From the NCBI GenBank assembly GCA_024704765.1, contig JAKMXF010000332.1, forward strand, positions 797,995 to 861,994: a stretch of DNA of 64,000 nt, in the 5' to 3' direction. The notes beneath the pieces are model-generated. The model was not told the origin of the DNA, did not search any database, and was given only the letters and a program-made list of their open reading frames with translations. The translations under genes and the position numbers were made by a program. Of the stretch, positions 1 through 64,000 are shown one piece after another (the stretch's first letter is position 1; every line of letters starts with the position of its first letter). This DNA is from Oopsacas minuta. Lineage: Eukaryota > Animalia > Porifera.

Positions 1-1
1 A

Positions 2-480
2 ATTCCTTTCTTAGAAAAGTTTCATGATGAGGGTAAATATTACTTCTGGCCTGATCTAGCAAGTAGCCATTATGCGAAAGATACGCTTAAACTTTTTGAA
101 GATCTAAATATCCCATATATTCCAAAATTTGCTAACCCTCCTAATACACCTCAATTAAGGCCAATTGAGGATTTCTGGGGTTATTTGAAATCCAAAGTTT
201 ATGAAGGTGGGTGGGAAGCTAAATCCTTCAGAATGTTGAAGCAAAGGATTCGGAAATCAATCAGGCAAGTGGAATTTTCAATTGTCCAAGGCTATTTTCA
301 AGTGTCAAGACGAATATCCGAAAATCTGCAGACAATGCCCCATTAGCAGCGATCCATTGAGTTCTAGCTAAATTAAAATGTAATTAAACAAATATGATCG
401 AATTATACAATACTTTGTTGATAATTGATACAAGCTCAAACAAGATGAAATTTGTCTAATTTTTTAGTGCTCACCCGTTA
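2..480 (+). mobile_element. 3' part of an ITmD37E-type (IS630-Tc1-mariner) transposon; transposase C-terminus 2-360 with a late frameshift
   Basis: Frame 2 reads FWPDLASSHYAK...NPPNTPQLRPIEDFW with exactly 37 residues between the second D and the E. A 1-nt frameshift near 300 gives ...KSADNAPLAAIH* ending at 360. The probable right end is near 480 (gtgctcacccgtta, then TA); the left end is outside the window. Confidence 0.85.
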
Positions 481-562
481 TATATTGTTCTACAAATATA
501 TCAAATATCCGTAGCATAAATATCAATACTATAATACGATGTATGTATGTATATATAAGTAA

Positions 563-1135
563 CAGAGCAGCAAATGGGTCATGAGTCATTCTTGATGGTT
601 CATGACTCACCAGCACTTATATACATTTAGTGTATTTGGAAAAAATGCAACGAAAATATGCGATTTGTCACACATTAATGTCTAAAAGGTATTAGTATTA
701 TCAAAAATTAGGTTTTGTCATGTTAATATTATTGTCAAAAATATAATAATGCTAAAAATTGAATTGCAATTGTTGTCTAATATAGCTATGCGGGTTTGTA
801 ATCCAAGGATCTTCAGTAGAAAGCGAGAGGCATTTTAATGCTTTTAATGGTCGGAATATTATAAATCACCAACGAAATTCAAGGTTACCCGAGACTGTGG
901 AGCTGTCATGGTAGTTTTGGAGGGGTACAAACCAGCATAATTTCATGAGTTAAATTAAATCATTTTCAACATGAATCTCTTAGTATTAAAGTATGTTGTG
1001 TTAATGGGTCAAGATGGGTCGCGAGATAATCGATGGGTCATATGGGTCATGGGTCACAGCTTCGATGGGTCATATGGGTCATGGGTCACAGCTTCGATGG
1101 GTCACGTGGGTCATGGGTCATTTGGTGCAGCTCTG
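563..1135 (+). mobile_element. Internally deleted hAT element (573 bp)
   Basis: Ends cagagcagc... and ...gcagctctg form a short imperfect TIR. 8-bp flanks are ATAAGTAA and ATATGTAA (7/8 match). Bases ~805-915 translate as GSSVESERHF...RNSRLPETVEL, a hAT dimerisation-domain remnant. Confidence 0.75.
1011..1121. repeat. Subterminal ATGGGTC repeat array of the hAT derivative
   Basis: About ten copies of ATGGGTC(A), including a duplicated ~31-bp block; the same motif occurs once at the left end (575-582). Confidence 0.85.
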
Positions 1136-3059
1136 ATATGTAAGTATGTCAGAATTGATTGAAGATACTTGAGGACCTCCAGGGCTGTGTTTAGGAATAC
1201 AGGGGGACTTTGGGCATGGGCCGGACAATTTCGAGTCTTGGACGAAAATACAGACATATCGTGAAATTATGACGCCATTGTCCCCTTTGGATTTTCAAAA
1301 AATCTCAATATTATCAATTACTATTCAGCCATGATAAAAGTTGGAAATTTGAATCACAGGTACCCTTCAATGTGACAAATGTTCTGACTTCAAGATTCTG
1401 ATCAAAGGCTAACTCATAGTGGGATTATAGTGTCATCATGAATGTACATAAATAATTTTCCAAATTTCATAATACTCGAGGCACGAAGTGGTCATAGTAC
1501 TAAGCAAAAGGTAGAATACCATCTCCTGTGTCACCACATTAGGGCATTGAATGTAATTTGGATGAACCATGGATAATACAATCTTAAAAATTTTAACTAT
1601 TCTGTGAATTCGAGGCACGTAGTGCCGAGTATATTCTGTAGCGTGGCGACCAATAACACTATACAATTTAGCTTTACAATACTTAAGCTAATCCAGAGCA
1701 CTAAGTTGTAGCACAGCAACATAGCAAGCTATTCGCGCTAGTTATTACTAATTCGTAACTCTCAATTCAATCGCTACTTTTATTACAGTTACTCAGTGAT
1801 CCCCATCCAAGGAAGAGGAGGACATTACTGTAGAGACTGGTTTTCTTACTTTTCTGATATTCTAACAACATTTCATTTACAAATTTGATAATCTTGGATT
1901 TACTATATGCATTCTTCATCGGTTTATCATACGATGTATATTTCCCTCAAATATATCGTTAGAACAATACCGCTGTCGGTTGTACCTAGAATGCTGGTAT
2001 TTTGGTTGTTTGACATTGATTATGTATAAAAAGCGATTCAAACACATTGAAATTAATTTCCATGGATATTGCTATGGAGGTCCACGTTAAGAATTAATCC
2101 ATTCATGAATCAGTTTGTAGAGAGACAGAAAATATCGAAATCCATGTCCGAGATCAGGGTCTAGCTAATTTAGACTGGTTAAAGGGCCCATCGGTCCTCC
2201 CAATATCTCCAAGGCCTGTGCGATCGCATAGTACCCAAGTTCTTCAATCTGGCACTGAATGTTGCATAATTGAGAGCATGCCATGAAATCAGTGTATCAT
2301 ATAGTAGGCAGAGAGGAAAATAACCAAATTTCAGTAGTGAAAATATTAGTCATGGGTTACGAATATATTTTGGTGCTATTTGGAATTCATATAGGTTAGA
2401 AATAAATTAATCTGCAAACACATGTATTTAACTAATACTCAAAAGTAAATTTCATTCTGCGAATTTAGCAGCTTCAATGAAGGAAGGAAGTCCTCAAATT
2501 CATAGCAAGTACAAATGTCTACAACAATTGTAAGATAACAGGATTTACATTCCTCTCGATTCAAAGGTGAATATCACATTATCTTTCGAGCTACTATGGC
2601 CAAAACTACAGAGTAACAAATAAGAGGAGGTAGTTCAGTGTTGAGAACGTAGTTATATCAAAACTCTAATTGGGCGCACAAATTACAATATTCAAGAAGT
2701 TGATTCTGAAAAGAAGGCTTAGACTCACTGCTCACCACAGTAAAGGCTTGAAGTCAGGGTCAGGTGGAACAGGTCCTCTTGAATAACGTCTGGTAGTTCC
2801 ATATCCACTATAATATGTCGTCTCGCTTATAAACTTTTTACTGGGTCGCTCTACGCAAGTTGGTTACTTATAATCTAGAGTAAATATCATCTTGTTAAAT
2901 AAGTTTTAGACATGATATAACCACTCAGTCTTTTTGATTTAGTATTAAGTTTCAATAAAATTGTACTATTGATAGTGCCTATTGTGAATTAGTAAACAAC
3001 TTTGAAATAATATCCCAAGATTTTACACACAGAAGAATAGAGGAAGACATATTGAAGTG

Positions 3060-4825
3060 AGATTTGCAAACAAATCAATTTTAGCAAGTATTTTAATCCC
3101 ACTATAATTAGAGCATATCCAGGTGATTATATGAAACTTGGATTTACAAGTAGCTTAACTGAAGCAATGAAAAACCGTGATGTGTCACGTGTCTTAAAGT
3201 TATATCTGCAGTCCATTAAACCGTTTCAGCTCAGGATACATTGCGAAAGGAACATCCAACATACAAGGATGAAGATATTTCTTATTCCAAAGATAATCAC
3301 ATTCTGCAAAGACTTTAGAAATTTACACTACAGGACAGACATTTGTCAACACAAGAGCTGCAGTTGAAGTATAATACATTTTGTCACAGTGTTTCGCAAA
3401 AATCTAAGAAACTCCGCAATTTGGAGAAGAATTAGTATTGCCTTGCACGAAAGATATTGTGCGTCTTATGGAAGGGAAATTCTGTCACTTTCTGATAATA
3501 TGTCAACACAGAATACAAGAAATGTCAGAAGTAAATGATCAAGTCGTGGAAAAAATCAAATTGTCGCCACCTATGTTTTACGATTGGACGAGTCAACGGA
3601 TGTTTTTCTTGTGCTCAGTTGATGGTTCATGCAGTTATCTCCACAATATAGATTTCAAGGAATCTCTTAGTCAGTCAAGTGAAAGTCAATCAAGTGGAAT
3701 AGATATTTAAACAGGGTGGACAACCTTTTTGTACAAGAAGGTATAGATTGGAGAAAAGTTTGCGCTGTTTGACTCATGGAATTCTTCCTAAGTTAGGAAG
3801 TTATTCTGGTTATCAGACACTAGTTAAACATATTGTCCCAGATGTGTTATCAAATCACTGTGATTTATCGTGAAGCACTTGCAGCAATAACTTTAACAAT
3901 CTCCCAAATCTAGTCTTGCATGATGTAATCAAAATTGTCCATTTTGTCAAAATAGTGCTCTCAACACACGATTTCAGGAATCTTTGTTTAGAGATGGATG
4001 CAATTTAATGATTCTATTGTACCACACTGTGGCTTGATGACTTTCAAAGTGCAATTTGTTAAAACGTATTCTCGATCTTAAGGACGAAAGAACAGAATTT
4101 TTGAAGCGCCAAAATAAGACAAAATGAATCAACCATTTCCAAAGTCAAGAGTGGGGTACTAAAGTTTGCTATCTCTCTGATATTTTTGAACGATTCAACA
4201 CTCTGAACCTGTCATCTCAAAGTGAAGAAAGCAACATGGAGTTCGTGGATAAGCTTTCTGCTTTTCAAAAAAATGGTCGATCTCTGGGGAAAGAAATTAT
4301 AAACAGTGATACATGCAATGTTTGCTCTTCTTTGAACACATATTGAAGATCATAAATCTACAATTAGAGATGGTTCGAAAATATCAGTGGATTGTATTTA
4401 CAATTACTCAGGGGTGAATTTGAAATATATTCACAAAAATAATGAAATCTCAGTTCTCACTGGTTCGAAATATATTCCTAGTCAAATTGGATGATGCAAC
4501 CCGAAAAATGATACTGTTGCCTACGAGGACTTTATCATATTTGTGAATGACTCGGGAGCAAAGAGCATGTTTTTCCAGGGTGAACTTGACTCGATTTGTA
4601 GTTCCAAGCTAATAAGCTACCTAGATATGTCACAATAATCCATAAATTGCTAATGCCGTTCCTACCAACTGATATGTGTGAAATAACATTTATTAGCATG
4701 CTTAGAAAAAACAAAGGCTAGAAATAGGTTTGATATTGAACCAGATTTGTGCTGCAGCTTATCAATCACACAACAAAGTATTGAAAGTATAGTTAAAATG
4801 AAATAGCATCAAATGTCAAATTAGA
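3060..4825 (+). pseudogene. Decayed hAT Charlie/Buster-type (ZBED5/SCAND3-like) transposase
   Basis: Fragments across frames: MKLGFTS, DWTSQRM overlapping LDESTD, SSGIDI, HREAL-like, LLYHT-WLSKG-like, LMPFLPTDMCEITF and RNRFDIEPDL. Many stops and frameshifts; TIRs not confidently found. Confidence 0.8.
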
Positions 4826-7360
4826 ATTGACAAAATATACAAAAAATGAATCAAAGAATTGATACAGCCTACTCTATACATTAGATTCAATTAAATAGTA
4901 AAATTAGTCCAAATATACTTTAATGGGTGAGACGCGAAGATTGCAAAAATCAGAAAGCGGTAGGCTGCACCATGTACACATTCGAGCTTTCAGGCTTCGA
5001 TCAGGGAACTAGGAGCCGGTCTGCTGTAACATCATTAATTCGATGTAAATTTATCCAGGTAATAAGATGTGATGAATGCCGCAGCAATCATACTTTGCTT
5101 CCTATGTCTCTATAGATATAAACTGGTATTTCTATATGTCCTTATCCGCGATAACAGAAGTAGACATATGATTTGAGAAAGAATTACAATAATTGATTTA
5201 GTTTTTACAAGTTTCAGTGTTCCCCACCAGGATTGAAAGACAACTCTGTCACCTGTACATGTAATAACCCTAAGCATATATTACACATTTGGATTTGCTA
5301 GATATTTAAAATTTAACGTTAAACGATGCGGTTAACGATCTTTGGTGGGAATACTCAGAGCCTCTCAAAAATAAATATCCTAGAATGTGGTGAAACAAAA
5401 TGTCAATATCTTATATGAAATCTATATTCAAATTGATAACTGTTTTGCCCCTAATTAAGGAATTCTTATCGAGACCATTCCGTAGCATGTTGGTATGTAT
5501 TTATATGACATTAGATAAGATAGACACAGTGATAGACCTAAGTAAGGCCAATATCACATAATCGAATGGGCTCGAAATTATAATGTCATGCGGTTGAATA
5601 GAAATAAAACCAAGCTTAAAATACACCTAATTTTGACGTTGTTTTGTTTAGAGTTAAATGGCGGTAGTATGACTTATTAGTAGTGGTCCTTGGTTTACTT
5701 GTGTAAAATTCATTAGAGAAATTTCTTTAAAATTTATATAGACAAAAAATCCCGGCTTAACAGGAACAAGTACAACTCATATTTACATAGAGGACTGGAT
5801 GGGGTTCGTTGAGACCTTTGTTTGCTGTATCCGGAGAAATATGAAGAACGATAAATGTAAGTATGTAACTTCTATCAATATTCAAAAATATATGTAACAA
5901 TACTGTCAATAGATCCTATTTGTTGAGAATTATTGCGAAAAGCAACAAGAATTAGTGAGGCCGTTTAAAAGAAAATACTTGTTTCCAATCCGCGTACGTC
6001 AAACGTTTTATTCTCCGTCAGGATAAATTATATTTGTAGTTTTACAAATCTAAGGTTATTTACAGATCACAGATAATGCAACCCACACTATACTAATCGT
6101 ATAGTTGAAACAAACATTTTTTATGCCCAGAGGTTATGTATTGAGACAAAAAAAGTTCCCAATATTTCACAAATGATTAAGACAAGACAGAAAAGGGGTA
6201 CGGGTAACATATTTCCGAACTATGCATTCAACCTAACTACACTATCCAGGGGTCATAAAAACTTGGGTAAAGAGTCGACAGCTACTGCTCTTCTCAATAA
6301 TGGGCATTTTTTGGGCTGGAGGGCTAAACTCTCTCCAGTGAAGACATCAGGAATACTATAAATAACTTGACCAAAGTTGAAGATAGGAGGCAGTTTAACA
6401 AAAGTATCCTGTGTGAAAACACATGTTGACTTCAAAAAGATTTACATCAGATGAAACAAAATTCCCATTTATGCTACTTTTTGGCCTAAATCTGTCTAAA
6501 TTTCCGTATGTTATTCGTGTAAAATGTGATATATATAATTTGCGTATAAAGTGAAGTTTAATAAGTATACATAGCATGTATATAATGAGGAGTAAATGAT
6601 ATTGAGCAATATAACCAAATTCTGGGAAATTAAACATGCATAGATTTTATGGATGCATAAATATTATTGCATGGTATAAATTCCGACAATAGCCATTTCA
6701 GGAAAGTATATTAGATGACCATTTAGAACGGTTTCATACGTTTAGTTGGACTGAGGTACCGGAGCGGAGTCGAAAGAGGGTTTGAAGAAATATCGAAATT
6801 GGGATGTCACGTTCGTGTGTTAAGGAAGCTTTTGCCAAACATGCTCATGTGCACCTATAACACTGATATACAAAATTGTAAAAAGTTTTTGATGATTAAA
6901 TAAAAATAGCTGAAATTGAACAATTTGAAGGGAATGTTTATGAATGAGTTAGGTATATATTCACAACAGGTCTAGAATTTATAATATTCTGGTTGGAAGA
7001 TTGCACCAATATGCGATAAAATATATGAAATTAAACATACATGCAGGGCTGTATCAACTCATTTTGAGTTGGCAAAATCAACTCATTCATTTAGATGTAA
7101 CCAACCCATTCAACTCATTTCAAATCATTCAACTTATTTCAATTCATTTCAACTCAAATTGTGTTACACTATGTATGATTAGGAATATACATGCAGTCTG
7201 ATATGCATTGAATGGTTAGAATCAACTATAGCTTTTTCTTCATAAGACAATCCACTATTACCGTATCAGAGATCATCAACATAATAAACCGAAAGAAAAA
7301 TATGCGTACAGCCCTGCATTCATGTTTATTTCCTACTAAATCATACTAATATTAACTATC

Positions 7361-7775
7361 ACTAGCACGCTATGCTTGCTTGCGCTACGCGGATTCGAAC
7401 ACTTCTTGTTTGTACTCGGCATTCGGCCCTCGCTTTGACTACTAGTTTGTGTGGTTTTCGGAAACAGCGTACCCGATTACCCTACAATAGCCGTTGAAAC
7501 CACATTTCTAGGATAATTTTGAAATTGTTTACTTTTTTGTTTACTTTATATTCATATAAACAACTTAAATTTGTATATAACAAATCCATGAGTGTGATTC
7601 GGATTCACATATTCGCTAACCTTTAGTCAAGGTTTATGAAATTTGCATATTTTCCTGATTAACACCATAGATATATACATAGATGCAAACATTTTTCCAA
7701 ATACGAATTCCACATTCCATTTCAGCTTCCTTAGCAACGGACAAACGGATAGACAGACAGAGAGACAGAAGATGA
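7361..7775 (-). mobile_element. Possible non-autonomous Helitron-like element
   Basis: The minus strand ends in a GC-rich stretch followed by CTAG|T (plus 7361 actagcacgc...ctacgcgg). The other end has a (TGTC)n microsatellite at 7745-7770, as in Lep1/HINE-type elements. Confidence 0.35.
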
Positions 7776-8200
7776 TTTGGTAAATTGAGATTTCTTATTA
7801 GGTCATCAAGATCATCTTGATCAATAAGCTGAGGAGAATTATTATCTGGTGGGAGTATGTACTCATTAGAATCTCCACTACTATCATTGCCACTGGTAAT
7901 GTCCAATATTTCTAATGGAACTGGTACAAGTAGGTCCTCTGAATGTGGAACTGGCCTAATGGTGGACGGTACGTCTGGATACGCAATACTGGATTTATTC
8001 TTTCGGGTGATACCATCAATTTTCGTCATACAGAAATAACAATCCAAAAGATGACACATTGGTTCTCTCGATATCATTGGAACGCAAATGGCATTTTCTT
8101 CCTCCTCCAAGCATACCACAAGCGTAAGTTCCCAGTGCATGTCTTACATGCATTGTGTGGAGCCCACGGCTTATCTTAAACCCCAAGATGGCATCCAAAA
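7775..8200 (-). pseudogene. Fragment of a Chapaev3 transposase N-terminus
   Basis: WAPH-C--C-like stretch, ICVPMISREP...DCYFCM...YPDVPSTIRPVPHS and LIDQDDLDDLIRNLNLP, homologous to the ORF at 54114-55823; truncated. Confidence 0.85.
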
Positions 8201-9287
8201 TATGCAAAATAACAGCGTTCTATAGCCTTTGTGATATTTTCCTTTGGTCAGTTGTAGTATACCTCCAACAAATACGACAAAAATTTCAGGAAATTTTGCA
8301 AACACGAGAAGCCATAAACAATAAAATGAACAAGAGTGGAATCAAACAGATTATAACTACTATTAGAGGCAATTTACATCATATAAGCAATTAAAACCAA
8401 ATAATTGGATAAGTGTGATGTCTAGAATTGAATTTAGAAATATTTTGACCATGTAGTCAATTAAAAGACCGAAATAACTAAAATAGAAATTTCTTACTTT
8501 TAGTATCCTTGAGAATGAAAAAAATACATATAATTCCCAATATATCAACACTATGCAAAAATAATAGAGAAAGAAGATCATCAAAAATGTTGTATATCAG
8601 TGTAGTTAATGGATATTTTATGATGACCACGAATATTAGCCCAAAAACTATTAAACTGAAAATGGAAGATTTTATTTTATAGGGGTATTATCTGAATTAC
8701 ATAGCAATCAGATAATATTTAAGTTTTATAAGAATAATTGCCCAGAATTAGGTAATATTGTCCCTCATCGTTTACTTTTTCATAATATACATACTAAGTA
8801 TACTTATGATTCACTACAATACACCAATAAATTAGGAAATTCGGACATAATTAGGCTAAAAAATGCCAATTAAGTTTCATGTGAGTTTAAATACACGGCG
8901 TCCCTATCTTCAATTATGTTTGGAGAAATAGGGCCCAATGGAAATCTGGTTTCAGAAAACGTATTTTTACACTTTGAATTCAATGGAATCTTTAGAAATA
9001 GAGTTCCAGGCGAAATTAGATAAATGTCAAACCAAAATTTCACGGGATATAATATTTTTCCCCCGTGCCCTAGAAAATGCCAATATTTGGTAAACGCAGC
9101 AGCTTCCGCCTGTTTGCCAAAGTTTGTCTCACTGCTAGATGGCAGTTCTAAATGAGTTTGTAGGAAGCTAACAGTGGGTATTTTATCTGGAGAGGGAAGA
9201 GGAAATTAACTAGGTGACAAAGTTTAAATAGAAATTTTGCTAAGTAGTAGAGCATCAGATTCATCAATCGAAACAAATTCGTTTAAC

Positions 9288-9386
9288 TCAAATGATTACA
9301 ACAACAGGAAGAAATTGCGACATTATATCGAAGGACGATATGTCTATATAATGTTGCAATTCCTTCCTGTTGTTGTAACTATTTGA
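9288..9386. repeat. 99-bp imperfect palindrome (about 40-bp arms, 19-nt loop)
   Basis: Left arm tcaaatgattacaacaacaggaagaaattgcgacattata versus reverse complement of the right arm tcaaatagttacaacaacaggaaggaattgcaacattata; 4 mismatches. Confidence 0.9.
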
Positions 9387-9540
9387 CTTCTTCTTCGAAA
9401 TATGTTGAGGAATTATAACTTCTTATCAAGAAGATCCAGAAACTAGCATTCATAATTAGATCGTAGTCAGTCAGCACTGTCATTGAAATAAATCAATGTA
9501 TATGACGCAAGGCCATCTTCCGCTAGCTCTCGAAGGTCTA

Positions 9541-10635
9541 CAAGGGTTGTTCATAAGTATTGAAACTAATGTATCGAATCCATATTCTAGTTAATACAGC
9601 TCTAAGCCTAGTATCAGATTACAAGCCTAATTTGATTGTATAAAATCTATACAAAATACTCTTTACTCTACTAGCATATTCTTCAGTATAAAGTTTAATT
9701 TGTATAGGCTACGTTTTTCAACTAATGAAATTTAGCAAAGAAGGAAAACGACAAATAATTTGGTCCAGTGGAAAAAGGGGAAAACTGGCTTATACATTCT
9801 TCGTGAAATGCAGGATATTTTCGGTGATGAATGTCCTACGAAAGCCACAATATATAGACGGATCGGACGCTTTGATAATGGCGATGTGGACCTCCACGAT
9901 AACCCTCGTCCAGGTTGTTCGACTTCCTCAAAAACCCGCAGTAATATCGAGAGGATCCAAACAATATTGGAAGAGGACATACGAATAACTCTGCGGGGGT
10001 TAGAAGAGGGGGTAGGTATATAAAGCCACATTACATTTGACTATCACTGAAGATCTGGAAATGTCGAAGGTAACTACGCGTTGGGTCCCAAAACTTCTTT
10101 CAAAATAACGCAAACACGAAAGGGTCAGAGTTAGCAAAGAATTACTTTTAAGATACAAGGCAGAGGAAGACTTTTTGGATCGTATAGTAATGGGGGATGA
10201 AACTTGGTTTCATTATTATGAACCAGAGAGCAAAACTCAATCGAAGCAGTGGAAGAGACGTGATGAACCTGTACCCATCAAGGCAAAGGCCGGAAAATCA
10301 GCAGGGAAGAGAATGGCAACAGTATTTTGGGATAGGGAAGGAATTATATACCTCGACTGGTTACCTGAGAAGACCACCATAAACAGTGATTATTACGTTG
10401 ACGAATTGAAAGAATTGCGTCAAGCGATTAAACAAGAGAGGTGAGGCAAGTTGACAAGCGGCGTATTGTTGCAACATGGGCTGGAAAAGTTACCAAAACG
10501 ATGGAAACGATGTATAAAGTTAAAGGGGGAAATCATCGAAACATTTGAAAATCAAATATGATGAGTATAGGTTTACTATATAGGTTTACTATAAAAATTA
10601 TGAATAAGGTCTCATTATTTATTGAACAACCCTTG
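9541..10635 (+). mobile_element. mariner element with internal deletion; transposase pseudogene ~9725-10556
   Basis: TIR caagggttgttca at both ends with TA flanks. WVPKLL and MGDETWFHYYEPE motifs are present. The DNA encoding the second and third catalytic D is deleted (jump from VLLQH to GLEKLPKRW). Confidence 0.92.
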
Positions 10636-11379
10636 TATAACTCTTTGAACTCACATCTAAAATGTCAACATCAGCCATGTATCGTTAGATTCGAATATAA
10701 TTACTGGTTTCGAATTTACATGATCCGAAATTTGTATAGGATGATGATGATTAGAAAACAATTTTTCACGTTCTTGTTCATTCTATTCATGTATGCGACC
10801 ATTGTTTGATTTTGTCGAAAAAGGAAATTCGAAGGATGTGGCAAAATTCACTTCACAACAAGATTCATCACTTTTGGAAATCCAATCGCTGTTTCTAATA
10901 ATACCAAAAATATTCTATAACAAGCTACTCGAGTAATTTCTTTGATAAACTTGAGGATGGAAAACTATAACAGACCAACACGTTACCCGGCGTTAAATGT
11001 GATACAAGTCGGAGTACAAAATCTTCAGGTGCTACGGTTTGACTTTCCCGTGAATACTTCAAACATTAAGTACAGGACAAAATTGTCTCCAGAATATTCT
11101 TTGTGTAAAGAATTTGAAAGCATCTAAATAAAATCAAGAATATTATAAATCTTAGCTTTAAAATAGTAAAAAACAAAAAACAATGAAAATATGCTTTATG
11201 TTGTGTTATTTTTAAAGAATGATAATTCATATCTCGGTTATTCTTTACACAACTGTAAAATACCTTAGAGAAACGGAACAAAAGAAAAGATACCGTAAAC
11301 AGGCAATTTGATAAGAAGCCATTGCGAGATATAAACACTTACTAATCACTAGCCCTCATTTTGTAAGAAATATCATGAA

Positions 11380-12100
11380 TGTTTATTGTAGTAAAATTTA
11401 TTCCCGTAAGCATTTTCGTAGCTTGTTCTGTTATAGCAAAGTCTGTTGTTGCAATTATAAATGTAATAACAGACGCTTATATATTTTCCAATGTTTGTAT
11501 CAAGTTTGATATGGTGATTCCGAATATGTGCTCTATATACTACAGCACGTCACAATTTTATTATAATCATGGAAAATGGGGAAACTGCTAAAATTTCCAA
11601 ATTTTTTCCTGTATATCAATGTAATTTCTCAAACTTCAATGAATTGCCGAACCTACGTGAAATTATGTCTCACAATTATCTGAAAGAGCTCTATACAACC
11701 GAAACAGGTGAATAACACTCCATAAATGATATAAGGTATTCTATTTATTTCACTATTTTTGCGTATTGTTTGAATTCCTTCCCAAAATTTACAGTTTCGG
11801 CTATACAGAAATCTCTTTGATTCTATATGTGTGGCAAATACCCTATTGTTCTCAAATATCTGTAATTTCTTGGTCATCACTCTCAAAGATAAAAAATATA
11901 ACCGAAGATTTAACAATTTTTGACATTTTCAAGTCTGATATTGTGGAATTGTTACGTAATAGAGAAAAATGGACTTCAGATTCGGAATTAGCGGAGAAAA
12001 TTTTAGAAAACATAAATTTTCTTGACCTGAGTAATTATAAATGCATACATATATATATATATATAGGACGCGGTCTATACCATACCTATGTTTAATATGA
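11380..12100 (+). repeat. Copy of an unclassified dispersed repeat (CMC/Transib-like subterminal motif)
   Basis: Shares tactacag(c/t)acgtcacaatttta (11531) and a gacttcagattcggaattagc motif (11984) with the minus-strand copy at ~31000-31800. Confidence 0.45.
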
Positions 12101-13592
12101 TTCATCCTATCATATCTCATTTAGGTAACGTACAATTTGGAATCTACATAGTCAATTACCTATGGCTTACAGTCGAAAAGAAATATCTAGAATCATTTGG
12201 AAAGAAAAGCAAAGAGATGTTATAAAATATGAGTAAATCATATGATAAAATTGGAATATGTAACTTTCAGACTCTCAAAATCTCAAAATCGGACTCTACG
12301 TACTCAACCACCTCGAACAAAATATTGAAACATTAACTGTAGTATTCTTTTGTGTGAAATTATAATTAATCATCAAAAGGTGTTAAATTTGACAGGAATA
12401 TATTCCGCGCGGGAGGACGTTCGAAGGGTACATCATCCATGCAATTAGGAGCTGCACTTTATTTAAAACATCTGAGAAGGTAATCATCACCACTACTATG
12501 GTAACGATAGTATAATATTCGGAAAATTATCCCACATAACAACTACACTTCATCGATTGTAATTATATTATCCTATCTCTCATAAATTGGATTTATTAGG
12601 ATTTTAGCATTTAATTACCTCATTTCATTGTCTTGTCAAATTTTGAATGGTGGTACGCAGGGGCGGATATAATGCCTAAACTGTATTCGATATATATTTG
12701 TCATTTGGTAGCTTGAATTAAACAGAAAATGAGGATTTTCAGTAGCGTTGTATAATGGTGGTTCCAAGTCGTGTGACAAATTTGGGTAATAGGATATATT
12801 GCAAACATTATGAACAGATGAAGTGTTCACAAAGTTCTTGTCACAAACTTGCATACATGCTATCTCCATGCCAAGTAATTGTAAGTTCATGTACAGTTCG
12901 TCGATATAAATGTTCGGGCCAAAACAAATAAAGTTTTCCAGTGTTCTTCCAAAGTCAAACATTCCTCCCTAGGCTCAAATCTAAGAATTTTGTTCTTTGA
13001 TCTGTCAACACTAATTACAAATAACTTCGAAATAAAAATAGATGAATTACTAATATGCGAACACGAATGTAAATTTTAATGGTTCATATTACACATATGG
13101 TATTGTTCCGAGTTAGTGACCAGGATATCCAATTTCAAGCATTGGGGACTAATAAATAGTATAAAGGGTGGGATAGTTGAATAAAATTTTTACAGACGAA
13201 ATAAGCTTCCTATTCTTCAGATAAGAACGTTTCTGATAATCGAGGGTCTACAACTGTAAAACGATTATTAAGTCAATAATGTGGTAGTAGTTATTTAATT
13301 GTTTTAGTAATAGAATTACAGTCCTGGTTGCGAATCTGAATCTTAAGTGACAAATATCTTGCTTATACAAAACGAGAATTCAAATTGAACGAAATATTTT
13401 TGATACAAGGCTATGCGGATTATCTTAGGGACTACTGACGTGGGTTCATGTTCCAAAACACGAGACCATGAGATTAGTCTATAATACATAGAAACCAACT
13501 CTACATAAAAGTTATTAAACCACAAGTGGCATAAATCAGAGGATAAACATTCACTCCAAAAGATAGTGTGAACGCGTTTACATTGCCACATA

Positions 13593-14508
13593 CAGTCAGG
13601 GGACAAAAGTATTCGAACACACAAATATGTTGTCAGAAATTGTATACTCTTTCCTGCTCCTATATATTGTGTAGCCTATATTGGTAGCTGCTATCTAGTA
13701 ATTTGCATAGAATAAAATATGTTTTTCAAGAATATCAAAAAATATTTTCGATTTACACGTTTTGAAGGTATTAATTATTAATAATCATTAGATAATTAAT
13801 GATAATTAAAATATGTGGTAATTCAAAGCTTATTAAGAATCTATAATTTCTGACTTGATATTTGAATTCTACGTAGGCGAGCTACCTCAAATTGAAATTT
13901 CCAATCGGATTGAACAATTTTTACCAGAGTTATAGATGAATTTCAATTTGTGCCATTTGTGCCACCTTTTACCCAAGGTGGCACAAGTGGCCGCTACCAA
14001 AAGATTATTTTGGAATTCAAGGGTTAGCATAGTCATATCATTCGAAAATATTACTTCGACTTATTCCTCCTAACCCTAGTTGATTACCTTGTTGTGGCGC
14101 TTTTTCCTGCCACCTGTGCCACTTTTTTCAAAAAGTGGCACAAGTGGGGCAAATTGAAATTCTTCTATAACTTTGGTAAAAATTGTTCAATCCGATTGGA
14201 AATCTCAATCTGGGGTAACTTGCCTACGTAGAATTCAAATATCAAGTCAGAAACCATAGATTCTTAATAAGCTTTGAATTACCACATATTTTAATTATCA
14301 ATAATTATCTAATGATTATTAATAATTAATACCTTCTAAAAGTGTAAATCGAAAGTATTTTTTTGAAATTCTTGAATAAGCAAATGTTGTTCTATGCAAA
14401 TTACTAGATAGCAGCTACGAATATAGACTACACGATATATAGGAGGGGGAAAGAGTATACAATTTCTGACAATATATTTATGTGTTCGAATACTTTTGTC
14501 CCTGACTG
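13593..14508. mobile_element. Foldback Tc1-like non-autonomous element (916 bp, ~380-bp inverted arms)
   Basis: Ends TA|cagtcaggggacaaaagtattcgaacac and gtgttcgaatacttttgtccctgactg|TA. Arms 13593-~13970 and ~14130-14508 are near-complete reverse complements. No coding capacity. Confidence 0.93.
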
Positions 14509-16416
14509 TATAAATCAGAGTCGACTAGAACAAAGAGTGATTCAATTGGGTTACGTAATTCAGAACGGCTTATCATGGAAAAAATATCCAATATGGAAAT
14601 TCATGTGAGTACTAAAACGTGGTAAAAGTAATGTAACACTAATATTATAAACAAATCTGGGTTATATAAAATGTGCAAGACACATATATATTCAATTTCG
14701 GACCAGAAAAATATGTCAAAAGTGTCATTTTGATGCTCAAATTTAGCTTTATTTAGCTTTAGTGGATATAACCTGAAACATATGGAATAATATAGTAGTT
14801 TACGGATATATAAGCATAGCATTTGAATATATCATTTATAAGTAAAAAATTGCATGTCATTTCTAGCCAATGATTCAATTTCATTGGATCCTGAAACATT
14901 ACACAAAGAGTGGCAAGTTCAACTATATTTATAAATGGGGGAAAGATCTAGAATACTTTTGAACATGATTTACATTCAGTAGTCAAACTTGATAAGTAGG
15001 CAATAATTTATAATTTCCCGAGGGCATGCCATATCCGAGTTTTTGTGTATTTTAAACAAAGTAAGGATATCAATATTCATGACCATATATAGCAATTATA
15101 AGATAAAATAGGCATAAAATTGATATAATAAATATATGAATGGTGAAACAAGTTCCCAAGAATTGTATTAATTATTAGCCAAAAATAGGTGAGTTGGAAA
15201 ATTCTAACGTTCTTACCAATGTGACGTAATGATTAATCATAATATCCAATTCCAACAAATATCCTTCACAACACATGTTGTTTACATTATCATATTTAGA
15301 ATCAGCATATTCGATTATCACAATGTGGGTATTGTTTACATTTATGACGCTAACAGAAAGAAACTTAAATACAATAGTGGATGTAGAGATTTTGAGATTG
15401 TGGAGAGGTTTAGGGAGGATAACTATGAATCTTTAACAGGTTCCCAATTTTGCAATACGAGCGTGTGCTTTGTTGCCCTCACTGTCCGGCATCGGAATAA
15501 AATCATGTCAGTGTGGAGCTCGGTGATTGTTGCCTTGAATATTATTTGCTAACACAAATATTAGATAAGAAAAGGTTGGGATTGAGAGATTTGGAATCAG
15601 CGAACAGAAATGCAAAGGACAAGGTAGAAAACAGTTTTGTGACTCTTTAGAAAAAGAATGCGATAAAAATGTAAAATAGTGAACTACAAGCATTAACAAA
15701 TGGTTTGCCTATATCCAGATCCGCCAAGAGGGGGGGGCAATTGCCCAATGGCTGGACCCAGAAATGGCTAGGGATTACATGGACTATCTTGGAAAGTGAT
15801 AGGATAAATGGACATATCTGTAAATAATAGAGTTGAAATAAAGATCGAATTGTTTCGAATTGTTTGCATGCATACTCGTTCTAATACATACTTAAGGTAC
15901 TGTATAGTAGGATAACTTACTAAATGAATATTACTGGTTCATTCTTGTCAATGTCATCCCCCCAGAATTTATAGAAAAGTCATATTTCCAAATTGCAACA
16001 TGTTTTAACATTTGATGCCATGATTATATAGCACCGTTGCCAATTCTTGTGAGAAATAGTTTGAATATTATAGGTAGAAAGTCAAGATCTTTGGAAATAC
16101 ATATTTATCATTCGAATCATGAGTTAATATCGATTACAGTGTGGAACATAAAAGAGAAGAGAACATGATGACAAGAGGAGACAATCAAAGAAAAGCAAGC
16201 GAACTCTTTTTGAATTTGGGATGGATTTAACACCACAATCTATACCTTAGCCACTTGAGTCTCAAGCTAACAATACATGCAGTGGTGATAACGTCGAAAA
16301 CAAGAGATTTCTAGATGAAGATAGTAGTGTTCTGAATGTACAAGCATCCTATTCTACTGTTGTTCAGTCAGGAAAATCTAGATTTGATATTGGAACAATT
16401 TTCGTGATACCTACCG

Positions 16417-16566
16417 CCGTATTCACTAAGCATACTTAGTACTTAAGTACTAAGTACGTACTTAAGTACTAAGCATGTACTTAGTTAAGTACGTACTTAA
16501 GTCGTATTCACTAAGAGTTAAGTACGTACTTAAGTATGTACTTAACTAAGTATATACTTAAGTACC
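16417..16566. repeat. Harbinger left subterminal array of TACTTAAGTA palindromes (mirrored at ~19125-19255)
   Basis: Repeated tacttaagta and gtacttag units at both ends of the element. Confidence 0.9.
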
Positions 16567-16904
16567 ACTTATATTCATGAATTTTCGAGTTTCTGATGGA
16601 TTGCTTTACAGAATTACTTTCAATCATTCAGGAATATATTTTCAAAACTTTTCATGTTTTATGCATGATCTCATGATAATATTGTGGTTTACGTTCATGA
16701 AATATTCCACAAATAATGTTGCAAGGAATGCTTCGAACGCTTATGATATAACATATGTGTTACTAAGGAATGCATTACTTTGTACGTAATGTTAAATACT
16801 CTCATTCTGAATTATACATTCTAAGTTACACTAATGAATGTTTTGCTAAATCAATTTATGATCAAATATAATATATAAATATTCAAGTATTTTAATATAA
16901 ACAA

Positions 16905-17951
16905 ATGGCACAGATGATTCCACTATTTCTCGCAGAAGAAGAAACCTCTTCCTCAATGGCACGTCAACGAGTTTTCAGGGATCTCAATGATCCCCTAGAT
17001 TGTTATGATGATGTTGAACTTGTTCGACGTTTCCGCTTCTCTAGAGTTTCAATATCTAAAATTACAGAGTTGCTAGCTAACTATTTGAATTTCACCGAGC
17101 GTTCTTATGCTGCTTCCCCTCATTTGCAAGTTTGTGTGGCACTTCAATTTTTCGCTTCTGGAACGTTCCAGATAATTTGTGGAGATGGGATAAACGTAAG
17201 CCAAGCTTCTGCTTCTCGTTATATCCGAGATGTTTCTCTGGGTTTGCAAGCTATATACCATCAGTTTGTTAGTTTGCCTGCTGGTCTCAAGAGGGTAGAA
17301 GTCAAAAACAAGTTTTATGAGATTGCTCACTTTCCAGGCGTAGTAGGATTAGTTGACGGGACACATATACGAATCCAAAGACCCTCAGAAAATGAAGCAG
17401 ATTATATAAATCGGCATTTTTACCACTCAATTAACGTCCAAGCTATTTGCCAACCAGATGGAATGTTTAGTGATGTATTGGCACGTTTTCCTGGGTCTGT
17501 TCACGATTCACGAATTTGGAAGATTTCAGGTGTTGGGATGCATGTTGAAAATACCTTTTCAATAGGGGAGCATATATTAGGAGATAGCGGTTACATGATG
17601 AGGCCATATTTACTCACTCCTTATCGCCAACCAATATCCACTCCCCAATTTAACTACAACTATGCACATAAGAGGACAAGGGTTATTGTTGAACAGACAT
17701 TTGGGCGATGGAAAAGAAGATTCCACTGTCTTCATGGAGAGCTCAGGATGAGTCCTGATAAAGTTTGTTCCATCATAGTTGCTTGTGCAGTATTGCATAA
17801 CATAGCAATACTGTGGAAACAACCTCTCTTAGAGGATGAAGTCTCCGATGATTCCTATCCGGATGATGTTCTTGACTTTGAGGAAACTGTTGGACATTTG
17901 GCATCAAAGCATTACAGAGATCAATTTTCTATTCATAATTTTAGCAACTAA
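16905..17951 (+). CDS. Harbinger DDE transposase (HARBI1-like, 348 aa, uninterrupted)
   Basis: LQFFASG, VDGTHIRI, FPGSVHDSRIW, LGDSGY and VEQTFGRWKRRF motifs with all three acidic catalytic residues. Confidence 0.95.
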   Translation: MAQMIPLFLAEEETSSSMARQRVFRDLNDPLDCYDDVELVRRFRFSRVSISKITELLANYLNFTERSYAASPHLQVCVALQFFASGTFQIICGDGINVSQASASRYIRDVSLGLQAIYHQFVSLPAGLKRVEVKNKFYEIAHFPGVVGLVDGTHIRIQRPSENEADYINRHFYHSINVQAICQPDGMFSDVLARFPGSVHDSRIWKISGVGMHVENTFSIGEHILGDSGYMMRPYLLTPYRQPISTPQFNYNYAHKRTRVIVEQTFGRWKRRFHCLHGELRMSPDKVCSIIVACAVLHNIAILWKQPLLEDEVSDDSYPDDVLDFEETVGHLASKHYRDQFSIHNFSN

Positions 17952-18217
17952 ATTCACATAACATATATGTTGTGGTGTGATATGTAAACATTTTGCACAG
18001 TAAGTGATTATAAGGTAATATGGATTTTTGTAGTTTTGAAACATCTAAGTAGGATGTTGGTCTTTGTAGTTCTGAAACATCTAAGTAGGGTGTTGGTCTT
18101 TGAAGTTGGGATATTTACTTGTGAGATGTATCAAGTATCGCACTTGAATTGGGAGCTAGTTGTTGCATTATGAAAACTATAAATTGGTGGAGGTTATTGA
18201 TATTCCAAAGCAAGAGT

Positions 18218-18943
18218 ATGGACAAAGTTCGCAAAGTAAATTGGACAAAGGAGGAGGAGTATACGCTCATTGAGGCAATCCAGGATGCTGGAGATATATT
18301 GAGGGGTACTGCTGGTCAGTGCGCGGAGATAAACAAAAAAAAGACGAGGCTTTGGAACAATGTTATGCGGAAAATCAATTCCATCCATGGCAACAACCGA
18401 GATGTGAAAGATATAAAGAAGAAGTGGAACAATCTAAAAGGTTCCGCAAAAGCCCGTGTGGATTCCAGTCGAAGGGAAGCGAGGAGGACAGGAGGAGGGC
18501 CAAATGAAGCTGGTGAAGTGGAGGATGAAGACATCCGGATCCTAAGCTCTGATAGGGAATTATCCACATCTGTGACGGAGAGAGTATCACAGATATTCTC
18601 AAGTACGCCAGCGTTCACTGGAATATGTGGTAGTGTTGATATGTTTCAGGCCCCAACAGCATTGCCTTCACACACCGAGATTAGCGAAAGCAGTGAAGTA
18701 ACGCCAGTGTTTGAGGGACCAGAAGTTACTGTAGTTAATAGTCGTCCAGAGGGAAGGCGTAAGCGTAAGAGGAGCATCGAACAGTCAACATCGGTCTCTG
18801 ATTTACTTCCTCTGCAACGAGAAGTGCTTCTTAAATAGATGGAAGTATTCTCGGCTCAACTAGAGCTGATTGAAGAGCAGAGGGAGTATTACCGTTATAA
18901 AAAGCAGAGACTTTTAGAAAAAGATCAACAGCAGCAGCTTTAG
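18218..18943 (+). pseudogene. Harbinger Myb/SANT-like (MSANTD-type) DNA-binding protein with one in-frame stop
   Basis: MDKVRKVNWTKEEE...LW...IKKKWNNLK trihelix motif. A TAG at 18836-18838 is followed in frame by a coiled-coil tail MEVFSAQLELIEEQREYY...QQQQL* ending at 18943. Confidence 0.88.
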
Positions 18944-21689
18944 ATATACGATTTAGTAATATTGTTACATCATAGAAAATCTAAATTTATAGTGAAAGTA
19001 TGAATTAATCAAAGAAAACGAGTGAATGAAGTGATTACATCAATGTTATCTATAAATATTATATGTTTGGAAACTTAAAATAGAGCTTGAATAACTTAAG
19101 CAACCTCGGTAGGTTACTTAACTTTTGTACTTAAGTACATACTTAAGTATGAGCTTAAATCTTAGTGAATACCAATCTTAGTGAATACGGTTTAAGTATG
19201 TACTTAGTACTTAAGTACTAAGTACATACTTAAGTATGCTTAGTGAATACGGCCCCTAGTCTCTAGAATATTTGATTCGATTTTCATGTGGCACCTTATA
19301 TGCTACTGGGCCCTGTGTGCTACAATTCCCCTGTCGAAATATTTGGTGAAAAACTCAGTTAATTGGTCATTTGTTCATTTCAGTAAACTAAACTAAATTG
19401 TTCAAGAAAGAAGTATTTGCTATAGACATATCGCTGCTCTCATCTGCATTTAGTGGGCATTTTAGTTCTTATTGATAATATTTCTGGTATAATATAGACT
19501 TGATCCAATATATTGTACTGAAGCTCATGAAACAATCAGTGCGATATATTATGATAAATAAAATAGGCAGATAATAACAATTTACATCTCAAATGAAATA
19601 TTGACACAATGTATATTAGTGTAAGAACAAAATTGAAAAAACAATGAAATCGAATCTCAAGACTCTCTTTTCTATGAAGCGAGGACCTTTTCTGTAAGAA
19701 TCATTTGAATTTCAGGCAATATAATTACTGGAATATTGTCAGAATTATAAATCTACTTTCATTTATTTAGAGTTGAAATTTCTGAGACTTTCGAACAATA
19801 AAAATTAAGATATCAAATATTTTAGTAGAAAACATATATTTTAGCTTTCACAACTTGCTAAACTCTGTTTTGGCAAACAAAATCGGGAGAACCTCTAGAT
19901 AAACTATCTTTCATCCAAGATTCATTTATTATCGTCTACTTAGTTTCTGCTAAAATCTTGTTAAACTTGTCCAGTTGTTCCCCTTAACTCGCTAAGTCTC
20001 TGGACTATAACCAACAAAGGGGGAAAAAGCACCCAAACAACTAACGGAATGTCTGACATTGAACAAAGTAAATATCTCTATAGAATTATCTTCAACTTGA
20101 TTGCTAAAAGTGGGAATTCCAAAATTGAGCTGCTCTTAGTAACAATATTCATACTTTTCGTACAATTATAATTGGTGTAGAAAATGGATCATACATAGGC
20201 GCAGAACCCATATAAAATGAAATTGAAATAAGTAGTATATAGTTGATTTCAATGTTTAAGCTGTAGGACTGGGAATCCGTGCAGACACGCGAGCATGTCC
20301 TAGAGGAGGACTCAACACCCTGATACCACAAGTCCGCAGGACATCTCACCCTAGGGAGATCAGTGCGAGAGGAAAGATGGCAGTATGAGACCGGACCTGT
20401 TCAGGGGAAGAAATTAGTCCATCAGTTTTGGAAACTAAAGTTAGACCAGTTTCCAAAGCTAGTTCAAAGGAGACAATATTTATGGGTTTTCATGACCGAA
20501 ATTTGTCTAGCCAGACTACTTTTTGAATGGAACAATTACGGGAAGACACTCACAATGCAATGGGAAAGTATATAAATATTTTCCAAATTATTCCAAAACT
20601 TTTTTGGCATATTTTAGTCAGTGAAAAGGCTCAAGGTGAAATTACATAATTGTACAATCATCCCAGTTTTAGTCCAGAATAACTGGCCGGCATGGCCATT
20701 TCTGGTCCAGGGTGGGACATAAATGGCGAAATCAATTAGAGTGGAAGCCCCCCTGACGACTACCCCATATAACAAACACTTCGTATAGTCCCGTATAAAA
20801 CATATTTACATATAGTATGGTTCCATATCTTAAAAATTGGAGATGCTGGGTATTTGTGATGAATTTTGAAACAATTGTTTTTTGGAAAATCAAACCTGAA
20901 GAGTTCGAAAATCACATTTCCCAAGCTGAAATATGGCGTATTAACAATCAAAAATTAATAGCTGTAACCTGAAAATTAATTGATAAATTTTACCAGACTA
21001 AAGTCTGTACGAGAGTTGAAACATAGATATAAATATTGAAATCAACAAAATAGTAGACTAACGAACTAATAGTATTTTACAGTGGAGAGTTACGAACTCT
21101 TTGAATGCCCTATGTAGCTGAGAACAAAACACATCTACTGAAAAGAGTAGGACTAAAGTCTACTGTTGAAGAAAGAGAAAATACGAATTTATGCGAATAG
21201 TATGAATGTAGAGAAAACCTGATAGACAAGAAAACTTCGTGGAAATGGATAGAAAGAATCGGATTCGATTATACTCTGTATATTTAGTACATACACACTT
21301 GTATCATACGACATACAACAATCAAAAAGTGGTAAGACAAGGCAATAAAATCTATTAAAATTATTGAATACAGTATATATGTATATCACCGTCCAAATTG
21401 AGTAAGGTTATTCTTATATAATTTGCTAGTTATTATATTATGGGTTAACTAAAACGCAAATATAATTGTGTAATTACTAATCAACATATGTACCAAAGTT
21501 ACTTAGATGCTACTGGGGTATTAGGCCTATAGTAACACTTGATATCACGCGACAGTCACTGAGCTATTTCTAACTATTTAATATAAATATGTTATTATTG
21601 TTGGCGTTTGTGTCATCTGTACAAAATCAACATACCTTTCCTTTCGTCAAATACTAAAGAGATTATGAAGCAGAGCTTTAGTAGCTCAA

Positions 21690-21990
21690 TCAATTTACAT
21701 TTGGTGGTGAGAGAGGAGAGAGATGGGATTATAGAGAGCTACAGAGAGGATGGTCGCAATACCACGATCCCAATTGTGGGAGGACCAAGTTGCGCTATTC
21801 AGTGGAGGAGCTTAAGGGTGTAAATGTCCTGTACATGAAAGGAGGGTGATATCCGGGAGACTACACGGAGCAAGTCACGCGTATGGCTAAGGAAACCCTG
21901 TGGGATAAGTTAGTGGCAGCACATCACGAGCTCAGTCATGGGGGACGTGTAGGCTCTACAAGTATTTAATGAGCCATAACTATCACGTGC
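21690..21990 (+). pseudogene. KRBA2/Ginger-like integrase N-terminal fragment
   Basis: 21901 onward translates WDKLVAAHHELSHGGR, the HxxxxHGGR zinc-binding motif of KRBA2/SCAND3-type integrases; the rest is degraded. Confidence 0.5.
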
Positions 21991-22249
21991 TTTATGACAG
22001 GCAGGCACTGGTTCCACCAGTCTCATTGGTACCGTTACGGATGTGTACTTAGAAGGAAGGGCTGCACATGGGACAATCAGCCAGCATTCACCTACACTGA
22101 TTCAACACCCTACTGCACTGACAAGCTTCTCCAGCCTGACGATGTCCCTGAGAGAGAGCCGTACTTGGGTTTGATGATACTAATAAATGTCTGGCCATAT
22201 AAGTGGCTTTCAAAGACGGCTGAGATTACTTGCATGAAGTGCAATATAA

Positions 22250-23417
22250 ATCCATTACAGGTTCCATAAGTTTCAACTTATTGTTGTCAATGCTTGTGCA
22301 GGACATGTACAAATAATGAGAGTTTAGGTACAATGTCAACAATCTGGAAAGCTTTTCACTATTGTCCCAAGTAAGCAGAAAACTTTCACTGGCCCAAGCG
22401 AACTCCAGTCTACTGAAATTAAAATAGTAAACCTAATGATACTCGATGGCTTGCACGTAAAATAGCCCTGTGTGCTGTGCGACGGAGTATCCCAGCATTG
22501 GTACCCACCTTTGAAGAGATTTATGATGAAAATGGGATGCAGAAACAGATGGAATTGCAACTCTCTTGACAAAATACAAACTGTAGCTCGTCTAAACGCT
22601 ATCAGATGTACTCTATACAGTAGCCAAGTTACAAGGATCTTACAGGGGAAAGCGATTGACCTTGGGAGTGTGCCTTTCATTAATGTTCAATAGTACAACT
22701 GAAAGACTAACAGATATTAAAGAAATAGCAAACGGCACCACCTGGATCAAGAACCATTCATTAGTTTTTACAGATGATACTCAGGTTGGTGGAAAACGCA
22801 TTGTGATCATGGAAGAGAAAAAATTCAATTTCTTCATACAGTGTATCGGCCATATATTCAAAGCGTGACTGACGATATCCAAAAAAGAAGGAAGTGCATT
22901 GACTTAGTCCCTTCTATGTCCGTTTTGATCCCTCGCCATCTCCTAAAACGAACTTCAACCATCGCCTAACTATGGTAGGGAAAAGATGAAGATCCTAATA
23001 AATTACTATAGTGTTACATAACATATCAACTTTGGTGATGATGATGGGTTAGGAAACTGAACCAAAATGGAAATTGTTTCGGCGGATAATTTGGAGACAA
23101 TTCCAGAATAGATCTTTGCAGGATGTACTATCGAAATTGATCAATAGCGGAGACTTTTCGATTGCATTTCCAAACTCATCAAATTTAGCTACAATAGTAG
23201 AGGCCTATAGGTTTTATTAGTAACAACAGCCACTGTTGAACGTACATTTAGGTGTATGAAAATAACAATAACAAGACTCCGCAACAGGATGGGCGAGGAC
23301 ACACTTGAACACACGATGCGGATAAGCATTGAAGGCCTTGATCTCCTAACGAATGATATATTGGAGGAATTTATTGATCATTATGAGGGGCAAAAGAACC
23401 GTAGAATAGTATTGTGA
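22250..23417 (+). pseudogene. Decayed ZNF862-like hAT transposase
   Basis: C-terminal LLVTTATVERTFRCMKITITRLRNRMGEDTLEHTMRISIEG...GQKNRRIVL* is a hAT dimerisation domain; the upstream part is fragmented. Confidence 0.75.
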
Positions 23418-24657
23418 GGTTCAAGCTTAAATTTTATGTATTGTTAATTAACACAGATTTTCCTAAAATTTTCATACTGTAATTAAGGCTGTTCTTATTA
23501 CATAGTATCTTAATTGCACAAATTATCTGCATGGGCTAAATACAACGAAAGAATAGTGGTGATATATAGCGTTGCCCATAATGACAACTTCCCCCAAAAG
23601 TAAGTCTTGGATTGAAGACTGTATAGGCAGGCGTTACATCGTGCGTTTCATACCAATGTAAGACAGCTACCAGAGCAAGACTTGCCAGTGCAAACGGAAG
23701 CAGGTTAAATGCAACTCGAGGTGTCCAAGACATTCAACCGTATGCGAGAACAGATAGTAATGCAAAAACAGGGTTTTTTCAAACCACCTCGATTAACTAG
23801 TCAACTATCTTTATAATCAACTGGTCAACTAATTCACTGAAAACTAATAGTATTTCTAGAAATGATTTTTATAGTATACTGTATATATATTTAGATATTA
23901 AGCGTATTAGACCATACTTATACTTTTTCAGGGCAATTGAAGGATAATATCCGCAGTATGAATCTAGATACATCATTCATTAATTTTAGCAGACCATAAA
24001 ACATATCTTTGAAAGTATATAAATTTGTTATTTAGTAAACCATAACATTAAATTTCCCATTTTGCATAAGAATAACCATAGCATTCTATACACTAAGGCA
24101 ATGGTACCCTATTAAAATCCTGGACCATAGATGGCAATTACCCTGGGATTTTTCGAAACGATATCTCGATGAGTTTACAATAATTCATGATTATATGAGT
24201 AAATATGATTATTGAATATATTCTTGGCATACTTACAATATATTTTGGAAGAATTTTACAAAGAATGTAAACTTCATTTTCTGAGATATTTGCATAAATA
24301 ATATATGACTGAAAACTATCAAAATTCATTGCCTACAAATGCTATGAAATGGGTTATTTCAACCGGATGTTCTAGAAATATATCCTCTAGCGTATTTACA
24401 TCAATATAAGCATCTGAATATACCACAATTAGTTATACCTTGTCATGTACACATTGCAGGATCAAAATTTAGTAACCACATTTTGATCACCCATAATTCG
24501 TAAAAAAAATTCTTCACAATATTTCAAAAATATTTCAAAATATTGTCACACTCCAAATTCACATCTTTACTCAATTCAATGTCTATTATCACATCATATC
24601 TGCTCTGTTCTACCTCTATTTTCACAGTTACCCGATTCTACATCTACAATCTTCAAC

Positions 24658-26049
24658 ATGGTCTGTCTTGTAGTTGGATATAAGTCAAACTACCACGATA
24701 AAGATGAATATATACCTGTCTTCTCCTTCCCTACTGACAATGAGACTCGAAGAAGTGGTTCCGAGCTATGCCTCGACCGAGAAAGGACTATGAGATGAAC
24801 AAACGATTGAACGCACGTTGTGAACTTGTAACAATACTATTAATTAACACCGCACTCAATAGTTATTGGATTATATTTTTCAAGGTCTGTATACATCATT
24901 TCCATAAAGAAGACATCGAAAGGACCATACAATTCTTTGATGGAATGAAGATGATGAAGACGGAAAGGAAGAAAGTTGCTCTTAGGAAGTTCGCAGTCCC
25001 TAACATCTTCCCCAACTGTCCTAGCTATCTGACTGACCCTACTGCTACCTGTCAAAGACTATCTCTGGATGACAAGGAGGAAAGGAGGATACAAAAACAT
25101 ACCAAAGAAGTCTTGCAGATTTCAAAGAAACTGAAGTTAAGTTTACTATTTCTACTCTTAATTGTATTAATTCAAAGTTGCATCTAGTTGAACTTCATTT
25201 CGACTGGGTTATTTTATGTCCCATTTCTGCCATCATGCATATTTTCTTCAGCCACCCCTTTGGTACAACACGTGAATTGTGCCATTAATAATATCACAAA
25301 TGCTATTGATACATTAAATACCGCTCATTCAATGTCTGAATTAGAACCTGAGATCGATTCTTTGATAATGGGTCTAAATTTTTTGCTCGATCAGTTGAAA
25401 TAATTAATCGGTGAGAACATGCTCGCAGGTATAGCATTCTAACTCAAGTCTTTTGTTTAAAAATCTACGGATTGTCACCAGGTTGTTATCGTCTTTTTTA
25501 GGGTTCTAACTGGATTATTTTCCACACGAGCGTAATTTGTTGAAAATCAAGAATAGTATTGGAATGGAGAGCGAGTATACTAAAATTCTATATGAGGTTG
25601 CTTCGACATTTAATGATATAGAGCATCATGTCATACTTCAAATAGGTGAAGTCCACATTCGTAGTGATGCCTCCTATAAGGGGGAAGGGTAATCTGATGG
25701 ATTGAGAATCCTGATGATCCACATATTATTGTATTTTCTATGTGGTTTCTAGTTTATCAACCAGGTTCTCCTCTATTGTCCGGTTAATACCTATAGACTC
25801 TTCTTCTGCAGAAACTTTATATCCTACTATTAAATCGACTATCTGTGATTTTGAAGATTGTTGTCTGTTTGTCGAAGCTGTGTGTACAGACAACAATCCA
25901 CTCAATGTTCGATTATTCAAATGTTTTCCGCTGATTCGACACTGCGACCAAAAGTACATTACCCATGCAATCCAGAAAGAAATTTGATTCTGTTTTTAGA
26001 TAAGGTTCATATCACTAAATCCATCAGAAATAATTGGTTAAATCTTTAA
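24658..26049 (+). pseudogene. P-element/THAP9-like transposase, 5' half (THAP domain plus catalytic N-terminal part)
   Basis: MVCLVVG...VFSFPTD...KWFRAMP...VCIHHF...AVPNIFP THAP domain; GEVHIRSDASYKG; VEAVCTDNNPLNV; LFLDKVHITKSIRNNWLN. Confidence 0.88.
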
Positions 26050-26119
26050 AATTTAGATAATATACATTCATTTTTCCGAAATTCGGTGATTGCCATCTAA
26101 GTGCAAATCCAAATTGAAA

Positions 26120-26643
26120 TGTAAGTGCTTATTAGCAAGTCGGGTTTTGCACGAGAAAACTTGCTAATATGTAAATTTGCTAATAGAACAACTTACTTTA
26201 TTTGATAAATACTATTGGTATGTACACGTACATACGTGGTATGTCATAATAGAATACGTATAAGGATATTGTAGTACACTTACGAGAAAGATTTCTACTT
26301 AATTCAAAAGCAACTACAATTTCCTCTAAATCGAAGAATGTATATTAGCTTTCCTACTAAACTACAGAATAATTTCATTGTAGAACTTCTTGCTAATAAA
26401 CGAACTTAAGGTTCACTGATTAAATTATTAGCAAGTCTTGTTTTATGGGAAAACTTGCTTATAGGCGATCTTGTTTATAAGGGAACAAACTAATGCAATT
26501 TGGGCCATTGTGACCCCCAAAACTTACTAATAAGGGAACTTGTTTATACATAAATCCCTATACATTTACTTAGTGTACTGAAAAAACTCTCCTAATAAGC
26601 GAATCTTACTAATAAAGCAGTTGATAAAGGACGAACACTACTG
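26120..26643. repeat. pogo/Tigger-like MITE remnant with repeated (C)TTA(C/T)TAATAAG / TTATTAGCAAG motifs
   Basis: About ten subterminal motif copies in both orientations; right end gaacactactg|TA; left terminus missing. Confidence 0.5.
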
Positions 26644-26822
26644 TATATAAAAAATATAAATAAACAACTCAAAGTGATTAAATATTCTCAAATAACATAT
26701 AATCACATTCTTGAAAAACAAATATAATTAAATTCATTGTGTCATATTCCTATGTTCTCTTTGTCACACATCCTTCTGACGCTTTCTAAAACGTTATCTA
26801 TCTTGCTAGCTACCTCACGATA

Positions 26823-29450
26823 ATGCCCAACACGTGTTTTGCACCAGATTGTACCAGTAGCTACAACACGAAAGACAGAATATCTATCCACAGAAGCGTG
26901 AAGAACTGAGGCATGCTTGGCTACGAGCTCTACACTGAGGTGATATAGACGAACTGAAAGTTGTGTACCCGTGCTCCAAACATTTTAAAGAGGTTGAAGT
27001 CGAGACCAGACACAGAGTGCCATTGGAAACAGAACTTACTAAGAGATACCGCGCAGCCGTCCAAAGCTGGAAGATGGAGCTGTACCAATTATACTACCAG
27101 GATGTCCTTTTTACTATCCAACTTACTCCTCTGCCAAACGCAGCCGTCTCTCTCCAGAGGGCAACGATGACGAACTTCTAAATAAAGCTGTTTCAGTCAG
27201 CCTAGAGTCAGGAATAGAAGAGAAAGAGAAGTTGAAGATTTATAGTTTCCAAGATTTACTAGTTAAGTTACCTTTTCTTTAAGTTGATAATATATGGTTT
27301 ATATGGTATCCGAACGAATATACATTAGTTTTTATTCGTCCTCGTTTCGATAATTGCAACATTGAAGTGAATGCGTACATATCACTAGAATTAGACTTGT
27401 CCATCAACTAGTATCATAATGGAGAAAGTTTCCCAACTCTATGTTGTGATATTCGACATATTGAAACGGTTTTAGCGATATTTGGGTTTATCAACAGCGT
27501 GAACAACATAGGAGGTATTCCCAATAATTCTGATAACGAATCTCATATTGCAACTGCTAAAAGCCATATCCAATAGGTCATTGATAATATGTAGGATTCT
27601 GAAACTAGTGATGACTTAATTCCTTCCCCAGGTTTCTAGGGTCCAGTTTGTTCTTTGCCAGCTCCAGAACAGTCTTATCCAAAAATAAACGAAGATATAA
27701 CGTACTGATACAGAATTTGTCCCTCATAACATATATCATCTCCCAACAAGCCTATCATCATCTTCAGAGTACAATACATTACAAAAGATATATTCATCTA
27801 TGGGTCTTGAAAAGGAATCCTTCACGCATCTTAAGCAATCTATACTAGCGTTTTCTTCAGATCAAAGGCAGGTCATTATACAAATAGTTAAAATTCACGT
27901 GGAATCAGATATTTCTTATGAAGGAAGATTGTTTGCTTTTCATCTAGATTCAGATGATACTACCAAGACTGTCTTCACTATAATGGTATCTACTCTTTTA
28001 AGAAGTGATCGTGTATCTTCCGTCAACTTAAATGTACTTCTGTATGTGCTGAGAAGTGATTCGACGCTATAGTATCTTGTATTAGTGATGTAGAAGATTG
28101 TGGTTATTCGTCAAAATTATCTGCACAGACAATTATCCTCTCAATGTGAAACATTTCAAATTGTTCTCTCCTAATCACAAACTGGAGACCCGAGTACCAA
28201 ATCCTCGTGATATATAGAAAAGTTTTTCTTCCGTTTGACTTTATCCCAAAAACTATTCGCAAATACTGATTAAACCAACAATGTGACAGTAAGCTCATTT
28301 CCTATCCTGATTTGAATAGTATATACATCGACTAGTGAGCGTAAATGTGTTAGGTTTCTTTTCGTGACATACGTATGCTAAATAATTCTTAGAGAGAGCT
28401 TAGCGAACTCCACATTTGACTTCTAAATCATGTTATCCTTCCAATCTTGAACGTCAAAATGTGAAATTAGTTCTGGAGGTTGTTCATGATCCACCATTGC
28501 TGCCTTAACCATCCAGAAAGAGAAACGTCCTCCTGCACTTAAGTTCAACACTTCTGATTTCGTTGGAATTCTACTATCTCTATGGAAGATTATCAATGAT
28601 AAAACTCCCTTCAAATATACTCGCTTAAATGACCCATTGTCTAAACCAGTAACATAGAATGATGACTGCTTAATCTTCCTGACTCCGATTGTCTAATGGG
28701 TTTTGGCTTGCCAGTCACTCCCTGAAAAAGGTGGCAAAATAAGCAAGCAAACATTCACCAGATTCAAACATGCTTGTCTCGTGTTACAACAGATTGCAAA
28801 TTCTCTAACCAAGAAGGGGGCTTTTCATATCGATTAACATCTTTTGTAGACACCAATCCATGGGAACACCATTTTTGGACTATAAATTATGATGACCTGA
28901 ACAAATTATTATATATCATACCTTCAGATACTAGAATCAGAGCGCAGCCTCAAAGTATCCAATATTGTGAGCCTATTTATCAGTCAGACTGTTTCTAGTA
29001 CCTCTTTACAATATTTCATTGGATCTTTCTCATCATTAGAGAATCCAGATTCTAGCAATTAAGTGAAACAAGATCCTTTCTTCAAAATCATTATTGATTT
29101 ATCCATGAATATCGTAATAGATGCCAAGGATTGTCAATTATGGAGAGAACAATGTTCATCCTGTGGTACAAGTGGTATGTTTACCCTTTAGAAGCTTTTA
29201 GTCGTAGCTGGGAATTGTTTTTTAGCAAATAAAGTTAAAAGTTGCAATCAATGGGGATTTCCAAAGGTACCAAAAAGCGAAAGTTGAAACTTAATCAATT
29301 TACTAGTTAGAATATATAGTCTTATTTGCATTTTTTGGTTAAATGAGTACAAGAAATAATTATCGGCTTGAGAAGAGTTTCGCATTCTGGTGTTCAATAA
29401 TGTCGGCTTCTCGCAAACTGGTGTTCAGCGGTCTATGATTACCTTTGATG
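26823..29450 (+). pseudogene. Near full-length decayed P-element/THAP9-like transposase
   Basis: MPNTCFAPDC...AWLRALH*GDIDELK..CSKHF...GAVPIILPGCP (THAP); IHVESDISYEG; LTSKSCYPSNLERQNVKLVL (~28415); GKISKQTF; NYYISYLQILESERSLK (~28900). Confidence 0.85.
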
Positions 29451-29474
29451 AAGCGAAATTCTTGCATCTATTAG

Positions 29475-29596
29475 AAATGTTTCCCAAAGTTGGACCCCAG
29501 GTAGTGATAGGGGCTCCATGGGAAGTATTATGGTTAATGGGAGGGTCCACAGAATTTCGATAAAGGGTCCATAGCCAAAAAGGTTGGGAAACACTG
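29475..29596. mobile_element. Small hAT/Charlie-type MITE with degenerate left end
   Basis: Left atgtttcccaaagttgg, right ggttgggaaacactg; candidate 8-bp flanks TATTAGAA and TACTAGAA. Confidence 0.5.
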
Positions 29597-30999
29597 TACT
29601 AGAATGTACTGATATTGACCTTAACTTGTAGTATTCTAGTTGCCCACTATATAGTTTTCTTTGTAATTATTTTCCTCATAATATCACTACCTGTATTATA
29701 GTATGTTTGTATGATAAAGTGTATGAACTATACAAACTTAAGTACAAGGGAAATAATTGAAACAATATATTTTAGAATGCTTACAAATCACAAAGGCACT
29801 AAATTATCTCATAACAGCTTACGCCTGCAATTATTCGCGACGATCGGGTGACCCATCCCTGGTCCAAAATCCACATGTTGCTGTTGGGTATTATGTAGAG
29901 TAGGCTATGAATCAACTAATTAGGAAAATATCTTACACATGAAGGAGATACCGCTTCCTAAGACCCAAATAAAAAACATAACTGATAAGAATTTTATCGC
30001 GTTTTCTGAGCGTCTTACTGAATTTTCTAATAAATTATACAAATCAATCGTACGCCGCAAATGATCGTCGAATATTTTCAAATCAATATTCAATATGTAT
30101 ATATACTATTATTAAACATTACCATAGAAACCGAACAGTGAGCACCTAGGTAGAAATAGGGTAGTTTTAACACGTATCACAAAAATTATTTGGATTCCCA
30201 ATATAATGAAGTATAGGAATCCAAATTTGTGAAATCAAGGTAGGAAGGTATATGAATTATTCGCCCTAAATGGAATGCAAATGTATCCGGGTCAAATTAG
30301 CACTATTCATTTCAAAAACCTCAATACTTACATTAGGGATTTCTTAAGATTCATGACTAATTACTGAAACTGTCACTTAGTATGGCATTGTACATAGATA
30401 CGATGAAAGTATCAATAAAACAAACTCTCTGAGAAGTCATATATTTATGAAATTTCTAAGAAAATTTTAAGGAATTTTAGTACGGTTCGGGCCTAAACAT
30501 TGGACAAATTAACTCAGAAACATATAGTGTCTCCTCCATGGATCTTAGTTGTTAAAATTATAACCATCAAAATACTAGAATTTAAGCAAATTTCCAGGGG
30601 CGCGTGAGTGCGGGACTGGAGGCGCCTAACAATTCATGCCTACTGCAGTTGTCATTTTTCAATGATTCCATATATATTAAAAAAATAAATTAGATTTGGA
30701 AGAAATGGGCTAAATATTAATCATGTTGGATAGCGCAATAGTTTAGAATGTATCTAAATTACTTCTGTAAATTCAGTATACCTTAGTAAGGTTAGCCAGG
30801 GATTCAAAATTTAACTATAATATCCTCAGAAGTATTAAGATGCAGACAAGCACAAACAATACGGTATTTCATCATAGATCATTATATTTTACCGAGTTTC
30901 GATCACAAACTAAATAACAAAAAATATTCGTATCTAACAATGTCATAACATTTTGCAAAAGTTCGCATGCAATACTTGAATGGAAACTTCTCCAAATGT

Positions 31000-31800
31000 C
31001 CTATAAATAGGATTATTCGAAATATTTATCCTAACTTCAATATATCTTATTAGCTCATGGATGACCAATATTAATATATATTACACAGGTCGACTAAATT
31101 TAGCTCTCATCAAGAATGAAAAATACCTTCTCCGAACAAATTTTATATGCTGATTCCGATTCTAAAGTCCAAATTGCTGTATCACGTGACAAACTCACAC
31201 TATTGGATCTTTGATATGTATTTTTAAATTTGGGATAAATGTTGATATTTGAAATATTTGAGAACGATAGTGTATTTATGCGTAAAGATCTCTGCAGATC
31301 CGAAACTGCAAATTATGTTAAGGAAATCAAGAAATAGGCATAATAATGGAACAAAGAACAAACCAAATATTTACTATTGAGTTGAATTAACATTTTCAGC
31401 CACAAAGAGCACTTTTTAGATCTAATTGAGACACAAACGCACTAAAGAAAGAGAATTCATGCAAGTTGTTGATAATGAGATTGATATACAAAAACGCTTT
31501 GTCCAAATTTCAGCAAATTGCATTTTACATGATGACTAACGTAAAATTGTGACGTACTGTAGTAAATTGAGCTTCATATTCCAATTTATCAAATTTGATA
31601 CAAAACATTTGTAAAATAGCAGATGAATATACATTGTTGACTTTCAAACCAACATCATCATATCAGTTAAATTGCTTTAAAATCATGCCAAATTCATGAA
31701 ATCCGATTCAAATTTCATTTTTATACTTCCAATCAATTTTTTACCACCAGTTTACTATAGATAGATAATATAATCCCATTTAAATAAATTGAAAATTCAC
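31000..31800 (-). repeat. Second copy of the unclassified repeat seen at 11380-12100
   Basis: Reverse complement contains tactacagtacgtcacaattttac (~31560) and ggactttagaatcggaatcagc (~31150). Confidence 0.45.
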
Positions 31801-32551
31801 TACTATTTCGGCAAAACTGCAGCTGGTCACATCGACGCTCAGGTATTTTTTTAGCGGGATATGCTGGATATGACAAAATCTGACCTCACTCTCGCCCTTC
31901 CTCAGGAGTGAAATGACCTTTTTGGTTCAAATTTATGAACCGTGGTTTGAGGGTGTTAATACAGTGCTACAATTACCCGCTCCTATTATGAATAATTTGA
32001 AAGTATAACAATTGGATTACACACTTACTGTGAATATTTGTTATTAATTAGGTCAAATAAGTAAACAAATTCTAAATAGTTTCAGAAACTAGGTTTTAAC
32101 GGTCAGACTGAGGTAATTGAATTTAAACCCTTTATAACTTAGTGGAACCTATCACAATATGTATAATTGTTGCAAATGGTAGATAGTGGCGCAATGTATC
32201 ATGAGTTGAAAATACTCAGCAATCAGCATGATCATTGAGGATCAAAATAGGAAGCTTGTACACTAAGGTTTCCAAATACGTAGAATGCAAATTAGACATG
32301 GGGTATACTCCAAATCTCACAGATTTGCTGTATTTACCACTCAAGAATATACGAGATTGGTAGTATTTGTACGCAATTTAAGCAACGGCTGAGTAATTTG
32401 GTTCAGGCAGGGGATATAGAGAATTAATTAGGATCAGTAAAAAACACATAATTGAGCTGACGAAAAATACATTAGATTGATCTTGCTTGAATAGAAATAT
32501 GCAAATGAGGGGCCAAAAAGGGTAGCAATCAGAAAACATATTAATCAATAC

Positions 32552-32837
32552 CTTTAAAAGTAGTTTTCTCCAAAAACCAAGGCAGCGCACCACAGTGATC
32601 CAAATGGAAATGACTTATCAACAGTATGTCGATATCTTCAGCATCAGTATCTTCAGTATATGGGAGAGATTCGATTCCAGATAATCCGGGGTGAATTCCA
32701 CAATCTAACATTATTTTCTTTCCTTTGAAATGTAGTAAAATACAGGATCGACCAACTTCTTGACCGGCTCCAAGGGGAGTTATAGTAAGAATATCATTCT
32801 CTTCATTAGTATCAATATCAAATTTATTTGTATTCAT
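32552..32837 (-). CDS. CPSF3: First coding exon of cleavage and polyadenylation specificity factor 73 (CPSF3/Ysh1)
   Basis: [45 protein letters not shown] (metallo-beta-lactamase HxHxDH). GQEV, GIHPG and LPWF distinguish it from INTS11. Phase-1 donor AAAG|GTATTG at 32551; acceptor-like TTTTTTCAG 2 nt before the ATG. Confidence 0.93.
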
Positions 32838-33134
32838 AGCTGAAAAAATGGATGTATGGAAAGTATAGAATAAGCGCTCACTCGTCAGGTATCAATCTCT
32901 GAAAAAAATATACCTTGGTCAACTTTAGATGGCCAGGGTGACAATAAAGTTCTAAGAGCAAAGGAAGTTCAAAAGTAATGATAGAGGTCAATCATAATCT
33001 TGACCTTTAGAATGGACTCTTATAAATTTAGTCCCAGGAAATTAGACTGGATTGATGACACCATCTCATTGATTCATATTATAAACTTATTACTTTGTAT
33101 ATACAAGCCAAATATCTATCACATTTAGTTACTG

Positions 33135-33345
33135 AATGTAAGCGGTATCTACCATTTCAGAGAAGAGGACATTGTGAAGAATATCAACAATTTCGATGGA
33201 GTGGAAAGGAAAGCCCCGAGAGAAGATGGCCCTATTGGAGAAAGCGGTTCCAACCATATTTCCCGAATGCCCAAGTCACATGACAGACAAAGCATGGAGC
33301 CAGAGACTAGAACAAAAGGAAGAAGAGATGCTACAGAACGAACTT
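33135..33345 (+). pseudogene. THAP-domain C-terminal fragment of a P-like element
   Basis: YHFREEDIVKNINNFDG...KAVPTIFPECPSHMTD parallels HHFHKEDIERTIQFFDG...AVPNIFPNCPSYLTD at 24900-25035. Confidence 0.75.
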
Positions 33346-33794
33346 ATGATCACCAGAGTTGATTAGAGAAATACGCTTGTTAAATTCTTAGTTCATAACT
33401 TTCAGTACTTGTTAAATAAATTAGATTTACTTGATGTATACAATGGTTGGACTATCAAAGATAATAAATATAAATCATTATTTTATGTAAAATAGTCATA
33501 TCAGGTCAGACATCGTACATTAAAAGGACACTAAAAATTGACGAGAATTAAATACTCATGCGTTAGATATGGGAAAACACTTAATCCGGGTATCAGTATC
33601 CAAGATTGATGACATACGTGAAATTGAGACCATTATAGATGAAATAGAACTTTATAAATTACAACTGCAAATTCCCAAAGCTAGCACTTTAGTACAAACT
33701 TATGTAGGAATCGCGATAAAATGAAATAAACTGCACAAATTCCTCTATTAACAAACATGTTCGATATATTTAGTGAGTTATTTAAAAGTGAGTA

Positions 33795-33804
33795 GCGCAT
33801 GCGC
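33795..33804. promoter_or_regulatory. GCGCATGCGC palindrome (NRF1-type core) in the left TIR
   Basis: Centre of a perfect 16-bp palindrome gtagcgcatgcgctac (33792-33807). Confidence 0.8.
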
Positions 33805-34028
33805 TACATTAATATATAATTGGAATTTTGGAAAAAAGTAGGCTCTCAAAATACATCCTATTATAGTGTAATTAAATCCGCAGGAACTGATATTAATTTT
33901 TGAGTTTTGTTACTTATTTCTACTTCCTTTATTAGCAAAATCCCTAAATATGTTTCTCAATTAACTTTATACTTTACTCAATCAGTGTTTCCTCTTGATT
34001 TCCCATTCTGTACCCTTGAGTAGCCAAA

Positions 34029-35744
34029 ATGCCAAAGATCCCCAAATTGACAAAGAATAATGCTATAATGGTACTGACAGACATATTATCTGAGTTTCGT
34101 TCAGTAACAGGTGAATATACCGGAGCTGTATTTTCATGGCATGGAAAGCTTGGCTCTTTGGGTCCAGAAAAATTTCAAAGCTATATCACTGGGAATAGCG
34201 CTGAAATATCAAGAACTCTACTGACTAACCAAATATCTACAATTACGTCGGCGTCATCAAAGCCTGTCCGTGATCACGAAATCCTCAAGCTATTAGATGG
34301 AGATATATCTAGCTATAATGTACAGGGACTGCGAAGACTTGTTTCTGCGATTATAAAAGTGTCAACTGGTAAGTCAACGGTGTGAATTTATATAATTATA
34401 TGGGTCACTGATTATATATCTCTGTATTTTAGGGAAAGGTATGTTTTTTTGGAATGATCCTTCTCTCAAACCACCTTTTTGGCCCGAAAGAGTCCCTTTC
34501 GAAAACAGAAAAAGCGCATGTAAGATTCATCTGCGTATGATAATAGAATCATATAAGGATTACTCTATGAAAGCGCGAGTTTCAGTTCGCCCTCAATCTC
34601 AGAAGTCTCCAAGCTCTTCTCAAGCATCGCGACATGATATCTACCGTGACCGATCTAGATCTCCTCTTGATTTCGCTAGAGATGTAATACACCAAGAATC
34701 TGATGTAGATACTAGTGATGATTCCTTCGATGAGCTTTTTCAGCAACCCGTTATCGCTTCGAACAAACCTATTTCAGATCCTCAAACACCTACCCAACTT
34801 CCAGTCTGGTGACATTACTCGGAGTTAAGCCATTGGATCCTATCCAAATAATCACTCTTCCCATTAGTTTAAATGAGAAAAACTTGTCAATTTCTGAATT
34901 GTCAAGTCGTAATACTTTCCTAACAGGCACCACCATTAATGCATTCTGTGTAAGTTTATTATACATTGAAATTCAATCCGTTTTGTTAGCAAATATTCTC
35001 ATACCATATATGTATTTGTAGACATTACTGAAGAAGAATTTCCCCCATTTACAGGGACTTCAGGATACTATTCTCTTCGAAGTGAGTTTCTCGGTTCAAA
35101 TTTTTGAATTTTAAATCAATATTTGATATTCAATTAATTCTTAGAATCGTCAATTCGTCAAAGCTCCTCGTCCTAGTATGCAGCTGCATCACGATGGCGC
35201 ACTTCACTGGGTTTGCTCCAGTATTGATGTTGAAGGGCATGTAACTTTATATGATTCGCTATCTACTGGGAGAATATCTGATGAATTAGCTGTGCAATTG
35301 GCCTTTCTATATGAGAATGATGCTGATCATGAGCTGAAAGTCGCCCTTGCTCCTATTCAGCAGCAAAGAGGTGGGGCGGATTGTGGTTTATTTGCAGCGG
35401 CAGTCTGTTTGACAATAGCAACGGGAGGCGACCCAACCCAAGTATACTGGAAACAGTCAAGAATGAGATCTTACCTAACTGATTGTTTCAACAGCGAAAT
35501 TTTGATACCCTTTCCTAAGATAGAAAGCATAGTATTACGATCTCGCCTGACTACAAATCTAGGGACATATTTAAAGATAAAGTTATGGTGTTTATGTCAT
35601 CTACCCAGTTGCGCGTCAAAAAATATGATTGAATGTCCCAAATGTCTTAAATGGTTCCACAAACCATGTGTAGGACTTGAAGATATTGACAAAGACATCG
35701 ATAACTTTTATTGTCACAATTGTCGTGAGTCTCCTAACATATAA
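34029..35744 (+). CDS. Transposon accessory gene: NRF1/EWG-like DNA-binding domain, S/P/Q-rich linker, Ulp1-like C48 protease, PHD finger (4 exons, one frame break)
   Basis: Predicted exons 34029-34368, 34433-34949, 35022-35081 and 35145-35744, separated by GT-AG introns of 64, 72 and 63 nt that preserve frame. One frame break near 34770-34810. Motifs: IKVSTG|KGMFFWNDPSLKPPFWPERVPFEN; LHWV...YDSL...QQQRGGADCGLF; CLC...MIECPKCLKWFHKPC...YCHNC. Confidence 0.85.
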
Positions 35745-35751
35745 ACTATTT

Positions 35752-38700
35752 TCATATATTATTATTTTGTGATAGAATATGTAGATTCAAACATGCTAGA
35801 AAATATCTTGTAGTGAAGAATACATTATCAATACGCATATATGCGATTTGTGTTGCTATCCTTCTTAGTGATGAAAACAACTGCTCGCAAATTTGTGAGT
35901 TTAGCTTTTTCATCTCGTCAGTCTGAATTGATCTGAAAGAATAAGAGGGATTGCACTTGTGGTTTGTAGAATGGAATCGATCAATCAGAAATGTTGTCTT
36001 ACGAAATACTTTGGGTCCCTATATAAAAAATCACGAATTAATTTCTATTTGAAATCTCGATTATTTATCATTTATACCCAATTTGTTATGTGCACTTACC
36101 TTTTCATACATGTTTTGTGTAAGTTGCAAGCATTATCGTAGATGATCACTTTTGGCTGTTCTCTGAATATGGTCATTAACAAATTATAAATTACAACTGT
36201 AGATTCGTGTTGTCTGAGGATTTGGAAACCATAACAAATCCTGTGCTTACAAGCGATTGCTACTATTCCGGGGGAAAACCTTTTGTGAGTTGGAAACTTT
36301 TTGAGACACGGTTCAGCTGACTCAACTTCAGGATTTTCGTATACTGGCAACCTGTACAATTATAGTAGAATGGTAAAATATAAAAAAAGTTGAATAGCAT
36401 TTAGTATTTTCAGTATAAACACAATTACAAGTTTGAACTTACATGTAGTTTGTTGTGAATGCTGGGAAATAATTGTAATAGTTTTCGCTTTGTGGAGAAT
36501 ATTTCTACTAATTTTCTTGACGTTCTACTAAATAAACTCTCTATTTGTGTCAGGATTCTTTTCAACAGCGGGAAAACTTTGGGATGTAAAGTGACAAACC
36601 CTGTGCATGTGATATCTTTATTAGGTTTGATAGAATTGAATAAGATATCCAATGTATACATCTTCTGATATAATGAATTAAAGGAATCTTCACTTGCTGA
36701 TTTTCCATTGGCAAGAAGAGCTATTGCTTTTCGTTCATTCGGTTCCAGCAGAGAGAATTGGAATACTCCTGATATTGGATCTGTATGGCAAAGGAGTTTT
36801 ATGACTTTCTTAACGTGTATATATTCTTCACTTATAGTCACTAAATTTTCTGTTAAATATAATCAGCCATTTCTTTATGAATAGACTTCAATAGGTCTTT
36901 TAGCGTATTTTCTGTCAAACCTTCAGAACAGAATTTAAGGAGTTGCTTTCTAATTGCTGTGTTGGGGATAAAAACACGATCTGAAAATGGGATCATAGGG
37001 TATTACTGATCCTGATCGAATTTTGCATCCACTTCTGGTACTGATTTCATTGTTCCCATCGCTATGCCATCTAAAATTATCACATCGGGATGATTTTTAC
37101 ACTTTGTACATATGTAGTTCGAGTCATAATCTATGTCTACTGTTCTCAGATAGGCGTTCCATACCTGATAAACAATGTGATAATGGAATGTATTCGTTCT
37201 ACCCATTCTGATAAGCTTCCTGTTCTTGGCACTAAAGAGTAAAACGAAGAATTAGATTGTATGTATATAGGAATTTTAATTTATCAAGAATATTATTTTA
37301 AACAATACATACCTCAAGTAACCGTACAAAGTATTTCTAGACATGGTCATCAACTCGCTATAATCATATAACAAACTGTAATGAACAAAGCACTTGTTGA
37401 TGTTTAACAGTAAACTGTTCTGACCTTCGAAGACTGCCAAACAATTGCAAGGTCCACTGCATCTTGAACTGTAAACTATATACTTACAATATAATTACTG
37501 AGTTACCAAGCACAGGCAAATTTAGGGAGGGGGTAAATTAGGACGAGTTGATTGCAATCGAATGAACAATCTTATATGTAGACCAAATAATTATTGAAAT
37601 TCCTTATAATTGCAAAGACTTGTTTTCAACGGCTAAATACGTAGAAAAACCGATCATACTAAATTAATATTGCGACCGAGCGAATGGTTCATTGATGATA
37701 AATATATACCTTTGTAATCTTTGAATTCTTTAATATCATTTTCTAAATAGATAACTATTCCAACCTTCTCTAGTTTAAGCTTCTCCTCTTCATTGAATTT
37801 GAAACCATAGTCACAAAATTCCTTTTCAGGATACATGTTTAAAGGTAAATTGATGCCATGGCAGAGCTGATGGTTGTAAATTGCTATTTGGCTTTCATCT
37901 AGATTGAATGGTATTGCTCTTGTTGATATCGTGTTATATTCAAACTTTTTTTGTGTATTTGATCCAGTATTTTCGAGAATATTATGGAGTCTAGAATGTT
38001 GTTTGCACTTTGAAGAACAAGAACAACATAACCACCTATCATTATTTAATTGGAAGTTGTGAAAAGTATCATCTGTCAACAGAAAGATATCGTTAGGACT
38101 TGGGAAATAATATATTATGTCTTCTAGAATGTTTACTTCACAAACTTGCAAACAATCATTTTGTGAACAGAGTTCAAATGTTTGATAATGAGAACAAGTA
38201 TCACTATAACAATTAGCGCATAGATTGCTGTTTGTTTCAATTATGATTCTCCTTTTGTTTAGTACAACGGTTCCTTGAAATACAAAATGTTTAGTTATGG
38301 TAGTGAGAATAGTAAATGTACAGTAGACTCCGATTAATAGGGTCACTTGGGACCAGGCCATTTGACCCGATTAACCGAAATAAAGGTGTTGGGCACTACG
38401 AACCGGAGCAGAGAGACAAACATGCAAACAGACAACAATAATAGCGATAATAACGTAAATTTACCTTGAGAGTAATCATAATCTGCAATTATAACATATT
38501 CACTATCCTCTAACTTATGTATGTGAGACTTCAATATCAATAGTTTTACATACTGGTCAATTATAGGCATTTCTACTTGTTTCATTTCTGGTTCTGAGAA
38601 GCAATCAGGTTGACACTGATCTATGCGAAATATTATATTGAATCAACAAGCAACTAAAGTTTGCTTGAAAGCATAAGGAATTAAGAATATAATTATCACC

Positions 38701-38880
38701 TGGTTTTGACCATGTTGGTACATCTGATTCTATCAATTTTAATGATTCCCCTTCTGATAGGCATACTTTGTCGATGTCTAATGTGATGAAGCTGATATCT
38801 TCTTTCTCCGAGATTTTTCGTTTTTTTGGGTATATATTATCAGATCCAGTTTGTGAAGTTACTTTTTCAGCCATTTCCAA
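35752..38880 (-). pseudogene. Multi-exon KDZ transposase (SWIM-like and CxC cysteine clusters plus KDZ catalytic domain; HMGXB3 C-terminal-like), several lesions
   Basis: WLCCSCSSKCKQH; RCSGPCNC...LLN...YSLLYDY; CTKCKNHPDVIILDGIAMG; SPGIVAIACKHRICYGF; IIYDNACNLHKTCMKR; FLIDRFHSTNHKC; LNSQICEQLFS. Frame-consistent introns at 38621-38699 and 38396-38464, plus a GT-AG intron at 36019-36099. In-frame TAA at 37003-37005 and frameshifts near 36850, 36480 and 36000. Confidence 0.88.
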
Positions 38881-39075
38881 AATGAAATTATCTAACGAAT
38901 GGTATAAATTTATATATCTACTTCTATCATTATAAATGCACCAGCATTCCAGTGACCACTTGTCGTAATGTGGTTTCGAAACTTATCTAATCACATTCAA
39001 TTCAGCAGCTTGGGTAACTATGGTTGAAATGATAATGCGTATCTATAAATATGACATACCAATAATCCTAATGCA

Positions 39076-39108
39076 GCGCATGCGCTACTCAAAATGCAGC
39101 GCATGCGC
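39076..39108. promoter_or_regulatory. Two GCGCATGCGC palindromes (39076-39085 and 39099-39108) in the right TIR
   Basis: 23-bp tandem duplication aatgcagcgcatgcgctactcaa. Confidence 0.8.
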
Positions 39109-39124
39109 TACTCATTTTTAAATA

Positions 39125-40497
39125 CAGTGCGTTCGGAAATTATTGGCAGTGAATTTGATTTGGTTCCATTCAATATCTATGTTAAGAATGATCAAAATCA
39201 TATGATTTCTAATAATTCGGTACTCTCTCAAATAGAATATACATGAGTAACTAACATATAGCTAATAATTTATCTTCTTACCTCCACCTTTGATGCATAA
39301 CCGAATTCTTTTGTCCATTGATAGACAAAATGGCTTTAAAAATTCAGGGTCAAATGTGTTCCATATCTCCAAAATAGCTTCTTTCAACTCATTTGAGCTA
39401 GTAAATCTCTTTTTGAGGAGTCTCTTCTTTAGTACAGCCCAAAGATTTTCAATTGGGTTCAGATCGGGGCTATTGGAGGGCCAGTCAATCGGATGTGGGA
39501 CAAATTCCTGTTTCCAAGCCTTTGCTGCATTTCCTGTATGTATAGGACTGTTATCTTCCTGTAATATCCATTTATTTCCGTATAAAGCATTAGCTTCTTG
39601 TATAAGACACTCATTTAGAACTGTTTTGTATCGTTCCTGGTTGAAGTTTTCGGTAAAAACTTTGAGGTTTGTTTTGCGCATTACCGAAATACCACCCCAA
39701 ATATGTAGCTTCGCTGGATGTTTGAAAGTTGGCAGGTTAATGGGCTGTCCTTTCTTTGTCCATACATATATCTTTCCTGAATTCATCCATATAGAGGATT
39801 CATCAGTAAAGAACACTTTAGACCAGTTCTGACCCCTCATTCGTTTACACCATTCCATTCGTTTAGTAATATGGAGTTGTGACAAGGCTGGAATTCTTAC
39901 TGCCTGGTGATATTGTAAGCCTCTCCTCTTCATTTCCTCCGATAGTGTGCTTTTGGCAACTGGAGTACTCAATTTTGATCAACATTCATTCAGAGTGATC
40001 CTTGGATTGTGTTGAACGAGTGCCATAATCCTATTCCTATCAGACTTGTGCAATATTTGAGGTCGACCTGCTCCTTTCTTATGAGTCAAGCTCTTTTTGT
40101 CAGAAATAGACTTCAAAACACGATATACTGTCCGCTCTGGTATAGCTAGTCGTCTTGATATTTCAGTCGCTTTTGTTATCCCAGCATCAAAGAGTTCCTT
40201 TATTCTGATTCTATTCTTTTCCTGAGCCTTCATACCAAAATTGTGGAAAAATATTGTTAGTGAAAGTCGGAAAATATGGGTCTAAAATGTGTGAACAAAA
40301 ATAATAAGCACATATTTAATGTCAAAGATCATTTGGGATAGATAAGGCAGAAAATTAGAATGTCAGTGGATCTATACATTATATTTCGAGTATATTATAT
40401 GTTGCTATAACTTAGACGTCGTAAATAAGGTTGTTTTAGAATATTTATAAAGGATAATGAAAATAGTATTTACTGCCAATAATTTCCGAACACACTG
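39125..40497 (-). mobile_element. Tc1 (DD34E) element; transposase 40233-39262 with a single in-frame TGA at 39979-39981
   Basis: 30-bp TIR cagtg(c/t)gttcggaaattattggcagt(g/a)aat; flanks TA and TG; FTDES and QEDNSPIH-(34)-PIEN motifs. Confidence 0.95.
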
Positions 40498-40599
40498 TGT
40501 AAGATTTAGTAGGTTTTATTGAAGTATATTTACTTCTTCGATAAACACGATAAATACATAGTTATGGAAAAATAAAATCCTTTCTTTGGAAACGAGCAA

Positions 40600-40655
40600 A
40601 CAAACAGATAAACAAACAGACAGACAGACAGAGAACAATTAATATTAATAGTATA
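40600..40655 (-). repeat. (CAAA/CAGA)n microsatellite preceded on the minus strand by tatactattaatattaat, resembling a Lep1-type Helitron 5' end
   Basis: Visible microsatellite; no matching 3' CTAG end identified. Confidence 0.3.
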
Positions 40656-40859
40656 CATTGATGTTGAAGAGAATATTGAAATGATATTTGCAATAGTTAA
40701 ATGAAAATTCTGCTTAATTCCTTGTTTAGATCAACTAAAATATGTAATTACCAATAAACATCACCGCGTGGTCATAATATACTGACTCAGGCTTTTGACT
40801 AAAAGTTTATTGGCTATCTCGTGCTAGTTACCGACTTATCCAATCATCAAATTGCTTAA

Positions 40860-42620
40860 TCATAAAACACGAAAGGAATATATGGAAAATTAAATTCTAT
40901 CGGATTAAAGAATGAGTACTTAAACGTTCTAAGGGTGATTTCCGCAACATTTTACTAAAAAGACCGCCACCTAATTGATTAAATGAATGAATTACATATC
41001 CAAAGTGATTTAAGCTATAAAGGTGTGAAAATAGTCGGTTCTATCGATAACCCTGAAGATCCTCCTACTACTGTATTTCTATTATGGTTTCAAGCACAAA
41101 GAAATACTCGAACATTGTTCGTTTGATATCACTTCGTCAGCACAACTATTTTTTCCCATTATCAAACATATCATTTCCGATAGTGAGGCTTGTAACTTAT
41201 TCGTTGAATCTCTATGTACTAATAATTATCCTTTATATGTTAACTTAATTAAATTATTTTGATGTATAGAAAAATTGCAACTATTAGTTACACATCCTTG
41301 TACCCTGTTTGACATTGTTCACATTATAAAATGCATCAGTAATAATTAGTTGAATTTGGTGGATTATGAAAACACCTTTGCATTTCTTCGTTCCCGATTG
41401 TGATGAGGGTTGTTCAAATTATGTATCTTCAACTAAAAGTTTCAGCGTTTCTAACCCTATCAAAAATATTTTTGTCACCACAAGAAAACCCATCGAAATA
41501 TCCTAGAGTTTGCAGCTACTTTCGAGGATTTAGACGATAATATAAATCATACATTTCCAATGTCCTAAAGAGGGCTCCTAGGCTAACTTCTAAAGCTTGT
41601 TGGCCATACAAAATTAGAAAAAATGTAAGTTAGCACTTAGGAAATTTCATAATCTACATATTGTGGACTGAAAGCATTCAATATTGATATAAAATTATTG
41701 AGAATTATCAGAGAATTCATGAGTTCCTAAAAAATAACTAATATATGGGATATTTTATGTTAACTGGGTTGGGAAAAAATATAATTCCAATAATGATTAC
41801 TGTGCTCCATTGTGCTCAAACAATTCGCGTATAGAGATTATTGCGCAGGTAGCAAATTGGTTAAAGTGCTGGAATACTCTACCTGGTAAATTTGGAAAAT
41901 AACACCGCAAACTTTTATGAGCTTTAGGCATTGTTATATGGCATTCCCATTGATAGTTAATCGACTCACAAGTGATTACAATTCCAATACTCGTTAACTG
42001 TTAGAATTCAAAGTGACCCTTTAGAACATTACTTCTGACTCTATAAACAAATATCTGACAACCACTACCATAAAACCTATACTCAAATAATAGAGTGAAA
42101 GAACACTACAACTATCAAATATTCTAAAAATGTTTCCTCTAAAATTATCATCTGGAGAGGGTCCAATATCATTGAAAATTATTTGAATACGTTTGTCAAA
42201 ATGGTTAGTGATCAAAACATAATTTCTGATCAATTACAATTGCTCAAAATTTATTCCCGATAATCAGATAAGTCCATCACAACTTGAATGCCTTACTATG
42301 TTGCTGGTTGTGCCGTGTTTTCGTACATGAAAAATTAAATAAATGCACCAATTGTTACAATTTCTTACGATTGACAAACAGATAGAACTGTTCAATGATG
42401 TTGCTTATCAATATATACTTGTAGATTTATTAGATAGAGCTTCACTTATTTCCATCGCTTATAGTTATTGATCGTGTGAATATTTGCTACAAGCCTTTAT
42501 GAAGATAGACACCTAAGAAATTCTATATACAATCTATAATGCTGGCCCATGTCGAAGTGTATTAGTGCGAATAATTATGTCAACTATTAGAGAGAAACAT
42601 ATTGGAAAATGGAGAGAATT
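40860..42620 (+). pseudogene. Decayed P-element/THAP9-like transposase (catalytic region to C-terminus)
   Basis: ELHIQSDLSYKG..IVGSIDNPEDP; NLFVESLCTNNYPLYVN; LFDIVHIIKCISNN*LNL; RIQSDPLEHYF*LYKQISDNHY; YYVAG; LDRASL. Confidence 0.8.
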
Positions 42621-43284
42621 ATGTGATTGTAAAGTATAGTGATGGGATATTTTAAATAAAATAGTAATGACTGTTTCAAATTGTATTCTCTTCAGGAGTA
42701 TTATTTTAATGCATTAGTTGCGAATTCAGAAAATAAAAAGCGTATCAAATTTAGAAACTAATTCATACTTATCTCTTATAGCTGATCTGATGAAACTCAA
42801 AATACCCTCACATAATTCCTACATAATTTACCTCAGTACAATCAAGATTCCATGCAAGGTATGTATACGTGTACAGTACACTATATCTTTATGTGTACTT
42901 ACTTTCATTAAATATATTACATAGATGTGTACTTACCTCATTCAATATACTAGATGTACGATTTAGTCTACCTACTAACTAACCTCTTTCAGACTTACCA
43001 ACCCTTCGTTGATAATTCCCTGGATTGAAATCTTAAAATCCCTGGATTTTAACAATTTCCCTGGATTTACGGGCCCAATAGTTGAATATATAAAATACAC
43101 TTTATATTCTCCCATTTAGAATAATTCTAATATTTATTTATACCTATAAGTAATAACAGGGTCTACACTGTGGCTTTCGGCCCTCGATTGGGTGAAAAGC
43201 TACATAAAAAATTCGAAAGTAGTTTACTTTTCAAGAAGTAGCAATAATCTATAAAAGTATAGTTATAAATGATATCTAAAATAT

Positions 43285-46200
43285 TCAATTCTCCTTTTCA
43301 AGGCTTTTCCGGGTAGCTTTCTTGGCAATCTCGATCAATTCTTCAGAAATAAGATCCTGACTTAAGTAACAAGCTGTATCGTGATCCATCTTTATATTGA
43401 GCAGATCACATGTTGTGGATGGGCTCAATAAAGAACGGGAATCAGTCCCAATTTTTTTAACCATGCTGAATAAACGTTCTGGATCAGCATTTGAATGCGG
43501 TAGGGTGAGAAGTATCTTTGAAAGTTTTGATAAGTTAGAGTAAGCAAGAGGGGAATCAGAAAGATCTACTGAAGTAACCACTTCTAACCTGCTCATTGCT
43601 GACCAGAAATGGTCAATAGCAGCTATATCTGTTGGGTTATATGCAGTGGCGTAACGATGTCTAGTGCCGCTGGGGGCACATGCTCTAAACGCCGCCCCCT
43701 AAAACGTAACTTTATGAGTAATTATCCTCAACAACTCCTGGGAATGGTGTTGTTTGAAATTTCCCTTCCCCCTTCCCTGGTTCATTAAATACCATGATTA
43801 GATATTGTTTACAAAATATGTGATTACGCACATATGTTTTAACTTTTAACCCAAAATACAAAAATACTACCGCTTCGGCTCGTTAGTAGCTCTTTTTCAC
43901 AGCCTGATCTTTCGTGCTTTTAGTCTCGCAAACTTATCGATCACATGGGTGAAGTCAGTTGCCTCAGTAAGACCTCTTTCGATTGACAAAAGAGCAAGAC
44001 TTGACAGCCGCTCTTGTCCCATGGTTGAGCGAAGGTAGGTTTTGATGAGCTTCAGTTTTGAAAAGCATCTCTCGCAAGATGCCACACTCACACACATGGT
44101 TAGGAATGTCCTCAGCATTATCAGTAGGTTAGGGAACGACATTTGGTGATACCACTACACTAACCACTGAAGCAGGTCGAGCGAATTCCAATGCCCCACC
44201 ATCTCTCCTGTTTGCATCTCGAAACTTCTAATGTGCCGACGCACACGACGGACCTCATTCTTCAAATTTTCAGCAGATATATCGAAGTAAATAGCAGTGA
44301 GCAGTTCAATTGCCGAGTCGATGTCCTTGTCCTTGTTAGAATCCATTAAGAGCTCCATCTTGGTCAGAAATCCGAACTTGGCGTTTACGTCTATCATATG
44401 GCTAGTTCTCCGTTTAATCTCCCCATGTAATGTATCCATTATCTGAAGCTGCTCTCGTGCAACCTCCTCTTGCAATGACAAACTAACATCATCTGCATCT
44501 TCCCCCATCATCTTCTTTCTCCGCCGTACCCTTCTTTCCGTCGGAATCCCATTTCCCTCACAGAATGATACAGCCTTTATCTTTGCTGATTCAACTATAT
44601 TCTCCCGTTCCTCAAAACAAAAGATTACAAGGGCTCCAAGCTTGGTAGCACAAAAGTCCAGTCCCAGGCCAGGAGTTTGGAGAAGATTTGAGTATCGTTG
44701 ATTTCCTTAAGTACAGGATTCCAGAAGTTCAGATAGGCTAAGAAGATGTAGGTTAAGTGCTAGACAGCATGATATTTGCTTCCGAGCGCGCGATAGCCGT
44801 CCCGTGACTACTGTCCCGGAGTCGTTCCAATGCATCAATAATAGATTCAAACTCGATATTATTACATCAACAGCATCATCTCTTGAGCTCCATCTTGTTT
44901 CGCATGTCCTTTTAATAGTCCTTCCTGGAACATGCTGTTTAAATACTTCCTATCGGTGAGTTGATGTCGAGAAGAAAGCAAAGAGACGATCCAGCGTATC
45001 AAAGAAGGTGATGGCATTAAATGAAGCTTGCGCAGAGTGTACTCCAGCTAGGTTCAAAGAGTGATTGTTACAGGGAATGTATATAGCGAGTTTATTCACA
45101 TCAAGAATTCTGCGCTGCACACCACTATGGATACCGGCCATCGTAGTAGCGTTGTCGTACCCTTGTCCCAGCATGTCTTGGACATTAAGATTGTCTTCCT
45201 TTAACTTGGCCAAGATTAGATTTGTCAGTGCTTCAGCCCCCTTCTTCTCAAACTTAATTAAACAGAGGAATGTTTCCTTCACCTCAACATTTCCACTAGA
45301 GATTTTCACATATCTCAGTACTTGTGACATTTGATCGTCATGAGCAAGATCTGGGGTACTATCAAACATAATCGAGTAGTACTTTGCCTCCCGAACTTCC
45401 TCAAGAATCTTTTCCAACACATGTTGACCGAGAATAGAGATAAAATCATTCTGTATCGCTGGGGAGAGATACGAAAGAGTGTTTGGTTGGGATTGGATAC
45501 GAGTGAGATGTTCTCGTACTACCGGATCGTAGTTGCCAAGGAATTTCACAAGCTCAAGGAAGCTTCCTGTATTCTCGGTAGATGACAGAGCCTCTCTGTG
45601 ACCTCGGAATTCGAGATTTTACAGAGAGAGGAAGCAAATGCAGTCGAGAATTCTCTTTAGAATATTCCGCCACTTGGACACACTATTATTCAGGGATTTT
45701 TGGTTCTCGGCGTCTATCTTTGCACTCTTTTCAAGGCCCATGCAAAGCTCGCCCACTGTAAACAGGAGTTATCGTGACCTGCTGAGTCTTCATGTGCATG
45801 AACACGCGGATTTAACTTGCTCCAGTCTCCAAATCCAATAGCTGTTCCGAAGGCGCTTGATGTATTGCCGAACAGACGGCAACAAAAGCACTGGAGACAA
45901 TTCATCAAAGGCGAGTACACTGGCCATGTGCGTAGAAGCTGCTCCCCCGTTGTCTAGAGTTCTGTAAAACCAACTGCGATTCATGCTTCTACTTTTATTT
46001 GCGTTGTTTTGGAAGAGTGGGAAGGATCCATCTTTGTTCTGGAGACCGAGGGGTCCTCTATGAACAATCTCCACTCGTAATGCGTCTGGGATAGAAGTGG
46101 GCCAGGTTCCAATGTCTTGGAAGAAGTTTCCCTTGGATGAGTGCCGCTTTCGCACTCGTGTATAGTTTCGGATGGATCCGGATCACTCCTGGTTCCAATA

Positions 46201-48358
46201 TCACTCTCTACACTTCCATTATCTTCTAATGGCGGATCAGGGATCACGCGTTCTTGACCAGTATTTTGGGGTGGATGTTGTACAGGGACTAGAAAACGTT
46301 GCAATTCAACAGCTCCTATCTTGTTTTGTGCGTCGCACTCTTTGCGTTGACGTTTGTAACCAGCCCCGCTCCGGCGGGAGCGAACCTTTGCACGATTGGA
46401 GTTCATCTCATATACAAATAGTACTATATTTAACATATAATATTATTATATATCGGTTAGCACTCACAACTGCTATCTATTATACGATTGTAGATAATTA
46501 ACCAGTTTAAACAATGGTTTAATCAAGAGGGGTGGATTAAAACTTTAAAGAGACAACCCTGGTTAGAACAGATATAAATTATCATGGAGGGATTACATGA
46601 GATTTATCATATTTGTGTGGCCAATATGTCAAAATGCCGCCCCCAGAAAGTGCCGCTGGGGGCACGTGCCCCCATTGCCCCCGAGTCGTTAAGCTACTGG
46701 TTATATGATGGAAGCTGATTATCTGGTGTAATCTTATAAGCAACAAACTCTTGAATTATTTGGCCAATTTCCTCAGAAGTAATAGTCATGAATTGTTTAC
46801 AGAGGCGTGTAATGGATTGGATACAACAATGTGTACGATTACGAGGATTAAGAAACGCTAAGTCGCTTAATGTATCGTTCCTGTGAGGGAACTTAGCGAG
46901 CATTTTGAAACAACAGTCTCATAAAACCAGCGAACACTATCGTAGAACCCGTCACCCATTAAGGTGTCATGTATTTCATCTTCAAACTCTGAAATAAGAT
47001 CTAAAGTGTCATTTCCAACAACTAGTCTATTTCTAGGTAACAGGTTCACTTTGTTACGATAGTCAATGGCTAGAATTTCAGTATAGCGATAATTACTTCA
47101 GGTTGTACAAAATTAGCTAAATAACCACGAAGAAGTAATAGTGTATCTTCTTTTATGGCACCGATGCGGCTAGCATGAGTTTGAAATAGTATAGTAAATT
47201 TGTTGAGTGGCTAAAGAGCGAAGTGTGCAAATGTACAAATTAATTTACCTTCAAACTATTTAAAGAGTCAGCGACTCTTTTAATACGGTTGTTTTTCGGT
47301 TCTATATCCATTTGCCTGTCAAAATATGCTCTCAAGGCTGGCCACGGTTTAAGCAAGCGTTTGAGGCACCTAAGTAGGCTCAACTACCTGGTTGTGCAGT
47401 GCTTCAAAACTCTCACGGGTTTGATTTCCTCAAACTCAGCTTGGATCACAGAAATTCTTCCCATCTCTTAGCACTATATTTGAAGTGGTAAAAACATCAA
47501 TAAGTAAAACATCCACAGATATAGGGAGAGACTTTAGTACAGCAGCACCAACCAAGTGAGCTAAGTTGCACAAGCACCCGAGACTGAACATGCGTGGTTG
47601 CTTTTCACCTATTCGACTGAGTACTGAGTTACGCGCTCCAACCATAACGTTTGCGGTATCTGACGCAAATCCGATCACATTTTCCCAAGGAAGATTACGT
47701 TCCTCGAAAACAGTGCTTAGAGCATCAAATAGATTTTGAGCTGTTGCAATACTACAAATTGGCATTGCCAGAAATCGTGTCATAGCTTGGTTGTTTCTAT
47801 TGCACCAATATCTCACCAGGACAGTAAAATATTTATGATCTGTCATATCGTTTCCGCCATCACAAAGGATTGAAAATGGTTCAGAGCGGCATTTATCGTT
47901 GACCATATTTCTAAGAGATGGAGCCAAAGCGTGAGTGATAATGGCTGTTGCTTTTGTTCGGGCACATGAATAAGATTGAGCAATGTGGCTATCAGGAAAC
48001 ATAACTTTAGTCAAAGGAGTGAGGTGGTCTGCGACGAGGAACGGCAAATTATGTTCTGCGACAAATAAGGAGAAATATATTTCTGCTGACATAACTTGTT
48101 TGTTCAAGGGGTTCAAAGATGCCGCAGCCACTAGTGCAGTAGAAATAGAAGGTTGTTCATCTACTTGACCTAGCAAACTTTTATGTTTAGCTGTCTTTCG
48201 GTGACGATCTACTTCATGTTTCCCACCACCAGAAATACAAATATCAACTTGGAAATCGTACAAAATGCAAAACCAACACCCTTCTTGCTTGGTTTCATTC
48301 TAACGCTGCCCCACTCTTCCTTGTATCTACATAATATCTTTGGCCTCTTTACAGTCAT
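43285..48358 (-). pseudogene. BED-finger hAT transposase of the outer element, split by the nested insertion
   Basis: AFCT..VDICISGGGKHEVDRHRKTAKH; LFVAEHNLPF; SCARTKATAI; LCDGGND; HCTTR*LSL; LPHSNADPERLFS. Removing 43644-46699 plus one TSD restores ...LPSYNPTDIAA.... Confidence 0.9.
43644..46699 (-). mobile_element. Nested ZMYM1/TTF-finger (Tip100-type) hAT element; transposase pseudogene ~46406-43897
   Basis: TIR cagt(g/a)gc(g/t)taacga (12/14 match); perfect 8-bp TSD GTTATATG; CFCCRLFG, FRGHRE, YLSPAIQN, MFDSTPD, GQGYDNA and SVASCERCFSKLKLIKTYLRS motifs; several stops and frameshifts. Confidence 0.95.
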
Positions 48359-49747
48359 ATAGATATAGTAAATTCAAAAAAACCTAAAAAGAATAAAATA
48401 TAGGCTCAATGAATATCAGGAGAATAATAAACTGTAATCAAGTCAGATTTCTGAATGAAACCATACTCCATATTAAAAACTGAAATCAGAAAACAAAACA
48501 TATCGTAAATATTACAAATCCAAAAAGAACCAGTACCATTACCAGTACGTCTGAGGAGAAGCTTAGAACTCCCTGACAAATCATCCAGGGAAATCCCTGA
48601 ATCATTTTACTTCTCACTTATAAACCAGTTTGGAAGTCACCATTATGGAGTTGTTCGGATATAATTCGTATAGCTTATATGCATAGGCATATCGGAGATA
48701 TTATATAACTCAACAAGGACCCGTACGTCTGAGAAGGAGCTTGTAACTCCCTAACTAAAGATCCAGGGAAATATCTGGATGATCCAAGGAAATCTCTGGA
48801 TCTTTTTTAGGTTATATATAATCTAGTTCTGAAGAATAACTTATTGATTGTTATGTAACACTTATAGTTATTGACAACGTAGTTGAAAATTCACAATTTA
48901 CCCGGTCGATACAAACTTTCGAATCCCTCGATTTTCCAGTAAATCCCTGGATCCCTGGATCAGAGGTTAAATCCCGGGGTAATCCAGAGATCCATGGAGG
49001 GTTGGCAAGTCTGCTCTTTAATCATTAAAGTTACAAGATGTCATTCTGTACTTAACCTCATTATTCATTACAATTGAAGATACTATATTTGCTTTTCTTG
49101 GTGTTTAATTTTGTTTTTGTGATTGTTGAACTGCTGATTGGTTGTAATTTTACCCTAGAATGTCAATAAAAATCTATTATAATCTCAAGTTTAGTGTAGG
49201 TGGTTAGATTGGGTAATATTGGGTTAACATAGTCAAGAACGAAGTCTGATCCTACGATTTTTGCAAATTAGGATGATATATTGATACTAACCACAATTTT
49301 ACAAAATCTACATTGAACGGTATTAACCCATACATAGGACATACAGTGCCAGTGCCATAGTGTATTTGAATTCTATATTCCCCTCTAACTTTATGGATCG
49401 TTTCCATTTCTCTGACAGCTTATCTATGTATTGGGCATAGAATTCTGGTGGAATAGTCCCTCTTGCTAAACGAGCATTTGGTCCCCTGAAAAAAGCTTTG
49501 GAGCACAACTCGTCACAACTTATGACATTTCTAGCTCATCTTTGATAATTTTATGAATGATTGATTTTTGGAACCCAGTCGTCTCTTCTAACTCCATGAC
49601 TGTTACACGTCTCTTTTTCTTCGAAAATCCAATCTATTAACCGAATATTATCCTGGGTACTTAACGATTTAGGCCGACATAGAGTTTATTATTCAGTTGT
49701 ATCACAGTCATCTTCAAAATCTCTAGCCATCTATAAATGGTTGGTAG

Positions 49748-51790
49748 CAGTGACGTAGCTAGGGGGAGCCGCATTCCCTCCCTTTGCTTTGCACGACAAA
49801 TCTGGTTTTACACACTAGAATGCACAGAATACAATGCTCTCTCGACCTTAGTCATTAGTATCATTGTTGGAAAAAAGGGGTATTATTTCCAGAATTTACA
49901 GACTATGGTTGTATTTTTTTTTCTGTCAAAAATGAATTTCTTTCTTGTTGCGTCTCGCAATTATCGTATATTTGTCTCACATGATTCTTTAAATACAATA
50001 TAGACGATATGATATCATAATAGTAATACTGTTATATCATCCTCATATTAAGGTTGAATGTCTAAAGAATGTTATTACCAATAACAAAAAGAATGTTAGT
50101 AGGTACAAATGCGGGAAAAAGCAAAGTATTATAGGTTCTTCTCCTTACTTTTGGAAATTTAGTCATAATTGGATGTTTTATTATTTTACTGTACTCTATG
50201 TTTTGGAATCTTAGCCGACGACATAATAAAGAGGCTACTTACTGAACCAACTTTCATTTGGGAAATTATTTCCCCAAGCCACTGCAAAGATACGATCATC
50301 TAAGCATGACAACTGGTGACTTGAATAGTAGTATACAAACGAGTATCACAAGAGTTCTAAAGACATGTGGTCTGCATTTCTTGTCAATCGAGCAAATAGC
50401 TCTAACGTCTAGATACTAATGAACTCTCATCATCGGAAAATTTGAGAGGAAAACCGCAAATGTCAGAAACCGATAATTGATACCCAGACTTAGTCACATT
50501 TTTAGATGTCCTTGAGAAGCTCACGGCAGTAAAAAATGTCAAGAATCAGAATTAAGAGAGGAAGGGATTCCAAAACGATGGAAGAGTATCTACAGAGATT
50601 CGAAGAGGACAACCAAAGGTTTTTCGCAGCAAAAGAGCCAAGGCTTACTGGGAGAAGAAGTAATCGGTAACGCTATTGTTGAAGTAGTGAAAATGTGTAG
50701 CCTATAGTAGTAGGGAGCAGTTGGGCAGAGCTACGATGGTGCTAGTGTTATGAGCAGTGGTAGTTGTCAACGTATTAATACTATAAATTCGCTGACTACT
50801 ACCACTGTTTTGCCCATTCCCTTAATCTGACCTTTCTTGATTCCAGTAAAATTCCAAATGTTCGTGATCTGATTGGTACAGTAAACAGTTACAAAATTCT
50901 TGTTAAAAAGTAACAAGAAGAAAGTTATCCAAGCCAATGTCCTTCAACAATCTAGCGGCCACACCACTGGAGGCAGATTTCAAACTTTGTGTGAAACAAG
51001 ATGGGTAGAAAGGGCAACAGCACTTGAAAATTTTGTTGCGTACTACGTTCATCTTAAAGTCACTGATTGCTATCAGTCGTTGGCAAGACCATAAAGCAAA
51101 AGGAAAAGTGACGTCACTTTTGAAAGTAATAACAGATAGTACATTTATCTTCACCTTGTTCTGTTGTTAACAACTACCAGTAACATTGATGTACTGCCGA
51201 AAAGTACCTGCTTACAAAACCTATGGGTCATGTCCAGGATATAATGGCTACTTTTGAAGGAGAGCGATCAAATAGCGAAAACGTTTAAAGATGATCATGC
51301 AGTGGAGACTATTGCTGTCTAAATATAGAAATTGTTTCACATGGTGTTTGCAACAGATCCACACAGACAGCTAATCTAAATGTGACTTCCCACATGGATT
51401 ATTTTCGCATCAGCATTCACATTCCATTCCTTGATATGGCCCTCCATCAATTAATGTTCCTTTTCTATGAAAAATCCAAGTTTCCCGGAATTTCGAAATA
51501 TTGTTTCTTTCTAAATGTTACATCGATGATGCCATGGAGGAACAATTCGAAAAGCTTTAGAGAACGTATTTTTCACTACTTCATGCCAACAACGTAGCAA
51601 TCAGAAGATACGTGATGAAGAATGCTCTTAAACAATATCGACAATCGGTAATGAAATAGAAGAGACAAGTTTTGAGAAGTCTCCTCTTGACCATTTCACA
51701 AAAGTGCGAACTGTATTGTCGACGTTTGTCCAACTATTCAGGCACTTTGGCAATTACTAGTATCCTAGATAACATTCCTGTGATTTGCGT
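49748..51790 (+). pseudogene. Decayed THAP12/PRKRIR-like hAT transposase with a left TIR
   Basis: Left end cagtgacgtagctaggggg; GQSYDGASVMS, HCFAHSLNL and LCETRWVER motifs; right TIR not found. Confidence 0.75.
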
Positions 51791-52175
51791 ATGATTATTA
51801 TATTGTTGTTAAAACACACTTCACTATATCGAAGCTGTACATATTTAACTGTGTTATGAATGAGTATGCATAAAAACCCAATAAAGTGTAGTCTTCAAAT
51901 TTAATTATGATACGCCTATATAACCGCACTAGGTGAATTGATACAGTAAAGAACTTTTGGACAGGCCATGCCATTTGCTTCTATCTATATAGAAGCATAT
52001 CATATACACTGTCTAAATAATCGCAAATGGGCAAACAATCATTCCAAACATTACTAAACCCTACAAAAGGAGGCTGTTATATATAAGTGTTACAAACAAT
52101 TTCATACTGATGATTGAAATTGAATATTCTATAATAGCTATCGTGGGAGGTCTGAAATGCACCAAAGCATGCTTA

Positions 52176-53506
52176 TCAGGGCGTTTAATAAATCTTGCGG
52201 GTCATGATATATCTTAGGAATTAGTCAAGTAATATATCTAACTTTCATATATTATAAGCCCATATAGTTAAGCTCCATATACTGAAAGTTTCAAGCTTAT
52301 TCCATACAAATTACTAATTTTTGAGATAGTTACTTGTAGTCAATTTATACCCACTGTTGAATTTATGGCTTCAAAGGATGATAATTTCAATCTCAAATGG
52401 CGAGCTTACAAAGAGTTTCGCACAATTCTCAAGATCCAGCCCGTACAGATCTTCAGCGAGTTACAGGGGGTATTGTGCGTGGATTGCCCTTCCAGATCTA
52501 CTCTAGAGCGATGGGCTGCCCGTTTGAGATCTGGTGATGCTGATGTCACAGATTCGCCTTGATCTGGAAGACCGGTATCCGCCACCACTTCAGAGAATAT
52601 CGCACTCATTGAAAGTATAGTCTGGAAGACAAGTGCATTACTGTCAATCAGTTAGAACAAAGTATAGAGATTTCATCGGGAGCTATTCATACAATTCTGA
52701 CGACTGAGTTGGCTATCGATCGATTTGTGGGAAATGAGTCCCGCATAAGCTCAGTGAGAATCAAAGGTTGGCACGACTGAATATTGCCAAGAAACTCTTG
52801 GAAACTTATGAGATCTGCGATTCTAGACGCCTAACAGATATTATTACTGGTGACGAGACGTGAGTGTACTATTCAACACCAAATAGCAAGTATAAGAAGC
52901 GATCATGGGTGAGGGGCGACGAACAACCGGCGAAAGTTCCTAGGCCCGACTTCAGAAAACCTAAGATTATGTATACCATCTTCTTCAGTAGTCATGGAAT
53001 TGTCTTGCAATTACCTTGTGAGAGTGGCAAGGCTATTACTACTACTTTCTTTACAGAGCAAGTGCTTCCAAATTTGATAAAAAATATAGAAAAGTACCGC
53101 CCGAAAACCGGAACTCGAGGAATGAAGATTTTAATTGATAACGCCAGTTCCCATACATTGAGCTACCAAAAATATCTTGGATGTAGAAGAGTTAGAAATA
53201 CTTCCCCATCCACCATACTCCCCAGACTTAGCTCCTTGTGATTTTTGGCTATTCCCCAACCTTAAAATCTACCTTCAAGGCAAAGATTTTAACACATTAC
53301 AAGCACTCGGAAGGGCCTGTACCAGTACTTCAAATCCATCCCCGAAGAAGAGTACCGAAATGTGTTTTACAAGTGGGTGGAAAGGTTAAAACTTTGTGTA
53401 TCTGCAGGAGGGGATTACTTTGAATAAATAATACAATGAATTAGTGTGTATAGTGTTTGTATCATATTCTATGATATCACCCGCAAAGACTTATTGAACG
53501 CCCTAG
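52176..53506 (+). mobile_element. mariner element (~1.33 kb); transposase pseudogene 52365-~53427
   Basis: TIR ..agggcgtt(t/c)aataa..ctt(t)gcgggt with TA flanks; ITGDET, DNASSH and PPYSPDLAPCDF motifs; stops and frameshifts. Confidence 0.93.
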
Positions 53507-53835
53507 TATTTGGTACTTAAGCAGGAATATTTGGTACTTTAATCGTGCTAATTTGGTACACACATTTATGTTGAATATTAGCGATATTGAATGGAACGTC
53601 TTTGTCAATTATGAATGATACTTACCTAGATTACGATTAGGCCAGCAACAATGCAATGCCTCGAGGTATGAATACGGGATATGCAAAAGAGAAAATTTCA
53701 CTTTATCTGGAGCGATTCTCACAGTTAACTAGTGAGAAATCAGAATTGAGTTTACTTGGCTAGGGAATTTGCCGATGCTCAGTAACGAGACATTCAAGAA
53801 TTTTACGATCTGATTCACTCTGATTTCAATGATAA

Positions 53836-56152
53836 CACAGCCCTGCGGAATAAAAAATTTTATTTGCTGATTGTTATTGCAAAACATTTTCTAATCCACA
53901 TTTTAATACTGATTTTGAATAATTTTGTAAAATATACGTATCACGTCTAGTTTTTTTGCAAAATTATTTTTAAATATTGGTATATTTATCGATGAATGCA
54001 TGATACCTCTACAAGTAAAATAGTGAAAATCTGCCATTTATAAATTTTTACTAAGAATTACAATAAAATTTTTATTGATAATATAATCTTAGTTAATAAA
54101 TAATTTGAATATATTAGTCTGAATCAGGAGTAAATTTCCGTTTTTTTGACATTCTAGCATGAATAACATCAATACAATCTCTCTTGAGGCACCAGCAGTA
54201 ATCAGCCATCATATGAACGTCCCACCTCCCCTGATATCGTGTTTCCATTGTTTTTATGTCTTGGTGGAATCGTTCACCTTGCTCCTCGGAAACAGCTCCA
54301 AGATTCTCTGGAAAATAGTCAATATGACTGTGAAGAAAGTGAACTTTTACACTCACATTGCAGCCGAGATTCTTGTAAGATTCAATCAACTCATTCACAA
54401 GTATTTTATAATTAGGAGATTTCGTTTTTCCCAAGAAGTTTTTCATGACATCTACAAATGCATTCCATGCACATTTTTCTTTGCATATCATAGAATTTGA
54501 AAAATTATCATCTCGAACAAGTTGTCTTATCTGAGGACCGTCGAATATACCGGCAATTCTTTTTTCATCACTTAGATAGTAAAACTTCTCGGTAATATAT
54601 TTGAAACAATTTCCTTCTTTATCTAATGCCCTTACAAACTGTTTCATCAATCCTAATTTTATATTAAGTGGTGGAAGCAAAATCTTGAGAGGATCCACTA
54701 GATGCTCGTGAATAATGTTCTTATCTCCAACATTAAGATTGGTTCTAGCTGGCCAGCTCTGTCTAGAATAGTGTTCGCTCTTTGCACGACTGTCCCATAA
54801 GCATAAAAAACAAGGGTATTTTGTATATCCTGATTGCTGTCCCAAAAGAATACATATGATTTTTAAGTCACCACAGATTACCCAATTGTGCTGGTTATAA
54901 TTAATTTTATGAAGCACAATTTTCATGTTATCATATCGTTCCTTTAAACTTACTAAATGTCCAATTGGTATGGAACTAAATTTGTTGCCATTATGAAGTA
55001 GAACACATTTCAAACTTTGTTTTGAACTATCAATAAAGAGTCTCCAATCATTAGGTACATACGGACATCCAAGAGCATTAACTAGCGGTGAAACATCATG
55101 ACAAAACACAAATCCGTCTTCCATTATGAAATATTTCAAAAATTCGATCTCTCTGTCCCTATATGAGTAAAATTTTGTTTCTGGGAGAAGCAAGTTTTTT
55201 TCTTTTAGCCTAGAACCTAACAACGCAGATTCTTTAGGTAAATCTAAATCACGTACCAAATCATTTAATTCAGACTGATTAAATAACTGTGGAGAATTAG
55301 AACGAGATAATACACACGGAATAAAATCCTCATCTTCTCTGATTAATGAATCTCTAGTTTCACAATCATCAATTTCCGAGATAACATCCAAATTAGTAAA
55401 TTTTGGAACAGGTACATCAATAGAATGGGGAACGGGTCGTATTGCTGAATGTAAATTTGGATACTTGATCAATGACTTGGTTTTAGCATTGAATCCGGAA
55501 ATATTCGCCATACAAAAGTAACAATTGCTAATGTGATTTTGTGGCTCTCTCCATATCATTGGAATTCCAAAACTTAAACTCTTTCTGATTCCTTTTGTCC
55601 ATTGTCTCAAATTTTCTACACAAGATCGGCACACTGTATGTGGAGCCCATGTTTTGTCTTGATCACCTAATCTCATTCCAAAATATCCTAAATATGCTTT
55701 TTTAACAAATCCTGTTATTGCCGTAGTTTGTTTAGAAGTCATAAAACTCCCACAAATATAACAAAAGACGTCTGGATCATTACTGCACCTTCTCCGATAA
55801 GCCATATGATAATAAAATATCAAAATAGTAGACTATAGTACAATAAAGCTGTATATAACAAAAATAAAGATAAAAAAAATTATGTAGAAAAGAATGGAGT
55901 TAAAGGGACTAATTAGAAAATGCAATAAAGCACGCATCTGTTTATTTCAAAAGACAAAAATTCACACATGTATCAAATATAATCATTTATTCTAGGGAAG
56001 TGTACTTAAAAAAATCGACTTACATTAAAATGACATTTGAGTAAAAACGAGACATGATAGGGGAATTCTGATGACAGATTGAGAATCAGCATACTCAAGT
56101 TAACTAAAAACAACCCATGGATAATAATCAGCAAATTTGACGCAGGGCAGTG
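53836..56152 (-). mobile_element. Full-length Chapaev3 (CMC superfamily) transposon, 2317 bp
   Basis: TIR cac(a/t)gccctgcg; 3-bp TAA TSD at 53833-53835 and 56153-56155; shared subterminal tttgctgatt motif. Confidence 0.9.
54114..55823 (-). CDS. Chapaev3 transposase, uninterrupted 569-aa ORF
   Basis: CYICG...GDQDKTWAPH.VC..C...PMIWREP...CYFC zinc finger; FIDSS, ICGDLK and EQGERFHQD catalytic motifs; KLGLMKQFV. Confidence 0.9.
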   Translation of the reverse strand: MIFYYHMAYRRRCSNDPDVFCYICGSFMTSKQTTAITGFVKKAYLGYFGMRLGDQDKTWAPHTVCRSCVENLRQWTKGIRKSLSFGIPMIWREPQNHISNCYFCMANISGFNAKTKSLIKYPNLHSAIRPVPHSIDVPVPKFTNLDVISEIDDCETRDSLIREDEDFIPCVLSRSNSPQLFNQSELNDLVRDLDLPKESALLGSRLKEKNLLLPETKFYSYRDREIEFLKYFIMEDGFVFCHDVSPLVNALGCPYVPNDWRLFIDSSKQSLKCVLLHNGNKFSSIPIGHLVSLKERYDNMKIVLHKINYNQHNWVICGDLKIICILLGQQSGYTKYPCFLCLWDSRAKSEHYSRQSWPARTNLNVGDKNIIHEHLVDPLKILLPPLNIKLGLMKQFVRALDKEGNCFKYITEKFYYLSDEKRIAGIFDGPQIRQLVRDDNFSNSMICKEKCAWNAFVDVMKNFLGKTKSPNYKILVNELIESYKNLGCNVSVKVHFLHSHIDYFPENLGAVSEEQGERFHQDIKTMETRYQGRWDVHMMADYCWCLKRDCIDVIHARMSKKRKFTPDSD

Positions 56153-56974
56153 TAATACTGTTTCCACCTTCGAAAGATGATCTCTTTGATCATTCAACAA
56201 TTCACCTGTTCGAATTATCTTCGTTCTATCAAATTTAATTTGTTGTTCAATGTTTCATTATTTCTGGCATTCATTAGGCAAATATTGCAAGTTTTGGAAA
56301 GATGCATCTCACAAACCTTTTTTGGTAGCGAGAAGATGTTCCGTTACCTCTTCTTGAACATAAAGAGTATTTAGACCACAACACAACTGAAGCATGTCCC
56401 GTTCCTATTGACCATCAAGTCGATGGCAGTTCAGAATTTGAGACTCAATCATCTACTTTATTCAACAATATCGAAGTCGACGATCCACTTTATAAGCAAA
56501 GCGTGAGCGAGACTCCAATCAAACACTATTTCCCATCTACATTCAAATTTACAACCAGATCACACTTCACCCTAGATGGAATCGATTGTGAATTTAATTT
56601 TCAAAAGGTCTATTATTCGAGTTCCTATCGGAGCAAAAGTTTAGTTGAGTATATGCGTTCCAGATGTATGGAGGGGTTATCAGACCCTCATACTTTCCTC
56701 ACAACAGGCGCAACAATGAACGCATTTTGTGTAAGTTGTTATCCAAGAATACTATTTCTTGATATTTGGATTAGTGTCCACACACATATATTTGGATTTA
56801 GGATCTATTAAAACACAACTACCCCCATCTTTTTGGGCTTGCAAGACCCTATTCTTTCAATTGTGTGTCAATACATTTGATAGTACATACATAATTGTTA
56901 TACTTTATCTATGTATTCAATTTACATTTATTCAATGTTTCTTGTGACTACTGTGTGGTAGCTAGTTTTGTATA

Positions 56975-58243
56975 CGAAGGGCACTCGAAAAGTTTTGACG
57001 TTGACTGACATATCAGATAGTAATCATAAATTTGACTATTTCATTTTTTCTGAATACTCTCCCCGACAATCTATACATTTTTCCACTCTTCTTTGGGTAT
57101 GTCTCCGATCGCTTGGAAAAGTGCCCTTCTCAACTCCTCATTAGTCGAAAATCTCCTCCCACGTAATTGATCTTTGAGTCTAGGGAACAACCAGAAGTCG
57201 CAAGGGGTTAAATCAGGACTGTAGGGTGGTGAGGTAATGTTTTGAGTCCAGAATTTTCCAAAAACCTACGAGTTCTGATTGCTGTATATGATGATGCATT
57301 ATCATGATGAAGTAGAATCCCTCTAATGCCTGTCTTCTCCCGCTATGACTCAATTGCTGTGATGACTTTGGGAAGGCACACTGGAGTGTACCAGTCGGCA
57401 GCAACAGTCTTTCTATCCTCGAGAGCGATAGCTTCGACAAACCGACTAGATCTGAAAAAAATCGCCCACATTTGTTTCCCAATAGATCTAGCCCTCCGCA
57501 ATTTGGTTGGAGGTGGGGCATCTTCTTCAACCCACTCCTTTGACATTCGCTTTGTTTCTGGTTCATAATGGTATATCCATGTCTCATCACCTGTAAGGAT
57601 CTTAGAAACAGCTCTGGAACTTCCAATAGCAAACCTTTTTAGCATAATTTTGCAAAAGTCTATGCGGGATATTTTCGCTGTAAGTTCAAAGAATGGGGAT
57701 CCATCGGGCACACAACTTCCTGACACAAAGCTCTTTGTGCAAAATGATATTGTTGTCCCCGATGATAACTCGGCTTCATACTCTAACTGAGCGTACGTAA
57801 TATGAGGATCTTTAGTAATTAGATCTAGCATTTCGTTAACATTTCTTCATTATGTGAAATATTCTGTCTTCCTGAACGAGGGTCATCTTCAAGAATAAAT
57901 TTTCCGGGAATAAATTCCTTGTACCATCGTTCAACTGTACTTAGAGAAGGAGCTAGATCCGGGAAATGTTCCTGTAAAGATTCATAGATTTCTATTCTTG
58001 TATTCTGTAGTTTGAATAAGATCTAAATCATTGCTCGAAAATCACGATTTGTAAGATCTTATTTAGATTGAGATATTTTAGAAGCCATGTGTACTAAAAT
58101 TATCTAATTTATGAAAGTAGAAGAGATAAATGAATGAAAGTTTAAAGTATACTAATAAAATGTGCCTGAAAAATGGATGCGGAAAAATATCCGACATATT
58201 AATGGTTTCATATCAAACGGCAAAACTTTTCGATTGCCCCTGG
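56975..58243 (-). mobile_element. mariner element; decayed transposase ~58090-57030
   Basis: TIR c(g/c)a(a/g)gggca(c/a)tcgaaaagttttg with TA flanks; LTGDETWIYHYEP and PYSPDLTPCDF motifs. Confidence 0.92.
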
Positions 58244-61200
58244 TATATTCAAATTAGTTTACAATAGGCAATCCCAAATCTCCAAAAGCAAGCCTACAGA
58301 TCCATCATGATGTGCTACTTCACCGAGTAGCATCCAGCCTAACTTATGAGGGAATGGTATCCATAAATGATTCATTGTTTACTGGAATCAGTAATGAGTT
58401 GAAAGTACATTTACCTGTATTGTATAGCTAGAATTTTTCTCAACTTCAAGTTTCTGTTGCAGAGATGCAGCAACAAAGATTGGGCCTAATTGTAGAGTAT
58501 TTGTTGCTGCTACATCTTTGGCATTAGAAATCGGTGATGTTCCGAGCCAACTTAGGTGGCGTCAAGTTTAAATGTGAGGACATTTTAAAGAGTGTTTCTG
58601 TACTGAAGTTCTTACCCTGTGCAAGTGCTAGTAATTTATCAAGGTATTGTGATATTTATGTATCAGAGTACTATTACTAGAATTACAGTTTTAACAGTAA
58701 TCTGTATAGTAATACCACACATATTGTATACACGAATTTGGGTTGAGATTCTTCTACGTAAAAGTCGTGAAGAGTTCACAAATTTGTGAGTGTATTTCCA
58801 TATCTTCTGTTTTGACGGAATTTAATGAATATGATATATTACACTTATGGTTACCCGAATGAAATCTTGTCAACAAAGAACGAATTATGACTGAATAGCT
58901 CTGGTTCTCTACATTTATTATTTAAGAATTATATTGAATGTGTAAGTATATACTTAACTCTAAGTGCCTTGAATGCAGGTTGTATGTAGATTACATGCAT
59001 CATCATAGATAATCGTTGAAGGTGGAGTGCTGAAGTGAGTGAGTATACTTTTGGGGATAGTAAGAGTTGATTGCCTTTCGCGTATTACTTGGAGTCATAA
59101 CAGTACTTGTGTTTGCATGCAAAAACTAGAAACAATGAGAAAACTTCCAGTGCTTGGGACACACCTTTTTACATCCCACTGATGTCTCTCAAGTAGTCTC
59201 GTAAAAATAGGTATCTTAGATTAGTATATTCATATTATAATTCTAGGAATGAAATCCATGTTTTTGTGTCAATACCAACTTGCTTATAATTCTTTGAAAC
59301 GCGGGAAATAATTGTGAATGTCATCGGGAGCCGGTGGAACTTCGACAAGTCTTTGAGTCGGCGTTTTGAAAGAGCATCGATGTGCAATAATATGAAATTC
59401 AATAGGGCAGTAATGTTAGAATGGAAACAAACACTTTAGGTGACAAAATTTGGCTGATGGGAATTGATAATATTTCTAAATTTTGAATTCTTGAACATAG
59501 ATTCGAAAGCTTGGATTATCAATGAATTTACCGTGGGACAATCCAACTAACAATTGACACTCGTTCTTCGTAAATAGAGACATTTGGAATATTCCAGAGA
59601 GAGGTTCTGACTGACACAATTCCTAGATAACTTGTTTACGTTTCGAAGGTTGCGACCAATTTTGATGTAATCTCTCATTTGTACAACACTGAAATTAATA
59701 TTATCACCAAACTCATTTGGATTTGGTGCATCTATCGTTGTAAGTTTCTTCTAATACCTACAAAACAGGTGTAGTAGCATTCTTCTCACAACGGGAGTAT
59801 GAATGAATATTCGTTCAGCTAACAAATAAGTTAGAGTATTTGAGACTCATCCAATAAAGGCTGAAGTATTTTTTTTGATTGTCCCCATTTTAATACAATC
59901 CATTTTAATCACGTCAAGTTTATCTTCCCAAGTTGTACAAGCAAAGTTGATTCTATATTCATTATCTACCTTACTTAAATGAGCATTCCAAGCATGCTGG
60001 AAATATGATATTTCAATTGTCCTTGTCTTTCTATTCTTCGCATGTAATTACCTTTTGCTCTAAAAGTACTTAAACATACATAAAATGTTTATACTTAGGC
60101 ATTGCCTTTGTTAATGTGAAACTCGTGTCAGCTCCACATGAGATTAAAATTAGCAAGCTTGCAGGAGGGTGGTGTGAAATCAAGGAAGTATCTAGGAATG
60201 CCAGACGTTCCTATAGTGCATGATTATTGATGGAATTGTACACAGGATCGTGCTCGGAATAACTTGTATTACCTCTGGTGTGAAATAATGACAAAAATGA
60301 AGATATTCTTCCACTAGCCAACCAAATGCAGATGGCCAATATTAACCAAGTTCTAACCAACACTGGCCTATATGGATATATTTTCTATTTGTGGTAATGT
60401 TGCTTTATAACTTTGTGGTTATGCATAATATAATTGACTTTTGGGGTCAACAATTTAGTATGCATGCACTCTGGACTTCAACTATCTAGTAGGATGAAAA
60501 GATGACACATAATGATAATCATGAGTATGATATCAATTACCCAATAATTATCAATGATAATGGAATATTCACGATTAAGTACCTTGACTACAATTCACTT
60601 CTTATTTATCCCTGGTCCAGAAAATAATTATAGTGTCTAGTCCTTATATTTCTTAGTTCACGGTATTCGCTGTCTCACCTAATGGAATGGACAAACACAA
60701 AAGATCGTTTGTAGCCTCTGGGCATTCTTCAAGAACACTCGTCAAGAGTTTATTGTGATTGTTAATATGGATGGTAATGCATTTATCAAATTTTAAGCTA
60801 TCTGCCCAATATTCATGTTATATGGCTCTTAAAATAGAAACCTTCTTCAGCTAGCGCTACCAAAGGGAGGAGCCGAGGGGTGGAATGAAAATTTTTGATT
60901 TGGAATTCCCATAGCAATAAATTGATTCTCATACCCACGGCAATCCTGTAGTATTTCACTTATAATACATCGATGGTAAGAAATCGATTGGAAACATCAA
61001 ATTTATGTGAAAGTAGTATTTCATATGTGTTTAGCGGAATTCAAGATACTTAAGGATAAGATATTTATCGTTATAGTATTTGTTAATATTGCAAACCCAT
61101 GAGTTTTAACAATAGTTTCGAAACAAGGGTGATTTTGAAAATTTTAGTTTCCAGGGTGTAATTCCACACTAATGTATTGCAGTACATCAGAATAAGTTAT

Positions 61201-61396
61201 GAAACGAATTAGGTATTCACAGACTACCAATTTAAATCAATATCTGGCTACCTGACTACCTGGGCAGGAAGAGAGTCATATATTTCATTTTGTTTGGTGT
61301 AAATATTTCATTTTTTAAACTCTCAAGACAAATTGTTTGGTCTATATCTTCTCAAATTAGTTGAAATATACTAATTTGAGTTCAAAATAACAAGTA

Positions 61397-61958
61397 CAGT
61401 GGAACCCCGCTTAATGGCCACCTCGATATACCGGCCACTGTTTAAAGTCCCGTTTAATATACTATAGACATTAACATTAATTTATTTCAGAATTCCGGCC
61501 ATACTTTTAGAACGAAACCCTATTTTAACCTCAGAAGTACGACCAATCTTAACAATAGGAATCACTATTGGATGTTTGAAAACGAAAACAATTTCTGGAC
61601 AATTAAATAACAATACTTTGGAGTGTATACATATAAATGCAAAGCAGATTAATGAGACAGCAATTCATACGTTATTAATGGCATCGAGCAAACGTAATGA
61701 CTGATGACCTCACTTTGATATCTTCTATTTGAAGATAGAGTTAACGAAAAGGCCATTTATGCATGTTTTTCAGATAGCAAACAATCAAAGTTAGATGCAT
61801 ATTTTAACTAATAATTATGTATTAGCATGTTATAATTATTATAGTATGGTAAATATTAATAAAATATGGTTTCTTTCAAAAGTTTCACAATTACGGCCCC
61901 CGAAATTATGGCCATTTTTCTCGGTCCCATGGGTGACCGTATTTTCGGGGTTCCACTG
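61397..61958. mobile_element. pogo/Tigger-like MITE (562 bp)
   Basis: TA|cagtggaaccccg ... cggggttccactg|TA. Confidence 0.88.
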
Positions 61959-62586
61959 TATCTTCAATATATACCCCTTTGCTCTAAGTTATAAATATAT
62001 GATACGAATAGATTTAATGAGACCAGAAAAGTGGGATTTTTTGAGAGTAACATGTATATAAATTGAATAGAATAACTATAGAAACTGTTGAGAGTTCAAG
62101 CTGTACAACAAGTTTCAGCATCAAATATATATCGGACTGCGAAAAAGTTTTGAATTCTCATCAAGTGTACATGGATTTAGGTAAGAAACTAATATAATTG
62201 AGTTTAATTATGATACTAATATGATACTATAATATACATATTTCCGGAAGCTTATATATATAAATCGTCCTCTACGTTACAAGTACAACATATCACTATT
62301 TGACTTGAGCAACTATTATACACCGAAGAGCAGAATTCCGATCAATAGAAATATGCTAATATTCATCGAAATTTAGAATTTTTTGATATTTTGTACAGTC
62401 ATGATGATGTAATTATCACGTGATGAATTTGCATTTTTCAGAATCATGACATCAGGACATATGTCATATTGAGGGATACATGTGATTCAATTTCAAACTT
62501 CTATCATGTACATTGGCTGAGCAGTGGTTAATAATGTGATTTTTGTAAACCCAAAAAGGTGAAAATGATGTCATAATTTTATAATA

Positions 62587-62700
62587 CAGTGGAATCCGCT
62601 TAATCGGGACTCGGATGATCGGGATATCGAATCGGTTAATCGAGATTTTTTATCTTGATTACCGATTATTTCATCGTTCATAATTAGTTAATCCGTAATT
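62587..62700 (+). mobile_element. Left end of another pogo-like MITE, truncated
   Basis: TA|cagtggaatccgcttaatcggga with repeated (T)AATCGG motifs; no right end seen. Confidence 0.55.
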
Positions 62701-62750
62701 CTTATCACGTAACTGAATATGAAAATTCTATTCATTAAATGGAACATCTA

Positions 62751-64000
62751 CAGGGTGTCTAATAAGTTCTGTTATACATTTTCGCGCCTTAGACAGTAGC
62801 TATTAATATACTTATGAAGTAATCTTCTAGAATTTCTTGTAGCATTTTTGGCGCTCTTTCAAATTATACCAAGTATATATCATTCAAGTTGATGATTTCC
62901 CAGAAAATCATGCTAGAAGAAATTCGTTCAAAAATTGTCACTTTTCACGAATCTGGATTTAGCAATAGTGAAATTCTAAAAAGGCTAAAAAATGATAAAG
63001 TGAATCCCATGTTGATCTATCGCACAATAAAACGATATATAGAGACTGACAGCGTGTCCGACAGGAAACGAATTGGTCGTCCAAGATCCGCCCGCACACC
63101 AGCCCTGAAGAATAGTGTTAGATGTCAAATCCTAAGAAATCCCCGGCGTTCAATGCGAAAAATGTCTCGTGAATTCTGTGTCAATCACGAAACGATGCGG
63201 AAATTGGTTGTAGAGGACCTAGGAATGAAGTCCTATAAGCGGAAAACGTACACCATCTTAATGACTCCATACGTCGTAAGCGATTCGAAAGATGCATACA
63301 ACTAAAAGCCCGATTCGCTCCTGGGACTGAAGATCAGATTCTCTTCTCAGATGAGAAGCTGTTCACGGTTGAGGAGGCAAGCAATCGTCAAAACCACCGT
63401 ATACTTGCTTCTCGAAGTCAGGATATCTCAGATAGCATCAAGTACATTGATAGAGTCCAGAAGCCTCTTTCTCTGATGGTATGGGCGGGAGTGTCGGCAG
63501 ACTCACGGACAAACCTGATTTTTGTCCCCCAAGGAGTGGAAATAAACTCCCAGACGTACAGAGAACTGGTCTTGGAGCCTGAAATTGCGTCTGCGGGTGA
63601 GAAGCTCTTTCAAAACCATCCTTGGACTTACCAACAAGACTCTGCGCCTGCACATGCTTCAAAAGTATCCCAGAGTTGGTTCCGTGAGCAAAATATCGAT
63701 TTCATAAGTAAGGATGAATGGCCACCATCAAGCCCAGATTTAAACCCACTCGACTATTCTGTTTGGGCAAACTTGGAGAGCAGGGCCTGTGCGAAATCTC
63801 ACAAGAGTTTGGAGTCCCTCAAAGTTAGTTTGTTGAGTGAATGGCAGAAAATCCCACAGGAGGAGCTGCGAAAAGCTGTCCATCAGTTTCGGAGCAGACT
63901 AACTTCCGTAATTCATAAAAAGGGAGGCTATATTGAATGATATTTGTAATTTGTAATTAGGAACATAAGTCCTAAGAAGATAGAAAGTGTCATGGCTTTA
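62751..64000 (+). mobile_element. maT (DD37D) element; transposase 62889-63940 with a frameshift; right TIR beyond the window
   Basis: TA|cagggtgtctaataag; FSDEK and QQDSAPAH-(37)-NPLD motifs; frameshift near 63250. Confidence 0.92.

Follow-up and report, generated by a model that had tools for sequence, protein, structure and literature searches.

A KDZ transposon family in hexactinellid sponges that pairs its transposase gene with one for an NRF1-like protein and bears NRF1-consensus repeats at its ends

A locus in a 64-kb stretch of Oopsacas minuta DNA (the window, meaning the whole sequence analysed) almost certainly belongs to a two-gene KDZ transposon family. The family is a KDZ (Zisupton-like) cut-and-paste DNA transposon of hexactinellid sponges whose functional unit is two convergent genes, and judged from sequence, NRF1-motif repeats at its ends suggest that the protein binding these ends comes from the element itself. 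Taken whole, with this predicted role included, the statement that the partner protein of a two-gene KDZ family binds the element's own ends is one we moderately favour.

The first-pass annotation had placed the ends of the element at 33786-39117. An inverted repeat is indeed present there, although its actual arms are slightly wider, at 33779-39124, because homology to a 96%-identical O. minuta copy (L003) begins exactly at 33779. The ends and their surroundings are as follows.

33768-33774, unstranded: left target-site duplication, ATTTAGT
33775-33778, unstranded: GAGT, four bases between the duplication and the left inverted repeat
33779-33810, plus strand: left terminal inverted repeat, TATTTAAAAG-N6-GCGCATGCGC, with an NRF1 palindrome at 33795-33804
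39069-39091, minus strand: inner subterminal repeat unit, with an NRF1 palindrome at 39076-39085
39093-39124, minus strand: right terminal inverted repeat, with an NRF1 palindrome at 39099-39108
39125-40499, minus strand: nested Tc1/mariner, not part of the KDZ element, with its own inverted repeats at 39124-39161 and 40461-40498
40500-40503, unstranded: TAAG, the four bases that complete the KDZ right terminus, on the far side of the nested Tc1
40504-40510, unstranded: right target-site duplication, ATTTAGT, 7/7 identical to the left copy once the nested Tc1 is removed

A repeat search of the 64-kb window found the 32-nt arms to be 94% complementary, and matches to the 18-nt core GAGTAGCGCATGCGCTAC in the 64 kb fall at the two ends only (0.00 expected). 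As earlier proposed, these arms enclose exactly two convergent intron-containing genes, both multi-exon. The target-site duplications are located 4 bp beyond the inverted repeat, which puts the true ends 4 bp outside it, and GAGT is probably the true left terminus. Most other copies (L001, L003, L008, L010 and L011) carry CATA at this 4-bp terminus, from which the window copy differs; the right-terminal four bases are CCTC or GCTC in other copies and TAAG here. The right end in the window is split from its flank by the nested Tc1/mariner, whose TA insertion site is 4 bp away from the KDZ right terminus and whose ORF (39265-39972, minus strand) matches DDE_3 (E 4e-20). In three complete copies, flanking direct repeats 7-8 bp long stand at an identical 4-bp offset (L008 8/8, L011 7/8, window 7/7), where a 7-mer repeat at a fixed offset has a chance of about 1e-4; no duplication was seen in the inspected flanks of L009 and L010.

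The minus-strand gene encodes the transposase.

35752-38874, minus strand: KDZ transposase gene, seven exons, from exon borders and the Pfam KDZ match
38874-38700, 38620-38465, 38273-37710 and 37475-37313, minus strand: exons 1-4
37231-~36429 (3' border approximate), 36351-36100 and 36018-35752, minus strand: exons 5-7

All the motifs quoted for its D, D, DxxH, E pattern were found in the translation (VIILDGIAMG, VIIYDNACNL, LIDRFHSTNHKC and QICEQLF), and these catalytic motifs are kept in L005, L008 and L010 and across four subfamilies. The earlier assignment to a KDZ-family element with defined ends also stands: with Pfam matches on the window copy computed on single exons, KDZ (PF18758) matched the collinear exons 6 and 7 (profile positions 76-135, E 8e-4, and 146-202, E 1.6e-4), and the annotated product of L003 has a precomputed KDZ match. 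Pfam searches of the KDZ protein returned a weak CxC4 match (E 0.004) and no match to CxC5/CxC6, and an HMG box was not found. HMGXB3, the vertebrate KDZ-derived gene after which the first-pass annotation typed the element, is a possible relative through its KDZ domain; the sponge locus differs from it in having no detected HMG box and in being mobile and multi-copy.

The plus-strand partner gene joins three kinds of domain.

34029-34368, plus strand: exon 1, N-terminal domain, the counterpart of NRF1's dimerisation region plus helix alpha5, in which QGLRRLV holds the R206 equivalent
34433-34949, plus strand: exon 2, with the DNA-binding motif of NRF1 type, GKGMFFWNDPSLKPPFWPERVPFENRKS, a linker rich in S, R and D, and the first part of Ulp1
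35022-35081, plus strand: exon 3, 20 codons of Ulp1 with GT-AG borders
35145-35744, plus strand: exon 4, catalytic half of Ulp1 (HW, YDS, QQQ, DCG) and a PHD finger, with the stop codon at 35742-35744

The exon 1 splice agrees with an annotated O. minuta protein (P0003), and exon 3 is conserved in L002, L003 and L007-L011. The gene had been described as NRF1-like/Ulp1/PHD. Its Ulp1 and PHD parts are borne out: Peptidase_C48 scores 20.8 bits (Pfam cut-off 20.7) and PHD 23.8 bits (cut-off 24) on the window partner exon, and PHD rises to 26.5 bits in L008 and 25.9 bits in L009. Nrf1_DNA-bind gives only E 0.09-0.15 on the window's own exons, and its Pfam threshold (23.5 bits) is passed only in spliced relatives, P0031 at 25.4 and P0074 at 25.2 bits.

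NRF1, at weak similarity, is the best match by two routes. It heads the PDB sequence matches (E 0.011), in an alignment that sets an R against NRF1 R206, an N against N242 and a K against R244, and R96 of P0031, nearly invariant in the family, aligns to R206; an N242 equivalent is not evident in L009. An NRF1 chain (8k4l_B) is also the best Foldseek match of the model among 350,542 chains, not significant alone (E 0.029, TM 0.27; pLDDT <50 in the model's DNA-binding part). MADS-box proteins come next, and the model's Foldseek neighbours are the structural neighbours given in the NRF1 paper (PMC10810270). A four-sequence profile weakened the NRF1 match to E 0.98. The likeness to NRF1/EWG/P3A2 (PF10491; PDB 8K4L, 8K3D) covers about 95 residues of the dimerisation and DNA-binding region and keeps the R206 and N242 equivalents, whereas identity is only ~15-25%, the N-terminal region is shorter, and Ulp1 and PHD stand where NRF1 has its C-terminal activation region. 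Being multi-copy and transposon-borne, the partner gene is therefore not an NRF1 orthologue.

We consider it very unlikely that the NRF1 likeness is spurious, with an unrelated fold in the partner, the KDZ cysteine clusters recognising the ends and the palindrome there by coincidence. Such a reading gains from the window-level sequence scores, which are all marginal, from an exon-1 profile that did not reach NRF1 in searches of the PDB and of 1.84 billion proteins, and from the CxC4 match, which gives the transposase putative DNA-binding clusters of its own. It has to contend with four independent lines of evidence: a curated Pfam threshold passed in two relatives, NRF1 at the top of the PDB sequence matches, NRF1 at the top of the Foldseek matches, and a cognate 10-bp CpG-rich palindrome in the ends of each subfamily in a genome of 35% GC.

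The ends match the partner in kind. The NRF1 dimer binds exactly this palindrome, GCGCATGCGC, via R206, N242 and R244 (PMC10810270), and the NRF1 consensus is the exact sequence in the sponge element. Each end is built from 4 bp, TATTTAAAAG, 6 nt and then one to nine tandem units of ~22-25 nt centred on GCGCATGCGC, the first of which begins 16 nt from the outer edge of the repeat throughout, despite differing intervening bases. All three occurrences of GCGCATGCGC in the 64-kb window lie in the element's ends, and the ends of L002, L005 (nine units), L006, L008, L010 and L011 carry it as well; those of L009 hold mostly GCGCA half-sites.

The same units might instead be promoter elements for host NRF1 that drive the two inward genes, leaving the partner's NRF1-like domain irrelevant to end recognition or a competitor of host NRF1. 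Sites for NRF1 are classically found in promoters (PMC10810270), those of the element fit the host-type consensus exactly, and they stand ~200-235 bp upstream of the start codons of both genes. We regard this reading, which is compatible with the main one, as rather unlikely: up to nine tandem units and a fixed 16-nt spacing in all subfamilies resemble transposon ends more than a promoter, and it would have to be a coincidence that the element encodes a domain from this one rare family and that its base-contacting R and N are kept. Two points count against an end-binding role of the partner: host NRF1 could bind the same sites, and the KDZ protein's own cysteine-rich N-terminal part could be the end-binding module instead.

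If the partner does bind the ends, it would dimerise on the GCGCATGCGC units at both of them via its NRF1-like domain and mark or pair them for the KDZ enzyme to cut at the TATTTAAAAG termini. Once bound, it would also place a protease of SUMO/ubiquitin type, together with a histone reader, on the element's own chromatin, possibly opposing silencing. As transcription of each gene runs inward from ~200-235 bp inside its end, the sites may double as promoter elements.

It is possible, and we hold it tentatively, that the partner acts on the ends as an anti-silencing or regulatory factor, stripping SUMO/ubiquitin-like marks from repressive chromatin, and not as a transposition cofactor. Conservation of the PHD finger and of the Ulp1 protease with its catalytic residues fits this, as does L001, where the C-terminal half of Ulp1 and the PHD finger have given way to an OTU cysteine protease (E 1.4e-8) within a single open frame; the swap suggests that a deconjugating protease is what selection keeps. 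VANC of plant VANDAL elements is the closest parallel, and plant MULEs carry Ulp1-like genes. Nothing separates this role from that of a cofactor, and the two are compatible with each other, but the fish Zisupton transposase reportedly holds a SUMO protease in the same polypeptide, which would favour a role tied to transposition.

The copy in the window is a dead, non-autonomous, mutated element in which both genes are broken, so that the first-pass term "self-contained system" does not apply to it. Three lesions lie in the transposase gene.

37003-37005, minus strand: in-frame TAA stop in exon 5, with CAC at this codon in L005, L002 and L006
36855-36865, minus strand: site of a 16-bp deletion, a frameshift in exon 5, from alignment with L005, L002 and L006
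36013-36016, minus strand: 1-bp deletion in a C run, a frameshift at the start of exon 7, relative to L003, L005, L008 and L001

Partner exon 2 is frameshifted by the loss of 1 bp near 34794, seen against L001, L002 and L003; this deletion falls in a C4 run and therefore could be an assembly error, as could the deletion in transposase exon 7. No copy with both genes demonstrably intact was found among those examined.

O. minuta and four ENA assemblies hold 10 related loci that are laid out alike and fall into at least four subfamilies. The convergent pair is present in every partner-bearing locus (window, L001-L003 and L006-L011), partner exon 4 has 23 homologues, and the exon-1 domain family forms 47 clusters at 50% identity. 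At Ks of 0.5 to >2, the partner gene shows Ka/Ks of 0.16-0.24 and the KDZ gene 0.08-0.32, and this together with the constant pairing argues that both genes are needed. That the locus is mobile DNA, as first proposed, and not a syntenic host pair follows from the many homologues, the differing flanks and the 7-8-bp direct repeats. A host gene pair between chance inverted repeats is hardly conceivable. The genes do have introns and are annotated as ordinary genes in O. minuta, but we rejected this reading on the copy census, which revealed many copies in unrelated flanks, complete as well as truncated, interrupted and nested; the conserved ends with flanking duplications and the disabling mutations in the window copy also speak against it.

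The Zisupton/KDZ superfamily of DNA transposons is reportedly the subject of Bohne et al. 2012 and Iyer et al. 2014. The sponge element has in common with it a KDZ domain with D, D, DxxH and E in a multi-exon gene, terminal inverted repeats, upstream cysteine clusters (the weak CxC4 match), a duplication of ~8 bp and an association with a Ulp1/SUMO protease; Zisupton duplications are 8 bp (PMC12730594). Unlike in Zisupton, the sponge protease is a product of the convergent partner gene, as a fusion with an NRF1-type domain and PHD, and is not part of the transposase, which has ~800 aa compared to ~1400 aa in fish and nematode Zisupton (PMC9297572), and the ends carry tandem NRF1-consensus units. 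Fungal KDZ elements with at least one extra gene between the inverted repeats and 7-8-bp duplications (PMC11343200, PMC12730594), namely Cryptococcus KDZ1/KDZx1 and the TET/JBP-carrying Kyakuja, Dileera and Zisupton, share the extra-gene layout. They differ in their size, ~10 kb or larger, and in their extra genes, which encode TET/JBP dioxygenases or proteins of unknown function, and none is reported with a DNA-binding domain whose cognate motif is in the ends.

The first-pass annotation had proposed a Harbinger-like division of labour between a catalytic and a DNA-binding gene, and this inferred analogy is better motivated now because the ends carry NRF1 consensus sites that it had not noticed. 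PIF/Harbinger, with a transposase and a Myb-like protein, and En/Spm-CACTA, where TnpD is joined by TnpA binding subterminal repeats, share with the sponge element a catalytic gene, a separate gene for a sequence-specific DNA-binding domain, and reiterated subterminal motifs. Neither their transposase fold families nor their DNA-binding domains are related to those of the sponge element, and the likeness would be one of function. A genuine Harbinger pair lies elsewhere in the same window, at 16905-18838. A second gene in a KDZ element is already known in fungi; what is new lies in the type of partner and in the way it matches the ends.

The 64-kb window holds one copy of a two-gene KDZ transposon family with defined ends and target-site duplications of about 8 bp. 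The first-pass annotation had described two convergent multi-exon genes between inverted repeats, and both genes indeed lie between the arms of a 32-nt inverted repeat that is 94% complementary and whose 18-nt core has no further match in the window (0.00 expected).

Features of the element in the window
33779-33810 and 39093-39124: left (partner-side) and right (KDZ-side) arms of the inverted repeat
34029-34368, 34433-34949, 35022-35081 and 35145-35744, plus strand: exons 1 to 4 of the partner gene (NRF1-like, Ulp1 and PHD regions), 505 codons
38874-35752, minus strand: span containing the seven exons of the KDZ transposase gene

The assignment of the minus-strand gene to the KDZ family was borne out by collinear matches to PF18758 on window exons 6 and 7 (profile positions 76-135, 19.7 bits, and 146-202, 21.9 bits), each of which scores below the cut-off of 26.6 because an intron splits the domain. 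The same split pattern is found in the related locus L005, and the annotated product of L003, a 96%-identical O. minuta copy, carries a precomputed KDZ match. The D, D, DxxH and E motifs recognized in the first pass are present as ILDG, IYDN, DRFH and CEQ and are unchanged in L005, L008 and L010. The upstream cysteine clusters did not resolve into CxC5 or CxC6, as Pfam searches returned zero matches to either, Cys-rich exon 3 included; a weak CxC4 match was found on L005 exon 4, the CSGPCNC exon (E 0.004, 17.4 bits against a cut-off of 26.9), and the Pfam scan of exons gave no match on any of them to HMG_box, the domain looked for under the suggested HMGXB3 type.

Intron 1 of the partner gene agrees with the splice of an annotated O. 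minuta protein (P0003). The predicted Ulp1 domain was recovered by Peptidase_C48 in window exon 4 (20.8 bits against a cut-off of 20.7) and in L008 (22.6 bits), and the exon 4 translation contains all four catalytic residues, H, D, Q and C (HW, YDS, QQQ and DCG). The proposed PHD finger exceeds its cut-off of 24 bits in L008 (26.5) and L009 (25.9) but falls just under it in the window (23.8), and several homologues of the Ulp1/PHD exon have precomputed PF00628 matches. At L001:8395-9702 the reading frame of the partner gene stays open past ...TTINAFC and continues into an OTU-like cysteine protease domain (Pfam E 1.4e-8) that stands in for the Ulp1 catalytic (C-terminal) half and the PHD finger; the KDZ gene is mostly absent from this locus. 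This variant supports the view that the protease function of the partner is under selection. The OTU replacement likewise lends support to a rival or complementary explanation, in which the partner acts purely against silencing.

Further copies with the same kind of ends, which the proposal of a mobile element called for, emerged from a family census combining exon-level protein searches with contig look-ups: ten related loci were identified, and inverted repeats are present in every complete copy.

Related loci
L003, Oopsacas minuta GCA_024704765.1: 95.9% identical to the window from exactly 33779 to 36452, truncated beyond
L010, Oopsacas minuta GCA_024704765.1: complete copy of a different subfamily
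L001, L002, L004-L006, L008, L009 and L011, four ENA assemblies: copies with 40-90% amino-acid identity

The ENA assemblies were ERZ25071281, ERZ25766962, ERZ25072730 and ERZ25069837, with contig coverage of ~100-415x except for the L005 contig (3x). Wherever a locus has the partner gene, the KDZ gene lies convergent to it. The Ulp1/PHD exon has 23 homologues, 7 of them annotated O. minuta proteins, and the exon-1 domain yielded 47 clusters at 50% identity from a search of 1.84 billion representatives. Ka/Ks between copies was 0.16-0.24 for the partner gene and 0.08-0.32 for the KDZ gene, from which we conclude that purifying selection acted on both genes as the family diverged. In none of the loci examined were both genes clearly intact; the KDZ gene of L005, on a short contig, appears to be intact. 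Second, far more divergent paralogous elements adjoin the copies at L003:14187-15898 and L002:2496-3343 (35-57% amino-acid identity for the KDZ gene and 38-52% for the Ulp1-like gene), so that one genome houses several old subfamilies side by side. Secondary insertions were found in introns or exons at window 38274-38464, L008:5823-6285, L009:9690-11580 and L002:10764-13858, those in L008 and L009 being short inverted-repeat (MITE-like) elements and that in L002 a THAP-domain element. Intron 2 of the window KDZ gene contains a GC-richer stretch of ~95-190 nt that is missing in L006.

The window copy itself has decayed. Its KDZ gene has a TAA at 37003-37005 where other copies have CAC, a 16-bp deletion near 36860 and a 1-bp deletion near 36014, and compared with three other copies its partner gene is one C short near 34794, which shifts the frame. 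Both 1-bp deletions lie within runs of four C, and indels in homopolymer runs are a typical long-read error pattern; these two deletions could be assembly errors, whereas the TAA stop and the 16-bp deletion cannot. Two introns considered as explanations were rejected: a 21-nt mini-intron at 34809-34829 has a length that is a multiple of 3, leaving the 1-bp deletion to explain the partner frame change, and a 26-nt intron around the TAA is at odds with the CAC that other copies carry in frame.

At the right end of the element a 22-nt unit is present in two tandem copies. A Tc1/mariner element (39125-40499) is nested 4 bp from the right terminus, with 38-nt inverted repeats (39124-39161 and 40461-40498), a right-hand TA duplicate that now reads TG, and an ORF at 39265-39972 on the minus strand that matches DDE_3 (E 4e-20). 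An apparent 8-bp duplication abutting the KDZ inverted repeat, TAGTGAGT and CAGTGCGT (6 of 8 positions), was discarded, as CAGTGCG... proved to be the inverted repeat of this Tc1/mariner. With the Tc1/mariner removed, the flanks read ATTTAGT-GAGT-repeat ... repeat-TAAG-ATTTAGT, placing a perfect 7-mer on both sides 4 bp outside the repeat; a 7-mer would match at a fixed offset by chance with a probability of ~1e-4.

Target-site duplications
Window: left ATTTAGT then GAGT; right TAAG then ATTTAGT; 7 of 7 positions identical
L008: left CTTTTCCA then CATA; right CCTC then CTTTTCCA; 8 of 8
L011: left AGATGTGC then CATA; right GCTC then AGATGTGT; 7 of 8

No flanking duplication was found in L010 or L009 at any offset tried. 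Since the duplications sit at this offset, we place the element terminus 4 bp beyond the inverted repeat. These terminal 4 bp, compared at the ends of L001, L003, L008, L010 and L011, are asymmetric in most copies, with CATA on the partner side and SCTC (CCTC or GCTC) on the KDZ side. In the window, GAGT (33775-33778) and TAAG (40500-40503) look like reverse complements of the types found at the opposite ends, and one possibility is that the interior has been inverted between the arms.

The core of the end repeat is GCGCATGCGC, the NRF1 consensus palindrome, which occurs three times in the window, each time in the element ends; the first-pass annotation had not remarked on it. It is also present in the ends of L002, L005, L006, L008, L010 and L011, with one-mismatch versions in those of L001 and L003. 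An end has between 1 and 9 units; the KDZ-side end of L005 (L005:5433-5642) carries 8.8 tandem 24-nt units with a perfect GCGCATGCGC in each, and other ends have 1-4. The first palindrome begins 16 nt in from the outer repeat edge in the window, L002, L008, L010 and L011, a spacing that is kept although the bases between differ among subfamilies. A host protein might be the reader of these sites: host NRF1 could use them as promoters of both inward-facing genes, an explanation that would rival or complement binding by an element-encoded protein. The NRF1 homodimer binds the GCGCATGCGC consensus, each DNA-binding domain contacting a TGCGC half-site via R206, N242 and R244 (PMC10810270). In L009, the most divergent subfamily, the ends (L009:5059-5094 and 14031-14090) are composed mainly of GCGCAGTACAYR half-site repeats (half-site GCGCA) with one full palindrome, and the partner protein has PFIKKSK where others have PF(E/Q)N(I/R)KS, a single case in which protein and site may have co-varied.

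The NRF1-like domain ascribed to the partner gene holds for annotated relatives and less firmly for the window. For Pfam, PDB and AlphaFold work at the spliced level we used the annotated family proteins P0031, P0074 and P0022 in place of the window's spliced proteins. Nrf1_DNA-bind (PF10491, cut-off 23.5) matched P0031 at 25.4 bits and P0074 at 25.2 bits (O. minuta LOD99_10372, encoded in L010; E 1.4e-5, profile positions 87-178), and P0022 at E 0.0098; the automatic UniProt name of LOD99_10372 already indicates an NRF1 domain. Spliced P0031 searched against the PDB with phmmer ranked NRF1 first (E 0.011 over 95 residues). In the alignment to 8k4l_A, R206 corresponds to an R that 37 sequences keep almost without exception (the first R of TLRR; QGLRR in the window), N242 to an N (PFENRKS in the window) kept in 4 of 5 subfamily representatives, and R244 to a K invariant among those representatives. 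A rival or complementary explanation is that the NRF1 similarity is spurious, for which the marginal matches of window exon 2 speak (Pfam E 0.15; PDB E 0.09, to 8k3d_A). With a four-sequence exon-2 profile the NRF1 match dropped to E 0.98, no better than the noise match to ribosomal eS7, and Nrf1_DNA-bind was detected in one of its four members scanned singly; an exon-1 profile found no NRF1 in the PDB or among the 1.84 billion representatives. The AlphaFold model of P0031 residues 1-165 has an overall pLDDT of 61; confidence is moderate over residues 1-107, and pLDDT drops under 50 in the DNA-binding part. Among 350,542 PDB chains its best Foldseek match was NRF1 (8k4l_B, E 0.029, TM 0.27), followed by the MADS domains of SRF, MEF2 and SEPALLATA, with neither the NRF1 match nor the others significant alone; the same structural neighbours are reported for the NRF1 dimerization domain (PMC10810270).

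Taking the domain and the end sites together, we propose that a dimer of the partner protein would bind the reiterated GCGCATGCGC palindromes, and that the bound protein would mark or pair the ends for the KDZ enzyme, as TnpA/TnpD or the Harbinger Myb-like protein do for theirs, while bringing a SUMO-type protease and a PHD reader to element chromatin. To our knowledge the NRF1 family is the only protein family known to read this palindrome, and we know of no biochemical dissection of KDZ/Zisupton transposition nor of a factor that recognizes the ends. We are also aware of the NRF1/EWG/P3A2 module, with its unusual DNA-binding mode, only as a metazoan transcription-factor domain. That the end-binding protein of an old KDZ transposon lineage has this same module is, taken as a whole, a reading we consider improbable. 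Under it, the transcription factor may have been domesticated from such a protein, or a transposon may have captured the module long ago, spreading NRF1-type sites. As NRF1-type recognition of a CpG palindrome is methylation-sensitive, an element of this kind could sense the silencing state of its own ends, at which its SUMO protease and histone reader could be aimed.

The window is AT-rich animal DNA (~35% GC) dense in transposons. A PIF/Harbinger pair is present, with DDE_Tnp_4 at 16905-17951 (E 4e-43) followed by a Myb/SANT-like gene at 18149-18838 (E 1e-13); a Harbinger transposase with a Myb/SANT partner is the textbook two-gene transposon. The KDZ element differs from PIF/Harbinger in having neither DDE_Tnp_4 nor Myb/SANT, and the parallel is a functional analogy only. 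A second Tc1/mariner fragment lies at 62889-63937 (Pfam), and additional transposon-like ORFs were noted at 44953-45549, 47439-48263, 54117-55823 and 7637-8140. One of these matches DUF4371 (hAT-associated); Pfam matched neither the 569-aa ORF at 54117-55823 nor the related fragment at 7637-8140.

In the fish Zisupton transposase a SUMO protease is fused in the same protein, whereas here Ulp1 is encoded by a separate plus-strand gene in every copy. The family resembles Zisupton in the inverted repeats of complete copies and in its ~8-bp duplications (8 of 8 in L008, 7 of 8 in L011 and a perfect 7 bp in the window), in agreement with the 8-bp target-site duplication reported for Zisupton (PMC12730594). 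Zisupton is described as having several exons and a single protein product of up to 1400 aa (PMC9297572), and multi-gene KDZ elements are known from fungi, including Cryptococcus KDZ1 and KDZx1 (PMC11343200) and carriers of TET/JBP (PMC12730594). None of the papers that our literature searches returned ties an NRF1 domain to a transposon.

These observations provide a testable pairing between a 10-bp palindrome, repeated at constant spacing from the two termini, and a domain, encoded by the element, from the only protein family known to read it. They also indicate that a separate gene can carry the SUMO-protease module associated with Zisupton and that an OTU protease can take its place, as in L001, which argues that deconjugating enzymes have a role at transposon chromatin that is under selection. 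The presence of an NRF1-type domain in a mobile element from an animal lineage that branched early bears on the origin of this transcription-factor family.

Follow-up and report, generated by a model that had tools for sequence, protein, structure and literature searches.

The locus described here raises the question of whether a protein that is encoded by a transposon and related to the animal transcription factor NRF1 recognises the ends of the very element that encodes it. Among the regulators of animal promoters NRF1 is a major one, and it is sensitive to methylation; its DNA-binding mode was reportedly described as novel when the structure was solved, and to our knowledge no relatives of its fold are known beyond the NRF1 family itself. 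A preliminary description of the locus, made from the sequence alone, had noted an NRF1-like DNA-binding domain in a transposon gene, together with the core of the NRF1 motif in the terminal inverted repeats of the same element, and had proposed that the one recognises the other.

The element and its genes in the window

The window, that is the whole 64-kb stretch of Oopsacas minuta DNA that was analysed, contains an element at 33779-39124 in which two convergent genes, a plus-strand accessory gene and a minus-strand transposase gene, lie between inverted repeats (Table 1). The palindrome GCGCATGCGC, in which there are two CpGs, is present in three exact copies, while its expected number in a sequence of this composition (about 35% G+C) is 0, as estimated from 100 shuffles. 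All three copies are located within the ends of the element, one in the left and two in the right, exactly as counted in the preliminary description, and the flanking bases A...T given there are also those read directly from the window sequence. The terminal inverted repeat is 32 nt long with 94% identity. At the left end the palindrome lies 16 nt in from the terminus and 234 nt 5' of the ATG of the accessory gene, and at the right end, about 200 nt upstream of the transposase ATG, the motif-bearing unit of 23 nt is tandemly duplicated. No clean target-site duplication was seen around the window copy. A decayed second copy was detected by HMM at about 53641-53810 of the window; tblastn across the window found no second copy.

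Table 1. Features of the element and their positions in the window
Feature	Position	Strand	Description
Left terminal inverted repeat	33779..33810		Begins TATTTAAAAGT; one GCGCATGCGC at 33795-33804
Accessory gene, exon 1	34029..34368	+	Predicted helix, beta-hairpin, helix dimerisation domain (about aa 4-65), linker, and first DNA-binding helix with LRRLV
Accessory gene, intron 1	34369..34432	+	Predicted; 64 nt, GT..AG, phase 1, splits the Gly codon of STG|KG
Accessory gene, start of exon 2	34433..34570	+	Rest of the NRF1-like DNA-binding domain: FWNDPSLKPPFWPERVPFENRKS and next helix
Accessory gene, linker	34571..34812	+	Ser/Pro/Asp-rich; frameshift here in the window copy
Remainder of accessory gene	34794..35744	+	Other frame; Ulp1/C48-like protease and PHD finger
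Transposase gene	35752..38880	-	Multi-exon, convergent with accessory gene, KDZ/Zisupton-like
Right end	39063..39124		Two 23-nt units (39063-39085 / 39086-39108), one GCGCATGCGC each (39076-39085, 39099-39108); right arm of the inverted repeat at 39093-39124

The Ulp1/C48 protease and the PHD finger were matched by Pfam in the downstream part of the plus-strand gene, in a frame that shifts at about 34794 relative to an Oopsacas homologue. The window copy carries a 1-nt deletion after 34792, where most family copies in contigs of four public runs have an extra C, and this leads to a stop at 34810-34812; because of the frameshift its open reading frame ends at 239 aa, just past the NRF1-like module. 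The transposase of the window also has several indels compared with the majority of family copies. Judged from the frameshift and these further indels, the window copy is probably dead. The accessory gene is multi-copy, with a word depth of hundreds to thousands. Introns 34950-35021 and 35082-35144 are removed in RNA-like contigs, and contigs from one run have GT..AG and CT..AC joints in both genes, so that the family is transcribed and spliced. The first intron, which had been proposed in the preliminary description, has GT..AG borders, its removal reproduces the peptide quoted there, and its position is conserved, the same exon split being found in 8 loci and in three NCBI gene models; the 34368/34433 junction, however, is absent from the RNA-derived contigs, where only unspliced contigs span the intron. 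A protein-atlas look-up with exon 1 returned nothing useful.

In Pfam the transposase matches KDZ (PF18758) and nothing else, with scores of 14-20 bits that are below the cut-off of 26.6 bits. The same exon has KDZ as its sole match, at profile positions 75-135 and with 14-19.7 bits, in the window and in the related loci L001, L008 and L009, and the other loci have conserved counterparts of the transposase exons. The window, L001, L004, L008, L009 and L011 all have inverted repeats. The target duplications are 8 bp long in L004, L009 and L011 and 7 bp long in L001 and L008 (with one mismatch in L008), and they are separated from the shared terminus by four asymmetric bases, CATA ... CCTC. For Zisupton and Kyakuja, duplications of 8 bp and 7 bp, respectively, have been described (PMC12730594). 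The best reading of the element is therefore a two-gene KDZ/Zisupton-like cut-and-paste transposon, where the KDZ label derives from the sub-threshold Pfam scores and the 7-8-bp duplications. The NRF1-like/Ulp1/PHD architecture of the accessory protein is also found in L008 and L009, and in L002 an OTU domain stands in place of Ulp1.

Relationship of the accessory protein to NRF1

The spliced protein of the window aligns without gaps with human NRF1 over 41 residues, with 17 identities and a score of 93, across the splice junction. None of 2000 shuffles reached this score, and the Gumbel estimate gives p ~1e-8. The NRF1 segment used in this pairwise test was the PDB chain sequence printed by HMMER, and the NRF1 peptide given in the preliminary description matches that of chains 8k4l/8k3d. 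The 31-residue alignment with 14 identities given there was likewise reproduced. As to its further pairings, that of LRRLV with LRAFI is part of the 41-residue alignment, whereas for LRMIIESYK with LRTIVKNCY the backing is the range of the structural superposition only. When the exon pieces of the window were taken separately no NRF1 match was obtained with Pfam, since the signal straddles the intron. Exon 2 alone gave a weak NRF1 match against the PDB (E=0.8), and NRF1 was not found in PDB searches with exon 1 alone or with an exon-1-only family profile, which covers the dimerisation domain.

An exhaustive search with exon 1 gave 45 relatives, mostly exon-1 ORF fragments and a few spliced gene models from Oopsacas minuta. 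One of these models, P0010, is 44% identical to the window exon 1 and passes Pfam PF10491 (Nrf1_DNA-bind) with 25.4 bits, or 27.5 bits for residues 1-170 (E=1.4e-5 and 3e-6), the gathering cut-off being 23.5 bits; its two best matches in the PDB are NRF1 chains. The automatic UniProt name of this protein, [quoted passage not shown], already flags the NRF1 domain in one Oopsacas protein, without its transposon context. A family profile made from P0010 together with exon pieces from five loci, that of the window among them, finds NRF1 8k3d and 8k4l in the PDB at E=8e-7, with the next match at E=0.22. Two larger alignments, with additional exon-1 rows, put the exon-2 pieces in the wrong place and were set aside in favour of the smaller one.

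The base contacts of NRF1 are made by R206, N242 and R244 (PMC10810270). The corresponding residues of the window protein, numbered from the ATG at 34029, are R101, N137 and K139, so that the first two are kept and the third is replaced by lysine. Nearly all exon-1 sequences retain the R206 equivalent and 7 of 9 elements the N242 equivalent, and the position of R244 is occupied by K, T, S, Y or R. As read off the alignment, the transposon domain is shorter by about 11 residues after the loop, before the next helix begins, and the missing residues carry backbone contacts in NRF1 (K253, W258, T259).

The structural comparison was made with an AlphaFold model of residues 1-175 of P0010, a relative of the window protein, built from a 13-row alignment with pLDDT 71.3. 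The model has helices at 6-24 and 44-60 with strands at 30-34 and 37-41 between them, followed by a linker, a helix at 92-107, a long loop and a helix at 138-152. In a Foldseek search against the PDB, the check that had been suggested for this domain, the top three matches are NRF1 (8k4l_B with E=5e-5 over 174 columns; 8k3d with rmsd 2.0 A over 74 columns), followed by the MADS domains of SRF, MCM1 and SEPALLATA3. VIA-align gave Z 8.8 for 8k4l_B and Z 8.1 for the 8k3d DNA-binding domain (rmsd 2.5 A, 77 residues), the alignment with 8k4l_B extending over 141-174 positions in these comparisons. The best five matches among the Swiss-Prot models of AFDB are Ewg, P3A2 and NRF1 of human, zebrafish and mouse. 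Residues 1-65 of P0010 align with the SRF MADS domain with Z 6.5, and the closest structural relative of the NRF1 dimerisation domain is the same SRF domain (PMC10810270). The modelled transposon protein therefore reproduces both NRF1 domains, dimerisation and DNA-binding, in order. The match of the dimerisation domain is one of structure, since the exon-1 profile misses NRF1 by sequence. Both domains are required for binding of the full palindrome by NRF1, according to PMC10810270.

The homology of the transposon module to NRF1 is real: it is significant by Pfam for P0010, by the family profile against the PDB, and by Foldseek, VIA-align and AFDB, and the similarity claimed in the preliminary description thus holds at the profile as well as the structural level. 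The protein is a homologue of the NRF1 DNA-binding module and not an orthologue of NRF1, since its gene lies between inverted repeats, is multi-copy and encodes a C-terminus with Ulp1 and PHD.

Palindromes of related elements and their probable reader

Contigs were fetched for nine exon-1 relatives, and the motif was counted over 257 kb. All 34 exact copies of GCGCATGCGC (34/34) lie in element ends, and none was found near the host genes of these loci. The ends, wherever found, open with the conserved 13 nt TATTAAAAAGTAC or a close variant of it and continue with a 10-bp palindrome, usually repeated with a 22-nt period. In eight related elements this palindrome, situated about 16 nt inside the conserved terminus, is of the GCGCATGCGC type or a CATG-centred variant. 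L008 (P0014) has TGCGCATGCGCA, the full NRF1 12-mer containing GCGCATGCGC, once at the left and three times at the right end. GCGCATGCGC itself is carried by L009 (P0030; 3 left and 11 right, 14 copies), L011 (P0008; 12 copies in total) and L007 (P0009; at the left end a single exact copy and a partial one), and L002, whose protein is 83% identical to that of the window, has two one-mismatch copies at its left end. The variants are ACACATGTGC in L001 (P0005; 6 left, about 5 right), GATCATGATC in L004 (P0007; 8 left, 7 right) and GCGCATGCTC in L003 (P0012; three units). Neither exon 2 nor element ends were found in L005 and L006, and L010 is too short to judge. At least eight elements carry the module, its exons open, its intron in the same place and its position always inside inverted repeats, and the exon-1 proteins of these relatives are mostly 35-45% identical to that of the window, with a range of 35-85%. 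The palindrome is thus retained in the ends of related elements, as expected from the preliminary description, although most of the proteins have diverged this far.

The variant palindromes retain CATG at their centre, the bases that R206 reads in NRF1 (PMC10810270), and in each case the variant has been homogenised in the left and right arms of an element with open exons in its genes. This pattern in the sequences argues for a reader that is encoded by the element and co-evolves with its sites, rather than for a conserved host factor. Where NRF1 has residues 242 and 244, the pair is S/R in L004 and N/Y in L001, both combinations being unique; in the elements with GCGCATGCGC, residue 242 is N or K, and residue 244 is K in three cases, T in one and S in one. 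Since position 244 varies even where the palindrome is GCGCATGCGC, residues and bases do not covary in any simple way, and the covariation of motif and domain, proposed earlier as a check, is suggestive but follows no clean rule among the nine elements.

We infer that the NRF1-like module of the accessory protein binds the subterminal palindromes of its own element as a dimer, and estimate the probability of this reading at roughly 70%. Recognition of the encoding element is probable because a relative of NRF1 is combined with the exact palindrome of NRF1 in the element's own ends. The accessory protein would dimerise through its N-terminal domain, and the two DNA-binding domains would read the two TGCGC half-sites of GCGCATGCGC, so that the outermost 13 nt would be left to the transposase. 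Through such binding both ends may be tagged and brought together for the transposase, in the manner of TnpA in En/Spm. By the same binding the fused Ulp1 protease and PHD finger may also be recruited to the promoters of the element, with regulation or anti-silencing as the outcome; regulation of the promoters is possible since the palindrome blocks lie about 200 nt upstream of both inward-facing genes. Several observations weigh on the other side: the window copy is itself frameshifted, its first intron was not seen spliced, the dimerisation match comes from a model with pLDDT 71, the residue at position 244 varies among elements with the same palindrome, and the residues with backbone contacts in NRF1 are missing from the domain.

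Two other readers of the palindromes have to be considered, and both are less likely than binding by the element's own protein. The palindromes could be promoter elements for the two inward-facing genes that are read by the NRF1 of the host, with which the NRF1-like protein, having no activation domain, would compete or whose action it would modulate. The position of both motif blocks, about 200-235 nt upstream of the start codons, is in line with this, as are the full NRF1 12-mer of L008 and the fact that NRF1 sites are classic promoter elements (PMC10810270). On the other hand, any change in the GCGC repeat strongly lowers NRF1 binding (PMC10810270), and the subfamilies with homogenised arrays of GATCATGATC or ACACATGTGC would therefore lose the host factor. 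Arrays of 11-14 units with 22-nt spacing are moreover typical of subterminal binding sites in transposons and not of promoters, and in the 257 kb the motif occurs at 0 host genes. Reading by the host NRF1 is for these reasons an unlikely main explanation, but it does not exclude binding by the transposon protein, and the two may well coexist.

The second possible reader is the KDZ-like transposase itself, in which case the NRF1-like module would bind NRF1-type sites in the host genome and might thereby, for instance, steer insertion or deliver Ulp1 and PHD to host promoters. Many transposases bind subterminal repeats themselves, and the Cys-rich N-terminal region of the present one is a possible DNA binder that could read the palindromes instead of the accessory protein. 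With 4^5 possible ten-base palindromes, the chance that its sites would then agree by coincidence with the consensus of the DNA-binding family to which the adjoining gene belongs is about 1 in 1000. There are also 0 copies of the motif outside element ends in the 257 kb, and no NRF1 site in the insertion flanks, which makes reading by the transposase rather improbable. That resemblance and motif are due to chance, or that the module is a dead captured host fragment without function, would agree with the frameshift of the window copy and the missing NRF1 Pfam match of its separate exon pieces but is very hard to believe, as the profile, pairwise and structural tests are all significant and the module has been kept in its open, identically split exons across so many diverged elements.

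Meaning of the association and comparison with known systems

No paper linking the NRF1 domain or its motif to transposons was found in the literature searched, and the present elements provide the first link of NRF1 to mobile DNA and with it a testable scenario of origin or capture for this factor. It is tempting to speculate that the NRF1/EWG/P3A2 family descends from an end-binding accessory protein of an ancient KDZ-like transposon that was domesticated near the base of the animals, but we regard this as doubtful. If true, the elements of the glass sponge would be surviving relatives of the source of NRF1, and GCGCATGCGC, ACACATGTGC and GATCATGATC would with their proteins form a natural series of co-evolved protein/site pairs. 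The three or four palindromes and the matching proteins would be natural specificity variants from which it may be learned how the NRF1 fold reads DNA. KDZ-like transposons would in addition gain a new kind of accessory protein, in which a putative sequence-specific dimer is fused to a SUMO-type protease and a histone reader. This fusion of Ulp1 and PHD hints at self-targeted anti-silencing.

The transposon protein and the NRF1/EWG/P3A2 family (PF10491; PDB 8K4L, 8K3D) have in common the order of a MADS-like dimerisation domain and a helix-long loop-helix DNA-binding domain, as well as the signature STG.G..W....KP..WP...P..N, and the cognate palindrome of the family adjoins the transposon gene. 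The model-based identity with human NRF1 is about 15-20%, and the dimerisation domain is unrecognisable by sequence. NRF1/EWG/P3A2 are single-copy host factors with a C-terminal activation region, whereas the gene described here is transposon-encoded and multi-copy and its product has Ulp1 (OTU in L002) and PHD instead.

Like the Zisupton, Kyakuja and Dileera elements (KDZ), the present elements have terminal inverted repeats and, in related copies, 7-8-bp target duplications. They differ from KDZ in an accessory gene of the NRF1-like/Ulp1/PHD type instead of TET/JBP, in the glass sponge host and in the asymmetric outermost bases. DNA-binding folds that are common to transcription factors and transposases include THAP, BED, paired, WRKY/GCM1 and CENP-B. 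As in these families, the DNA-binding fold of a host transcription factor is found in a mobile element that carries its sites; unlike in these families, the NRF1-like domain is part of an accessory protein and not of the transposase.

In the En/Spm element (CACTA) the accessory protein TnpA binds subterminal repeats and TnpD cuts. The motif bound is a 12-mer, which is repeated in both subterminal regions in both orientations, is distinct from the terminus and overlaps the promoter. The present element is likewise a two-gene DNA transposon with a conserved 13-nt terminus and variable palindrome arrays of 22-nt spacing, a likeness by analogy only. There is no sequence relationship to TnpA, the site is a 10-bp palindrome, and the NRF1-like module is fused to a protease and a histone reader. 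With these differences, TnpA of En/Spm would by analogy be the closest functional counterpart of the accessory protein described here.

Element ends and target sites

In five of the contigs carrying relatives of the window's exon 1 (L001, L004, L008, L009 and L011), the common terminus of the element ends is bordered on the outside by four asymmetric bases, CATA at one end and CCTC at the other, beyond which lies a target-site duplication of 7-8 bp (for example AAATCTAA, CAAAATTG and CTTTCTTG among the related elements). The flanking bases and the duplications of these related elements argue against a TTAA target. The NRF1-like gene lies towards the CATA end in three of the five and towards the CCTC end in the other two. 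No clean target-site duplication was seen at the window copy.

Reading frame and protease partner

Compared with most copies of the family, the window copy has one C fewer after 34792. This puts the Ulp1 part out of frame with the NRF1-like module, and a stop comes up at 34810-34812. The table gives the positions of other indels that set this copy apart from most of the family. In L002, a close relative (exon 1 83% identical), an OTU deubiquitinase-type domain stands after the NRF1-like module in place of Ulp1 plus PHD, and the protease partner is therefore exchangeable. Downstream of the OTU domain there is a long 182-nt tandem array.

Decayed copies and surrounding repeats

The decayed exon-1 copy in the window is part of a second element, itself diverged and decayed. 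Upstream of it are three ATTTGGTAC units spaced about 22 nt apart, with no palindromes there, and the intact 569-aa ORF within this element is probably another mobile element. The Tc1/mariner-type ORF lies about 140 nt past the right end of the NRF1-like element. The tandem unit in L007 borders the left element end and reappears about 6 kb downstream, each unit being closed by CAGTAAAAA, which is similar to the element terminus. The exon-1 ORF of P0036, another relative, has neither exon 2 nor an element terminus nearby in L005 and L006; the inverted duplication in L006 comprises 2 kb at 99%.

Coordinates of features in the window and in related contigs
Feature	Location	Strand	Remarks
Additional indels, window copy	36012, 36502, 36853, 37393, 38360, 38927		
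Tc1/mariner-type transposase ORF	window 39262-39972	-	DDE_3, E=4e-20
Second exon-1 copy, decayed, with the ATTTGGTAC units before it	window 53500-53810		exon 1 in two frames, 53641 and 53736
Intact ORF, 569 aa	window 54114-55823	-	no family assigned; Cys-rich N-terminus
NRF1-like module with OTU domain and tandem array	L002 10395-11702		
Regions with the P0036 exon-1 ORF	L005 3671-5975; L006 7987-13869		inside large inverted duplications
Tandem unit, ~57 nt	L007 9580-9760 and 15711-16022		contains 18-nt palindrome ACTATACTATAGTATAGT

Likeness to GTF2I repeats

When the AlphaFold model of residues 1-175 of P0010, a spliced Oopsacas minuta relative, was searched against the Swiss-Prot AFDB, the TFII-I family occupied ranks 6-16. 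In this model the NRF1-like DNA-binding domain (residues 86-151) is matched also by the repeat domains of GTF2I (VIA-align Z 5.1).
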